Shown: positions 1 to 64,000 of the stretch, in pieces | Layout of the letters: each line of letters opens with the position of its first letter | Numbering within the stretch: position 1 is the stretch's first letter | Source: Candidatus Bathyarchaeota archaeon | GTDB taxonomy: Archaea; Thermoproteota; Bathyarchaeia; Bathyarchaeales; Bathycorpusculaceae | Direction: 5' to 3' | Length of the DNA stretch: 64,000 nt | Assembly (NCBI GenBank): GCA_963806535.1 | Contig: CAWDYC010000004.1 | Location: forward strand, 160,001 to 224,000 | Notes under the pieces: model-generated | The model's input: the letters and a program-made list of their open reading frames with translations, nothing else | Database searches by the model: none | What the model was told of the DNA's origin: nothing | Position numbers and translations under genes: made by a program

Positions 1-164
1 AAATCCTCAAACAAAAAAGCCCTAAAATTGCCGATATGAGCGTAATCGTAAACAGTTGGGCCGCATGTGTACATTTTCACTTTTTCGTCTTCCAACGGCT
101 TAAAAGCTTCTTTTTTTCGCGTTAATGTGTTAAAAAATTTAATATTTGATTGCGTGTTGGTCAT
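1..164 (-). CDS. cysS: Cysteinyl-tRNA synthetase, 5' part (runs off window)
   Basis: Manual translation [54 protein letters not shown] has the CysRS YxCGPTVY...HIGN motif; not in ORF track. Confidence 0.93.
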
Positions 165-565
165 TATTTAGCCTGAAGAAAATACAAGAGCGAAATTATT
201 TAAGCATTCCACCATTTCCATTTCGCTTAATTGCAGCAACCTTCAGAACTGCAAGAAATATGAAAAAGCGAGTCTCTAAGTAAAAAACATAAACAATAAA
301 AACAACGAAAGACGTATTATTAGTAGGCAAAGGCAAACAAAATCATTGACGAAAAATTGGGTAACTTTAATTTAAACAAACGGAACCCAACCAAATGCGC
401 TCCTTAAATTTCGTCGAAGATCAGAAGAAATGGATGAGCAACTGTTTCTAAAGTTAGGAGCCGAGGGTTCAAATCAAAACTCGCGCCATAGTCACCCCCA
501 CCAATTAAACCAATAAACTCGTAATAATTTGCTTTTGTCAATCTATGGAAATGGTGGAGTAAAAA

Positions 566-931
566 ATGGCGAAAAAACCTCATGTATCTTCAATGTTTAG
601 GAGAGCAGTATCAAATATATTTGTGGAACCAGCAACAACAAAATATCCATTTTCGAAACCCAAAGTGGCCGATGGTTTTCGAGGTCAACCAATATTTGAT
701 TCTAAGCTTTGTGTCGGCTGCGGCTTATGCAGAAAAGATTGCCCAGCGAACGCAATAGAAATGGTTATGGTCAACGGAAAAAAATATCCTCAAGTGAATT
801 TGGGTAGATGTATATTTTGCTATACATGCGCAGAAGGCTGCCCCAAAAAAGCTATTACGTGTTCAGACTTCTTTGAGTTAGCGACAACTGATAAATCCTC
901 ATTGATTATGAAGCCTCTGCTGGTTGTTTAG
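566..931 (+). CDS. 2x[4Fe-4S] ferredoxin-like subunit (NuoI/EchF/MbhN-like)
   Basis: PATxKYP..FRG N-terminus and two CxxCxxCxxxCP motifs. Confidence 0.8.
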   Translation: MAKKPHVSSMFRRAVSNIFVEPATTKYPFSKPKVADGFRGQPIFDSKLCVGCGLCRKDCPANAIEMVMVNGKKYPQVNLGRCIFCYTCAEGCPKKAITCSDFFELATTDKSSLIMKPLLVV

Positions 932-1018
932 AAGAAGCTCAAGTGGCTAACTGCTCAATTTAACTCCTTTTTTTATAATTAATCAGGCGGTCCTATCTGT
1001 GAATCTCTTTGATACCCA

Positions 1019-2308
1019 TTATTTTTCCATTATTAAGCCTTTAAGATAAGTCGCAGAAGCCTCTACAACTTTAACTTTCAAGGTTTTTCCCAGAAGATTA
1101 TCAGACCTTTTTACCACAACCGGTTTGTAAGCAAAGTTGCGTCCAACCCATGAGCCGTCCACCTTGCCCTTCTCGTCAAACAGCACTTCACCAATCCATC
1201 CGACCCAAAGCTGATTCCGCTCCGAAGAAATTCGCCTAACCAACTCTGCGGCTACACTGCTTCTCCGCTTAATTTCCTCGCGATCAACTAAACCATTTTT
1301 AATCTTCGCCGCAGCGGTTTTGGGTCGAGTAAAAAACTTTGAAACATTGGTAACATCAGGCTTAACTTCTTCCAAGAGTTTGAGCGTGTTTTCAAAGGCT
1401 TGGTCTGTTTCGCCTGGAAATCCCACGATTACATCGGTAGCAAGTGTCAAGTTAGGAAACTCCGCCCTGAATGCGTCCACAATGCTCTTGAATTGTTGAG
1501 TAGTGTAAAACCTGTACATACGCTTCAAAGTTTCGTCATCGCCGCTTTGCACCGGTAAATGCAAAAATTTGAAAATTTTATCGTTCTTAAAAGCGTTAAT
1601 CAGCTTATCCTGCATGTCAGTTACCATGTTTGGCGTCATCATACCAACCCGGACTTTGAAATCGCCAGGTAGATCGCCCAGCGCTACAAGCAGCTCTGCG
1701 AGGTTAGATTGAATTTCTCTTCCATAACAGGCTGTGTCTTGAGAAGTTATCCAAAACTCTTTGGTGCCCGATACAAAATCACTCTGCACTCGCTTTGATA
1801 CTTCATTTATGCTGTAGCTTCGTAGATGTCCTCGGGCAAAAACAACACAACAGTATGCACAGGACCCAAGACATCCGTAATTCACTGGAACTACGCTGAT
1901 AATCGGGTTAGTCTTTACTCTTGGAAGATCTAGATGTGGTTTACAATTTAGGCTAGATAATTCCACAACTCTCTCGCCAGCATAAACGCGGGAAACAATG
2001 TCTATGATTCCGCTGCCTACCGATGGACCGACTGCGCCGTCAAAACACACTTCCCGGGTTAGCCGTTCAAAACTAATTATAGGCAGACAACCTGCTACGA
2101 TGAGTTTCTTGCCTTTTGGAGCATGTTTCATAGCGTTGATTATGCGGTTTTCTGTTGGGCCTTTAACTGCGCATGTGTTATAGATTAACACGTCAGCGTC
2201 TGATTCTGAATCTGCAAGTTTGAAGCCAGCTTGGGCTAGGCATCCTGCCAGGACTTCGCTGTCTGCTATATTGGCTGAGCATCCGAAGTTTCTAATGAAA
2301 ATCTGCAA
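1019..2308 (-). CDS. tRNA methylthiotransferase (MiaB/e-MtaB family radical SAM, TRAM domain)
   Basis: FGCSAN, NTCAVK, AGC, CxGxCAYC motifs; C-terminal TRAM-like region. Confidence 0.9.
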   Translation of the reverse strand: MQIFIRNFGCSANIADSEVLAGCLAQAGFKLADSESDADVLIYNTCAVKGPTENRIINAMKHAPKGKKLIVAGCLPIISFERLTREVCFDGAVGPSVGSGIIDIVSRVYAGERVVELSSLNCKPHLDLPRVKTNPIISVVPVNYGCLGSCAYCCVVFARGHLRSYSINEVSKRVQSDFVSGTKEFWITSQDTACYGREIQSNLAELLVALGDLPGDFKVRVGMMTPNMVTDMQDKLINAFKNDKIFKFLHLPVQSGDDETLKRMYRFYTTQQFKSIVDAFRAEFPNLTLATDVIVGFPGETDQAFENTLKLLEEVKPDVTNVSKFFTRPKTAAAKIKNGLVDREEIKRRSSVAAELVRRISSERNQLWVGWIGEVLFDEKGKVDGSWVGRNFAYKPVVVKRSDNLLGKTLKVKVVEASATYLKGLIMEK

Positions 2309-2452
2309 AGCCCATGAATCACCGGTTTGTAAGAAGCTTCAACAAGAGATAAAAACTTAAAGGTTCCTTAGCGAAAATTGACAAAAACCTGCAACGATGT
2401 TCATTAAAGGCTTATATGCTAAGGTATGAACATGTTATAAGCATATTTGTAG

Positions 2453-2478
2453 CATATTATATAGGTGTATATAATATG
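2453..2478. promoter_or_regulatory. Perfect palindrome CATATTATATA-GGTG-TATATAATATG upstream of RHH gene; candidate operator over TATA-like sequence
   Basis: 11-bp arms, 4-nt spacer, about 45 bp before the RHH start. Confidence 0.55.
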
Positions 2479-2522
2479 AGAACTTGTTTAATTATTCAAT
2501 CACAAATTAGGAGCGATAACTC

Positions 2523-2678
2523 TTGAAGATGATTACTCTGTATTTACCTGAAACATATATAAAAGCTTTGGACCAGCTTGTCGACGAAAGGTTCTATCCG
2601 AACCGCGCCGAAGCAATCCGAGTCGCTGTTCGAGACTTGATCAGTGCAGAAGTTTGGAGGCGAAAAGGCGTTGACTAA
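2523..2678 (+). CDS. Ribbon-helix-helix (CopG/CdrS-like) regulator
   Basis: Manual translation MKMITLYLPETYIKALDQLVDERFYPNRAEAIRVAVRDLISAEVWRRKGVD; GGAG upstream; below the ORF-track cutoff. Confidence 0.85.
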   Translation: MKMITLYLPETYIKALDQLVDERFYPNRAEAIRVAVRDLISAEVWRRKGVD

Positions 2679-2958
2679 ACATTTACATGAAGACACCCTA
2701 AAACCGCTAGGCATTGAAGACTTGAAGATTGAGGTTCTTCCAAAAACCATCGACCACTCAATGGTAATAGGCGGTGGGCAAATTGTCCGTAAACCTAAAA
2801 ACAAAATGAAAGTAAGGATGGTAAAATCTAAAATGCCCGTTAGAAAAACTAGCCGATTAGACAAAGCCACGAATCAACTATACGACCTTGAAGATGCTCA
2901 CGGACCTGAAAAACCATTAAACATCGACTTCGGGCTCTACCAAATGGAAGACTATTAG
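2671..2958 (+). CDS. Small basic hypothetical protein overlapping the RHH gene
   Basis: TTG start overlapping the end of the RHH gene; track ORF 2644..2958. Confidence 0.55.
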   Translation: MTKHLHEDTLKPLGIEDLKIEVLPKTIDHSMVIGGGQIVRKPKNKMKVRMVKSKMPVRKTSRLDKATNQLYDLEDAHGPEKPLNIDFGLYQMEDY

Positions 2959-3036
2959 CAAACACCTTTCTTATTTTTTGTATCTTTTGGTATTTTTTAG
3001 TAAAGCTATTATTCTCAAAAAACTGTTTTTACCAGC

Positions 3037-3747
3037 ATGAGCAGTATCCTTGCACAAATAAGAAAAGAACTAAAAGCCAACACCGACCTTCAAACGCAAA
3101 AAAGTTTTCAACGTTTCTTTAAGGAACAAGTAAAGTATTACGGCGTTAAAACCCAAACAGTCGGTAAAATCGCAAAGAAATATTGGAAACAAGTAGAGAC
3201 GTTGAATAAACAAGAAATTTTTGCTCTTTGCGAAGAACTTTACCGTTCAGACTACACTGAAGAAGCGTTTGTTGTTGCTTTTTGGTTACCAAACTACATC
3301 TATCATCTAAAACCAAGCGACTTGACGGTTTTTAAAGGATGGATTGAACGGTACATAAACAACTGGGCTAAATGCGACGGTTTCTGCAACCATACAGTCG
3401 GCGACTTAATCCAAAAATACCCGGAAGTTTTAAACGAAACAAAACGCTGGGCGAAATCTGAGAATCGTTGGCTTAAACGGGCTGCGGCTGTTTCACTTAT
3501 TGTTCCCGCAAAAAAAGGTTGTTTCCTGCAAGACTCCCTCGAAATTTGTGACCAATTACTCACTGACGGCGACGATATGGTACAGAAAGGTTATGGGTGG
3601 TTACTCAAAGAAGAAAGCAGACTGCATCAAAAAGAAATCTTCAACTATATTGTGAAAAACAAAAAGGTCATGCCTCGAACCGCATTGAGATACGCCATTG
3701 AGTTAATGCCAAAGGACCTTAAGACAGAAGCAATGAAAAAAGACTAA
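3037..3747 (+). CDS. DNA alkylation repair protein (AlkD-like HEAT repeat)
   Basis: NWAxCD, WLKRAA, DMVQKGYGWLLKE, RTALRYAIE motifs. Confidence 0.88.
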   Translation: MSSILAQIRKELKANTDLQTQKSFQRFFKEQVKYYGVKTQTVGKIAKKYWKQVETLNKQEIFALCEELYRSDYTEEAFVVAFWLPNYIYHLKPSDLTVFKGWIERYINNWAKCDGFCNHTVGDLIQKYPEVLNETKRWAKSENRWLKRAAAVSLIVPAKKGCFLQDSLEICDQLLTDGDDMVQKGYGWLLKEESRLHQKEIFNYIVKNKKVMPRTALRYAIELMPKDLKTEAMKKD

Positions 3748-3757
3748 ATTTTCCTAT

Positions 3758-4888
3758 TTATATTTTCGATGGTCCAGTTGTCCAGCCTGGAGCAACCTTT
3801 TTGCGCAAAATAATCACTTGAATGTGTCCAATAATTATTATTGCCATCCAAATTGTTGAATAGAAAAAGTAGTAAACGAAGAATTCATGAATTTTCATTT
3901 CGCGGAATCCCAATTTTCGCGAGAAAGCGTAAAAAACGCCTGCAGTTATGGCGAAGCCTGATAGAGAAATTACTAAGATTTTTATCATGTCTGCAGTTCC
4001 TAGTGAAACAAGAAAAATTGGTAACATGATGTTGAATTTAACTGATAGAAACAGTGAAAAAACAAGCAGTGAATTATACATCCAAAGGCTTGGAACTAAT
4101 GCGGTTATGAAGAAAATTGCGACTGAAGGATAAAGGAAGAACAAGCCTGGCAGGAAAACTTGCGGTTTCTTCACAAATTTCTTTGCTAAAGTGCGATACC
4201 AACAAACTAGCCATGAGGCTTGTCCTATTGCCCATCTTCTACGTTGAGTAAGCCATTTTCCCCAGTCAGAGTAAACAACGTTTTTTACTTCAACGTCGGA
4301 TGAATAAGCGAAACTACTATCTTCCAAGAAAGCTCTTGTTGCTAAATCAATGTCTTCGGCAATAACTCTGTGAAAGCCTCCGACTTTCTCAAAAGTTTCT
4401 CGTTTAATCGCAAATGCTGCGCCGTTTACTGCTGGACATTTGTGAAGGTATTTTGACGATAACCAGGCGCTAACGTTATAGGTGAAGTATTCATAATAAG
4501 CCATTTTAGATAGGAGCGATTTTCCTTTTATTACTCTCTTTTTTATGTCAACAATATCTGCAGTGTGCGTTTCCATAATTATTTTTCTCAAAAAATCTGG
4601 GTCGCCACTAATTTGTACATCAGAATCAAGAAAAAGTAACACTTGACTTGATGATAATTTTACTGTGCTGTTTACTGCGTTTGCTTTGCCGATGCGTTCT
4701 TTATTCACTATGAATTTAACGTTCTCGTTCTCGAGACTTTTAATTTTTTGCGAAAATTCTTCAGTTGGCGCGTCAACTGTTACGAAGATTTCTTTTGCAA
4801 CATTTTGGGAATTTAGCTCATTCAGCATGCTTGCTAGTTGATTTGATTCCCTGTAGACCGGGATAAAGATGCTAACGTCTACTGTCAA
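3758..4888 (-). CDS. GT2 family glycosyltransferase with C-terminal TM helices
   Basis: IPVY, DSD, ED, QRRRW motifs. Confidence 0.88.
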   Translation of the reverse strand: MTVDVSIFIPVYRESNQLASMLNELNSQNVAKEIFVTVDAPTEEFSQKIKSLENENVKFIVNKERIGKANAVNSTVKLSSSQVLLFLDSDVQISGDPDFLRKIIMETHTADIVDIKKRVIKGKSLLSKMAYYEYFTYNVSAWLSSKYLHKCPAVNGAAFAIKRETFEKVGGFHRVIAEDIDLATRAFLEDSSFAYSSDVEVKNVVYSDWGKWLTQRRRWAIGQASWLVCWYRTLAKKFVKKPQVFLPGLFFLYPSVAIFFITALVPSLWMYNSLLVFSLFLSVKFNIMLPIFLVSLGTADMIKILVISLSGFAITAGVFYAFSRKLGFREMKIHEFFVYYFFYSTIWMAIIIIGHIQVIILRKKVAPGWTTGPSKI

Positions 4889-5065
4889 ACCGCAATCCTC
4901 ATTAGTAAGTAATTATCAATATTAAATTTTCAAATGGGTTTTTAAATCATTCTAGAAAAAAGGGACAAATTAAGCTGCTTAATGTTGGAAAACTGGAGAA
5001 ATCAGCTTATTCCTCTAGCTTTATAGGAAAATTATTATTTATCGCAAAAGAATCCTTTTTGCGAT

Positions 5066-6070
5066 ATGACACACGCTAAGGCTATAAGTTTGCTTTCTGG
5101 CGGCTTAGACAGCATACTTGCAACAGAACTTATTCGTTCACAAGGAATTGAAGTAGTAGCCTTTAACGTTAAAACTCCCTTCTGCATCCCCAAAAAAGAC
5201 GGAACCAGCGAAGCAATCGAAGCCGCAAACCAACTTAAAATTCCATTAAAAGTTGTCAATGTTGGAAAAGATTATTTGCAAATGCTCAGAAACCCAAAGT
5301 ATGGTTACGGCAAAAACATGAACCCCTGCATTGACTGCAAAATCTTCATGATAAGAAAAGCCAAAAAATATGCAAAAGAGATTGGGGCTGACTTTCTTTT
5401 CACAGGCGAAGTGCTTGGCGAAAGACCAAAATCGCAGCATGGACCTGCCTTGAAGATTATTGAGGAAGAGGCTGGTTTGAAGGGTAAACTTCTAAGACCT
5501 CTTTCAGCGAAACTGCTCCGTGAAACAAAAGCCGAAAGAAAAGGCTTAGTTGATAGAGCCAAATTATGCAATATTCAAGGACGCTCAAGAAAACCCCAGT
5601 TCCAACTTGCACGTGAATTCGGAATTAAAAGTTTTCCCGCACCGGCTGGCGGATGCTTGCTGACCTGTGAGGAATACGCAAAGAAGCTTAGAGACTTATT
5701 CTCCTAATAAGAAACGAATTTCAATGTCTGATGTCGCTTTGCTGAGAATTGGCAGACACTTTAGGTTGGGTAAAAACAAAATTATTGTTGGAAGAAACGA
5801 AGTCTGAAAACAAGCTTTTAACTGCTGGGAAAATACGTGGTGATTTCTATTTTGAGTTGCCCGATATTGTTGGTCCTACTAACAATTTTGCAGGGACCTA
5901 AAACAAAGAGTGCCATTGAGACCGCGGCGAAGTTAACTGCGTTTTATTCCGATGCGAAAGTCGCTGAGGTTAAGGTTAATTTTGGCAGAGAAGCTTTCAA
6001 CAAATCCCTTATGGTAGCCGTACCAGAAAAGGCTGAAGTGGATAGATTAAGAGTTGGCAACGTGAAGTAA
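5066..6070 (+). CDS. PP-loop tRNA thiolation protein (ThiI/MnmA-like), frameshifted in assembly
   Basis: SGGLDS, NPCIDC, TGEVLGERP, PAGGCLLT; continues as GRHFRL...GRNE after indels near 5705 and 5805. Confidence 0.8.
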
Positions 6071-6164
6071 ACTATCTCTTTAGATATTGTTAATTAAGAG
6101 AGAGTGGTTGTAAGGCAAAAACTTATCCATTAAACGTTACCTAATAGACAACTAGGGTAAGAAG

Positions 6165-6982
6165 TTGACTATTGAATCTAACAGAACTTTAGGTGGAGTA
6201 GGCTGCCATTTTAATGCTAATAGGCGTTGTCAGCCAAGCATCTACTGGCTTTTGGATACCTTTTTCCTCAATCAACTGGGGCCTTGATATTAGCCGGCAT
6301 AGGCGGTTTATTTGGGATTTTGTCTTTTGTTGGTTTTCTACTATTCTTAGTAGCAATGTATGGTTTCTCCAAAGACTACCAAGAGCACAGAATTTTCAGT
6401 TATTTGTTATACGGGATCATAATTACAATTGTAGCTGCTGTGATTCTTGTCGCAATTTTGGTTATAGTTATTTTGTTTAATGTTGCTACCCTTTTTCCAA
6501 ACTTAAGCTCCTCAGCTTCCTCGTCAACTCAAATATCTTCCGAAATGTCAAAAATCTTCAGTTTAATTTTTCCTTTGTTTAGCCTTGTTGGAATAATTTG
6601 GATAGCGTTTAATGTCAAGGCTTTCAATTTGCTATCAGATAAGTCCAATGTACCTCTGTTTAGAACTGGAGCTAAAGTGCTCATCGCCGGCGCATTAGTG
6701 AACATTGCAATTGCAATAATATTTGCTGTCGTTGGCTCTTATGTTGCAGTATCGCTTAACACTCTGCTAGCCCTTCTGATTATTGGAAGTTTGGTGCAGG
6801 ATGTTGCTTGGGTGCTTTTTGCAATGGCGTATTTCAGAATACAAGCGCCCGCTGTTCCAATACAAGCGGTGCCACCCGTTAGTAGTGCACCCGTTTCTGG
6901 ACAAGTGAAATTCTGCACTTACTGTGGAGCACCGAACCCAATGGATGCAACCTACTGCACTCGATGTGGACAAAAGCTATAG
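6165..6982 (+). CDS. DUF996-like membrane protein with C-terminal zinc ribbon
   Basis: Multiple TM helices; CxxCG...CxxCG tail; 5' indel. Confidence 0.7.
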
Positions 6983-6988
6983 TCAAAT

Positions 6989-7303
6989 TTAGTAGTGCAG
7001 TTGCTTTTCTGGCGGAAACAGAAACTTGCGTCTGGTAAAGAACAATACTGTGAAAACGACAAAGAAAACGGCGCCTAAAACTAAATATATAATTCCGTCA
7101 GTGACCTCTTGACCAGCAGTCGTTTCACTAAAGTGAACATACGGATTCGTATGGTCGATAACAACGCCGGTTAACCCATCTGACAATCTCCAAGAACCAA
7201 TTATTAATAATGCCATTCCCCCAATAACCAGCAAGGCAACTGCTACAAGGCCCAAAGGAGTCGGACCCTTGTGAGAATGAGGGAAAGTTGACATGGACAT
7301 CAA
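6989..7303 (-). CDS. Small two-TM membrane protein
   Basis: ORF with two hydrophobic segments. Confidence 0.6.
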   Translation of the reverse strand: MMSMSTFPHSHKGPTPLGLVAVALLVIGGMALLIIGSWRLSDGLTGVVIDHTNPYVHFSETTAGQEVTDGIIYLVLGAVFFVVFTVLFFTRRKFLFPPEKQLHY

Positions 7304-7421
7304 TTGCAGTTTTTAACTTATAAATTTAGCTCAGTCGAACGATTGGCTAAGATATAGCGATAAACGTAAGGCCAAAAGGGTAAAATTATATTTGTTAGTG
7401 TTTCATTATGATGCCCGATAA

Positions 7422-7499
7422 GGGCCCGTGGCGCAGTACGGATAGCGCGTCAGCCTTCTAAGCTGAAAGTCATGGGTTCAAATCCCATCGGGCCCGCCA
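7422..7499 (+). tRNA. tRNA-Arg(TCT)
   Basis: GGGCCCG acceptor stem, anticodon arm TCAGC-CTTCTAA-GCTGA, GGTTCAAATCC T-arm, encoded CCA. Confidence 0.96.
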
Positions 7500-7689
7500 G
7501 AACCCTTTTCTCTTGAAAAGGCTTCACCGAAAACTCGGTGTTTTGGGTGTTGCGGTTGCTTAGTGCTTCTATACAGTCTTTTAACGTGTTTTCTGCGATT
7601 TTTGAGACATTTAAGCCGAGAGAATGCGCCTGATCATACACTGTTTTCGAAATATTCAAGGTAACTCTAACTTTGTCAGATTTAGACGT
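7450..7689 (-). pseudogene. Integrase N-terminal fragment int(N), RHH/CcdA-like start
   Basis: (ACG)SKSDKVRVTLNISKTVYDQAHSLGLNVSKIAEN... reads into the tRNA; probable start codon is ACG after GGTG. Confidence 0.7.
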
Positions 7690-7691
7690 AT

Positions 7692-8507
7692 TTATACACC
7701 CTTTTTGATTTTTTGATTCAAATGTGGATTGAGCATTAAGAAAATCTTAGGATTTTTGTGTTCGATCGCCACAGAAAAATAAAGAGGATCATTCGGGTTA
7801 GTTTCATCGATCCAGGTGTATGCTTTTCTGATCCACTCTGGTTCTTTTCCGTCAACGGCAATGCCGTTATCAGGATCTTTCATAAAATTCTCAATAAAGC
7901 GAAAAGCATTAAATTTCCCAAGCTGCGCGTCAGTAAAATTAATGTTTTCTGGATTAATCTCATAGACTTGTTTTCCGTTTTCGTCAATGATTTTGTTAGT
8001 TGAATTATAAGGTTGAAAGAATTGTACTGCTTCAGAGAATCTTAGACCGGTAATTGCTATAAAATCCATGAAAAGACAGTATTCAGGCCTTGCGTCTTTT
8101 ACCTCTAGGATCCACTGGAAGACGTCCTCTGGATTATCAGTTCTATTCAAACGGTCAATAATAATATCGTCAGCGCTTCTACCGGCCCAGGTTAAACCAT
8201 AATTCTTAATCAACTTAAGATAGCCTTCATAACAACCTAGAAACTTAGCTAAAGCGCTATAGAGACTGCAAGAACTTTTGACTGCATACTCTTAGGCAGC
8301 TGAGTGATTGTGAAAGATCGCTTGATAATAGACAACTTGAATACTTGAAAGCTGAATTGAAAACCTGAGACTCCCATCGAGAACTAAACTCTCTATTCTT
8401 AAGATATTTGCCAAAAGAAACCCAATCTATACCCTTTTCGCCTAAAGAACCTTTTAAATCGGCTTCTAAGCTGAAAGTCATGGGTTCAAATCCCATCGGG
8501 CCCGCCA
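7692..8507 (-). pseudogene. Integrase C-terminal fragment int(C), truncated and fused to an unrelated tail
   Basis: Begins in attR; TGLRFSEA box I motif present; no HxxR or catalytic-Tyr box downstream. Confidence 0.75.
8463..8507 (+). repeat. attR: duplicate of 3' 45 nt of tRNA-Arg
   Basis: CTTCTAAGCTGAAAGTCATGGGTTCAAATCCCATCGGGCCCGCCA is identical to 7455-7499. Confidence 0.95.
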
Positions 8508-8975
8508 ACGTTTCAAGATTGATTGAATTCGAATTAATTTTACTCTTCACTCACGATAGGTGAGAGTCACTTAAGTATCGTGTGATAAAAATAATGTTTG
8601 ATTGAGTGAGAACACTATGGATTCTTGCTCAAATCAGAAGATTGAAGAAAAGCAAAATTAATGTTGCTATAAATACAGCAGCATTTGGGAAGAATAGGGG
8701 CTGAGAAGGCTCTAAATTAGATTCACAATATAACTATAGTTGAAGATTTTGCATTTTCTTCTCCTATAAAGTTTGCAGAGCCTCAGCATACCCTTAGATT
8801 TCTTATGATTTTGAATAGCTATTTTAGGTGAATTGCCTAATTATTTAAAAACAAGTTAAACGAACATTATTTAGAACCTCGCGAGAAATAGTGACTAATA
8901 ATTCGCTAGGCATCACAGCCGCATGTCTTAACTGGTGAGTTAAACACTACTGAAGCATAGGAGCCAAATGAAAAT

Positions 8976-9665
8976 ATGAACATCGACAATCTTATTTGGG
9001 CTTTAGTGGATGCTGTTTCGGCAGTGATTTGCTTCGTTCTTGTCTGGTTTATGACAAAGCCTTACCGCTTTACAGGAGAACGCAAATACATTGGTTTACC
9101 TTTTAGTTTCAGTTTTCTTGGTGCCTCATATGTTATAGGGCTAACTGGTTTCTTACAGTCAGGTGGTTTTGTTGATGTTTTGAGATGGGTTCAGCTATTC
9201 ACACAGTCGTACGCATTTGCATTTCTTGCAGTAACTTATTATTTCTCTAAAAAAGAAAAAGAGACAACTCTGTCTTGGTTTGCTGATTGCTTTTGCAGCT
9301 ATTCTCTCGCTCTGTGTCTCTTACACAGTAATTCTTGTTGCTCCATTGTATGATTTGCCGCATTTCCATACAGTAGATGATTACATGAGAATCTTCAATA
9401 TTGTTTGCTTATCGTACATTGCTATTCACACTTTGAGAAGCCACGCATCTAAGCCAGACGCTAAGACAATTTGGATTCCGCTTAGTTATCTTTTGTTTGA
9501 TTTCGGCCAATATTCTTTGTTGACTTTGGTCGCTTGACGGAAGTTTCACAGCGTTTGTTGGAGCACATTTTTTGAGATTAGTCTGCGTTGTTGGTTTTCC
9601 TATTTGTTGCGTATCAAACATTTTACTCTTCAAATGAATCGTACCCGAGAAAGGGAATTGAATGA
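8976..9665 (+). CDS. Multi-pass membrane protein (sensor-like), frameshifted; 3' end approximate
   Basis: ORFs 8976..9353 and 9280..9537 plus a further hydrophobic segment. Confidence 0.55.
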
Positions 9666-9941
9666 AAAAGATTCCTCGCAGAGATAAGTTGAAAATTTAC
9701 GGAGATCATTCTCTCCATTATTTACAACGAAGCGAGTTATGAAAAAATCGTTCTCAGTCGAATTCAGGTCAAAGCAAATGTTCCTTTTGACCGATTAAAA
9801 AGTTACATCTTTGAGCTCGAAGGTTTGGGTTTGATTCAACAAGAGCCCAGGCTACGGCTGACGGAAAAGGGCAGGCAATACTTGACGGAATATGAGAAAG
9901 TTCTTGAATTCATGAAACGAATGGGTTTGACTTATTTATGA
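9662..9941 (+). CDS. Winged-helix DNA-binding protein, one indel
   Basis: MKKIPRRDKLKIYGD-IL...KANVPFDRLKSYIFELEGLGLI...LTEKGRQYL; not in track. Confidence 0.75.
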
Positions 9942-10016
9942 AGATTGACCGTTGCGATTTTTGAGAGATATAAAATTTATTAATTGATTGCTTCAAAACT
10001 TGTTTTAGGAAAGATT

Positions 10017-10385
10017 ATGGTAGCTAAGAAAAAGATTTAAAAATGTAGATGAATACATCGCTACTTTTCCCAAGAATGTCCAATTAATTTTAGAAGAAGT
10101 CAGACAAGCAATCAAGAGAGGCAGCACCTGAAGCGAAAGAAACTATTAGCTATCAAATGCCATGCATTCGAACAAAATGGTATTTTGGTGTGGTTTGCAG
10201 CATTCAAGAGATCATATCGGTTTTTTTCCTAAAGTTTCTGCTATTGAAGTCTTCAAAGAGAAATTGTCTTCCTATCAAACAAGCAAAGGTACAATCCAGT
10301 TTCCAATAAATCGAACCAATTCCACTTCGATTTGATAAAGGAAATTGTAAAGTTTAGAGTTAAGGAAAACACTCCTAAGAAGTGA
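10017..10385 (+). CDS. YdhG-like DUF1801 family protein, frameshifted
   Basis: VDEYIATFP, ETISYQMP, HIGFFP, TSKGTIQFP segments across frames. Confidence 0.8.
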
Positions 10386-10581
10386 TTAGCTCATTAAGAT
10401 GCGCTTTATCTTCGCAAGAGTAATAACATAACACTTATACCCACAAATAAGAAAACTTGTCAATCAAATCTATTACCTGCTTATTTCACAATTAGGGATT
10501 AAAATGATATAAGAAAGACCCATCCCTTAGAGATTATATTCCAAAATATAAATCGAAGTTTATCGGGAGCGCTAAAGAAAA

Positions 10582-11793
10582 ATGCAATATAGAACGGTTC
10601 CAAAAAATGGAGACAAATTATCTGTTTTAGGGTTTGGCACTATGCGTCTACCACAGAAGTCTCTAAAGATTGATGAAAATCGGGCAATAAGCCAGATACG
10701 CTATGCAATTGATAACGGCGTTAACTACGTAGATACTGCTTTTCCTTATCACGCTGGAGAAAGCGAAAAGTTAGTTGGAAAAGCGCTGCTGGACGGTTAC
10801 CGGGAAAAAGTGAAAGTTGCAACCAAATTATCGCACTTTATGATAAACAAACCTGAGGACATGGATAAATTTCTCAGTTTACAATTAGCTAAACTTCAAA
10901 CTGACCACATTGACTATTACTTGCTTCACTCGCTTGACGCAGAAGCATGGAATAAATTACAAAGCTTTAACGTTTTAAGTTTCCTTACGAAAGCAAAGGC
11001 AGAGGGAAAAATTGTCAATATGGGCTTCTCTTTTCACGGTTCACGCTCAACATTCAAAGAAATCATAGATTCAAACGACTGGACAATGTGCCAAATACAA
11101 TACAATTTTCTTGACGAAAACTTGCAGGCAGGAACTGAAGGTTTGCGTTATGCTGCTTCAAAGAGACTCGCAGTTATGGTGATGGAGCCACTTAGGGGTG
11201 GCGCATTAGCTGGTAAACTTCCCAAAGAAGTTAAACAAATTTATGATAACTCTCAAACTGGCAGGACGGCTGCAGAATGGGGTCTTCGCTGGGTGTGGAA
11301 TCATCCCGAAGTAACGGTTGTTCTTTCAGGGATGAACGATGAAAAACAAGTTCAGGAAAACATAGAAACAGCAGAAACAGCCCTTCCTTATTCGCTGAGT
11401 CAAAATGATCTTTCAGTCATAAGTAATGTGGCTGGTTGTTACAAACGCCTAATGAAAGTTCCTTGCACAGGCTGCGCTTACTGCATGCCATGTCCAAACG
11501 GAGTAAACATTCCCGCCAACTTCAACATGTACAACCAATACCACATGTTCGGAAACAAGATATACACAAGAGGATTTTACGCGGTAATGCTTATGGGAAT
11601 AATGCATGGCGAACCTGCTGATGCGTCACTTTGCAAGAACTGTGGCGTATGCGCTAAAAAATGTCCTCAACACATAGCAATTCCAGATGAGCTTAAAGCT
11701 GTAAAAGGTAGCTTAGGAGGGCTTCAAACAAAAATCATGCTTCCTATCATAAAACAGGCGGCGAAGCGGCAATTCAAGGCAAAACTTGAATAA
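10582..11793 (+). CDS. Aldo/keto reductase with C-terminal 4Fe-4S motifs
   Basis: LGFGTMRLP, YVDTA, MEPLRGG, CTGCAYCMPCP, CKNCGVCAKKCP. Confidence 0.9.
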   Translation: MQYRTVPKNGDKLSVLGFGTMRLPQKSLKIDENRAISQIRYAIDNGVNYVDTAFPYHAGESEKLVGKALLDGYREKVKVATKLSHFMINKPEDMDKFLSLQLAKLQTDHIDYYLLHSLDAEAWNKLQSFNVLSFLTKAKAEGKIVNMGFSFHGSRSTFKEIIDSNDWTMCQIQYNFLDENLQAGTEGLRYAASKRLAVMVMEPLRGGALAGKLPKEVKQIYDNSQTGRTAAEWGLRWVWNHPEVTVVLSGMNDEKQVQENIETAETALPYSLSQNDLSVISNVAGCYKRLMKVPCTGCAYCMPCPNGVNIPANFNMYNQYHMFGNKIYTRGFYAVMLMGIMHGEPADASLCKNCGVCAKKCPQHIAIPDELKAVKGSLGGLQTKIMLPIIKQAAKRQFKAKLE

Positions 11794-11810
11794 AAAAATC
11801 AGGGCATTCC

Positions 11811-12872
11811 TTAAGATTTACATTTTGGCTGTTGTTGCGAAATACAGTGAATTGCACCAAACCCGCAAATCAAATCAACAGAATCCACGCCGACAACTTT
11901 TCTTTTCGGGAAAAGCTTTTTCAGAATAGACAACGCTACTTGTCATTTTTTGATCTAAAGGTCGGCACCAAAACTGTTTTGTTGCCTATGTAAAAGTTTG
12001 TGTAGCTTGCGGGAAGGCGTTTTTTGTCGCATTCAACATTTCCAGGCATCGGCAACTTGACAATTTTTAATTTTTTACCGTCTTGGTCGGTGGATTGGCA
12101 TAGTATTTCATAATTTTTTCTTAGCGCTTCTGCATTTTCGTCGTCGCCTTCATCATAAGCGCAGACAACAGTCGTTGGATTAACGAATCGTGCAAGGTCG
12201 TCAACGTGACCGTCTGTGTCATCTCCTACAATGCCACATCTTAACCAGATAATGTGAGTTACACCCAAATAATCTCGCAAGAATTTCTCGATTTTTTCTT
12301 TTCCAAGCTGAGCATTCCTGTTTTTGTTAAGTAGGCACTGCTCGGTTGTAAGCAAGGTTCCTTTTCCATTAACATCAATGGAGCCGCCTTCCAAAACTAT
12401 GCCTGGTTCAAAACAGTCCAAATGCATTGCTTTGTTTATTACCTGAGGAATCTGTGCATCTTTTAGCAGATTCTCATATTTTTCTCCCCAAGAATTAAAA
12501 ATCCAGCGTACCATCGCCAATTTTTGCTCTCTGTTCATAACAAATATGGGACCATAATCTCGGAACCAAACATCAGCATAATCAAATTCGAAAAAACGTA
12601 TTTTATTTAAATCAATGTTTCTTTTCTTAAACAGAACCTGTTATTTTTTGCTTCATGTCTGCATCTTTGACGAAAAGGTTAACGTATTCATCTTTGTGGA
12701 TTAATTCTATAATTTGAAGAAAAGTTTCTTCGACTTTTTCGACGCCTGTTGTGAAAGTTGTGGGGTCATGTGGCCACGCTAACCAGATGGCTTCATGCTT
12801 ACTCCATTCAGGTGGCATGCAGTATCCTAGTTCACGGGGGGTTTTGCCTGAAAAACAATCAACATTCGTCAT
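11811..12872 (-). CDS. aguA: Agmatine deiminase, frameshifted
   Basis: [42 protein letters not shown]. Confidence 0.9.
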
Positions 12873-12880
12873 TGGATGCC

Positions 12881-13777
12881 TCAGGTACAACCTTCAATTA
12901 ACGAATTATAGGTGTCTGGTCGCCGATTCTTTAGAAAACCCCATCCTTCTTGGATTTGTTTGTTTTTGCTAAGATCTACCTTAACAACCAGTACTTCTTC
13001 CTTTGTGTAGCTTGCCTCTCCAAGCACTTTTCCAAATGAGTCACAAACAAATGAGCCGCCCCAAAACTCTCAGTTGCCCCTCCTGCACCCACTCGGTTCA
13101 CAGCAGCTACATGGACTCCGTTTGTTATGGCGTGGGCACGCTGCACTGTTTTCCAAGCATCATGCCAGTCGCCGTCAGATGAATTTTGACCTTTGATGTA
13201 GCCAATTGCAGTTGGGTAAAAAATAATTTCTGCGCCTTTAAGCGCGTTGATTCTGGCGGCTTCAGGAAACCATTGGTCATAACAGATTAGCACTCCTATG
13301 TTAGCGTATTTGGTTTTGTGAACTAGGTAGCCTTGGTCGCCTTCTTCGAAATAGTTTTTTTCATAGAAAAACGGGTCTTGAGGAATGTGCATTTTGCGGT
13401 AGCTGCCTGAGATTTTTCCGTTTGCATCAATTACGACGGCTGTGTTGTAGTATTTTCTGTTTGGAGCTTTTCTCAAATAATGGTGCAATTATTACTATTT
13501 TTTCCTCTTTTGCCAGTTCCGAGAAAGCTTTTGTGGATTCTCCAGGAATGGTCTCAGCTAACTTGCTAACATCCTGTTTTTCTTCTTGAGGAAAATACTT
13601 GGTTCTATACAGTTCTTGAAGACAAACAATTTGAGCACCTTTTGTCGCGGCTTCTTTGATTTTTTCTAATGTTTTTTTCATGTTGTCGGCTATGTCGTCT
13701 GAAACTTTCGTTTGGACAAGTCCAATGTTCACGATTTTTTTTTCGAAGTGGTTTGAATTGCTGTCGCTTGACGTCAT
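12881..13777 (-). CDS. aguB: N-carbamoylputrescine amidase (nitrilase family), frameshifted
   Basis: LQEL, YRKMHIP, ICYDQWFPE triad motifs; adjacent to aguA. Confidence 0.85.
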
Positions 13778-13861
13778 TATCTTTCCTTAATCGGAATTAT
13801 GTAAGATCTAGTCGTAAGAACTTTTCTGAGTCAAAATATGAAAAAGCTTTTGAAATACCAT

Positions 13862-14254
13862 TCAGGTGCTTGAATTGATGCCTAAATGACTGTTTAGGTT
13901 TGAATCAAAATTGTCAATTAACGTTTGGAGGCTGTCAGTGATTTCTTTGGCTTTATGCCTTGCCTGCTCCTTTATCCTTTCTGGATCAACAATGCTGTAA
14001 ACGTGGTAGTATCCCCCGCCTTTGAGTCCTTTAGATTGTTTGTGAATTAATCCTGCGCTAAGGAGTTTTGCAAGGCATCGATGTGTTGAGCTTCGATCTC
14101 TATCAACGGCAGCTGCGATTTGGTCAAGTGTTGCAATTTCTTTTTTTGCTACTTCAGCGAATACTTGAAGGTCTATTGGCTTTAGGTTGTATAGGCAAGT
14201 AAGCAGGTCTGAGCATGTGGCTTCTTTTCTTGTCAGGAAGTGAATGCTGTCCAT
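13862..14254 (-). CDS. HTH transcriptional regulator (TrmB-like)
   Basis: C..LLxCLYNL...RDRSSTHRCLAKL...GGYYHVY. Confidence 0.75.
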   Translation of the reverse strand: MDSIHFLTRKEATCSDLLTCLYNLKPIDLQVFAEVAKKEIATLDQIAAAVDRDRSSTHRCLAKLLSAGLIHKQSKGLKGGGYYHVYSIVDPERIKEQARHKAKEITDSLQTLIDNFDSNLNSHLGINSST

Positions 14255-14347
14255 GACCGTGATTAATACTGTTTCTAAAATATAAGTATTGTGAGGTATT
14301 GACAATACAGCAACATATTAATAACATTCCAATCATATAAATGAGCT

Positions 14348-14482
14348 ATGCAAACAAAAGAAAATTTTGCGCCAAACCTTGAATGCCCTTACGGCGTCCC
14401 TGAAGCAGAATGCTGCGGTAATATGTCATGCAAAACCTTAATCGCAAGAATTAAGGCAAAAGCAGAGACAAACAAACGGTAA
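14348..14482 (+). CDS. 44-aa Cys-rich microprotein
   Basis: MQTKENFAPNLECPYGVPEAECCGNMSCKTLIARIKAKAETNKR; divergent from the HTH gene. Confidence 0.5.
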   Translation: MQTKENFAPNLECPYGVPEAECCGNMSCKTLIARIKAKAETNKR

Positions 14483-14585
14483 TTTACCGCGAATTTATCT
14501 CTCTGAAAGGGGCAAAACTGATTGACCGCTAACGAAGAAAAAATAGACCTCTACCAAATCGCTGCTCTTAGCGGGTAACCTGCTT

Positions 14586-14975
14586 GTGGCTATCTGGATC
14601 GCTTTAGGCGCGATTTCGTGTTGGTTAGTTAATTCTCTGTTTGGATGGCTGTTTCTCGCGTTTTCATCTTTCTCAATTTTGATCATTTTGCGTAGACAGC
14701 TATGTAGCTCATGTTATTACTGTAAATCCTGCACGAAAGGTTTTGCCAAAATGTCAATGTTATTTCAAGGTGTTAATCATATTCCTGGAATAGGCAAGGG
14801 CTCACTGTTAGGAATGGCTACGTTTACCTATATTGTCCTGACAGTTGTCCCGGGAGCATTGCTTGCTAATTCATTGTTTACGGACTTCAGTGTCGTTAAG
14901 CTTTTAGTGCTATCTTGCCTTCTTGCTGTTTCAACCTATGCAATACTAATGAGAATAAAAAATCTGTCACATTAA
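14586..14975 (+). CDS. Four-TM membrane protein with CxxCxxCxxC motif (start may be further upstream)
   Basis: LCSSCYYCKSCTKG between TM pairs. Confidence 0.65.
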   Translation: MAIWIALGAISCWLVNSLFGWLFLAFSSFSILIILRRQLCSSCYYCKSCTKGFAKMSMLFQGVNHIPGIGKGSLLGMATFTYIVLTVVPGALLANSLFTDFSVVKLLVLSCLLAVSTYAILMRIKNLSH

Positions 14976-15002
14976 ATATCTCTAAAAAAACTTGAAGGCC
15001 AA

Positions 15003-15197
15003 ATGTACAAAGCCTTTATCGACCCAAATAAGTGCCTACGGTGTATTAAATTCAAAGCGGCAAGAGCTTGTCCAATTAGAGCCATTTTCCGCTTTGACTT
15101 TCAGGACCCTAATTCTGTGGAACCGAAAATTTGCCATGGGTGCGGGGATTGCGTAGAAAAATGCATTGGTAACTTTATAATGATTAAAACAAGTTAG
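15003..15197 (+). CDS. Small ferredoxin
   Basis: CxxCxxxxxxxxCP and CxxCxxCxxxC motifs. Confidence 0.75.
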   Translation: MYKAFIDPNKCLRCIKFKAARACPIRAIFRFDFQDPNSVEPKICHGCGDCVEKCIGNFIMIKTS

Positions 15198-15261
15198 CTT
15201 TAACGATTCGATTTTTTTGTGTAAAAAGTTTCATAAGCTGACGTTATTATAAAGTATCAGC

Positions 15262-15726
15262 GTGGTCTGGATGGCGTCCGAAAGCTTTGATGACTTGGAT
15301 AAGAATATACTCAAATCGTTACAATTTAATTGCAGGCAGTCTTTTGCAGAGCTGGGTCGTGAACTCGATGTGGCAGAAGCCACGGTTAGATTTAGAGTTA
15401 GCCGACTTGTGAATGATGGTGTCATTACGAGGTTTGCCGCTTTGGTAAATCCAGCTAAAGTGGGGATGAAAGTGAGCGGTGCAATCTTGCTTAAAATTGA
15501 TCCAGCTTATTTGGAGGAAGCTTGCAAGCAACTTGTCTCTTTTAATGAAACCCTGTATCTTTTTCAAAGTACAGGTGAATACGATGTTGTTTCGGTAATA
15601 GTCGCCAGAGATATGGATCACTTAAATAACTTGGTTAAAAATACCAAGATGATTCCTGGGGTAAAGGATGCGAGGGTTTCAGTGACGACGAGGTTTTTGA
15701 AGTTCGACCCAAACATCACGTTGTAG
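15262..15726 (+). CDS. Lrp/AsnC transcriptional regulator
   Basis: DDLDKNIL...ELGRELDVAEATVRFRV, TGEYD. Confidence 0.9.
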   Translation: MVWMASESFDDLDKNILKSLQFNCRQSFAELGRELDVAEATVRFRVSRLVNDGVITRFAALVNPAKVGMKVSGAILLKIDPAYLEEACKQLVSFNETLYLFQSTGEYDVVSVIVARDMDHLNNLVKNTKMIPGVKDARVSVTTRFLKFDPNITL

Positions 15727-15888
15727 TTGCCTACATTGGTTTTGAAATTATCTGTTCTTTTATGTTGCGGAATTAGCAACAATTATTCTTTTAACATTAG
15801 TTTTCCGCAAGATTAATACATAAAGAAACATCAATATGGAGAGTTAAACCGCTAAATCCTCAGAATTAAACAATCATTTAAACTTAAG

Positions 15889-16413
15889 GTGATATTGATG
15901 ACGGAGAAATCAAGTCAGAATAAAAATGATGAAAAGAGAACTTTTGAAGTAATTTTAGATCAAACCGACCGAAAAATAATGCAACAGACTCAAGATGATT
16001 TCCCGCTTGAACAAGAACCATGGCTCGAAATAAGCAACCGGCTCAAAATTTCAGAGGGCGAAGTGATGACGCGTATAAAACGGCTAATTGAAGTTGGTGC
16101 TATTGCAAAAATTGGTCCAATATTTGATTCTTCAAAAATCGGTTTAAAAGCTGCTACTTTAATAGCGATGAGAGTGCCGAGAAGCCAAGTTGAAGATATC
16201 GCTCTTGCTATAAACCAATACGATAATGTTTCCCACAATTATGAACGAGATGGTGAATTCAATATTTGGTTTACTCTTGCGGCTTCGAGCAGTGACGAAT
16301 TGGCGAAAATACTAAGTGAAATCAAACAAAAGACAGGCGTTAAGGAGCATGACATACTTGATTTGCCTACCGTTAATCGCTTCAAGATAAACTTGCGTTT
16401 TCAGCTAACATAA
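15889..16413 (+). CDS. ahbA: Siroheme decarboxylase alpha subunit
   Basis: QDDFPL, VSHNYER, NIWFTL; gene order. Confidence 0.87.
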   Translation: MILMTEKSSQNKNDEKRTFEVILDQTDRKIMQQTQDDFPLEQEPWLEISNRLKISEGEVMTRIKRLIEVGAIAKIGPIFDSSKIGLKAATLIAMRVPRSQVEDIALAINQYDNVSHNYERDGEFNIWFTLAASSSDELAKILSEIKQKTGVKEHDILDLPTVNRFKINLRFQLT

Positions 16414-16433
16414 TACTGTTTTGGTGACCTATC

Positions 16434-16967
16434 ATGGATGAAATTAACCGAAAACTCTTAGCTCGAATAGAAAAAGGAATTGCCATCACCCCAGAACCAT
16501 TCAAAGAAATTGCCCGTGAGCTAGGGATTTCACAGAGAGAAGTCCTCAAGCGATTGACTTTGCTTAAGGAGGACGGTGTCATTCGGAAGTTTGGCGCTTC
16601 AATAAAGCCTAACATTGTGGGTTTTTCGGCAAATGCTCTGGTAGCTTGGAAAGTGCCTGAAAAACGTATTCAAGAAGTTGGAACTCACTTGTCAAAGTTA
16701 TCAGATATTTCGCATTGTTATGAGCGCAAACCAGTACGGGGAAGGTGGGAATTCAATCTTTACACAGTTATGCATGCGCGAGAACGGATTGGTATTGAGC
16801 GAATAGTTAATCAGATTTCTGTTGAGATGGAGTTGAATGAGTACAAAATACTTTATAGCACAAGAGATCTTAAACGAACCAAGTTTTGGAATATCCGCGT
16901 AGATGGGATGCAATCAAAAACTTCACTTATGGCACCTGAAAACCGGCAGGAGATAGATCAAATCTGA
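16434..16967 (+). CDS. ahbB: Siroheme decarboxylase beta subunit
   Basis: ANALVAW, ISHCYER, NLYTVMH. Confidence 0.87.
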   Translation: MDEINRKLLARIEKGIAITPEPFKEIARELGISQREVLKRLTLLKEDGVIRKFGASIKPNIVGFSANALVAWKVPEKRIQEVGTHLSKLSDISHCYERKPVRGRWEFNLYTVMHARERIGIERIVNQISVEMELNEYKILYSTRDLKRTKFWNIRVDGMQSKTSLMAPENRQEIDQI

Positions 16968-18112
16968 TTAACATTTCCAAGCTTTGGTGCGGAATCCCAG
17001 GTTCAATGGATCAGTTACGGTATAGTTGCGAAACTCATCAAAGGCCGGTCGTAGTTTGGAACACGACACAACGTTGTAATCTCCATTGTGTGCACTGCTA
17101 TTCGAAATCTGAGAACCAGTTATACCCAAACGAGCTAACGACAGAAGAAGCCAAAGCTTTTGTAAAAGACTTATCAGAATTCAAAGTTCCCGTTCTTTTA
17201 TTTTCTGGTGGAGAACCACTGCTCAGACATGATCTCTTCGAAGTTGCACGTTACGCAACTGAAGCCGGCATACGCGCAGTTTTATCAACCAATGGCACAC
17301 TCATAACAGAAGCAAAAGCCAACCAACTGAAAACTGCCGGCTTCTCCTACGTAGGTGTAAGTTTAGATGGAATAGGCGAAACCAACAATAATTTCAGAGG
17401 CAAACCAGAAGCCTTCGAAATGGCAGTTGCAGGAATTAGAAACTGCATTAAAGCCGGAGTTAAGACAGGCTTGCGCTTCACTGTTACCAAATATAATATA
17501 AAAGATGTACCCGAAATCTTTGATTTCATAGAGAACCAAGGAATCCCTCGAGTCTGCTTCTACCACTTAGCGTATGCGGGGCGGGGAACGGCAATCACAA
17601 ACGACGACCTTACGCATGAAGAAACAAGAGCTTTTATGGACTTCATTTTAGAGAAGACGGAAAGTTTCCATAACAAAAATCTTAAAACTGAAATCTTAAC
17701 AGTGGACAATCATGCTGATGCCGCTTACCTCTATCTTAAACTGAAAGAAAAAGAACCAAAAAAAGCCGAAGCTGTCCTTAAGCTTCTTAAATTAAACGGG
17801 GGGAATAGCTCAGGTTCTGGTATTGCGTGCGTTGACTTTAAAGGCAACGTTCATCCAGACCAATTCTGGCAACATTATTCTCTTGGCAATGTACGGACTC
17901 GTAGATTCAGCCAAATATGGAGTGATAATTCCCAACCGATGCTTCAAGTTCTTAGGAACAGAAAAATCCATCTTCAAGGGAAATGTGCAGAATGCCGATT
18001 TCTCGACATTTGCAATGGCAATCTCAGGGTACGAGCCGAAGCACTTTATGACAATATGTGGGCAAATGACCCTGCCTGCTACTTAGCATATGAAGAAATT
18101 AAAATCAGTTAA
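16964..18112 (+). CDS. ahbC: Fe-coproporphyrin synthase, radical SAM/SPASM
   Basis: PVVVWNxTxRCNLxCxHCY, YHLAYAGRG, TVDNHAD, HPDQFW; in-frame extension INISKLWCG from CTG at 16964. Confidence 0.87.
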   Translation: MINISKLWCGIPGSMDQLRYSCETHQRPVVVWNTTQRCNLHCVHCYSKSENQLYPNELTTEEAKAFVKDLSEFKVPVLLFSGGEPLLRHDLFEVARYATEAGIRAVLSTNGTLITEAKANQLKTAGFSYVGVSLDGIGETNNNFRGKPEAFEMAVAGIRNCIKAGVKTGLRFTVTKYNIKDVPEIFDFIENQGIPRVCFYHLAYAGRGTAITNDDLTHEETRAFMDFILEKTESFHNKNLKTEILTVDNHADAAYLYLKLKEKEPKKAEAVLKLLKLNGGNSSGSGIACVDFKGNVHPDQFWQHYSLGNVRTRRFSQIWSDNSQPMLQVLRNRKIHLQGKCAECRFLDICNGNLRVRAEALYDNMWANDPACYLAYEEIKIS

Positions 18113-18123
18113 AAGGCATCCGT

Positions 18124-19188
18124 ATGATCAAGACTTACAAACCGTATCATTCGCAAATACAAGAAATTGCTCCAAGAGTGATAGCTTGGGAATCTACTCG
18201 TGCCTGCGATTTCGCTTGTGTTCATTGCCGAGCTAAAGCTCAAAAAGAGCCTGATCCAAGACAGCTCACAACCCAAGAAGTCTTCAATTTGGTCGATCAA
18301 ATTGCTGCATTTTGTAAGCCTGTTTTAATCATAAGTGGCGGTGACCCATTACAAAGATTAGACATCTTTGAAATCGCCTCTTACGCTTCAAGCCAAGGTC
18401 TAAGAGTGGTTATGTCTCCGAGCGGCAGCAAGCTGACAACGGAAACTTTTGAGAAACTGAAGGGCGCAGGAGTAAAGATGATTTCGCTTAGCCTCGATGG
18501 TTCCAACCCAGTGGTGCATGACAATTTTAGGCAGGTGTCTGGAGCTTTCAATTTAGCTATGAAAAACATGACGTTGGCTAATCAAAGTCTATTTCCTTTC
18601 CGAATCAATACAACTGTCACCAAACATAACATAGCTGATCTTTTTAACATTCAAAAATTGGCAATAGACATGGGCGCATGTGAATGGGACGTTTTCATGT
18701 TGGTCCCGACTGGCCGCGGCAAAGTAACTATGGAAATAACACCAGACCAATATGAGATGGCTCTCAAAGACATCTATAATGCAAGCCTAAAATCCCCGAT
18801 TCCGATTAAAATGACCTGCGCGCCCCAATACATGAGAATCATCGCTCAGCAACAAAACAAATCCTCTAGCACTGCTCACGTTAAGCAGAATTCGGGCGGT
18901 AGAGGATGCATGGCTGGCAACGGTTTCTGTTTTATCTCCCACATTGGCGAGGTCTTTGGCTGTGGCTTTCTTCCACTTCCAGCCGGCGATATTCGGAAAC
19001 AAAAATTCAAAGAAATCTATCAGCAATCTCACATGTTTGTCGAATTGCGAAATCACGCTTTGTTGAAAGGAAAATGTGGCAGATGTGAGTACAAAATGTT
19101 GTGTGTAGGTTGCCGTGCACGAGCGTTTTCAGTCAATAAAGACTATTTGGAAGAAGAACCATACTGCCAACATCAGCCTGAAAAATAA
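18124..19188 (+). CDS. ahbD: Heme b synthase, radical SAM/SPASM
   Basis: AWExTRACxxACxHCRA, LVPTGRG, TCAPQY, GCMAG. Confidence 0.87.
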   Translation: MIKTYKPYHSQIQEIAPRVIAWESTRACDFACVHCRAKAQKEPDPRQLTTQEVFNLVDQIAAFCKPVLIISGGDPLQRLDIFEIASYASSQGLRVVMSPSGSKLTTETFEKLKGAGVKMISLSLDGSNPVVHDNFRQVSGAFNLAMKNMTLANQSLFPFRINTTVTKHNIADLFNIQKLAIDMGACEWDVFMLVPTGRGKVTMEITPDQYEMALKDIYNASLKSPIPIKMTCAPQYMRIIAQQQNKSSSTAHVKQNSGGRGCMAGNGFCFISHIGEVFGCGFLPLPAGDIRKQKFKEIYQQSHMFVELRNHALLKGKCGRCEYKMLCVGCRARAFSVNKDYLEEEPYCQHQPEK

Positions 19189-19233
19189 GATTTGCAATTA
19201 AATTCTGCAAATGTGTTTAGCTCTTAATTCTTA

Positions 19234-19906
19234 TCAAGGACTAGGGGTTTCTGCAATTATTGCGTTGTCCACTTCGGAAGCGATAAGAGCTGCGCCATCG
19301 GTGTTTGGATGGACGCCATCCATGAAATAGTCCGTGTGATTACCAAAAGCATTGTAGACATCAACTGTCGGCAAATTAAGATTATTTGCTACATTGTCAA
19401 TCTGTGGAATTACATTGTCGGCAAGATATGTGCTGTTATAGTTTGGGTTGTCAGTGAACATTGGTGGTGAATCCACAGCAAAGATTTGTGGGTTGCTGTC
19501 TAAGATTTTCGAAAGATGAAACAAGTTGGCTATAATCTGCTTCAAAAGTTTCGTTAGATTCATTTACGTCTGTGCGGGCATCGTTGGTTCCCAGCATAAT
19601 GACAACATAGTTTGGGTCGAATTGCTCGGCTTTTTGGAATGCAGTCTGATTCATGTATGGACTTGTAGAATTAAGTGACACAGTGGTACCGGGGACTCCA
19701 AAATTTCCCACTAAATAGTTTGTTCCAAGGAGCAGTTGTAGTTTAGCTGGGTACCCGCTTCCCTGAGTGATGCTGTCGCCTACACATGCCACACGAATTG
19801 GAGCATCTAAGGGTGTCATTTGTCGTATATTCATTATTTGAAAAGTGGCCATGTATGATGCCATTATCATCATTATAGCTCCAATTGCCAGTATTTTCTT
19901 ATTCAT
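19234..19906 (-). CDS. Secreted SGNH/GDSL hydrolase, one indel
   Basis: GDSITQG, LGTND, DGVHPN. Confidence 0.85.
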
Positions 19907-20093
19907 GCGTTTTCAGTTCAACCGAAACAGTTCTCAGCATCAAATAAAACATTGAAATTTCGTTGTTTTATTTTTCCAATGTATCATCTGTGCGTAAGAT
20001 TAAAAATATAGGTTTAGCAAACAGGTAAATATGTTTGACGGTTCTAAAATCGGTCTTTTATGAATGCTTTCAATATTTTTGAAATTTCAAAAT

Positions 20094-20397
20094 TTATTTT
20101 GTTCCTGTTTTTTTGGTTTGTTTTAGAGCGTAGTCAAAAAACTTTTCAGTCCTATCTTCACAAGTCCATTCTGATCGTATTCTAGTTTTCTTTTCAGCCC
20201 TGCGCAACTCAGAAACGAACATGCGATTTAAGTCTCTTGCGTTTAGGCCTTTGAATTCAGCGGCAACTTCAAACCCGTCAGCCGTCGCTTTTATGGATGG
20301 CAGCATTGCCAATTATTCTTTCTAACACTGGTTTTATGGCTGATGGATTGTCGCTGCTTATCGTTGCTGATAGCTTAAATTTTTTCTCAGCGACCAC
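20094..20397 (-). CDS. Hypothetical protein, frameshifted
   Basis: ORF 20094..20312 plus upstream in-phase segment VAEKKFKLSATISSDNP. Confidence 0.55.
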
Positions 20398-20410
20398 GAG
20401 TCAAATCCTT

Positions 20411-20606
20411 TTAGCGGTTAGCGTGTTTTTCGGAGTGCAGTTGTCCACCTGTTGCCCAATTGCTCTTTGGCGCTTCATAAATGACTACTGTTACTGCGTC
20501 TTTTGGGACTCCTATCTTTTCAAACACACTTGTTATTCCTTCAACTATTTTCTTCTTATTTTCAGGAGCTCATGCCTTCCCAAACGGAAACCTGAACTAC
20601 TGGCAT
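20411..20606 (-). CDS. 4-oxalocrotonate tautomerase family protein, one indel
   Basis: Manual translation M-PVVQVSVWEGM/PENKKKIVEGITSVFEKIGVPKDAVTVVIYEAPKSNWATGG; N-terminal catalytic Pro; not in track. Confidence 0.85.
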
Positions 20607-20669
20607 ATTTTTTCCTCAATGAACCTTTTCTTATTCTTTTTATTAAATCTTTTTGACGATTTTTGCAGA

Positions 20670-21776
20670 TCGTTAGTAGACATTTTAGTGCCCTAAACAT
20701 CGTTAGACTTTTAGCGCCCTCAGAAGTAATTTGAATAGTGTCTTCAATTTTCACTCCGCCAACACCTTTAACAGGCAAAATTGAGTGTCCCAACAGCCAA
20801 AGTCCAATTTTCACTTATCTCCAACTGTAGATGGTTAGAATAGTGGCTTGGATGAGGCCACTCCTCAAACTCTAAACCGACGCCATGTACTGGTCCCGGA
20901 ATCCAAACGTCACCGTAACCCTTAGCGGTGAAGGCTGCTGTAAACGCTTTAGTTATATCGCCGACTTTCCAGCCTGGTTTAATGTTGGCAATGACGTTTT
21001 GCTGAGTATCCTAGTACGTTTGAATGAGCTCACTTTGCTTTTGTGTGGCTTGCCCACAGACAATGGTTCTTGCACAGTCTGAAGAGTACATATCAACAAC
21101 TGGGTGAACATCAATCACGACAAGGTCGCCGTTCTCAATTTTGCGCCTTGAAGTTCCACCATGCAACCAAATGGAATGCGGTCCACTGTCGACAAAAGTG
21201 CTTGATCCATAACGCATTGCACCGGCTCGTCTCATCACATATTCAGCTTCTGCAGCAACTTCAATCTCAGTTGCACCTGGCTTAACGGCGGCAATAGCTG
21301 TAGTTACACCTTTGCTTGCTACTTCAGCTGCGTTTTTCATGGCCTCAATTTCTTCCGAATCTTTAACATAACGTAGCGGCATCAAAATTTCCTCGTTTTC
21401 AATGATTTTCATCTTAGGATTTGCTCTGAGAAATTTGTAAACTAAAAAACCAGAATTCGAGTGAACGCAGAAACCGACTTTCTTTTCTGAGACATCATGC
21501 TGTTTGACTAGTTGAAAGAAGTTTTGCATGAGCTGTGCAGGCGTACGCCAGCCTCTGACATCCTTGATTTCCTGAAGCCTTCGACGCAGCTTCAACTTCT
21601 TCATCAAAAACAATGATTGTTGGTTCTCCTTCCTGCGGAAGAAATAGCCTAGCTACACTTCGGATGTCTCCTGTTAAGTAAAAGTAATTCTCTCGGCTAG
21701 TAACTTGAAGTGCCGCAACTTCATTCTTAACCATTAATTCTTGAGCTTTTTTTCGGCGGTTCTCAAAACGATTCAT
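20670..21776 (-). CDS. Xaa-Pro aminopeptidase (M24), frameshifted; 3' end approximate
   Basis: NYFYLTG, RxVKDxEEI, DxHP...YSSDCART, HGVGL, GVKIED. Confidence 0.85.
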
Positions 21777-21884
21777 AAAATCAACTCACATTTTTCTTAA
21801 GGCAAGAGTTTCTTATCAACATATTGCAGTTGGCAAACTTTAAATTAGCGCTTGATAAACTAAATTTTAAGGAGAAATTAGTTT

Positions 21885-22265
21885 TTGCAGCAAACAAATA
21901 CACAACCTGCTTCTTTGTCTAAAAAAGCCTCCTTAGGGTTTGTTCTTTCATTGGTCGGAGGTATACTGATTTTGTTGCGTGGCATTGTAAGAATTGTAGC
22001 TGGGGATGTCATTACTTTTGTTGGTTCAGATGAAGTTAGACACAGATTTCTAGCTGGGCTTGCGCTCAATGTGATCGGCGGAGTAGCCGTTGTATTTGGA
22101 ATCGCAATTATTATCGGAGCTTACTTAATATACAGCAGAATGGAAGTTGCTGGAGGCATAATCGTTTTACTCTTTTCATTGGCAAGCATTTTTGTTGGCA
22201 GCGGCTGGCTAATAGGCTTAGTCTTGGGCGTAATAGGCGGCATCCTTGCATTAATAAAAAAATAA
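21885..22265 (+). CDS. Small multi-TM membrane protein
   Basis: Gly-rich hydrophobic helices. Confidence 0.65.
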   Translation: MQQTNTQPASLSKKASLGFVLSLVGGILILLRGIVRIVAGDVITFVGSDEVRHRFLAGLALNVIGGVAVVFGIAIIIGAYLIYSRMEVAGGIIVLLFSLASIFVGSGWLIGLVLGVIGGILALIKK

Positions 22266-22371
22266 TGCACTAAGATTAGGAAAGAATTTCAAAAATATCG
22301 TAAGTTTATTTTAAATATAGAAAGCTATTTCCATACTCCAGCAATAACTAATAATTCAGGCGCAACTTTGA

Positions 22372-23370
22372 ATGGAAAGAAAAGATTACCTCCACACACC
22401 AGTCAAACACATAAAAATCGACGGCACATTAACCGTTGACCAGTTAATGCAGCAGTTTAAGGGTTCAGGCGCTCTTGGCGCTGGACGCTTATCGGCAGCA
22501 TGTGATATTTACGAGAAAATGCTCAAAGACAAAGACTGCACAATCTTCCTAGCCCTTTCAGGCGCAGTTGTTCCTGCTGGCATGCGCACGTTAATCACTG
22601 ATTTGATAAGAAAAAGACTTGTAGACGTGATTGTCAGCACCGGTGCATGCATGGTTCACGACGCCATCGAAGCCATTGGCGGGCACCATTACATTGGCGG
22701 CTGGGCAGTAAATGACATTGAACTCTACAAATATCATCTTTTCCGAATATACGATATTTTTGTTCCAGAAGAAGACTATGTCAAATTAGATTTCAAGCTT
22801 TCAGAAATGTACGATGACATTGCTGTTGAGCACAAAGGAGAAAGTTTAGCTTCAAACGAGTTCAGCTGGGAAATAGGCAAGCGCTTATCGGACAAAAATT
22901 CTATTCTTCGAGCGGCTTATGAAGAGAATGTTCCAATTTTCCTTCCAGCTGTGAGAGATTCAGAATTCGGGTTTATCCATTGGCTTCATTCATCACAGCA
23001 AAACTCAAAACCAGTTCTTCTGCTTGACGCTTTCAAGGATGTGCCAACAGTCTGCAATATCTGTGCAAAGTCACCTAAGAACGGGATGATAGTAATAGGC
23101 GGGGGAGTTCCACGAAACACTATTCAGTCTTCAGCTTTGGCTTCTAAGAAAGGCTTAGATTACGCTGTAGTCATCACTCTGGATCGTCCTGAAACGGGCG
23201 GTTTATCGGGCTCAACCTTGGAAGAGACGGTAAGTTGGGGAAAAATGAAGGGTCAAGCCGACCACGTAATGGTTATTGGTGAAGCACTGATGGTTTTCCC
23301 ATTTATTGTTGCCTCAGTAACGGAACGGTTAGGCGAAAGTTTTATTCGAACTCCTTTTCTGCAAATTTGA
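22372..23370 (+). CDS. dys: Deoxyhypusine synthase
   Basis: STGAxxxHD, GGGVP, GGLSGS, ExxSWGK with catalytic Lys. Confidence 0.9.
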   Translation: MERKDYLHTPVKHIKIDGTLTVDQLMQQFKGSGALGAGRLSAACDIYEKMLKDKDCTIFLALSGAVVPAGMRTLITDLIRKRLVDVIVSTGACMVHDAIEAIGGHHYIGGWAVNDIELYKYHLFRIYDIFVPEEDYVKLDFKLSEMYDDIAVEHKGESLASNEFSWEIGKRLSDKNSILRAAYEENVPIFLPAVRDSEFGFIHWLHSSQQNSKPVLLLDAFKDVPTVCNICAKSPKNGMIVIGGGVPRNTIQSSALASKKGLDYAVVITLDRPETGGLSGSTLEETVSWGKMKGQADHVMVIGEALMVFPFIVASVTERLGESFIRTPFLQI

Positions 23371-23408
23371 TAAACCAAGCAAAGGAAGCTAAATCATGAC
23401 TGGCAACG

Positions 23409-23603
23409 ATGTGCGAAAAGTACTGCGGCAACTGTGACAGCCACAACTCATACGATTACCCAACAAAAGTTTTCTGCTCAACCCGCCACGCACAAAACAA
23501 AAACCCGATAGTTGACACACTTTGGCACTGCGAGGACTGGAATAAAGTTAGCCAAGAATGCTACTGTGCGCGAGAAGCGTTGAAGAAGAAAAACGGCGGC
23601 TAA
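23409..23603 (+). CDS. Small Cys/His-rich protein
   Basis: CEKYCGNCDSH...C...HC...CYC. Confidence 0.6.
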   Translation: MCEKYCGNCDSHNSYDYPTKVFCSTRHAQNKNPIVDTLWHCEDWNKVSQECYCAREALKKKNGG

Positions 23604-23656
23604 TTGAAGGCAAAGTTAAAGTTAATAATTGGAACGATGTTTTATTTGAAACCTGC

Positions 23657-23732
23657 AGCCCGGTGGTGTAGTGGTCAAGCATAGGGGCCTCTGGAGCCCT
23701 TGACGAGAGTTCGAATCTCTCCCGGGCTACCA
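23657..23732 (+). tRNA. tRNA-Gln(CTG)
   Basis: AGCCCGG/CCGGGCT acceptor stem, loop CTCTGGA, GTTCGAATC, encoded CCA. Confidence 0.95.
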
Positions 23733-24145
23733 TCTTCTAGAGTTAATTTTATACCAATCGAAATGGCGAACAGGGGGGTCAAGTAACAGGTTGACTATTA
23801 CTTGTATCTTGACGAGATTTTTAGTCAAATGTCTTTAGTCTCCAGAGAAGTAATACATAGCCCTTTTCTTTTGTGCTTACTCCCTTACCAAGCAAGGGGG
23901 AGAAATGGATGTTACGAATTTAGGCAGGTATCCTTCTTAAGAAATCTTCCAACCACCATAATTAGCATACCAACGAACACCATACCCAAAAAACATATTG
24001 CCGCAACTTTGGCATTAATATAATTCGCAATGGCTATACCACGCCTAAGCCGCTGAAAGGATAACAGCACCTATCATTACAGTTTATAAAATAACCGGAC
24101 CACGCCACCCGCCAATTTTTCGGGGACCTAGAGAAACTGAGTTCT

Positions 24146-24787
24146 CTATCGATGTGCGGAGGGGCTTGGGCTCGGATTAGAAGGAAGCTCCTGCGCACCT
24201 AGGGGTAATGTAGTTTGAGTTCCATCGTCATTAAATACTACGTGAAATGCATCGCCTTCCATTACATAGATGGCTTCTGTTCTATTGTCGTTTAGATAGT
24301 AAATAGACCGTTCAATTCCACTGCCGCCAACAAAGTCTGGTGCACCTGCAATTTTGTTGAATTCACTTTCCAAGTCGCTCACGTCTTTACTGTCGTATAA
24401 CTTTGCTGCCTGTTCAGCACTTAATCTGGGCGTATCTTTTGGTAGGTCTCCAATAGTGATAAGAACGGGTCGTCTCCATTCGCCGGGCAAACCAATACTC
24501 TTGTCAGCAATAATTTTGTCTAGTTCTTCTTTTTGCTCACTGGTTGCCTTTGCATATGCCGACTCATAGAATGAAGAGTTCGATTCTTTAATGATTGGAG
24601 GTGGGGATATGTATGACGCAAGACCTGAGTAAAATATTGAGAATGTAACTGAAAGAACAAGCGTGGCTATAACTGCCGCAGCAATTGGTAGAGAGTGACG
24701 TTTCAATCTTGCCGTTAAGGGCATTTGGGGTTGAGGGCAATAATCTATGAGATTTTTAATCCTTTTTCGTATGCTCATCTTCTTCAC
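24146..24787 (-). CDS. Single-TM protein with N-terminal YCPQP motif and extracytoplasmic domain
   Basis: IKNLIDYCPQP, then a TM helix, then a soluble domain. Confidence 0.7.
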   Translation of the reverse strand: MKKMSIRKRIKNLIDYCPQPQMPLTARLKRHSLPIAAAVIATLVLSVTFSIFYSGLASYISPPPIIKESNSSFYESAYAKATSEQKEELDKIIADKSIGLPGEWRRPVLITIGDLPKDTPRLSAEQAAKLYDSKDVSDLESEFNKIAGAPDFVGGSGIERSIYYLNDNRTEAIYVMEGDAFHVVFNDDGTQTTLPLGAQELPSNPSPSPSAHR

Positions 24788-25241
24788 CTGTTATTTTTGT
24801 GAATAATGCTTCGGCTAGCTTGGATGGCAAAATCTTGCTTGTATCATCTAAGAGCAGGAAGTTGCGGTCTTTGGCTTCTGCGAGCAGGGTGTCTCGGCAT
24901 GTTTGGAGTTTTTTGCATTTTTCGCAGTCGCCTTCATGTTTGTACCAGACTTGGATGCCGTTCTTGGCGGAGAAAGTGACAAAAGCTGGTGTTTTGAAGT
25001 GGTTGCTGTATCCTTTGAGGAATCCTCGTTCGGCGTTGACTGTTTCGGTGTCGATTTTGTTGATTTTGGCAACTTCTTGGAGGGCGTCTTCGATTTTTAG
25101 GTTGGCTATGTCGAGGGATTTGTGGACAGTTTGGCGGGTGACGTTTAATTTTCGTGCGATGTGGGTTTCTTGAAGTCCGCTGCTTTTAAGGCCCCAGATG
25201 ATTTTTTGCTTAGGTGTTAGGTATCCGAAGCTTAGCGTCAT
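24756..25241 (-). CDS. HTH regulator with C-terminal HxxxCxxCxxxxxC metal site
   Basis: IARKLNVTRQTVHK; HEGDCEKCKKLQTC. Confidence 0.75.
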   Translation of the reverse strand: MTLSFGYLTPKQKIIWGLKSSGLQETHIARKLNVTRQTVHKSLDIANLKIEDALQEVAKINKIDTETVNAERGFLKGYSNHFKTPAFVTFSAKNGIQVWYKHEGDCEKCKKLQTCRDTLLAEAKDRNFLLLDDTSKILPSKLAEALFTKITGEEDEHTKKD

Positions 25242-25488
25242 TTTGCAATCCTGTAAGCTACTAAGAGCTTACATTGTAAGCGTTATACATTTATCAATAT
25301 AAGGCTTTCTTTCGCATATTCCAATAGCTCTTTTAGATCACCAACTGAAACCATAATGCCAGGTTATTACTTTTTTCTACGGGCCATATTGTCATATTTT
25401 TGATATTATCTCCCGGGCTACCAAAGATTAAAACACACCTGAAAATTTTAGCTAACTCTTTTTAGGAACTTAACCACGTTAATTACCG

Positions 25489-26482
25489 ATGGTTATGGAT
25501 CAAAAAAGCTTCATAACGAATGTTGACACGGCCCTTTCAGACCTAATTTGGAAAAGCATAAAAAATGATTCCACACTCATTACCCTTGTGTCAAGCCAAG
25601 AGCAGATTTCGTTTTCTTCTCCAAAAACTGCAACCACTCGAGGAAACAAAAAACTGTCGATTTTTCTATACAACATAACAGAAGAAACGGCAACAAAAAA
25701 CTTGCCTCCTCCGGAAGCTGGATCTGTAAAATTGTCATCTCACATGTCTTTTGCCCTGCATTATCTCGTTACTCCATTTACCGGAAACGAAAAAGACGAC
25801 CATGCACTGCTTGAAAAAATAATTCAGATTGTTTTTAGCACAAACCATTAATTGGCATTGCAGATGCAGAGAATAATATCGAGCTAGCAGTGAAAATCGA
25901 TTCGTTTTCTCTGGATGAGCTAAGCAGACTGTGGATGGCGTTGGATGCCCCACTTAGGCTTTCTGTGAGCTTAACCGTTTCCTCTGCTGAGTCGCTGCAT
26001 AATCCCCAGATGCAGATAACAGACGCCACTGCAGCGCCTCAAACACCTGCACTTGACACAAATCATGTCACCCAACTTTACCAATGCCGTGCTCAAAACC
26101 TTCACTGAGCAATCCACTGGTTGGAGAAACCGCAACATGGTCGTCAAACAATGGGTGCTTCAAGACTTTCAGAAAAACAGTGGTATGACAGTGGACGAGA
26201 TGCAGAGTATGCTTAACAGTTTAGGGGATAAATTGGAACAATGGTGAGTCAGCAGCCGAGTTCATAAAGCCGCTAAACCAGTTGGCTGTATACTATCAGC
26301 ATCAACTTGACGAATTGAAAGGATTACATAAAATATCACATAAACAGACAGAGAACATCGAAACAATAACTGCTTGGATCAAAGACATCAAAGCTTTGGT
26401 TGAAGCGCTGGCAGATAGAATTGAAGAAATCCAAGACGAGAGTTGGAATCTCTCTCAAGCAGACTCTGTTCTAAATAACTAA
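25489..26482 (+). CDS. Pvc16/DUF4255-like protein with C-terminal helical extension, frameshifted
   Basis: LSIFLYNITE, LHYLVTP, LDELSRLWMALDAPLRLSV resemble the DUF4255 pattern. Confidence 0.65.
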
Positions 26483-26509
26483 ATGTGTTCTAAATATTGG
26501 GAAAATGGG

Positions 26510-27440
26510 TTACCGCATTCTCTTGTAGCAATAGGGGCAGACGCTGTAGTCTCCTTTGACAGTCCGTTTGCAGTGAGGACATACTTCTTCCTGAACTCGC
26601 TTGTTGAACATTGCTTGAAGGTGCGCTATATCGGTCTGCAGATGTAGGTCGTGCAGAATACCGATTATAGGCAGTGATTCTGGCTGTACCGCGAAGTGGA
26701 AGGAGAACTGTACCGGATGTCGGTGTACTGTAGCGAGAAGTTGGCTGACTATACGGTGACGACAAGGGAGGCGGATAGGCTGTTCAACTGGTGCATACGG
26801 TTCTGGTCGGTAAGGCAAGGGTTCTCTATCAAGGAGCCGATCACGCTTAGGAGAGCGGTTTCTAAAAAACATAAAAGTTATTGGAACAATAACTGCCAAC
26901 TGCGACAACGACAACTATTAAGCCGATTATTAATGGATCCAACCCGGAATTTTGAGGTTGAAGAGTTGGATAGACGAACGGAGTGAAAGTGGGAGTCAAA
27001 CCATTATTTGAGTTTGAAGGTGAGGTGGGAATTGGAGAAGTTGTGGAACTGCTTGGCGCTGGAGTAGTCAAAGAAGCGCCAACAGTAAATGGGACTGTTA
27101 CTGAATTACCGTCTGAATCCGTAACGACAACGTTATAAGTGCCGTCAGCAGTACCGGCGGGCACAGTAAATAGACCTGCCACCATTCCGCCGTACATCCC
27201 AGTAACTTGTGTTTGCTGTACGATTTTCCCGTTAAACGAAATAGTTACAGTCGCATATTGACCAAATCCTTACCCGTTAACAATAACTTGTTTGCCAACT
27301 GGACCCTGGGTAGGATATAAAGTAACGGTGGCTTGTGCAGACACTGTTTTTGAAGTTAGTGAAGTTAATATGCTGACAGCAAGCAAAACCAAAATTGCCG
27401 TCACTACTGCTTGCTTTAAACCAATTCGGCGCTTTGCCAT
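26510..27440 (-). CDS. Surface protein: signal peptide, Ig-like domain, S/T/P linker, TM, cytoplasmic zinc ribbon; frameshifted
   Basis: FTVPAGTADGTYNVVVTDS; CPHC...CPYC. Confidence 0.65.
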
Positions 27441-27499
27441 ACAATCTCCCCTCTCCTTTGTGTCAAGTATTCCATTTAACGTTTTTGCAAAAAAGCTCT

Positions 27500-27938
27500 A
27501 AAGCCATCGAATAAGCGCTAAAGCAAGTCTGTTTAATCGATTGGTTTTTTCCATCCACCATTGCTGAATCTTGCGATGCATCCGAAAGGAAGCGCTAATA
27601 AAAGATCAATGATTGCTATGAACAGGCAGGAATTGCAAGGCAAAAGTTGTTTGTAATACTAGATTGATAGTGGAGAATGCAAGCAGCAAGAAAACTCCGT
27701 TCAGCCAAAAGCCTACTTGCCAACCTTTGGTTTTATGTAATGTGTTAATTAAAGCAATGTTTAGGACACCGATCACAATTGGCTGCGCAAAATATGTGAT
27801 AGCCATTAAGAAGGCAAAGCCCAGCGGCGGCATATATGACATAAAAGCTTGTTCGGCGCTGTCAAACCAGGCCTTAAAAACAATTAATATGATCGCTAAT
27901 ATTACACCTTGAAAAAACAGTTTTTCAACTAAACGCAT
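27500..27938 (-). CDS. Membrane protein, frameshifted; 3' end approximate
   Basis: Hydrophobic ORF 27606..27995. Confidence 0.5.
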
Positions 27939-27966
27939 GTTTCGAAGATGGTTGAAAATTTTGTTG

Positions 27967-28897
27967 TCACTTAACGTTTTGTGCAATCCAGTCACCTACT
28001 GCTTTTTCTGTTGGTGTCCCTCGAATTCCATAATTGTCAAATTCACTGTTCCAATACACAAGCCAGCAACCCTTAAGTCCCATACTTTTGAAAAGGTTAA
28101 GCCCGTTAATGATATAGTTGGTTTGCGCTGTGCTGTCGCTGGTTGACATGCCAAACTCCGTTATTACTACATCTTTGTGAGTTATTGTTTGCAAGTTTTG
28201 AATTAAATGCGGGGATAAAACGAGGAATGAATCCATGTAAACGTCTAAACCCACAAAATTCAGTTTCTTGCTGAACTCTACTGGAAGGTTGCTTCTCAAA
28301 ATATAACCAATGCCGAAGTTAGTGTACAATTGCACTGAAAGATTGTGAGATTCAACAGTTGAGTAAATAGTGTTAAAATGAGAGATAATTTCGTCATCGG
28401 TAAACATGGCTCCGACATCCCAGCTGGAAGACGTTTCCGGTTCATTCATAATTTGAACGTACTTTAAGTTGGTTCCCCAACGATCAAGGTAATAGTTAAT
28501 TTTCTGAGCAGTCTCGTCATTTTGGATTACAAGCGCAACAGCTAAACCATATTGGTTGGCAGCGGAGAAGAACGTGTCTGTTTTCTGATTTTGCAAATCG
28601 TTTTCAACAAGCGGGTTGCATTCAAGGGTTATGCGGATAACTTTGAAGCCTAAATCGTGGATTTGGGTAACTTCTCCGTTGATCTGGCTGAGGTTGTCTT
28701 GTTCGTATACGTAGTGAATGCCGACTTGGAAATTTGAATTTGAGTTTTTGGTCGCTGATGTGATAAAAATTGTATGGATAGAAAATTTGAATGAAAATGA
28801 GCAACACACATAACGTAATAATGAGGAGGTTTTTTACCAAGCTCTTATTTGTAAACCCAACTAACCCTTTAAGTAGGCTTGAAACAAGCTTGCCCAT
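27967..28897 (-). CDS. Membrane-anchored GH-A clan glycoside hydrolase-like TIM barrel
   Basis: MNEPE acid/base and VITEFG nucleophile motifs. Confidence 0.7.
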
Positions 28898-29018
28898 AGC
28901 CCACTCTATACGGCAATCAGCCTTTTTATATTTAATCAACAAAAGGTGAATTTGCTTTGCTTTATTTGCAAAAGTGATTTATATTTTGAGAACTCATAGC
29001 CATAAAGCAAGTGTTGAC

Positions 29019-30590
29019 ATGAAACGCCTCGTTTGTATCATTCTGATCGCAACAATCTTGGTTGGCGGGTTATTTTTTGTTAAAACCACACATGCAACCA
29101 TTGTAAGCGGGACACTTAATGTTAACACACATTGGACTCAAAATGATAGCCCAATCAATTTCAACGGAACAGTAAATGTTGCCAATAATGTGACTTTAAC
29201 GATTGATCCCGGTGTAACTGTTAATTTAGGAATGTATGGTTTGTTCGTTTCTGGCACATTAAACGCTACAGGAGACCCAAGTAACGAAATCATGTTTACA
29301 GCCAGCTCGATCTACAACTTCACCACAAATATTAATGCGGCAATATTTTTCGATCCATCAAGCACCTCCTTGGAACGATGCCAGCAGTACGGGATCAATT
29401 ATTCAAAATGCAAACTTAAACCAAATATATCTTCAAATAAACGGTGCTTCACCGAAAATTGACAATTGCCAATTTAATTTTCAAACACCATATCAATCAA
29501 CTATCAGCATAAGTGGCGGTTCACCAATAATTTCAAACTGCATCATTGTTTACAATGTTCAGGGCGAACATCGGGGGTACTAACTGCTTAAACATCTATG
29601 GCGGGTCTCCACAAATAACGAATAATCGGTTTGAAGGAGCATACTCTAATTATTCCAGCAGCGAAATCAAAGTTGAACTCAGGAACGCCTACAATAACAA
29701 ACAACTTGTTTGAAGGAGACTACCGAGGCTCAAACAACAATGGAATAACTGTGAGTTCAGGAAATCCACGTTATAAGTAATAACCAGTTCGAAGGCAAAG
29801 GGTACCTAACAGCTATTGTTGATTGCATCCTCTGCCCAATTTACAATTTCTAACAATGTATTTTCAAACTGCAATTCGGGTATTACCGTTCAAGCTGCGC
29901 ATCCACATTAACGGTTATCGGCAACTCTTTCTTAGGACGGAAACGACGGATTAGACATCTTAGATAGTGCATCATTAACAGTTACTGGTAACTTAATCGA
30001 CGGCAATTCTCGCTTCGGAATCAACGGCGGCGGATACATAGATTCCAACACTATCACTAATAATCAAGTGGGAATACACAATCCGCCCTCAGGCACAATA
30101 AGCAATAACAATATTGTTGGAAATACCCTCAACAGCATTGATGCAACCACTGCAAACGTGAATGCACAGAACAATTGGTGGGGAACAACTGACACACCAA
30201 CAATCAACCAAACAATCTACGACTCAAAAGTTGACAGCACACTCGGAACCATCATATTTGTTCCATTCTTAACTCAACCGAGCCCAACAGCACCAGCCAT
30301 TCCAGCCACAACACCAGTTGTTACTCCTATTCCGACAATTTTAGCAGACACCACAACCAACTGAGCAACAGTTCCAATCGACACGCCAACGCCTACAATC
30401 ATATCAATATTCGCAGACATTCATTTACCAAGTAGGCAGCATATTTAACCTAAACATGATTGTGACTGCCACTCACTTATCTTGTTCTTGCATGGGTAAT
30501 AGTAATATTAGGATACGGTGCTAAAAAGAGGCATTTCAAAAATTAAATCACCACCAAAAACCAAAATGAAAAAAGTTAACTCTACGTTGA
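29019..30590 (+). CDS. Secreted right-handed beta-helix (NosD/pectin-lyase-like) protein with C-terminal anchor, multiply frameshifted
   Basis: TLTIDPGVTV, repeated SPxIxN/ITNN motifs, NNWWG, T/P-rich tail. Confidence 0.7.
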
Positions 30591-30702
30591 ACTATAGATG
30601 GACCAAAGTAATTTGTAAAAATAGCTTGCTCTTATAGGGCTCAACTTTTATATTACAAATTTATATTAGAAGCAACAATAACAAACTTGTGCGGTGATTT
30701 GA

Positions 30703-30819
30703 ATGGCAGATTTGAAAGATTGTCCATTTGGACAAGACATAAAAGATGATTGTAAAAACTGTGATTACTCAAAAAGTAACCATTATGACCCAGCTACAGG
30801 AAAATGTGTTAAAAGGTAG
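30703..30819 (+). CDS. 38-aa Cys-rich microprotein
   Basis: MADLKDCPFGQDIKDDCKNCDYSKSNHYDPATGKCVKR; GGTGA SD upstream. Confidence 0.6.
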   Translation: MADLKDCPFGQDIKDDCKNCDYSKSNHYDPATGKCVKR

Positions 30820-31011
30820 TTCAGTTCTACAATTCGTTAAATCAAGAATAAAACGCTAATCAAAAGCCTTTTCTTCAGTCAGACGAACGTGATGAAGCAA
30901 AATCAAATAATCCTAATAAGTAATTGATGGAAAAAAGCCAAGCGCTATCTTAATAAGCGACAGAATTTTGAGGTATAGATATTAACCATGCTTTACTCTA
31001 AGTGTTAAGTC

Positions 31012-31431
31012 TTGACTAAAATGAATATGGGACTGCAGGTTTTCGAGTTAAATAGCAAGGAAGATAACCCTTTTCAAAGGAACTTCCGTTTCGCTGTAGT
31101 TGACTTCAGCAAATCGGAAAGTTACCCTTCAAACTTTGTTTGCATGCTTCCTTTAAAATTAGGTGCTGGAAAAACAGATAGCGTTTTCTTGAAGCTTTTC
31201 GGAAATAAAAGTTTAGAGCAAGCAAAAGTCTTGTTGACTGCTGCTTTGAAAGCAGAAAATGATTCTGTAATTAAAGCTGAAATTGAAAGAAGACTAAAAC
31301 TGCTTGATCCGGTTCAGACATCACAAATCAAATGCAGTTCCTGCGGCAAGGTCTTTCACCCGCAAAGAATAAGGCGTTATAGAAAGAATTTTTGTCAAGC
31401 CTGCATGAAGAAAAGATACGGAAATCGTTAA
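31012..31431 (+). CDS. Hypothetical protein with C-terminal zinc ribbon
   Basis: CSSCG...CQAC. Confidence 0.65.
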   Translation: MTKMNMGLQVFELNSKEDNPFQRNFRFAVVDFSKSESYPSNFVCMLPLKLGAGKTDSVFLKLFGNKSLEQAKVLLTAALKAENDSVIKAEIERRLKLLDPVQTSQIKCSSCGKVFHPQRIRRYRKNFCQACMKKRYGNR

Positions 31432-31552
31432 GCTCCTAGAAATTTTCTGCTATCAGCGAATTGTAGTTATTCCTTTGCCTTTTTTGAATACTGATAGGGC
31501 AGCCAAAACTAATAGGCAAACTTATTTGGTTGATAGCTGTTTATCCAAAAGC

Positions 31553-32150
31553 ATGATTTTGGAAAGGTCGTTCTACCAACAAGAAGTAATGACGGTTGCA
31601 AAAGAGCTTCTTGGAAAAATTCTGATTCATGAATCCGCTGATGGCATCACAGCAGGCAGAATAGTTGAGACGGAAGCTTACATGGGACCTGAAGATCAAG
31701 CTGCTCACAGTTCCGGCGGTCGCCGAACAGCCAGAAACGAAGTTATGTATGGATCAAAAGGCCATGCATACGTTTATTTCATCTACGGTTTATATTGGTG
31801 CTTTAACTTAACTGCGGGTGCAGTTCCTGGAAAACCTGAAGCTGTTCTTCTCAGGGCGCTTGAACCAGTTACGGGCGAAGATATTATGGCAAAACGTCGA
31901 GGAATAACTGGGGGAAAGGCTACTAACTTGACAAATGGTCCCAGCAAACTATGCATGGCAATGGGCATATCCAAGACTTCAGAATAAAGCAGATCTAACA
32001 GTTCCACCTCTATACATAAATGACGCTCCACCTGTTCCCAGAGAAGAAATTGTGGAAACCACACGAGTTGGCGTAGACTATGCAGGCGAATGGAAAAATA
32101 AACCTTGGAGATTTTACATAAAAGGCAATCGATTTGTTTCAGTAAAGTAA
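31553..32150 (+). CDS. mpg: 3-methyladenine DNA glycosylase (Mpg/AAG), one indel
   Basis: IVETEAY, AYVYFIYG, AVLLRA, NGPSKL, RVGV, PWRF. Confidence 0.9.
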
Positions 32151-32154
32151 ACCT

Positions 32155-32508
32155 TCAAAATTGCTTTCCAAATCTTATTTTTTGATTTTTAGCTTTTTCA
32201 CTCTTTTTCCAAGGTCTTTTGACGCCGTCATTATCCCAGTACGCACAGCACATCCGAACTGTGACGTACATTTTTATATTATTATTGTAACAAAACTTTT
32301 TGTTTGTTGCATCAACTTTGGAGCCGCCTGGAAGAGTAATTAAATCAGCTTTTTTTGCTCGATCCATTTCTTCTTCGTTTTGTGGGTCAATGCCACCTTC
32401 ATCGTTAAGTATTTTTGGATTTACAGGTTCTTCGTTGTTCGCTACAAATTTGCAGTTATAACAATTGGTTCCGATAACCTTCTCTTTACCAGAGTTTTTT
32501 TTGCTCAT
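32155..32508 (-). CDS. Hypothetical protein with CxxC...C...CC
   Basis: NCYNCKF, FC, RMCCAYWD. Confidence 0.6.
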   Translation of the reverse strand: MSKKNSGKEKVIGTNCYNCKFVANNEEPVNPKILNDEGGIDPQNEEEMDRAKKADLITLPGGSKVDATNKKFCYNNNIKMYVTVRMCCAYWDNDGVKRPWKKSEKAKNQKIRFGKQF

Positions 32509-32576
32509 AAAAATCGTCACTACTTTATGAATGAATTTTCACGTATAAGTTTTTTGATGGAAATAGGTTGCCTGTT

Positions 32577-33563
32577 TTAAAGTAGTCTGCTTGTTACTCG
32601 GTGGGACATGTTTCTGTAAAAAGCTAACTCCTTGCAGTTAGTAATGGCAAGAGTTTCTCTACTGCAACAAACGCGATTGTAGCGTAGGCGATTCCACCTA
32701 GAACATCCACGAAATAGTGTTCGCCGAGGTAGACTGCGCTAAACCATGTTCCAACCGGAATAATTGCTACTGGGAGAGACTTCCACTTCCATACTTTAAA
32801 GGCAAAGAGAAAAACCAGCCAAGGCATAGCTGAATGCATGCTGGGAAAGGCTGCGAAGATATTTGGGCTTAGAAAATCAAACAAGGTTTTGTAAACAGGA
32901 AGTCCTAAGATTGACATCTACTGATCCAGTCAAGACTCTGATTACTTGTGGTCCTGAATATGCAGGGTTAAAGACGGAGCTATACTTGAACCATGGGGGC
33001 GCAACAGGGTAAAAGAGAAAGGTCAGCAATGCAGCGTAGGTTAATACTCCGAAAGCAATGATGTATTTCCAGTAGTTTTTGGGGCTTTTCTTCCAAAGAA
33101 CAAAAGCAAAGATTGTCGGAACAAAGAAATATATTCCATAGAAGACTGCTCCAATGTAATCTAAAGCTGGAAACCTAAAATTTTGCTGAAGAATCAAGGT
33201 TGGAATCTGCCCAAACAATTGTATATCAAAATTGCGTGGTCCAGCATGAAGAATATCCATGTCGATGCTGCCAACGACGCTATACATAATTTCATAGGAA
33301 ATGAAGACTGTGACGAATGGAAGCCAATCCTTTAGGGCACGCCATGTTCGTTGATTATAAGACGCGTAAAACAGGATGCCTATAACAAGAAATTCGGGTC
33401 CTGGAATAATTTTGTATTCTATACAGAAAATAGTTATAGCAACTGCGTAGATTCCTGAAAAGAGAAGAGAGAAGAACCGTGAAGAATGATAGTCAAAGCT
33501 CAAATCATGCTTTAGTTTTTCAATTTTGAGCGTTCGGATGCTCTTCTTTTTTCTTCACCATTA
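32577..33563 (-). CDS. Inositol phosphorylceramide synthase-like PAP2 protein, frameshifted
   Basis: PVAPPW, AAFPSMH, HYFVD. Confidence 0.8.
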
Positions 33564-33771
33564 CTTTTTATCCTAACCGCTTTCAATTAGGTTATATAAT
33601 CCTTTTTAAATGCCTTTTCCCAATTCACCTCTGAATCATTGAAGCAATAAGGAGAATTATGTGAAAACACTTATTTCAACGCAAATCTAGAAAACTATGT
33701 TTTCAAAAAAGAAGTTTAGAAACCACAAGAAACTTTAAAGACCTTACAAAACCTATAACGCCTGTGGAACA

Positions 33772-34092
33772 ATGGAAAAAGTTTGGGATGAACTAAAAAA
33801 AATCGAAGCCCAAGCAGAGCAAATCCAGAATGATGCTCAAGATAGGGCAAAAAAAATGATTCTTCTCGCAAAGCAGGATGCTGAAAAACTAATCGAAAAC
33901 AGCAAAACTTACGCTGAAGCTGAGTCACAGAAACTTTACGCGAAAGCTATTGAGGAAGCAAATCAGGAACGCGATGAACATTTAAAAGCTAATGAAGAAG
34001 CCGCTGGGAACCTGAAATCAAAAGCTGAAAAACGCATGGATAAAGCGGTTTTAGTAGTTGTGAATGCCGTACTTGAGGACACTAAACCTTGA
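33772..34092 (+). CDS. atpH: A/V-type ATP synthase subunit H (G)
   Basis: Coiled-coil ~106 aa heading the operon. Confidence 0.75.
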   Translation: MEKVWDELKKIEAQAEQIQNDAQDRAKKMILLAKQDAEKLIENSKTYAEAESQKLYAKAIEEANQERDEHLKANEEAAGNLKSKAEKRMDKAVLVVVNAVLEDTKP

Positions 34093-35142
34093 CTCAGACA
34101 ACACAGTATGCTTCTGTTCTAGCTAAAATTGGTGCAGAAAGAAGCAAACTCATCAGTGAAGCCAAACTTAAAGCACTCGCAGAAAACAAAAACCTTACTG
34201 AATTTGCAGCTCAACTTCGAGATACAAGCTACCAAGAACAAATCTCCAAATTGTCCATTGCCGCTTACAAGCCGAAAGCTTGAAAGAGCATTTAACGAAA
34301 ACCTCATCGACACTTACATAAAAATAATAAAGTATTCCCCTAAAAAAGCAAGAAAATATCTAAGTCTGTATCTTCTAAGATTCGAAATTGAGAACATAAA
34401 AGCGCTTATGAAAGCAACCAGCGCCAAATTGACTCCTGAACAAAAATTGGCGAAAATTTATTTTTCTGTGGAAGATTACTTTAAAAGACGCACGCTTATG
34501 GAGGAAGCTGTTAAAGCTTCTACTCCAGCTCAAATAATTCATGCTTTAAAGGGCACAGAGTATTTTTTACCCTTGAGCATGGGGCTGAAAAACTATGAAG
34601 AAAACGCTTCAACAGCATCTTTTGATGTATTTATAGATAAGTTTTTTTACGAAAAACTTTACGATGGCTACAAGAGTCTTAGCAAAAAAGAGCAGCCTTA
34701 CGCAAATTTTTATGCAAGCATAGAAAACGACGGCTTCGCATTGGTAACGTTGCTGAGGGGAAAAGCATTAAACTACGAACCCAACTGGCTACGGCTGGTG
34801 ATTCCTCAAAACTACTTCAACCTCAATAAATCAACAATGGAGGCTTTAGTAACCGCAATTGATTTTGAAGCAGCACTTAAAATCGTTCTCGACAGTTACT
34901 ACGCAAAATTCTTTGTTAAAGCACAAACTCCAGAGGAAACAATAGCAACCGCTGAAAAAGCCTTCAAGAAAGCAGTGATTCAACATGCTAAATCAAGCGC
35001 AATCAGTGAAACTTTTAACATTGGTTCACCGCTTGCTTTCCTGACACAGAAAGAAGCAGAAGTTTATAACCTAACTGTTTTGAGTTTGGGTGTAGATTCA
35101 GCGATGAAGCCTGAAGAAATTCGGAACCAACTTCTAATATAG
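34089..35142 (+). CDS. atpC: A/V-type ATP synthase subunit C, one indel
   Basis: RFEIENIK, KEAEVYNL; operon context. Confidence 0.85.
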
Positions 35143-35147
35143 AAGTT

Positions 35148-37198
35148 TTATTGTTTTTGTTCTATGAGCTCTTTGGTTTTTCTTTTCTCGTAAGGACAAG
35201 ATCAGTGTGGATGAATTTCTGTTTGAAAGGGCTGAACTCTGATCCTGTGCCTTGGTAGAACTTGCTAAACCACTCGTAGAAATGCAGTCTTAAGGTGTGG
35301 ATAAAGACAATTAATCCTTCGAGTGCCAACACGAAAATGTTTCCGAATACTATGACAACGCCGCTAAGGCAAAAGTTAAAACTGAAGTGGATCCAACTGG
35401 ATTAACTAGGTCTGCAACAGTGTAAGTTACTAGAAGCAATGCCCAATGAGCCATAAGCAATGCAAGGATACGGCTGTAAGATATTGTGTTACTGAGTAAG
35501 CGAGTTACTAAGTCTCCTCCTTCAAAGAGTCTCCCTGATAAGGTGTCTTGTTCTGCATGTTCACCGCCACGGTGTATCGCCGGTTTTGCAACCTTCAAAT
35601 ACATTGGTTTTCCCACCACTAGAACAATAAACGATAGTAAAGGCCAAAGGATGGGTCCGCTGAGCCATGCGCCAAAATTCAATTGGTAAGCGGCAATTAG
35701 GTAAACTCCGCCAATGTAGAAGGCAATTTTCGGGACAGATGTTAAGAGGGCGTCGGCATACTGGTGTTTTAAAGCAAAGTTACTCATTTCGAGAACTATG
35801 CCGCTAATTATCTGTATTATACCCACAAACAGGCTGAACAATAGGAAAGTGAACACATTTACAGTGGGGTTTTCGAGTGGGTTAATCCACAGTGGACCCC
35901 AAGGTAATGGTTGTCCAAAAGCTTCTCCGAATACTAAACCCGCAACGCATGCAGCAGCACCGCAGGCTGCCATGATGTAACAGACATTTTTCATGGCTCT
36001 GATTTCCCTTGATTAGTAACCCAATGATTAATCCACCAAACAAAAGGATTAATCCGTGTCCAAGGTCGCCGAACATTAACCCGAAAATAATCGGGAAAGT
36101 TATTGCCATTAGAGGCGTTGGGTCTACTTCATCGTAATGTGGTAAACCGTAAAGTTTAGTGAGTTCTTCAAAAGGTCTGACAAACCTGTTATTGCTAACC
36201 TTTGTAGGCGGATCTGCAGTTTCAGCCACTTCATTTTTCAAAACTAAAACTTTTCCTTCGAGCATTTCAGTAACTTTTTCGTTGAGTTCTTGGAATTTTT
36301 TCTGTGGCACAAATCCTTTAACAGTTGCAAGCCGACCTGACTGGAATATTTTTCTTTCAGCCTGCAGAAGAGCAAGAATGTTTTCTGAAGTTTCCTTCAA
36401 CGAAGCAAGATTATCCTTGTTTTCTTCACCTAGTTTATTTAGTGAATCACAAAGTGCTTTTTCTTTGTCTGTGTTTTCTTTTAGTTGCTTGTTAACTTCT
36501 TTTAGTGCTTCAGTTACATCATGTGGCAACTCTTTTGGAATGTGAAAGATTTCGGCATGATATGTTCTTAGGATTTTCTCGATTTCTGCTTGATGTTTAG
36601 CTGGGAGGGCTAAACACAACAAAGGTTACTTCTTTTGTTATAGAGCAACGATTAATAAAAATTGGGAATCCTGAGAGGGCTGTTTCTAAACCGGAGAAGT
36701 TTTTTGTCGGTACACTTGCTACTGCAACATAAATTAGTTTCAAATCTTCCATAGCAGCAAGGTCTACTTCCATGATACTGAGCCTTTCCAACATGTCTTT
36801 TGATGTGGTTGAGTTGTTCAGTTTTTTCTTGCATAGCAAGAAAGAGCTTCATTGAGACTGTCCGTTTCTTTTTTCAGAGTTGAAATTTTTTGGCTAGTGT
36901 CTTCCAATAGAGCCTGCCAATTCTCCGCTGTAACCTGAGTTTTTGTCGGTTGAGGCAATTTGAAAATGCTAAGGAGGCTTGATTTTTCTTTAATAAGCTG
37001 ATTAATCAATACGTTTACGTCTGCAAGAGACCCTTCGACCTTCTGAATGCTCTGGTTGTAATCAGTTAAACCTGCGTTGTCTTGAGCCGTTTGTTCAATA
37101 TGGAATTCTCCAAAGTTACTTAATGCTTCCAAAATCGGCTCTACGTCTTTTTTAACGCAGATTATTGATGTAGAGGTCATTCTTTCTGGTCGCAACAT
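35148..37198 (-). CDS. atpI: A/V-type ATP synthase subunit I (a), on the opposite strand, frameshifted
   Basis: PPT, YGLPxYDEVDPT, [38 protein letters not shown]. Confidence 0.92.
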
Positions 37199-37207
37199 TT
37201 TTAACAG

Positions 37208-37232
37208 AATGTTTGATTTACCACCAAACATT
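37208..37232. promoter_or_regulatory. Inverted repeat AATGTTTG-N9-CAAACATT in the atpI/atpF divergent gap
   Basis: 8-bp perfect arms next to TTTAAA/TTATAT boxes. Confidence 0.4.
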
Positions 37233-37254
37233 TAAAGTTATATTTGGCGATGGC

Positions 37255-37563
37255 ATGATTGGCTTCGTAATTGGGGACAGTGACATGATTACTGGCTTTA
37301 GACTTGTTGGTGTTGAAGGTATCGAAGCCTCCACTAGCGATGAGGCACAACAAGCCCTACACAAAGCGCTTGCACGAAGCGATATTGGCGTCATAATTAT
37401 TAGCGAAGCATTCTCAACTGACCCTTCTATGCGGGAAGAAGTTGACAAATTACGTCAGGAACGAGTAACCCCATTAATCGTGGAGATTCCAGGAAGTAAG
37501 GGTCCTACAAATAAAACCCAACTATCTGATATTGTCAGTAAAATATTAGGCATCAAAATGTAA
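37255..37563 (+). CDS. atpF: A/V-type ATP synthase subunit F
   Basis: VIGDxDxITGFRLVGV, PLIVEIP. Confidence 0.9.
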   Translation: MIGFVIGDSDMITGFRLVGVEGIEASTSDEAQQALHKALARSDIGVIIISEAFSTDPSMREEVDKLRQERVTPLIVEIPGSKGPTNKTQLSDIVSKILGIKM

Positions 37564-37575
37564 TGGTGAATTAAT

Positions 37576-38196
37576 ATGAGCGTTAAAAATGGTATTTCAG
37601 CGATTGCAAAAGATGTTGTAGGCGATGTGCAAAAAGAAGCAGAAGCCATAATTTTAGCTGCGGAAAATGAAGCGAAAGCAACTTTGAAGGCAGCAAAAGA
37701 GCAAGCAGACCAAAACTTCAAAGCAATAATCACCCAAGCCAAATCAAAAGCAGAAGCTGAAAAACGGAAAATTGCTTCCGTAACTGAGGTGGAAATGAGA
37801 AATCGTTTGCTTCAGACAAAAGAAGATTTAGTTGATGCTGCTTTCGAGAAAGCTTTGGTTGAACTTAGGAATTTTGTAGAAACTGACGATTACCATGATT
37901 ATCTCCTAAAGATTATACAAAACGCTGCTGAAAGAATCGGCCAAAAAAATCTTGTCATACAGGTAAACGCTAAAGATAAAGAATGGTTAACGCAAGATGT
38001 GCTGAAACGTTTATCTAAGAAGTTGCATTGTGAATTGAGACTATCCGAAAAAACTGGTGATTATCTTGGGGGATGCATAATCCAAACCGAAGACGGAAAA
38101 ATAATCTTTGATGTCACGTTGGATAATCGGTTGCAAGAACTTAAACCAGTTTTACGTGTTGAACTAGCAAAAATCTTGTTTGGAGAGGCGGTATAA
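37576..38196 (+). CDS. atpE: A/V-type ATP synthase subunit E
   Basis: Coiled-coil N-terminus; GGCII...DVTLDNRL. Confidence 0.88.
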   Translation: MSVKNGISAIAKDVVGDVQKEAEAIILAAENEAKATLKAAKEQADQNFKAIITQAKSKAEAEKRKIASVTEVEMRNRLLQTKEDLVDAAFEKALVELRNFVETDDYHDYLLKIIQNAAERIGQKNLVIQVNAKDKEWLTQDVLKRLSKKLHCELRLSEKTGDYLGGCIIQTEDGKIIFDVTLDNRLQELKPVLRVELAKILFGEAV

Positions 38197-38199
38197 AAA

Positions 38200-39971
38200 A
38201 TGCTCGTTAAAGGAAGCGTAATCAGAGTTGCAGGACCAGTCGTCGAAGCTACAGGCATGGCGCAAGCAGTCATGCATGAAATGGTCGAAGTTGGTAACGA
38301 CCGTTTAATCGGCGAAATTATCCGTTTAGAGGGCGAACAAGCAACCATTCAAGTCTACCAAAACACCATCTGGACTCAAACTCAACGAACCCGTCTTGGG
38401 CACAGGAAGTCCCCTTTCAGTGGAATTAGCTCCAGGAATCGTTGGCAACGTTTTTGACGGCATCCAAAGACCCCTTGAAGAATTAAAAAACCTCACAGGC
38501 GCATTCATCAAGCAAGCAGCCGGAATGACATCCCTTTCAAGAACTAAAAAATGGACTTTTGTTCCAACAGCAAAAGTTGGAGCTAAACTTGTAGGCGGCG
38601 ATATACTTGGCACAGTTCAAGAAACCGCCCTTTTTGAGCACCGCATACTAGTCCCAGTTAACGTTCAAGGTAAACTGGTTAAGATTGCACCAAAAGGCGA
38701 CTACACAATTACTGAAACAATCGCCACCCTCGAATCAAACGGAGCCAAAGTTGACTTACCGATGCTTCAGAAATGGCCAGTCAGAGAACCACGCCCCCAC
38801 AATCGACGTTTGTTTGCTACTTCTCCCTTAATCACTGGACAACGTGTTATCGACACTTTCTTCCCCGTTGCCAAAGGTGGAAGTGCATCTATCCCTGGTC
38901 CCTTCGGCTCAGGAAAAACTGTAACTCAGCAGCAACTGGCTAAGTGGTCAGATGCCAACATTATCATTTATGTGGGCTGCGGAGAACGCGGTAACGAAAT
39001 GGTCGATGTTCTAGATAGCTTCCCCAAATTAATCGATCCAACATCTGGGTACCCACTCATGGAGCGAACAGTTCTTGTCGCTAACACAAGCAATATGCCG
39101 GTCTCGGCTCGAGAAGCCAGTATTTACACTGGCATTACCCTTGCAGAATACTTCCGCGATATGGGCTATGCAGTCGCATTGATGGCTGACTCCACAAGCA
39201 GATGGGCTGAAGCCCTCCGAGAAGTATCCGGGCGACTCGAAGAAATGCCTGCTGAAGAAGGCTTCCCAAGTTATCTTCCATCACGTCTCGCAGAATTCTA
39301 CGAACGAACAGGTGTCGTCGAAACTTTAGGTTCAGACAAACGCGTCGGTTCCATTTGTGCCATCGGCGCAGTTTCCCCTCCAGGTGGCGACTTTTCAGAA
39401 CCAGTTACCCAACACACAAAACGTTTCACGCGAGTTTTCTGGGCACTAGATGCTGAACTTGCAGCTGCAAGACACTATCCATCAATCAACTGGATGGCAA
39501 GCTACAGCGGCTACATCCAAGACCTCGCGGAGTGGTGGCATGAACAAGTCGATAAAAACTGGAACAGCTACCGAGAAGAAGCCATGCGCATACTACAGGC
39601 TGAAGATGACCTTAAAAACATCGTAAAACTCGTTGGACCCGAAGCTTTACCTGACAAACAACGCTTAATCTTGGAAACCGCCAGAATCATCCGGATCGCT
39701 TTCCTGCAGCAGAACGCTTTGGACGCCATTGACACTTACAGTTCTCCGCATGAAACAATTCAAGATGTTGAAAATAATCGTGGACTACCACCGATTAGCA
39801 GACAACGTGGTAAGTAAGGGTGCACCCATCTTTAAAGTTACAGAATTGCCAATCACTGAGGAAATTATGCGTATGAAAACTTCGATACCCAATGATAAAT
39901 GTGAGTTGTTAGACGATTTGGAAAAGCGAATGTACGAAAGTTTCGGAATGTTGGAGTCAACATTGAGGTAA
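38200..39971 (+). CDS. atpA: A/V-type ATP synthase subunit A, two indels
   Basis: [26 protein letters not shown]. Confidence 0.95.
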
Positions 39972-39976
39972 TTTAT

Positions 39977-41373
39977 ATGGCAACAAAAACAGGATTCAAG
40001 ATTGGAATACAAAGGTGTTGCTTCAATTTCTGGTCCAATCATCGTCGTAGAAAACGTGCAAGGCGTGGGTTTCGATGAATTGGTCGCAGTTAAAACTCAA
40101 CGTGGCGAAACGACGGTTGGGTAAAGTTATCCAAATTACTCAGAAAGCCGTTACCGTGCAAGTTTTCGAAGGCACAACAGGCTTGTCTCCCTCAGAAACA
40201 CGCACACGTTTTCTTGGGCACTCATTAGAAGTCCCGGTATCCACAGAAATGCTTGGACGCGTCATGAACAGTTTCGGCGAACCTATAGATGGTCACCCAC
40301 GCTTCTTCACCGAAGAAAAACGCGATGTCAATGGTTTCCCACTAAATCCAGTAGCCCGAGAATACCCTAAGGAATTCATTCAAACAGGCATTTCCGCCAT
40401 CGATGGATTAACTAGTCTTGTCCGTGGACAGAAACTTCCCGTTTTCAGTGGACCAGGTCTTGCACATAATGAACTAGCTGCCCAAATTGTGAGGCAAGCT
40501 CAAATTCGAAGTGGAGGGGAAGAGTTCTCCATAGTCTTCATTGCTATGGGCTTAGAACATGATGATGCTGCCTTCTTCCGCAAAAGCTTCGAGGAAACAG
40601 GAGCCATAAAAAACGTTGCGATGTTCCTCAACTTGGCTGACGACCCGCCGGTTGAACGCATTATTACTCCAAGAGCTGGCTTGACTTTAGCCGAGTATCT
40701 AGCATATGAACAAGATACACATGTGTTGGTCATCTTAACCGACATGACTAATTATTGTGAGGCTCTTCGAGAAGTTAGTGCTTCAATGGAAGAAGTGCCA
40801 AGCAGGAAAGGTTACCCCGGTTACATGTACAGTGACTTAGCAAGCATATACGAGCGGGCAGGCAGAATCCATGGCAAAAAAGGCTCTATTACACAAATGC
40901 CAATTTTAACCATGCCAAACGACGACATTACCCACCCAATCCCCGACCTTACCGGTTACATTACAGAAGGACAAATCGTTTTGTCTCGCTCTTTAGAGAA
41001 ACAAGGCATCTATCCGCCAATCTACGTATCTACAAGTCTGTCTCGACTGATGAAAGACGGAATTGGCAAAGACAGCACTCGAGAAGACCACGCTAACGTT
41101 TCAAGCCAGCTTTATTCAGCTTACGCCCAATACAACTCGGTGAAATCGTTAGTAACCATCATTGGCGAGGAAGGCTTAGGTCAAAGAGACAAAGAATACT
41201 TGCGCTTCGGCGAAGCCTTCGAGAAAACCCTTATCCAACAAGGCAAAAATGAGAATCGCACAATCGAACAGACCCTTTCAATCGCTTGGGATGTGCTTTC
41301 ATTGCTGCCCGATGAAGAATTAACTAGCATAAAGCCCGAATACATCAAGTAAGTACTATCCAAAATTTGCTAG
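39977..41373 (+). CDS. atpB: A/V-type ATP synthase subunit B, indels
   Basis: [36 protein letters not shown]. Confidence 0.95.
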
Positions 41374-41391
41374 TGAGGTCAAGTAACAAAA

Positions 41392-42021
41392 TTGTCCTCT
41401 GAAAACGTTAGTCCCACAAGAATAAACCTGATTCAAACAAAAAAGACGTTAAGCCTCGCAGAGTCTGGACGTGAGGTCCTTGAACGTAAACGTGACATAT
41501 TGCTTCGTGAATTAAGAAACAGTATCTATGAAGCCGAAAGAGCCCGCGAGGAATTGTTGGCGGCTCTTAGTAAAGCTTACCAGAGTTTAAGAGACGCAAA
41601 CATGGCTAAAGGTTCAGAGACAGTTGTTAGCGTTGCTTTGGGCTCAAGCACTAAAGCCAATTACCTCATAGATTTCAAAAGCATCATGGGTGTAACCGTG
41701 CCATCTGTAGAATTTCAAGGTGAACTTGACGTGAAACCAGACTATGGCTTCGCCAACACCAGCGTAGAACTAGACAAAGCTTTCAAGCAATTCCGCAGCA
41801 TTCTAAATTTAATTGCTGATTTAGCTGGAGCTGAAGGAGCAGCATTTCAGATTGCCAATGACGTACGCAGAACCCAGCGTCGAGTCAATGCCTTAAACTA
41901 CGTCCTTATCCCCAGGTACCGCAACACTGCCAAATGGATTGAATTAGTTCTGGAAGAAAAAGACCGAGAAGAATTTGTTAGAACAAAAATAATCAAACGT
42001 GTAATTAAGGAGCGAAAATAA
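41392..42021 (+). CDS. atpD: A/V-type ATP synthase subunit D
   Basis: PTRINL, TQRRVNAL, EEKDREEF. Confidence 0.92.
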   Translation: MSSENVSPTRINLIQTKKTLSLAESGREVLERKRDILLRELRNSIYEAERAREELLAALSKAYQSLRDANMAKGSETVVSVALGSSTKANYLIDFKSIMGVTVPSVEFQGELDVKPDYGFANTSVELDKAFKQFRSILNLIADLAGAEGAAFQIANDVRRTQRRVNALNYVLIPRYRNTAKWIELVLEEKDREEFVRTKIIKRVIKERK

Positions 42022-42022
42022 A

Positions 42023-42466
42023 ATGAAGTTCAGTTCGCAAACCATAAAAAAAATCTTAGTTCCAACCGATGGATCAGACTATAGCATTCATGCCGCAGAA
42101 TACGCCATAAGCATCGCCAAAACCCACGATGCACAAATCATGGTCGTCTATGTGCTAGACGAAGTTGTTATCGACCGATTTGCAAAAGTAACAGAACGCG
42201 AAGATATCGAAATGGAACTTAAAACTGATGGTCAACGATACGTCAATTATATTCTGGGTTTAGCCGAGAAAGAAGGTGTTAAAGCGACTTCTTTGATTGC
42301 AAAGGGAAGACCTTTTGAACAGATTGTGCATCTGTCTAACGGCTTAGAAATGGATTTGATTGTGCTGGGAACTTATGGACGAAGAGGCGCCGAAAGAATC
42401 CTTATCGGTAGTGTAGCCGAACGAGTGATTGAATACGCTCGTTGCCCTGTCCTAGTTGTAAAATAG
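42023..42466 (+). CDS. Universal stress protein
   Basis: ILVPTDGS, DLIVLG, GSVAERV...CPVLVV. Confidence 0.9.
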   Translation: MKFSSQTIKKILVPTDGSDYSIHAAEYAISIAKTHDAQIMVVYVLDEVVIDRFAKVTEREDIEMELKTDGQRYVNYILGLAEKEGVKATSLIAKGRPFEQIVHLSNGLEMDLIVLGTYGRRGAERILIGSVAERVIEYARCPVLVVK

Positions 42467-42720
42467 TGTCGGAGCAACTAATCTTTGACCAATAAGGACA
42501 AGTTAGATGAAGACTTCAACAAGTTTAACCTAGATATTGAACGGGCAACAGCGAAAGAAATGAATAGACTCCGCGAAGAAATCAATACACTCAAAGGAAA
42601 AAGCCTACAAAATAGGTGAAGAGCTATCGAGCCCTTCCTACAATGAAGAGAAAAGAAGTTAATTAAGAAAAAAGTTAATAGCTAAGCTTGTTGTGTGCAA
42701 TGTTAATGGAGTAATGTTGC

Positions 42721-43061
<341 letters not shown>

Positions 43062-43314
43062 ACGTCATTCTTTGAGACAAGATTGGTTCTTTCGAAAGGA
43101 CCTTTTACCCTTTTTTAGTTTCTGTTAAAACCCATGGATAAAAGATTGTGCGCTTTGTAAAACTGAAACTATAATAGTTCTCGCTTTCAATATTTTTCAG
43201 GTTTTTCTGATTCGATATGTTGAAGCTCTCTTGTAATATTTTTTTCTCAACATTTTCTTTCATATCAATAAGCGTTAAATAATACTTCGAAATAAGACAG
43301 CGGAAGGCGACATT

Positions 43315-43623
43315 ATGGATAAATGGGCTGATTGCTTAGTTTCTGCAGTTAAAACTAATCCCGACCAATTACATATTGATTTTGTAGAATGCCATTCGGA
43401 TTTTGGCTGTGTAGTCTGCGAGAATCTCATTCTTTCCAGAGCTGAACTTATTGCAAATATAAAGAAGGGGTCAACCTGCACTACAGTTTTTAAGACTCCC
43501 ATGGGTAAATGGCGCAAAGGCCAAGATGTGCATCTGGTAATTGTAGATGATAAAGAGTTCCTCAGAACTGACTTAAAAAACACTGTGGCTTCCGACAACT
43601 TTGATGATGTTCCAGAGTTTTAA
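43315..43623 (+). CDS. DUF3892-like protein
   Basis: WADCLVSAV...FLRTD...DN. Confidence 0.6.
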   Translation: MDKWADCLVSAVKTNPDQLHIDFVECHSDFGCVVCENLILSRAELIANIKKGSTCTTVFKTPMGKWRKGQDVHLVIVDDKEFLRTDLKNTVASDNFDDVPEF

Positions 43624-43694
43624 AGTGATTTAAAGAGCTGTGATTCAAGAATAGATTGAATACTCGCCCGTACAAAAATACTCTATTAATTTTT

Positions 43695-43919
43695 TCACAT
43701 TACTGAACCAACGAAGCTAAGAATTATTAGAAGCATGCCAATAATCATAAAAAGTATGCCGATGGTCTGATCACGTTTTGCATGTTGGTAAGACTGTTGA
43801 TTTGTTCTAATCTTTCCCTTCGACCTATTTTCCAAATAAGTATGAATTTGGCATGACAAACATAACGGTAAACCAATAATCACAAGAATTACACCCATCA
43901 AAAAAAGAATAATTTCCAT
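43695..43919 (-). CDS. Small two-TM protein
   Basis: Two hydrophobic segments. Confidence 0.5.
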   Translation of the reverse strand: MEIILFLMGVILVIIGLPLCLSCQIHTYLENRSKGKIRTNQQSYQHAKRDQTIGILFMIIGMLLIILSFVGSVM

Positions 43920-44156
43920 ATTTAGTTATGAGAGACCCCCACTAAAAAAGTTGCCGAAACAATGATGGAAAACAACTTTCAAGTATTTGAATAATTTGCA
44001 GTTGTTTTCCAATAGGCACTTCAGCAAGCTCTGAATCAAAAAACAATAATATTTAGATAGCAAATGGCTTGTTAGCACTTGTTACACACGCTAGGCAACC
44101 ACATATGCTTAAAAGGGTACCTACGAGATAAATTATTTGAGGTCTTTTTGTTGCCC

Positions 44157-45023
44157 ATGAATAGACGTGAATTCATTAAGATTGGCGCGGCAGCCGCTAT
44201 TGGTGTCGGAGTTGCAAGCGCAATTGAAATTCCAATTTTAGAGAATTCAATTAATAATGATAACAATAAGGTTAAACAACTGCAAAGCCAGATAACTCAA
44301 GGTCAGGGAGTCTTTTTAACTTTAAACGCTGTTGAACAGAAAAAAGTTGAAGCATTGGCTGAAGCAATAATTCCAACGGATAGCAATGGTCCCGGTGCAA
44401 AAGAAGCAGGAGTAATCTATTTTATCGATCATATGTTAGCGGGAAATTATGGTAAGGGCGGTAATATGTTTCTGCAGGGTCCATTCGTAATTCCTCAATC
44501 TGGATCGGTTACAGTTATGGGTGCGATTTATCCAACTGAAACAAAAAGTGCCATTACTTATTCAGGCGGCACGCTAAAGCCTGGACTGCAGGCAGGTACG
44601 GCGTACCAATATGCATTTAATCCACGAGAATTCTGGCGTCGAGGACTAGTTTTTCTTGAGAATTACTGTAAGGCCGCAAAAGGTGGAACTTTTGAAACTC
44701 TTTCTTCTGCTATTCAAATAACGGTGCTTCAAGAGTTATTCGATAATAGCTCAAGTAATACTGCGTTGCAATCGGCTTTTCAGGGTCCAAATGCAGCAGA
44801 ATTCTTTAATGATGTACATGACCTAGTCACTGCAGGCTTCTGGGCTGATCCAATTTACGGTGGAAACCAAGGTATGGTGGGTTGGAAACTGGTAGGTTTT
44901 AATGCTAATTATTGGGGAGATGACATAGGTTTGGGTGCAAGAAAGTTGATGGTTGCAAGCACACCTACCCCATTACCGCCCAAGAGTTTGGGTGAACTTC
45001 AAAAAGAAGGCGGAGGACTATAA
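44157..45023 (+). CDS. Gluconate 2-dehydrogenase subunit 3 family protein with Tat signal
   Basis: MNRREFIK; IIPTD..PGA.EAGV..FID; ADPIYGGN.GM.GW. Confidence 0.85.
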   Translation: MNRREFIKIGAAAAIGVGVASAIEIPILENSINNDNNKVKQLQSQITQGQGVFLTLNAVEQKKVEALAEAIIPTDSNGPGAKEAGVIYFIDHMLAGNYGKGGNMFLQGPFVIPQSGSVTVMGAIYPTETKSAITYSGGTLKPGLQAGTAYQYAFNPREFWRRGLVFLENYCKAAKGGTFETLSSAIQITVLQELFDNSSSNTALQSAFQGPNAAEFFNDVHDLVTAGFWADPIYGGNQGMVGWKLVGFNANYWGDDIGLGARKLMVASTPTPLPPKSLGELQKEGGGL

Positions 45024-45024
45024 A

Positions 45025-46857
45025 ATGTCAAATGTAGTTACGCATCCACAAACTGATGTCGTGGTTTGCGGATTAGGTCATATGGGTGGTCCAATAGCTG
45101 CAGAGGTTACTGCAGCAGGATACCAAGTTGTTGGAATAGAAAAAGGGCCTTTCTGGGATTTCACCACTGACTGGAGACAAGACAACAAAGACGATGAATG
45201 GGCAATAGCAGTAGAACGTAAGTTTGATCATCCACTTTACATTTCCACTTTTTCACTTCGAAATAATATCAACCAGTTCGCATTGCCAATAAGACGATAC
45301 ACTAAAAATGTACAGTACCATGCGTTAGGTCATGCAGTAGGCGGTGTCGGCACACATTATGGCGGTGGTTTAGGAAGATTTTCACCATGGTCATATCAAC
45401 CAGTTACGATGACGAAGGCGAAATATGGGGATGCTGGGTATGCCACAATTTTAAGTAATGTGAAAGGCGGTACTCCGGACTTAGAAGACTGGCCAGTTAC
45501 GTATGATGAAATGGTTCCCTATTATAATTCTTGGGAGAAAGCCATCGGTGTGGTAGGCAACCAGCAGACTGGTCAAGATCCATTTATACCGAATGCTAGA
45601 TTCCCTATGCCACCTCATCCGACTACACCGTATGCCACAATTTTCAAAAATGCCGTACAAAGCTTAGGATATACTCCTTTTGACACCGTTAGCGGTTTGA
45701 TTAGTGGCGGATACACAAATCAATATGGCATATCAAGGACCGGCTGTGTTTACTGTGGTTGGTGCGCTGCAAAATGCAACTATCCTTGTGAAGTGGGAGC
45801 AAAAAGTAGCTCTCATGTTACAACAATTCCGGCTGCGGTCAAAACTGGCAAATTTGATATGCGCCTAGAATCATACATTTATCGCATTGATACTGATAGC
45901 ACTGGAAAAGCCACTGGAGTTAGATATTATGATGCTTTGGGTCAAGTGCATGTGCAGCCTGCAAAAGTAGTGTTCAACGGATTATGGGGATTTAACATCA
46001 TAAGATCCATGCTTCTATCCGGGATAGGCGTACCATATGACGCAGTGAAACACACGGGGTCTTTAGGAAGAGGGTTAGCAAACGGCTACACTCCTAGTAC
46101 GTCAAGTGCGAGCGTCAAACTAAACGTAGGAGCAAACGCCTATGTAAGTGGAAACGGAGCTGGCGGCGGATACAACATAATGGACCTCAACGAAGTTAAC
46201 CCGAAATTTAGCCACGCAGATGACTTGACTTTTATGGGCGGAGTCAACTTAGGGTTTGGAACTTATTTGGGAAGCGGTCCAAGCACATTTTCCGGTCATT
46301 TGCCTAGTAGAACTAGCTTTGGAAGCGCATGGAAAGCAACCCTCAAAGACGAAAAGTTGATTAAAAACGTTACAGCAACTCTTTCTGGTACAGGACCGAA
46401 TTTACCGCTTCTTGAGAACTACGTGGATTTAGATCCACATTATAATGACATATATGGTGATCCTGCTGCCCGAATCACCTTGGACTGGGATGCAAACACC
46501 TATCGAGTATCAAATTACTTGGTAACCAAAACGAAACTTATCACCGATATTCTCGGCAAGATGGGTGATCCATCAACAGTAAAGGTAAATGCAGTTCCAG
46601 AACTTTCGCAACACGTAGACTGGTGGGGACACCACCAGAGAGGAGGCGCTAGAACAGGCGCAAACCCAGCAACTTCAGTATTCAATAAGTGGATGCAATG
46701 CTGGACCAGCGAAAATTTGTTTGCTGCAGGCGAAATCTGTGACACTTTCGGAGATAACTTAACTGCAGGAACTCATGTTGCAGGAGCTATGGCTTACTTG
46801 GCGGCAGACGGCATAAAGAAATACTTAGCAAGTCCGGGACCACTAATTACTCCATAA
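45025..46857 (+). CDS. GMC-family flavoprotein (gluconate 2-dehydrogenase alpha-like) with Fe-S motif
   Basis: GxG Rossmann fold, GG..THY, DWP.TYDE, CVYCGWC....C, H..GGAR.G. Confidence 0.85.
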   Translation: MSNVVTHPQTDVVVCGLGHMGGPIAAEVTAAGYQVVGIEKGPFWDFTTDWRQDNKDDEWAIAVERKFDHPLYISTFSLRNNINQFALPIRRYTKNVQYHALGHAVGGVGTHYGGGLGRFSPWSYQPVTMTKAKYGDAGYATILSNVKGGTPDLEDWPVTYDEMVPYYNSWEKAIGVVGNQQTGQDPFIPNARFPMPPHPTTPYATIFKNAVQSLGYTPFDTVSGLISGGYTNQYGISRTGCVYCGWCAAKCNYPCEVGAKSSSHVTTIPAAVKTGKFDMRLESYIYRIDTDSTGKATGVRYYDALGQVHVQPAKVVFNGLWGFNIIRSMLLSGIGVPYDAVKHTGSLGRGLANGYTPSTSSASVKLNVGANAYVSGNGAGGGYNIMDLNEVNPKFSHADDLTFMGGVNLGFGTYLGSGPSTFSGHLPSRTSFGSAWKATLKDEKLIKNVTATLSGTGPNLPLLENYVDLDPHYNDIYGDPAARITLDWDANTYRVSNYLVTKTKLITDILGKMGDPSTVKVNAVPELSQHVDWWGHHQRGGARTGANPATSVFNKWMQCWTSENLFAAGEICDTFGDNLTAGTHVAGAMAYLAADGIKKYLASPGPLITP

Positions 46858-46886
46858 ATTTTCTCTTCTATTTTGAGCGCTATTCT

Positions 46887-47468
46887 ATGAGTATAACAAG
46901 CGATGATTTTTGGAAACAATTTAGTAACTTTGTAAGTGTAATTCCAAAACAATATCTAGATACATTATTGATTCTACATCAGAAATTTGAAGGTAAAGAC
47001 ATCAAGTGGGTAGTAAGCGGCGAGTTGGCTGAACTCCTAAGAATAGTTAAAGTTGAACCTGACTGTATAGAAATTGTAACGTCCAAAGCTGATGCTCAAA
47101 AGATTTTTGAATTAGTCCAAGAATTTAAGCCTAGACAAATCGCTTTTCAAACATTATGTCTCTCAAGAAATGCTGAAGTTGATAGAAAAGAGTACCCTGT
47201 TTCTGTAAGAAGCTTCTATTTCGATTTTAACATAACAACTGTTAAAGTTAAGGTTGAAGGGGACTTGCAGTTTAAAGTTGGCGACTGGGAGTGGGGCGAC
47301 GTTTTAGAATTTACTCCCGAATATGTTTACGTCGTAGGCAAAAAAATAGCAGTAACACCTCTCCTAATTGCATCTGATTTATACCAGAGTCTTGGATGGT
47401 TAGATAGGGTCAAAAAAATAAATGATGTCACCCAAAAATTGCATGCCCTAAAAAGACCGGCTAAATAA
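46887..47468 (+). CDS. Hypothetical protein, degenerate nucleotidyltransferase-like
   Basis: WVVSGELA...EPDCIEI resembles GS...DxD with substitutions. Confidence 0.55.
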   Translation: MSITSDDFWKQFSNFVSVIPKQYLDTLLILHQKFEGKDIKWVVSGELAELLRIVKVEPDCIEIVTSKADAQKIFELVQEFKPRQIAFQTLCLSRNAEVDRKEYPVSVRSFYFDFNITTVKVKVEGDLQFKVGDWEWGDVLEFTPEYVYVVGKKIAVTPLLIASDLYQSLGWLDRVKKINDVTQKLHALKRPAK

Positions 47469-48349
47469 AAATGAGCTTGTCAATAATTAGGGCAACCATT
47501 AAGCAGCCCAAGTAGGGCATTGAAGCAACAAACACTTTGAACCCATGAGCTTCGGAAGCGCCAAGTATTAATCCTCGGTTTTGAAAAAGAAACGCTAGCT
47601 CCTGCCGCAAAAGCCACAACCAGATAAACGGTCCCCGTTAAATGTGACAGCGGTAATAGAAATGAGAAAGCAACAGTAAAAACATTCAACAAGAAAACTA
47701 CCTTAGAAGCTTTGCTTATGCCTTCTGTAACAGGTAACATTGGAATTCCAGCATTCTTGTATTCCTTTACCTTTTTGATGGCGAGTCCCCAAAGATGCCC
47801 AGGTGTCCAAAGAAAATCCAGCATTGCAACAAGCAAAGGCATTAAACTTAGTGTGTTTACGGCAGCTGTCCAACCCGAAAGTCCGGCAAAACAACCCGCA
47901 AAACCACCTATGACAACGTTCCAAGGGCTGATGCGTTTTAGCCAAACAGTATAAATGACTAAGTAAAAAACTGTTCCAAGACCAATCATCAAGACAGTCA
48001 GCGTGTTAAAGAATAAGTATGAGAAAACCACGCTTGATGCTATCATTAGTATGCCAAAAGCCATTCCCGTTTTGGGCGAAACGTTTCCTGATGGGATTGC
48101 TCTTTTTGAGGTGCGTGCCATTAGCTTGTCGATGTCTTGGTCGTAGACGCTATTTAGGACGCCGCAACCGCCTGCTGCCAAGTAACCCACGATGCTGAAT
48201 ATTGCCAACTTGAGCAAGTTAACTGTTGGGAAGGCTGCGAGAACAAAGCAGGTGATGCCTACAAGTAAATTTAAGAGGGTAACTTTTGGCTTTGTAAGTT
48301 CAAGATAATTGCTTATTTTTTGTTTCAAGAACCCACAAACCTCTTGCAC
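47461..48349 (-). CDS. ctaB: Protoheme IX farnesyltransferase (heme O synthase)
   Basis: ELTKP, DxDIDxLMxRTxxR.IP, YTVWLKR, WTPGH. Confidence 0.92.
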
Positions 48350-48363
48350 TTTAAACGAAATAC

Positions 48364-48642
48364 TTATCCTCCCATAGCCATTGAAAATGCCGCTGAAATT
48401 CCAAGTAAAGCAATACCTACAATTGCTGCCAAAGGCAAAACAGCAAGTCTCCATGACTCAAAACGCAAATGCTGATAGTATAATGCAATAAAAATTGCTT
48501 TGGCAGAAGAAATTAAAAGTATTGTTAAAGCAAGCAACGAGGCTGCCCCCGGCAATGAACGGGTTACAACTTCCATAATAGTTGCTACTACAAGTCCAAG
48601 CCAAATTCCAACATACAGTTTTATTCCAGGCATATTTTTCAC
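48364..48642 (-). CDS. coxD: Heme-copper oxidase subunit IV
   Basis: KAIFIALYYQHLRFE; three TM helices. Confidence 0.8.
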   Translation of the reverse strand: MKNMPGIKLYVGIWLGLVVATIMEVVTRSLPGAASLLALTILLISSAKAIFIALYYQHLRFESWRLAVLPLAAIVGIALLGISAAFSMAMGG

Positions 48643-49415
48643 CTAAATTAAATAGAATAGTGGAAAAAGAAACATCCAGACAACATCTACAAAATGCCAG
48701 TATAAGCCGACATTCTCGACTCCGGAGTGCTTCGAACTTGTGAATCCTCCACTGAAAGCTCTAATCATAAGGTATGCAACGGCAATCATACCAGCTGCCA
48801 AATGAACAGCATGAACCCCAGTTAGCACATAATATGTTGAGCCAGGTAAGCCGCTGTTTATCGTAAAGCCATTGCGGATAAGTTGAGGCCATTCAATTCC
48901 AAGTTTAATTGCTAGGAATGCTGCACCTAAAGCAAATGCGCTCGCTAACCCAATTTTTAAGCCAGTAGTATTACCCGTTTTTATGGAGTAAAGTGCTAAC
49001 ACCATTGATAAACTGCTTGTAAGTAGAATTATTGTGTTAACCATCCCTAGAATCACGTCATGTGTTTGAGCGGCAATGGGCCATGAGTTGCTGCCTAGTC
49101 GGACATAAACATAAGCTGCGATTAATGATCCGAAAACCAAAATTTCAGAAGTGAGGAAAACCCAAACGCCAATTTTCTCCCCGCCAGAATGTTCAAGCGG
49201 CCAGGTTTCTCCCAATGATCTCTTTTGTCTTGCTGAATTTTTCTTCAGATCCATCTTTGAAAACTTTCAGAAGAGCTACGGCTACTATTATGAGACCTGC
49301 TACGAATAATGGAATGTAAATTACCAGTCCTAAGAAGCAGAATCGCGATTCCTACTGAGATTATAATCGGCATAAAACTGGATTTGCCTTTAGACCCCTC
49401 ATATTCTTCCGTCAT
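48643..49415 (-). CDS. coxC: Heme-copper oxidase subunit III, frameshifted
   Basis: WVFLTSE, NTIILLTSS, TGVHAVH, YWHFVDVVW. Confidence 0.9.
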
Positions 49416-51009
49416 TTTTGGATCTCCTTCTGAAATCTTTGTATTGTCTATTGTACCAGGAAGTTTTTCCGGATCTTCAGTTGACGCTTCCTGATCTGTT
49501 GCTAAGTAGTTGCCTGTCCACTCCATTTCTTTTGCGTTCCATGGATTTGCATTTGCTTCGGATGGTGCCTTCCTGAGGCTAAAAACAAGGTTTAATATGG
49601 CAAGTAAGAATGCAGGTCCAAATATGTACGCGCCAATGGTTGCAGTTAAATTGAGAGATGCCAACCCAGAGGTAATGGTGAAAGTGTCTACTCTTCTGGG
49701 CATATCAATCATAAAGAAGTAGGGGAAATAGAGAATGTTGAAGCCTATGAAAGAGGCTGCAAAAGTGATTATGCCGATTGTTTCGTTGTACATTCGTTTA
49801 GTTATTTTTGGCCACCAATAATAGAGTCCCGCAATAAGCGCAAACAATGTGGTTCCAGCCATAACATAGTGGAAGTGACCTACAACCCAGTAGGTTCCAC
49901 GGAAAGCATAATCTAAAACTGGAAAAGCTTGCAAGAACACCTGTGATTCCGCCAAGAGTTACTGTGAATATGGCTGCTAAACAAAATAGAAAAGGGGTTG
50001 TAATTTTTATTCGGCTTTTATAAAGCGTTAGAACTAAGCCGATTACTACTCCTTCAAACGGAATTGAAATAGCTAGTGTCGTTATTGAGAATGATTGAAG
50101 CAAAGTATAGTTTACGCCAGTCGTAAACATATGGTGCATCCAAACGTCCACACTCAGAAATGTTACTGCTCCAAGCTCAAAAAGAAAAGCTGTTCTTGCG
50201 AACAATCCCCTTTTTGCCGCGGTCATAAAAACTTCAGCAATTATGCCAATTGCGGGTAAAACAACTATGTAAACTTCTGGATGACCGAAGAACCAGAAAA
50301 GAAGATCCCATAAAATGCTTCCACCTACTGTTGAACTAAAGAAGACAGTACCCAAGATCCTGTCGGAGGTCAAAAGTAATGCTCCGGCTGCTAACGTGGG
50401 AAACGCAAAAAGCATCAACGCCATCGTCATCAGTATTGACCAAGTGAAAATCGGAAGCCGTTTCCATGTTACTCCTTTTGCTCTGTTTCTCACGATTGTT
50501 GTGATGAAGTTGATCGAGGACATAGTGACTGAAACAGCTAAAAGGGCTAACGCCAATATGGCAAGTGTTGTTCCGGATTGAGGACTGAATTGTATAGTGT
50601 TTAAAGGTGCATAAAGTGTCCAGCCTGTGTCCGCTCCTCCTCCAGGAAGAAATACTGAACCAACAAGGAGAATGCCGCTGAAAAGATATGTGAAGTAGCT
50701 CATGGCATTCAAACGTGGAAAAGCAAGGTCTTTTGAGCCGATTTGGAGCGGCACGATGTAGTTTGCTAATCCAACGCCGAGAGGAGAAAGAACCCAAAGA
50801 ATCATTAAAAGACCATGTAACGTGACAGTTTCAGAGTATTGAAAGGGACCAAGGAAATTGTTGTTGGGCACAGCAAGCTGTGTTCTCATCATTTCTCCAA
50901 ACGAGCCTGCTACCACTAGGAAACCCACTGCCGTTACAATGTAGAGAATGCCTACTTGCTTGTGGTTGGTGGTGCTTAGCCATTCTTTAAGTGAAAATTT
51001 TAGTTCCAT
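49412..51009 (-). CDS. coxA: Heme-copper oxidase subunit I (A-family, GHPEVY), frameshifted
   Basis: HG, DLAFPRLN, GWTLY, WFFGHPEVY, VWMHH, HFH, MPRR. Confidence 0.93.
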
Positions 51010-51013
51010 TTTT

Positions 51014-51689
51014 TTAGCCTCCTGCTGCGAGTTATTGGCTGTTTGGTTGCTGAGCCATTGGTTAAAAGCAGATGAACTCAGCACTGTCATAGTTGCACCC
51101 ATGTAGGTGTGTCCAGCGACCGCAGAGTTCTTTGCAAACGATTTGGTAATCAAGTGTGCTGTTTCCGTTCACCGATGGTGTCGTAACCCAAATCACATTG
51201 TATCTGCCAGGTATGGCGTCAATGCTTACCCTGTACTGCACCAAGTAAAAGTTATGCATGACATCAGTGCTGGTAACATTAAACATTACGGTCGTGTTTG
51301 CATGGAAGATAAAGTTGCTTTGTTGAATTAGCCCCATTAGGATATTCGAACCTGAAATCCCACTGATAAGCTGTGACTCCTATAACTAAGCTTTGAGAAA
51401 CAGACGGTTCAAATCTAACGTTTGGGCAAATTCTCTCCTGCATTACAGTTAGACTGAACAAGATAATAATTGAGATAGTCGCGAAAATGATTGCATCTCT
51501 TGCCCGGCTTTTGGACAACCCTCTTTCGGGAATAAATCTTGGCTGTCCTTTCTTCTCGCGATATTTTATTGTAAAAACAACCATTGTAACAATAACAACC
51601 GCCAATGCTACTATCGCTATGGCTGCGGCTAGATTGAAGAAGTTGTTCCAATCTATTGCCGAGGATGGCATTGGTTGTGACATGGGCAT
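51014..51689 (-). CDS. coxB: Heme-copper oxidase subunit II with CuA site, frameshifted
   Basis: Two TM helices, QW, DVMH, CKELCG-GHTYM. Confidence 0.88.
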
Positions 51690-52003
51690 AACCTTTTCGA
51701 TTTATGTTAAAAAATCAGAAGAGAAAAGAAAAAGGGCATTTTCTGATTGATGCACTTATCCTTCTTGCTTCATTCTGAATTTTTTCCTAAAGTGATTAAA
51801 TAATACTCGGACGCTTGACTGTTTAAAGTTGTGTGGGTTGCCATTATACAGTCACAAGTTAGCGATTGGCAAAAACGCATAAAATTAGTTGTTCTAAAAT
51901 ATTATCGCAGTAAGAGTATTGCCTCAAATCAGTAACGATGGATTGATTAAGCACCTCGAGGTGAAAAGCTTAATCTATCCTCGAACGAAAGGGCGAACAG
52001 CTA

Positions 52004-53572
52004 ATGGCCAGTATAGAACTCGTCATATCAGCATTTTTGCTTATGACTTTCATAGCTGCGCTTATCTCAATTCGAGTCAAGATACCTTACACTTTAGTTT
52101 TAGTTTTTATCGGTGTCTTGATTAGTATAATTGTAGCTTTTCTTTCTGTTCAGGGAGGCCCGCTTCAGAATCCAATGCAAAGTGTCTCTTTGGAAATTCA
52201 ATCTATTTACAATCAGTTAATCCAAGGAGGTGGCGGCGGTCTCTTCGTAGGTTTAATTGTTCCTCCCTTAATTTTTGAAGCGATGATTCACATCCGAGGA
52301 GGCGACTTGAAGGCGGTAATTAAGCCTTCTTTGGCGCTAGCAACAGTTGGCGTTTTGGTCGCAACTGTAGTTGGAGGCTTGATTTTATGGAAATTTGTTG
52401 GGCTTACACCTTATGTTTCATTCCTATTTGCGGCGTTAATTGCCCCAACAGATGTAGTGACTGTTCTAGAGGTTTTTCGACGCGTGAAAGTACCATCCAA
52501 ACTGTCAACACTTTTGGACACTGAGGCAGCCTTCAACGATGCCACAGCCATTATAATTTTTACCATAATACTCTCGTCTATAGGAATGCAGCAAATAACA
52601 TTGGTTGGTTCATTCTTGAGTTTTGGGTTTACGTTAGGGGCAGGAGTCTTGATTGGCTTGGGTGTTGCTTTTGCTGGTGAAGTCCTATCAAGCTTAATTG
52701 AGGACAGAGTCGCTGAAACCATACTAACAATCGTAGTCGTTTACGGCTCATATGCGCTTGCTGCTGGCATTGGTGCATCTGGACTTATCGCGGTAGCTGT
52801 TGCAGGATTATACTTTGGCAACAATACAATTCGAACTGCAATGGAGCCGGCGACGAGAGAGGCAGTTACAATCTTTTGGCAAATAGCTGCTTTTCTGGGT
52901 AACTCGGTTGCTTTTCTACTCATAGGATTCCAAGCAAACATTATAACTAATTTTCCACAGTCACTTATAATCATAATCGCTGCCTTCGTTGCCGTAACTG
53001 CAGCCAGAGCCGCAACAGTATATCCCACATTTGCTGTCTTCAGAAAAATAGGCGGAAAAATGTCCAGGGTTTGGGCTAATATTGCTATGCTTGGTGGAGT
53101 AAGAGGTGCGCTTTCAATAGCGCTTGCAGCCACAATTACTACTTCAGCAGTAATTTCTCAAACCGACTTACACACAATAAACACTATGGTCTTTGGCGTA
53201 GCTTTCATCTCAATTATGATTCAAGTGCCTCTTTTACTCCGATACGTAAGACGTAAAATGCCTGATACTGATGCTTTTAAAGAAACGGAACTTGATGAGC
53301 AATTTGCCCAAATATCTAAGACTATGGAAGAAGTGCATCGGTTAAAGTCCGAAGGCAAAATCTCTGATAAAGAGTTTAATGAAAGATTAGAAGAAAGTAG
53401 AATGGAAATAGACAAGCTGATGACTAAATCTCATGCTACCCTTGAGACGCGGAAGATTATTCAAGCAAGAGCATCTATTCTCTTTCCTTCTATTCAAAAG
53501 AGGTTCAAACGCAGACAAGAATTAGAAGAAACAAACAAAGAATCAGATCCTGAGAAAAAGGCAGATTCTTAA
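52004..53572 (+). CDS. Na+/H+ antiporter, CPA1 family
   Basis: PPLIFE, APTD, EAAFND, GGVRGA. Confidence 0.9.
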   Translation: MASIELVISAFLLMTFIAALISIRVKIPYTLVLVFIGVLISIIVAFLSVQGGPLQNPMQSVSLEIQSIYNQLIQGGGGGLFVGLIVPPLIFEAMIHIRGGDLKAVIKPSLALATVGVLVATVVGGLILWKFVGLTPYVSFLFAALIAPTDVVTVLEVFRRVKVPSKLSTLLDTEAAFNDATAIIIFTIILSSIGMQQITLVGSFLSFGFTLGAGVLIGLGVAFAGEVLSSLIEDRVAETILTIVVVYGSYALAAGIGASGLIAVAVAGLYFGNNTIRTAMEPATREAVTIFWQIAAFLGNSVAFLLIGFQANIITNFPQSLIIIIAAFVAVTAARAATVYPTFAVFRKIGGKMSRVWANIAMLGGVRGALSIALAATITTSAVISQTDLHTINTMVFGVAFISIMIQVPLLLRYVRRKMPDTDAFKETELDEQFAQISKTMEEVHRLKSEGKISDKEFNERLEESRMEIDKLMTKSHATLETRKIIQARASILFPSIQKRFKRRQELEETNKESDPEKKADS

Positions 53573-53621
53573 GATTTATGGTGAATTTTTTAAAGAAAAG
53601 AACCGAATTATAATTTTGGAG

Positions 53622-54158
53622 TTAAGGAGTTACTATGAAGTTGCCCCACATCCCCAAAGTTACATGTGCATCCAGTTGGCAAATATAGTAGTATGTTCCC
53701 GCTTTGTTCGCCAAAAAAGTCGTTGACCCTTTTTCTCCTGCAAGAACTGGGTTGCCTACTGAAGCAACCTGGGCTTTGCTGAAGGCTAGATTGGTATTTC
53801 CAGAGGTTTTCTGAGTAACTAAAGCCCAATTATGCGGCATGGTTCCTGAATTAGTAAAATCAACCGTGACAGTTGTTCCCGCTTTAACGGTGAATGTTGG
53901 TCCAGGCGAAGTTATGTAACCAGAAGTATTTCCAAATCCATAATTCGATGAACTTAGTTCACCCGCAAAAACGGTTATAGTTACGCTTCCTGCCGAGGGT
54001 GACCCTGAAGATGATGGCGATTCGATTGGCGACGGGGCGCCAGAGTTGCCGATTTGGGTAAGTTGGTATGTGAAAGCACTTGAGATGATAATGATAGCTA
54101 TGATAGCTGCTGCTGCAATGTACCAAGCGGTATTGCTGATTTTTTGAGGTTGACTCAA
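53622..54158 (-). CDS. Membrane-anchored blue-copper cupredoxin (sulfocyanin/halocyanin-like)
   Basis: N-terminal TM, S/P linker, PHN, YYYICQLDAHVTLGM (type 1 Cu ligands H,C,H,M). Confidence 0.88.
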   Translation of the reverse strand: MSQPQKISNTAWYIAAAAIIAIIIISSAFTYQLTQIGNSGAPSPIESPSSSGSPSAGSVTITVFAGELSSSNYGFGNTSGYITSPGPTFTVKAGTTVTVDFTNSGTMPHNWALVTQKTSGNTNLAFSKAQVASVGNPVLAGEKGSTTFLANKAGTYYYICQLDAHVTLGMWGNFIVTP

Positions 54159-54301
54159 ACTATATGTTTCTCCCTAAAAATAAGTCGCTAAAATACTAAA
54201 TTCAAAATAAGAGAAAGCGAGTTTTAACTCTTTTGGTTGCCTAAAACAACCGCATGCTTTAAGTCAGAATATTTATTAGAAAATCACTAATTAAGTAATT
54301 A

Positions 54302-54766
54302 TTGGTTGAAATCTTGTTTTTGTTTAATTTAATTGCTTTGCATGCTGGAACACCAGTGGTTGTTTCCCAAACAACATTAACCGCAATGTTTGTCGTTTTA
54401 GCGATTATTTTGATTGGGATAGGCTTTGGTCGTGTGTCAAAAAATAGAGAAAGTCTTCTTTTGCATAGATGGAGCATGTCAGTTGCTGTTGCGTTGTCCT
54501 TTATGGCAATTCTTTTAGTTATGCTACCAACTGCCTTTAACTTTTATATAGACCCTGACCTGCAGTTTTTCTCGTCCCTTTCTCTCTTCACTTTTATTCA
54601 CTTGGTGATAGGGGTATTCGCTATATCCTTGGGCTTGATTTACGCCTTTGGTGATTTGCCGCAAAAGCTCAGGCGGTGGATGCGTTGGACAGCCATTTTT
54701 TGGGTAGTAAGCCTTGCTTTAGGAACAATAGTGTTTTTAGAAATGTTAGGGTTATTGCCGTTTTAA
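54302..54766 (+). CDS. DUF420-like membrane protein
   Basis: Four TM helices with HRWSM and IH conserved His pattern; next to the oxidase cluster. Confidence 0.55.
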   Translation: MVEILFLFNLIALHAGTPVVVSQTTLTAMFVVLAIILIGIGFGRVSKNRESLLLHRWSMSVAVALSFMAILLVMLPTAFNFYIDPDLQFFSSLSLFTFIHLVIGVFAISLGLIYAFGDLPQKLRRWMRWTAIFWVVSLALGTIVFLEMLGLLPF

Positions 54767-54780
54767 CTATTATTTTCATC

Positions 54781-56342
54781 TTATTTCTTATGAAATTTTG
54801 GAATCTCTTTAGAAATTAACAACTCATCGATCCGCAGCATAAGTGAGGAAACCTCATAAGCTCTCCTAATTACTGAACGTTTAACTTTAAGAGGTTCCTG
54901 GCAGACCATTTCGCCGCAACTTTGTTCATTTACGCCATAGTTGATATTCCGTCAGCATGAAGATGTTTCAATTCAATTAGAGTGTCAATTGCGTTTAAGC
55001 CATAGTTTTCCGCTAAACATCTTGGAATTTCCATTAATGCTTCACCAAATGCTTCAATCACAATTTGTTCCCTGCCTGCAAAAGCTTTGGCGTACTGTTT
55101 CAATTCTTCTGCAATATGGGTTTCAGCTGCTCCACCACCCGGCAAAACCCTGCTGTCGTCACCCAAGATTTTCAGGACTGTTAGGCTATTGCGGATTGCA
55201 GTTTCCAGTTCATCAATGGTTTGCGATGTACTTCCTCTAAGCATGAAAGTTGCTCCTGTACACCCTTGGAACGTCACTGTTTTTTCAAGCTCTATTTTGC
55301 CCGTATATAGTTCATCGGCAATGCCTAAGATCTTCTTCAGTAATGTCATTGAGTTTCGCCACAATTTTAGCACCAGTAGCCTTAGCGACAGCCTGCGTAT
55401 CTTTTTTGTCAACTTTTTCGAGAGCAAAAATTCCATTAAAAAGCAATTTATCTTTCAAGCTCTCATCAATTGGTTGCTCACAGAGCAAAACATTTGCTTT
55501 TAGCTTAATCATCTTTTCTAAAGCTTCTGATCTTAGCCTATCTTCAGTTTCTTTGTACTTTCTCATTTGATCTGCAGTTTGAATGTTCAATTTGATTTGT
55601 GGTGGTCCATCATTTTTCATTTTAACATCTAATCGGTTTATGCCTGGTCTTTCGCTGGTAATTGCAATGCGAAGATTTTTCAGTTTATCAGGCATATTCG
55701 GATGGGCTTTTTCTTTTTTGATAACTACACCTTTGATGAGGTTTGATTCTTGGATACTGCCGCCTGGCTTCTTCAAAAACCCAATATTATCTTTGTCAAA
55801 TCTGCCATCGACTGAAGCCAAGGAATATGCTTCCATTATCATTGAGCGCATCTGAGGCGTCAATAGGCCTCGTTTGCAATCTACAGTGTCTAAAACTTCG
55901 GCTGTTTATGCCTGTTTTGAACAATTGCTTGTTTTTCCATTATTTCTAATGCCTTATTTGATGCTAAAAAATAACCGTGAATGACTGTGTTAGCGTGAAT
56001 TTTCATGGAGAAAAGCTCATCTGCTTTCTTTAGCAGAGCTGACAAGAGCACGACAAAAGTTGCTACTCCATCGCCTGCTTCTTGACGCTGCATTTTAGCT
56101 GACTCTGCAATTATTACGGCTGGAGGATATTGAATTGCAAGCTCATCCAAAATAGCAATAGCGTCCTTAGTGACTTTCACAACCTGTTCGGGTCCACGGT
56201 TGTAGCTGACTAGTTTGTATGCTCCCTTCGGACCCAAAGTGCTTCTGATTTTGTCAGCTGCAAAAATGGCTAAGCGCAAGTTTTCGCGCCAAACATCTTT
56301 TCCAGTTGTCCGCTTATAGTTTGGGGAAATTACTTTTTCCAT
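54781..56342 (-). CDS. Divergent group II chaperonin (thermosome-like), frameshifted
   Basis: STLGPKG, GDG, KKPGGS, LRG, PGGGAAE, LAENYG, LRIDE. Confidence 0.85.
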
Positions 56343-56439
56343 TATGTTCACAAGTCTGCGCATACTTGCTTAGCTCTTGGCACTCTTAAAACTAAGTGGT
56401 TGTAGCAACACAGCAACAATTTTTAAAGAACTAGTTAGA

Positions 56440-57071
56440 AATTCCTCTTCTTGTCAACAACTCAAAAGAAAAAGCCCAATTTCTGCAAAAAGATTCGGAA
56501 ATAATTTGACTTTTTTGTTTTTTCGGATAAAGGCTTGAATTTTCTATTTGGATGTTTCTTTTTTTGCAGTAGTCTTTGAAGTCGTCGATTCCGAGGAAAT
56601 GAAGGTTTGGCGTGTCATACCATTCGTAGGGTAGCGCTTTTGTTACTGGGACTCTTCCTTTGAAGAATATTTGGAAGTCTGGCTGAGGCTTGCACGAAAT
56701 TTGGAAAGCTAACAATTACCTTTTTTCCGACGCGAAGTGCTTCTTTTAGGGCGAAGTCTGGCTTTTTCACTTGCTGAAGTGTCTGGTTTAGTATAACATA
56801 GTCAAAAGAGTTGTCAGCGTATTCTGATAAGTCCTGTATCTATGTCTTGTTGGAAAACGCTTAATCCTTGAGCAACACAGTGTTGGATGGCGGTTTCGCT
56901 AAGTTCTATTCCTTGTGCATGCACTTGCTTTTCATTTATGAGTAGCGATATGAGTTCGCCGTCGCCGCATCCAAGGTCCAACACTGACGATTCTTTGGTG
57001 ATCCAGTTGAGGATGATTTTGTGCTCTGCTTTTAATGTGCCTGCTTCATTGTACATCACCGTTATGTCCAT
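56440..57071 (-). CDS. metW: Methionine biosynthesis protein MetW, frameshifted
   Basis: VLDLGCGDG, QTLQ, LPYEWYDTPN. Confidence 0.88.
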
Positions 57072-58194
57072 TTGAAGCTGAATTTAGGAAGTGTTTGATT
57101 AGGCTGGGTTTCTTGCTCTGTTTCCAGAAGGAACGCGTCATGTCCATAAGTTGAGTTTATTTCGCAGTAAGTAGTGTCAACACCTGCTAGTTTGCAGGCT
57201 TTTACGATTTCTTGAGATTGATAAGCTGGGTATAGCCAGTCAGATTTGAAGGATAAGACGAGCACTTTTGCTTTTAATCCTTTGAAGATGTTGGCAAGTT
57301 TTTGTTTCCGTTGAGGATGTTGAAATAGTCTATGGCTTTTGTTATGTAGAGATATGAGTTGGCGTCGAATCGTTTCACGAAAGTGTCGCCCGATAACGCA
57401 AGTAGCCTTCAACCTCAAACTCCACACCAAACTTGAAGGGCTCCTTGTCTTCACGAACGCGTCTGCCAAACTTTTCAGTCATTGAAACGTCACTCATGTA
57501 TGTTATGTGTCCAATCATTCTTGCCACGGCTAAGCCTTTCGCTGGAACTGCTAAGCCATAGTAGTGCCCATTTTTCCAGTCAGGGTCAGCCATGATTGCT
57601 TGTCGACCAACCTCGTTGAAGGCTATCTGCTGAGGTGTATGCTTCATTGTTGTGGCGATTGGTATGGCCGATCGAATTCGTTCTGGGTAAGAGACCATCC
57701 ACTGAAGAACTTGCATGCCGCCCATTGATCCACCGATAACGGCTAAGCAGCTTTTCTATGCCTAAATGGTCAATTAGGCGAGCTTGAGCCTGTACCATGT
57801 CGCCAATCGTTACTATTGGAAAGTCGGTGCCGTAAGGTTTGCCTGTTTTAGGGTTAGTGGAAGATGGACCTGTTGAGCCCTTGCAACCTCCTATTACGTT
57901 GGAGCATATCACAAAGTACTTGTTTGTGTCTAAACCTTTGCCAGGACCAATCAAGCTTCCCCACCAGCCATCCGCTCCAGCAGCATGGGCATCTCCACTT
58001 AGTGCATGGAGAACAAGAATGACATTTGATTTTTGATCGTTTAGCTTGCCGTAAGTTTCGTATGCGAGCGTTATTGGACCAAGTTTTTCGCCTGATTCAA
58101 GTCCCAGTTCCTCTGGTGGGTTAGCGAATGTAAAGTGCTTTGTTTCAGAGACTTGAACGTTTTGATTAGTTATTGCTAATTTTGTTTCCTCCAA
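57062..58194 (-). CDS. metX: Homoserine O-acyltransferase, frameshifted
   Basis: HALSG, SNVIGGC.GS, GGSMGG, D, GHDAFL. Confidence 0.92.
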
Positions 58195-58205
58195 AAAATG
58201 AAGAT

Positions 58206-59585
<1,380 letters not shown>

Positions 59586-59612
59586 TTACACAACACATTC
59601 AATTACTAAACC

Positions 59613-60167
59613 ATGTTCCCAACATTAGACGACATTGCCAAACGCAGACGCCAACTAGGACTAAAACAATCAGAACTAGCCAAAATGGCAGGCGTCAGCC
59701 AATCGCTCATCGCCAAACTAGAAGCAGGAACCATCGACTCCTCATACACAAAAGTAAAAACAATCTTCGATGTCTTAGAACGCCTCGAATTCAAAACAAA
59801 AGCTCAAGCCGACAAAGTACTCCACAAAAACGTAGTAACAGTGCAGAAAAACGAGCCAATCTCAAAAGTCGTAAAGATAATGCAGGAATATGGCTATTCA
59901 CAGATTCCAGTTTTTGACGGAAAACATTCAGTCGGCAGCGTATCAGAAAAAGCAATTCTTCGTCAAATAATGGCTGGCAAAGATTTAGCAGAGATATCTA
60001 CATTGCCAACTGAAGAAATAATGGAAGAAGCTTTTCCCCAAATAAACGAAGATGCTCCATTGGCGTTGATATCCAGCCTGCTGCAGACTTATTCTGGTGT
60101 TTTAGTAGTCAAAAAAGGCGTAGTAATTGGGATCATTACTAAGGCAGATTTGCTGAGAATGATTTAA
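59613..60167 (+). CDS. XRE-HTH plus CBS-pair regulator
   Basis: QSELAKMAGVSQSLIAKLE; YSQIPV; GIITKADL. Confidence 0.88.
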   Translation: MFPTLDDIAKRRRQLGLKQSELAKMAGVSQSLIAKLEAGTIDSSYTKVKTIFDVLERLEFKTKAQADKVLHKNVVTVQKNEPISKVVKIMQEYGYSQIPVFDGKHSVGSVSEKAILRQIMAGKDLAEISTLPTEEIMEEAFPQINEDAPLALISSLLQTYSGVLVVKKGVVIGIITKADLLRMI

Positions 60168-60234
60168 TATTTTCAATTCGAAGCTTCAACATCCAATTTA
60201 TTAGGTATAATGCTGTTATATTCTGCGAATTAAA

Positions 60235-60582
60235 ATGAGTGCTCGATGTGAAAGTATAGGAAAATTCGTGCTTCCTATCTACCGGTCTTTCGTTGCTAGA
60301 GAACTTATCAGCACTTATCATTTAACCCAGGTTGAAGCAGCAAAGAAACTTAAAACCACTCAGGCTGCAGTAAGCCAATATATGAATTCGAAACGTGCCA
60401 TCAAGGGCATAGAGCAATTCAATGAGGTATTGCCTAGAATCCTGGATGAAGCCAAAAAAACCGCTAAACAGCTTGCAAACCAACAAACAACCTGGGATGA
60501 AGTGACACTTGATTTCTGCAAGCTCTGCTCCACATTTTATGTGACCGAAGAGGACAAAACTGGCGACAACTATACAATATAA
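60235..60582 (+). CDS. Archaeal HTH regulator
   Basis: CE...LP..R..VA.EL, TQAAVSQY...KR. Confidence 0.8.
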   Translation: MSARCESIGKFVLPIYRSFVARELISTYHLTQVEAAKKLKTTQAAVSQYMNSKRAIKGIEQFNEVLPRILDEAKKTAKQLANQQTTWDEVTLDFCKLCSTFYVTEEDKTGDNYTI

Positions 60583-60904
60583 AATTCTGCTTGATGATTG
60601 CTCGGTATTTTATTTTTCGGTTGACCCCCCCGGTACATGGAACTATGTTGACATATGTTGAAAGCTTGTGAGTTGTACATATGAAAAATCAATTATCGAT
60701 TGATTTTAGTTGATAGGCGTATAGCATATCGGCAGAGCGGCAAAAATGAAGAGTCTAAAGAAATGGCAGCTAAACTCCGGATCATGAAACCATTTGACCT
60801 ATTTTGAAAAACATTGATACAAAAACTAACAAACGGTATCACTCATTAAAGAGAAAGCAGAGATTAAACGAAAAAAACATAAAATCCTATCGAGCCGACA
60901 TTGG

Positions 60905-61069
60905 CTAATCGTCAATTATTTCAACCATCTGCTGGCCACAACACCAAAGCACATTTTCCACGGTACGTTTAACATCGCCCGCACAGCTAATCTCATAGTC
61001 CAGTCGCCTTTTGATACCGTAAACTATGCATTCAAACACTGGCTTAAGTGTGATTTTCGCTTTTTCCAT
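60905..61069 (-). CDS. 54-aa protein with desulforedoxin-like CCGxxM end
   Basis: MEKAKITLKPVFECIVYG...WCCGQQMVEIIDD. Confidence 0.45.
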   Translation of the reverse strand: MEKAKITLKPVFECIVYGIKRRLDYEISCAGDVKRTVENVLWCCGQQMVEIIDD

Positions 61070-61096
61070 CTTATTGTCTCGGAACGTAGGAGGTGA

Positions 61097-61255
61097 ATGT
61101 TTTTGTCTAAGAACGCGCGCCCCAATTTGGAGCCAAAAATGACTTCTGACGGCAAATTCATCTGCAATGCTGACAACAAAACCTTTGACGATAGAGCAGA
61201 TTGCGATAAGCATTGCTCAGAGGCTCACTTAAAAAACACCAGCAAAAACTGGTAA
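61097..61255 (+). CDS. Small C2H2-like zinc-finger protein, one indel
   Basis: FICNADNKTF...HCSEAH; GGAGGTGA SD upstream. Confidence 0.5.
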   Translation: MFLSKNARPNLEPKMTSDGKFICNADNKTFDDRADCDKHCSEAHLKNTSKNW

Positions 61256-61409
61256 CTTAAAAATAAAACAGAAACTAAAGATTTCATCTCTATTTTTTTA
61301 CCCTTCGATTTGAACGAAAAAACGCAAAAAACAGCTGAGAATAATGAAAAATTGCGTCTTCACAAAAGATATGCATACAACGGTTGATGATAGGATGTTT
61401 AATTGAATG

Positions 61410-61427
61410 AAAAGAAATGTTTATATC
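61410..61427 (+). promoter_or_regulatory. BRE/TATA promoter of the 16S transcript
   Basis: Purine-rich BRE-like run then TTTATAT, ~30 nt before the structured leader. Confidence 0.55.
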
Positions 61428-61731
61428 AGTTGATCTAGCTTCTGTTAGAATTCAGCTATAATTGCTAGCCCCGCAATTTTCACATGGCGGCGGCTCAACC
61501 CGTACCGAAACGGCGTTTGCCTTGCAGGGATGATGGGGTTGGCCTCCAATTGCGGGGACACGAATGTGGACCTGACTAATTGCTCAGTTAGGTCTGAATT
61601 GGGCTTTGACGTATTGAGTGGAATGTTTTTCCCTCCAAATCCAGTTAGGCACAAATCATGCGAATAGTGCAGAACGTACCACACAAAAAACAAGATAGAA
61701 AGATCCGCAGAAATCAATATGGAGTGTCACA

Positions 61732-63226
<1,495 letters not shown>

Positions 63227-63334
63227 AAGTAAAAAGCATGAAGAGTGCTTAACTGGAGGAGCAAGGAGAACATACGAACCCACAGAGGTACGTCAAAGCC
63301 CAATTAAGCATTAGCAATATAGCCCAAGGGTTAA

Positions 63335-63350
63335 TCTTTTCTTCTTTCTA
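63335..63350 (+). terminator. Pyrimidine/T-rich terminator after the 16S trailer
   Basis: TCTTTTCTTCTTTCT immediately after the closing processing stem. Confidence 0.5.
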
Positions 63351-63370
63351 TTTAAAATAACACAAATTGA

Positions 63371-63869
63371 TTATTCTGTTAGTGTTTTGGTGTAGTCCCA
63401 GATTTTGTCGCTTACATAATGCTGTGTTTTGACTATGGGTCCTTTTTTGGTTTGCCTTGCTGTTGCTGAGTCCATGAGGCTTTCGCCCAACGCCAACGCT
63501 TTGCCAAACTTCATATCCACTACCAAAACAAGTTCGCCTTTGCCAAATTCTCCTTCAATGCGTACTATGCCTGGAGCCATAACAGTTGCGCCCTTGCAAA
63601 CATAGGGGACAGCGCCCATGTCAACCACTATTTTTGGCGCTTTAGACGTGAACTCTGTGAAGTGCAGGGTGGGCAGAATTTTGTCGCCGACTTTGTAGAG
63701 AAGCGGTTTTCCACCGATGAGGTAAACTTCGCCTACATCTGATTCTACAACTTCCACGGTTGCTTTACCGAAAAGCGTTTCCATGTCAAGTTTTAGCATT
63801 TTTGAGGCTTCTTCTAAAATTTGTTTTGCTTCTTTTGTTTTTAAGGGATATCGCTTGTTTTGTTGGCAT
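63371..63869 (-). CDS. PUA-domain RNA-binding protein (MCT-1/Tma20-like), 5' indel
   Basis: PTL, VVDMGAVPYVCKGA.VMAPGI, HYVSD. Confidence 0.88.
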
Positions 63870-63904
63870 ATTCTATCTCACCTCTATGTTTATAGACGTG
63901 AAAT

Positions 63905-64000
63905 TTAACTTTGCTCTCCATTTAGCTGTTTGTTGAATTGCTCTCTTTTGAAGACTTTATCTAAAAGCTTGCCTACATCTACCTTAAACATTATAACCGT
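63905..64000 (-). CDS. 3' end of a gene entering from the right
   Basis: Open frame ...TVIMFKVDVGKLLDKVFKREQFNKQLNGEQS*. Confidence 0.4.
   Translation of the reverse strand, partial: TVIMFKVDVGKLLDKVFKREQFNKQLNGEQS

Follow-up and report, generated by a model that had tools for sequence, protein, structure and literature searches.

We propose that the genes of one island in the genome of a Bathyarchaeia-type archaeon specify a short chain, for respiration or O2 scavenging, that would lie at the membrane's outer face and work independently of quinone, a reading drawn from sequence comparison that we favour with modest confidence. The island occupies positions 44157–54766 of the window, the 64,000-nt stretch of DNA that was analysed (Table 1). 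We establish here what the genes encode, which cofactor motifs and topology signals they carry, that their neighbourhood is conserved and that the usual feeder complexes are absent; the wiring predicted among these genes is well supported by comparative genomics. Oxidases of soil Bathyarchaeia have already been published and are not new in themselves; a link from dehydrogenase through copper protein to oxidase was not found in print. If the proposal is true, respiration here would run through a very short chain in which the usual cytochromes play no part.

Table 1. Genes of the island, with positions in the window
Feature	Coordinates	Strand	Basis of assignment
G2DH3, small 'hitchhiker' subunit (Gluconate_2-dh3 family)	44157..45023	+	PF13618, E 1.2e-26; weak TAT_signal match
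GMC-fold FAD dehydrogenase, catalytic subunit	45025..46857	+	weak Pfam GMC_N/C matches; PDB profile search
p193, 193-aa cytoplasmic protein, nucleotidyltransferase fold (TM1012-like)	46887..47468	+	AF2 model and Foldseek
CtaB, heme O synthase	47461..48328	-	PF01040, E 1e-49; one frame change near 47595
CoxIV, oxidase subunit IV	48364..48642	-	PF03626, E 1.8e-10
CoxIII, oxidase subunit III	48643..49415	-	PF00510, E 2e-27
CoxI, A-type heme-copper oxidase subunit I	49245..51009	-	PF00115 in two pieces, 317.5 and 92.3 bits
CoxII, oxidase subunit II with CuA site	51016..51689	-	PF00116 on the middle piece
CPA1 Na+/H+ antiporter	52004..53572	+	PF00999, E 3.3e-49
Type-1 (blue) copper protein	53622..54158	-	PF00127 and PF06525
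DUF420/CtaM-like four-helix membrane protein	54302..54766	+	PF04238, 29.7 bits, just under the 30.5 cut-off

The dehydrogenase module

As judged from its sequence, the dehydrogenase is an alpha–gamma pair, a GMC flavoprotein with a Tat hitchhiker, lacking a cytochrome c subunit. The hitchhiker, G2DH3, begins with a twin-arginine signal followed by a short coiled-coil-like linker; R3 and R4 are invariant in 9 of 9 aligned sequences (alignment A4), and the hydrophobic stretch of the signal may double as a membrane anchor. Its gene is single-copy in the host genome, where TatA and TatC homologues are encoded at 520771–522115 of the island-bearing contig. The GMC flavoprotein has no signal peptide of its own and matches the Pfam GMC families at or below their cut-offs; all seven matches in a PDB profile search were large subunits of DET-type FAD dehydrogenases and nothing else, namely those of fructose dehydrogenase (7w2j, 8xcm) and the alpha subunit of FAD-glucose dehydrogenase (6a2u, 8hdd), at E 1.8e-19 to 3.3e-15. 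According to the available text of one report, a surface Fe–S cluster in DET-type enzymes hands electrons to a partner subunit (PMC6719666). The preliminary description had called the protein a GMC/Fe–S flavoprotein, and the Fe–S label holds at the level of predicted ligands: C241, C247, C251 and C255 are invariant in 7 of 7 aligned homologues, and C241, C251 and C255 align to the 3Fe–4S cysteine ligands of solved enzymes. The 'sugar-acid' substrate label comes only from a Pfam family name.

Missing from that description was p193, which, to go by its predicted structure and its conservation, is an accessory member of the module. The protein matches nothing in Pfam or NCBIfam; its AF2 model (pLDDT 89.5) finds 2ewr/2fcl as best Foldseek matches (E 2e-13, TM 0.83), and its gene adjoins that of the GMC flavoprotein in 27 of 27 full Bathyarchaeia loci and in 3 of 8 Nitrososphaerota loci.

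A conserved neighbourhood

The island has a recurrent composition. Among the 27 Bathyarchaeia-type loci flanked on each side by 7 kb or more, G2DH3 and p193 lie near the GMC gene in all 27, a cupredoxin in 26, CtaB in 25 and CoxI in 23, and since the dehydrogenase–oxidase arrangement recurs in 23 of the 27, it is not a matter of chance. The neighbourhood is kept across two GMC clades that are only ~50% identical, and through rearrangement at locus L025. At L068, a multi-cupredoxin gene stands directly upstream of G2DH3–GMC on the same strand. The expectation of the preliminary description that dehydrogenase, cupredoxin and oxidase would co-occur in relatives was thus borne out.

The remaining members differ in how faithfully they are kept. 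The island cupredoxin has an N-terminal membrane anchor and a Ser/Pro linker, and its His-Cys-His-Met ligands (H109, C160, H165, M170) are invariant in 11 of 11 sequences. The DUF420-like protein, with H55 and H100 invariant in 8 of 8 sequences and its gene adjoining the oxidase in 21 of the 27 loci, is by analogy likely an oxidase biogenesis factor; a role of CtaM in oxidase biogenesis is described in the portions available of two papers (PMC9145763, PMC8239418). The CPA1 antiporter, present in only 2 of 52 related loci (L032, L039), is a lineage-specific insertion within the island and not a conserved member.

What feeds the oxidase?

The cluster is without a CxxCH protein, Rieske/cytochrome b or CtaA, as first described, and in the whole host genome (completeness 91.75%) we likewise found no cytochrome c, Ccm, cytochrome b (PF00033, PF13631), membrane Rieske protein, cytochrome bd, NrfD or CtaA. 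PF01578 had 0 matches; 41 of 6754 ORFs have a single CxxCH, none of them judged cytochrome-like; and tblastn of the genome with CcmF and CcoO/P of a relative returned nothing. Three of four Rieske matches are clear and are ~110-aa proteins not beside cytochrome b, and the fourth is weak. A comparison of one locus is instructive: between S19e and YhbY/Rpr2, a relative (G016) carries genes for a ferredoxin, a Rieske protein, cytochrome b, a cupredoxin, and UbiE-like and UbiA-like proteins, and the host carries a cupredoxin only, within a contiguous 402-kb contig. Because the cytochrome b operon of relatives ends in a cupredoxin, copper proteins probably carry electrons to this oxidase across the family.

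In the chain that we propose, the Tat-exported flavoprotein, with FAD and a surface Fe–S cluster, would oxidise an extracellular substrate, putatively a sugar or alcohol. Since the enzyme has no cytochrome c subunit, single electrons would pass to the membrane-anchored type-1 copper protein, or straight to CuA, and from CuA through the A-type heme-copper oxidase to O2, the oxidase probably pumping protons. CtaB and the DUF420/CtaM-like protein would assemble the oxidase, and p193 would serve the dehydrogenase as a cytoplasmic accessory.

Direct wiring or co-inheritance

A different explanation, which we regard as rather unlikely, is that the genes are inherited together as an 'oxygen island' and are not wired directly to one another. 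The dehydrogenase would then pass its electrons elsewhere: to O2 itself, to a quinone in solution or a humic compound, or into lignocellulose chemistry of the kind known from AA3-type GMC enzymes. The oxidase would draw on a membrane donor that has escaped recognition. Such a donor could exist because the host encodes a Nuo-like complex of 11 subunits, to which the donor might be linked; no candidate membrane donor, on the other hand, was found in the host genome. The orientation of the genes also leans towards co-inheritance: the G2DH3/GMC genes converge on the oxidase operon in the window, on opposite strands, and so the two are not co-transcribed. Against this stands a Nitrososphaerales MAG locus (L061), where G2DH3, GMC, CoxII, CoxI/III and CoxIV follow one another on a single strand with small gaps. 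Seven of the eight full Nitrososphaerota loci place the dehydrogenase pair beside MFS sugar transporters instead of an oxidase, with no cupredoxin found nearby, which also counts against direct wiring. Cupredoxin subfamilies, for their part, are not tied exclusively to the dehydrogenase in their distribution. The Fe–S exit cluster argues for direct wiring in that it marks the enzyme as a dehydrogenase that hands its electrons to a protein partner, and not as an oxidase.

The distribution of genes among genomes cuts both ways. We tallied complementarity by hand over 332 family genomes, 39 of which carry this oxidase: 22 have GMC only, 10 GMC and cytochrome b, 6 cytochrome b only, and one, 71% complete, neither. 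Dehydrogenase, cytochrome b or both are therefore present in 38 of the 39, although co-occurrence counts of this kind overstate the case, as neighbouring genes are co-inherited and relatives are not independent. The dehydrogenase is absent from 7 of the 39, and this oxidase from 5 of 37 dehydrogenase-bearing genomes, two of which (95% and 99% complete) have no COX1 at all; these counts speak against an obligate link and favour co-inheritance. Yet 6 of the 7 oxidase-only genomes carry the Rieske–cytochrome b–cupredoxin operon that the host lacks, which favours the dehydrogenase as feeder.

Frame changes in the oxidase genes

The preliminary description did not mention that CtaB, CoxI, CoxII and CoxIII contain frame changes. 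By tblastn, CtaB lies in two frames, CoxII in three, with changes at ~51300 and ~51115, and CoxIII, with an orthologue from G029 as query, also in three, its main part (48643–49254) intact and its N-terminal helices in other frames. CoxI has one change near 49905–49925, at a T run, in the junction sequence read directly. The change at ~51115 falls within the CuA motif of CoxII, whose Cys/His/Met residues are readable across the shift. Orthologues are intact: CoxII is whole and separate from CoxI in relatives, an intact CtaB matches TIGR01473 (cyoE_ctaB) at 245.5 bits, above cut-off, and an intact CoxI matches TIGR02891 at 563.7 bits, below the cut-off of 670.75.

Might the oxidase be a decaying pseudogene cluster, its frame shifts real and only dehydrogenase, cupredoxin and antiporter functional? 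We consider this improbable. About six changes do fall in CtaB, CoxIII, CoxI and CoxII while G2DH3, GMC, p193, CPA1, cupredoxin and DUF420 are intact; some junctions lie outside homopolymers; no cupredoxin gene stands between CoxIV and CtaB in the host, as one does in relatives; and some relatives (L038, L042, L055) have lost the oxidase. However, splits also affect 8 of 23 genes beyond the island, both on five other contigs and elsewhere on the island's own contig; among them are the flanking thermosome (four tblastn pieces, hence three frame changes), ATP synthase B and MetX, and we therefore read the oxidase changes as assembly errors. Genome-wide, 38 frame changes were counted in 16,766 aligned residues, where one gene may enter the count through several matching relatives. 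Low-contig relatives (L026, L031) show similar damage at other places, and every metal and heme ligand motif is still readable.

Host and contig

Bathyarchaeia are usually viewed as anaerobic, and the host is a soil archaeon. Its assignment as a Bathyarchaeia-type archaeon in the preliminary description agrees with the labels of same-genus genomes, and all of the genes listed there are present and correctly placed. A chimeric contig, or an island mis-binned from another organism, is very improbable: near-identical islands do appear in bacterial-labelled MAG records (L035, L043, L052, L083), but these are short contigs, the thermosome encoded on L052 is archaeal, and L035 and L083 branch within or match the Bathyarchaeia group at 88–94% identity, while the 588-kb contig shows no visible chimerism, with even GC (0.41–0.42), an archaeal 16S 7 kb from the island, A-type ATP synthase genes on one flank and the thermosome on the other, and gene order across the island and both flanks syntenic with independent assemblies.

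Comparison with known systems

The FAD-glucose dehydrogenase of Burkholderia cepacia (gamma–alpha–beta; 6a2u, 8hdd) and the fructose dehydrogenase of Gluconobacter (7w2j, 8xcm) share a GMC-fold FAD subunit with the host enzyme, at low sequence similarity. Also shared with DET enzymes, as far as the available text of PMC6719666 describes them, are the Cys-rich loop on the 3Fe–4S ligands, the PF13618 Tat hitchhiker and the signal-less catalytic subunit. DET enzymes differ in having a tri-heme cytochrome c beta subunit, none of which was found in the island or genome; in the host protein, the fourth invariant Cys falls in a four-residue insertion, and the pair is accompanied by a nucleotidyltransferase-fold gene, cupredoxins and a CuA oxidase.

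Cupredoxin-linked archaeal chains include Sulfolobus SoxM with sulfocyanin, haloarchaeal halocyanin, and plastocyanin-like proteins in Nitrososphaeria; by analogy, a membrane-anchored type-1 copper protein would here too replace cytochrome c as the CuA donor. Same-family relatives resemble these chains in their Rieske–cytochrome b–cupredoxin operon. In the host and 21 other genomes, unlike the usual cupredoxin chains, a Rieske/cytochrome b reductant of the cupredoxin was not found, and the only candidate reductant is an outer-face, soluble-type dehydrogenase. Bacteria offer a parallel in methylamine dehydrogenase–amicyanin and aromatic amine dehydrogenase–azurin, each with a periplasmic dehydrogenase that bypasses quinone by reducing its dedicated cupredoxin. 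Those enzymes have TTQ cofactors, and their electrons reach the oxidase via c-type cytochromes, whereas the host has a predicted flavin/Fe–S enzyme and no cytochrome c that we could find.

Cytochrome c oxidases are reported in soil Bathyarchaeia of the genus Houtuousia (PMC10321748, PMC12694404), and a coxAC-coxB-coxD set in Gagatemarchaeaceae (PMC10640624); from the available text of these papers, the host resembles both in having A1-type oxidase genes in a soil or peat archaeon. Keyword look-ups in these papers turned up no dehydrogenase or cupredoxin named as a feeder. Some relatives (G027, L061) have a CoxI+III fusion, as in coxAC. Houtuousia reportedly lacks CdhC and 2-oxoacid:ferredoxin oxidoreductases, according to the same partial text, whereas the host retains both the oxygen-sensitive acetyl-CoA synthase (CdhC) and these oxidoreductases alongside its oxidase.

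The island and its host genome

The genome that carries the island (G000; 2.95 Mb in 12 contigs, 91.75% complete and 3.41% contaminated) encodes, at 44157–54766 of the window, every gene that a preliminary description had listed there, as judged by open reading frame (ORF) listing and Pfam scans (see table). That description proposed a respiratory chain free of cytochrome c, in which an exported dehydrogenase would pass electrons through a cupredoxin to a CuA oxidase, bypassing quinone and bc1. The CPA1 antiporter is a non-conserved component of the island; its placement between CoxII and the cupredoxin is confined to the closest relatives of the window (loci L032 and L039).

Positions of the island genes and of other features discussed in the text (the window is contig C4 of G000, 160001–224000)
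Feature	Sequence	Position	Strand	Remark
G2DH3 (Gluconate_2-dh3 family)	window	true start 44157	+	starts with twin-arginine peptide
GMC-type flavoprotein	window	start 45025	+	610 aa; start two bases past preceding stop codon
p193	window		+	193 aa; without family match
CtaB, CoxIV, CoxIII, CoxI, CoxII	window		-	convergent with dehydrogenase genes
CoxIV–CtaB gap	window	48328–48364
CPA1 antiporter	window	52004–53572	+
Cupredoxin	window		-	membrane-anchored
DUF420-like protein	window		+
Thermosome	window	54784–56363		next to island
Archaeal 16S	window	61732–63226		same contig as island
Second cupredoxin	G000, C5	108312–108875 (L092: 2313–2876, minus strand)
Nuo-like cluster	G000, C8 (L091)	18542–28289
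CdhC and 2-oxoacid:ferredoxin oxidoreductases	G000, C7 and C11	C7: 202808–203272; C11: 147290–148018
TatA gene upstream of G2DH3	L038 (G077)	8631–8972
Multi-cupredoxin gene	L068	23–1048
Rieske of bc-type operon	L096; L098	L096: 6422–7378; L098: 4895–5848
cbb3-type cluster	L027 (G014, C1: 944000–963900)	6610–12549

A two-subunit flavoprotein dehydrogenase

In a PDB profile search with seven homologues of the GMC-type flavoprotein, 7/7 matches were large subunits of Gluconobacter fructose dehydrogenase (FDH) or Burkholderia cepacia FAD-glucose dehydrogenase (BcGDH), with E values from 1.8e-19 to 3.3e-15. The N-terminal GxGxxG-type (FAD-binding) motif is invariant in the alignment of homologues, and the Pfam models GMC_N and GMC_C match at 20.6 and 24.0 bits, respectively, slightly below their cut-offs. 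Four cysteines are invariant, and three of them (C241, C251 and C255) align with ligands of the Burkholderia enzyme (Cys212, Cys218 and Cys222); the fourth, C247, falls within an insertion, and the Fe–S cluster may be of the 3Fe–4S or of another type. In the sections of PMC6719666 that concern the Burkholderia enzyme, these ligands bind a surface 3Fe–4S cluster that carries electrons from FAD to a tri-heme cytochrome c subunit, and the gamma subunit is a Tat 'hitchhiker'. The small subunit in the window, G2DH3, matches PF13618 (E 1.2e-26) and bears a twin-arginine motif, invariant in 9/9 sequences; TatA and TatC homologues are encoded in G000. The window thus shares the alpha and gamma parts of the BcGDH/FDH-type complex, whereas the multi-heme cytochrome c subunit of that complex is absent from island and genome alike.

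The label 'gluconate 2-dehydrogenase' is a Pfam family name only, not a substrate assignment, and an NCBIfam scan returned no family for G2DH3, GMC or p193. Among Nitrososphaerota relatives, the G2DH3–GMC pair adjoins MFS sugar transporters. The high-confidence predicted (AF2) model of p193, with a pLDDT of 89.5, resembles a TM1012-like nucleotidyltransferase fold (E 1.9e-13, TM 0.83 on the target, 23% identity), and E62 alone is invariant in what is usually an acidic (carboxylate) motif. Relative G077 has a TatA gene immediately upstream of G2DH3; there the whole oxidase operon is gone, and the cupredoxin and DUF420 are kept.

Conservation and distribution in relatives

The genus of G000 includes 119 other species genomes. 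Our GMC profile scan of species-representative genomes yielded 52 loci, of which 39 were assigned to a Bathyarchaeia type by similarity and context, including six under other titles (four apparently mis-binned and two 'uncultured archaeon'). Five records titled Acidoferrum, Deferrimicrobium, Sulfotelmatobacter or Nitrososphaerales (L035, L043, L052, L083 and L057), with a GMC 60–94% identical to that of the window, are probably binning errors. Where at least 7 kb is available on each side (27 Bathyarchaeia-type loci), G2DH3 and p193 accompany GMC in 27/27 loci each, a cupredoxin in 26, CtaB in 25, CoxI in 23 (the exceptions being L038, L040, L042 and L055) and DUF420 in 21; dehydrogenase, cupredoxin and oxidase thus co-occur in relatives, a check that the preliminary description had named. 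The neighbourhood is kept through rearrangement in L025, and it is common to two GMC clades that share only ∼50% identity and that both have sister branches in Nitrososphaerota. Full flanks are available for eight of the 13 Nitrososphaerota loci. Among them, L061 holds G2DH3, GMC, CoxII, CoxI/III and CoxIV on one strand with small gaps, and neither oxidase nor cupredoxin lies near GMC in the other seven. Three island-less relatives (G030, G087 and G008) have ATP synthase B/D and Usp in common with the window, but its downstream flank does not appear there within 13 kb, and hence no clean insertion site can be defined.

In the family as a whole (332 genomes), members of the GMC clade occur in 37, COX1 in 58 and cytochrome b in 27. 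The COX1 matches form two classes: the A-type class of the window (∼420–460 bits, or fragments on the GMC contig) and a class at ∼265 bits that represents cbb3-type oxidases, accompanied by CcmF and by a FixO/cytochrome c fusion, in ∼20 genomes. Clusters of the latter kind are seen in same-genus relatives and not in G000; the one at L027 encodes a CcmF-family protein, CcoN, a FixO and di-cytochrome-c fusion, FixP_N and hemerythrin. Cytochrome c itself is unusual in Bathyarchaeia. By a hand tally, which is descriptive and carries no statistical test because the genomes are related and the genes adjacent, GMC and an A-type oxidase occur together in 32 genomes, GMC without the oxidase in five (G077, G009, G132, G249 and G252), the oxidase without GMC in seven (G237, G100, G103, G092, G098, G016 and G144), and neither in 288; the 39 A-type genomes divide into 22 with GMC and no cytochrome b, ten with both, six with cytochrome b only and one, the 71% complete G237, with neither.

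Two families of cupredoxins

The window cupredoxin scores above the cut-offs of PF00127 and PF06525, and its His–Cys–His–Met ligands are invariant in 11/11 sequences. A tree sets an 'inside-operon' clade, 18/18 members of which lie between CoxIV/III and CtaB, apart from a second family found beside CoxII/DUF420, beside p193/G2DH3, and also after CtaB in dehydrogenase-less genomes; an exclusive co-variation of cupredoxin with dehydrogenase was rejected. The CoxIV–CtaB gap of the window is only ∼36 nt, where 18 relative loci hold a cupredoxin gene of ∼490 nt, retained also in the closest relative, L032; that cupredoxin has therefore been deleted, or lost in assembly. The second cupredoxin of G000, on C5, has a signal peptide and a C-terminal anchor. 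At L068, a gene truncated at the end of the contig encodes two or three cupredoxin domains in tandem, if not more; it lies on the same strand as G2DH3–GMC and immediately upstream, in a genome that is 99% complete and has no COX1 match.

Other electron-transfer genes and a putative alternative feeder

The lack of cytochrome c and of a Rieske–cytochrome b pair, noted at first for the cluster, extends to the whole of G000, where searches found no cytochrome c/Ccm genes, membrane Rieske protein, cytochrome b (PF00033, PF13631), CcmF/CcsA family (PF01578), cytochrome bd or NrfD-type anchor. Relatives' CcmF or CcoO/P had no tblastn match in the genome. The island encodes no CxxCH protein, and G000 as a whole no multi-CxxCH ORF; a single CxxCH occurs in 41/6754 ORFs, none judged cytochrome-like. 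Four Rieske matches were obtained, three of them clear (∼110-aa proteins, none with an adjoining cytochrome b) and the fourth weak. COX1 is found at a single locus. G000 has three UbiA-family genes, one being CtaB and the other two encoding DGGGP-synthase-like proteins; no quinone prenyltransferase was recognised. A Nuo-like cluster of 11 subunits (A, B, C/D fusion, H, I, J, K, L, M, N) lacks NuoEFG. A CxxC...H motif that recalls NiFe hydrogenases is retained at the N-terminus of the NuoD-like part. We rejected a hydrogenase assignment for the complex because the large subunit is classed by score as NuoD/FpoD. Together with the acetyl-CoA synthase CdhC and 2-oxoacid:ferredoxin oxidoreductases, this complex indicates that an anaerobe's core has been kept, and the latter two mean that the oxidase island shares its genome with anaerobic core enzymes that are sensitive to oxygen.

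What may feed the oxidase in genomes with cytochrome b? In G016 and G092, a three-gene operon encodes a Tat-Rieske protein, cytochrome b and a cupredoxin, with UbiE-like and UbiA-like genes adjoining. The Rieske protein of this bc-type operon has an odd architecture, with a cytochrome b5-like domain N-terminal to the Tat signal. When the G016/G092 operon proteins were searched against G000 by tblastn, only cupredoxins and b5-like domains were returned. The G016 site reads S19e, ferredoxin, Rieske, cytochrome b, cupredoxin, UbiE-like, Lrp-like, UbiA-like, YhbY and Rpr2, and the same site on C5 of G000 reads S19e, one cupredoxin, YhbY and Rpr2. Because the site from S19e to YhbY/Rpr2 is conserved, the bc-type complex is missing at an intact locus and not through an assembly gap. 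The relatives' operon and the cupredoxin left at the G000 site argue in turn that copper proteins feed the A-type oxidase in this family.

A proposed chain and its alternatives

We lean, by a modest measure, towards a chain in which every transfer step is inferred. A Tat-exported, membrane-tethered alpha–gamma flavo-Fe–S dehydrogenase would release electrons; a type-1 copper protein would accept them, or CuA would take them directly; and they would arrive at the A-type oxidase. The preliminary explanation is the best supported, with amendments, among them that the donor may reach CuA without a cupredoxin, as the operon arrangement of L061 suggests.

Co-location of the genes without electron wiring is the alternative that we take most seriously, although we consider it unlikely. 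The neighbourhood counts and the 32 shared genomes favour the wired chain; against it stand the exceptions in both directions (five and seven genomes), the convergence of dehydrogenase and oxidase genes in the window, the absence of exclusive cupredoxin co-variation, a Nuo-like complex without a recognised outlet, and oxidase frames that are broken in the assembly.

The broken frames could also mean that the oxidase is genuinely decaying in G000. The preliminary inventory overlooked interruptions in several island genes, which tblastn of intact orthologues against the window reveals: CoxII occupies three frames, and one of its shifts interrupts the CuA motif; CoxI occupies two, with the break at a T run; the CoxIII N-terminus three; CtaB two; and the adjacent thermosome four pieces. 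CoxI, CoxII and CoxIII are unbroken in G012, G029, G010 and G027. When relatives' intact ORFs were mapped onto all of G000, 38 frame changes appeared among 16,766 aligned residues (several relatives matching one gene being counted separately), and 8/23 distinct genes outside the island were split, on C3, C5, C6, C9, C10 and elsewhere on C4, including ATP synthase B, MetX and the thermosome. Since splits are genome-wide, and since the low-contig relatives L026 and L031 are damaged at different positions, we attribute the breaks to the assembly, whose high indel error rate would affect any gene call in G000, and regard decay as improbable. An apparent in-frame CoxII–CoxI fusion was likewise rejected, the genes being separate in relatives. 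A chimeric contig is highly improbable, given the archaeal 16S on the same contig and the synteny in other genomes.

Despite the breaks, the heme, CuB, CuA and type-1 copper ligand motifs all remain readable: the heme and CuB histidines and helix-VI glutamate motif over two frames of CoxI, and the CuA Cys/His/Met motif, intact in relatives, across the frame change in CoxII. CoxI matches PF00115 in two pieces (317.5 and 92.3 bits); an intact orthologue has TIGR02891 as its best NCBIfam match (563.7 bits, below the equivalog cut-off), and a CoxII orthologue scores 145.0 bits against TIGR02866 (cut-off 147.7).

Heme supply raises a further question. CtaB is present in the island, and CtaA/COX15 (PF02628) was found in 0/332 family genomes, G000 included, although 39 of them carry both CtaB and the A-type oxidase. 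This search also misses the control Sulfolobus acidocaldarius, and so the model may miss archaeal forms. A candidate for the missing CtaA step is the DUF420-like protein, which is conserved, often in two copies (L022), and whose gene adjoins the oxidase in 21/27 loci. It scores 29.7 bits against PF04238 (cut-off 30.5), a sequence profile found only chance-level matches in the PDB, and its AF2 model (pLDDT 61.6) is too low in confidence for fold comparison.

Implications and comparison with known systems

A broader picture, which we offer tentatively and only as a whole, would have four parts: an acetyl-CoA-synthase-bearing anaerobe may run electrons from a surface FAD/Fe–S sugar dehydrogenase through blue copper to a proton-pumping A-type oxidase, off the quinone pool; this chain may yield energy or clear O2 by incomplete oxidation of plant sugars in micro-oxic peat or soil; the dehydrogenase module may swap with a Rieske–cytochrome b–cupredoxin feeder in sister species; and synthesis of the oxidase hemes may proceed in the absence of any recognisable CtaA, perhaps via a DUF420-type protein. 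If true, a self-contained dehydrogenase–copper–oxidase chain, a respiratory design without quinone, bc complex or cytochrome c, would be conserved across no fewer than 32 of the family's 332 genomes and would show how lineages of this kind exploit or survive O2 at oxic–anoxic interfaces. It would also supply a copper partner of natural origin for the flavoprotein dehydrogenases of the direct electron transfer (DET) type that serve in biosensors, and the alternation with the Rieske–cytochrome b–cupredoxin operon in sister species provides a ready comparative test.

In keyword searches of the literature, we found no paper that describes a dehydrogenase–cupredoxin–oxidase link, nor any that describes how this link alternates with a Rieske–cytochrome b–cupredoxin operon. 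Cytochrome c oxidases of soil Bathyarchaeia are already reported in portions of PMC10321748 and of the review PMC12694404, as is a coxAC-type oxidase of Gagatemarchaeaceae in portions of PMC10640624. Unlike G000, the published oxidase-bearing genus Houtuousia is said, in excerpts of its description, to be without CdhC and 2-oxoacid:ferredoxin oxidoreductases. The system described here combines two known kinds, the DET-type flavoprotein dehydrogenases and the cupredoxin-linked archaeal oxidases.
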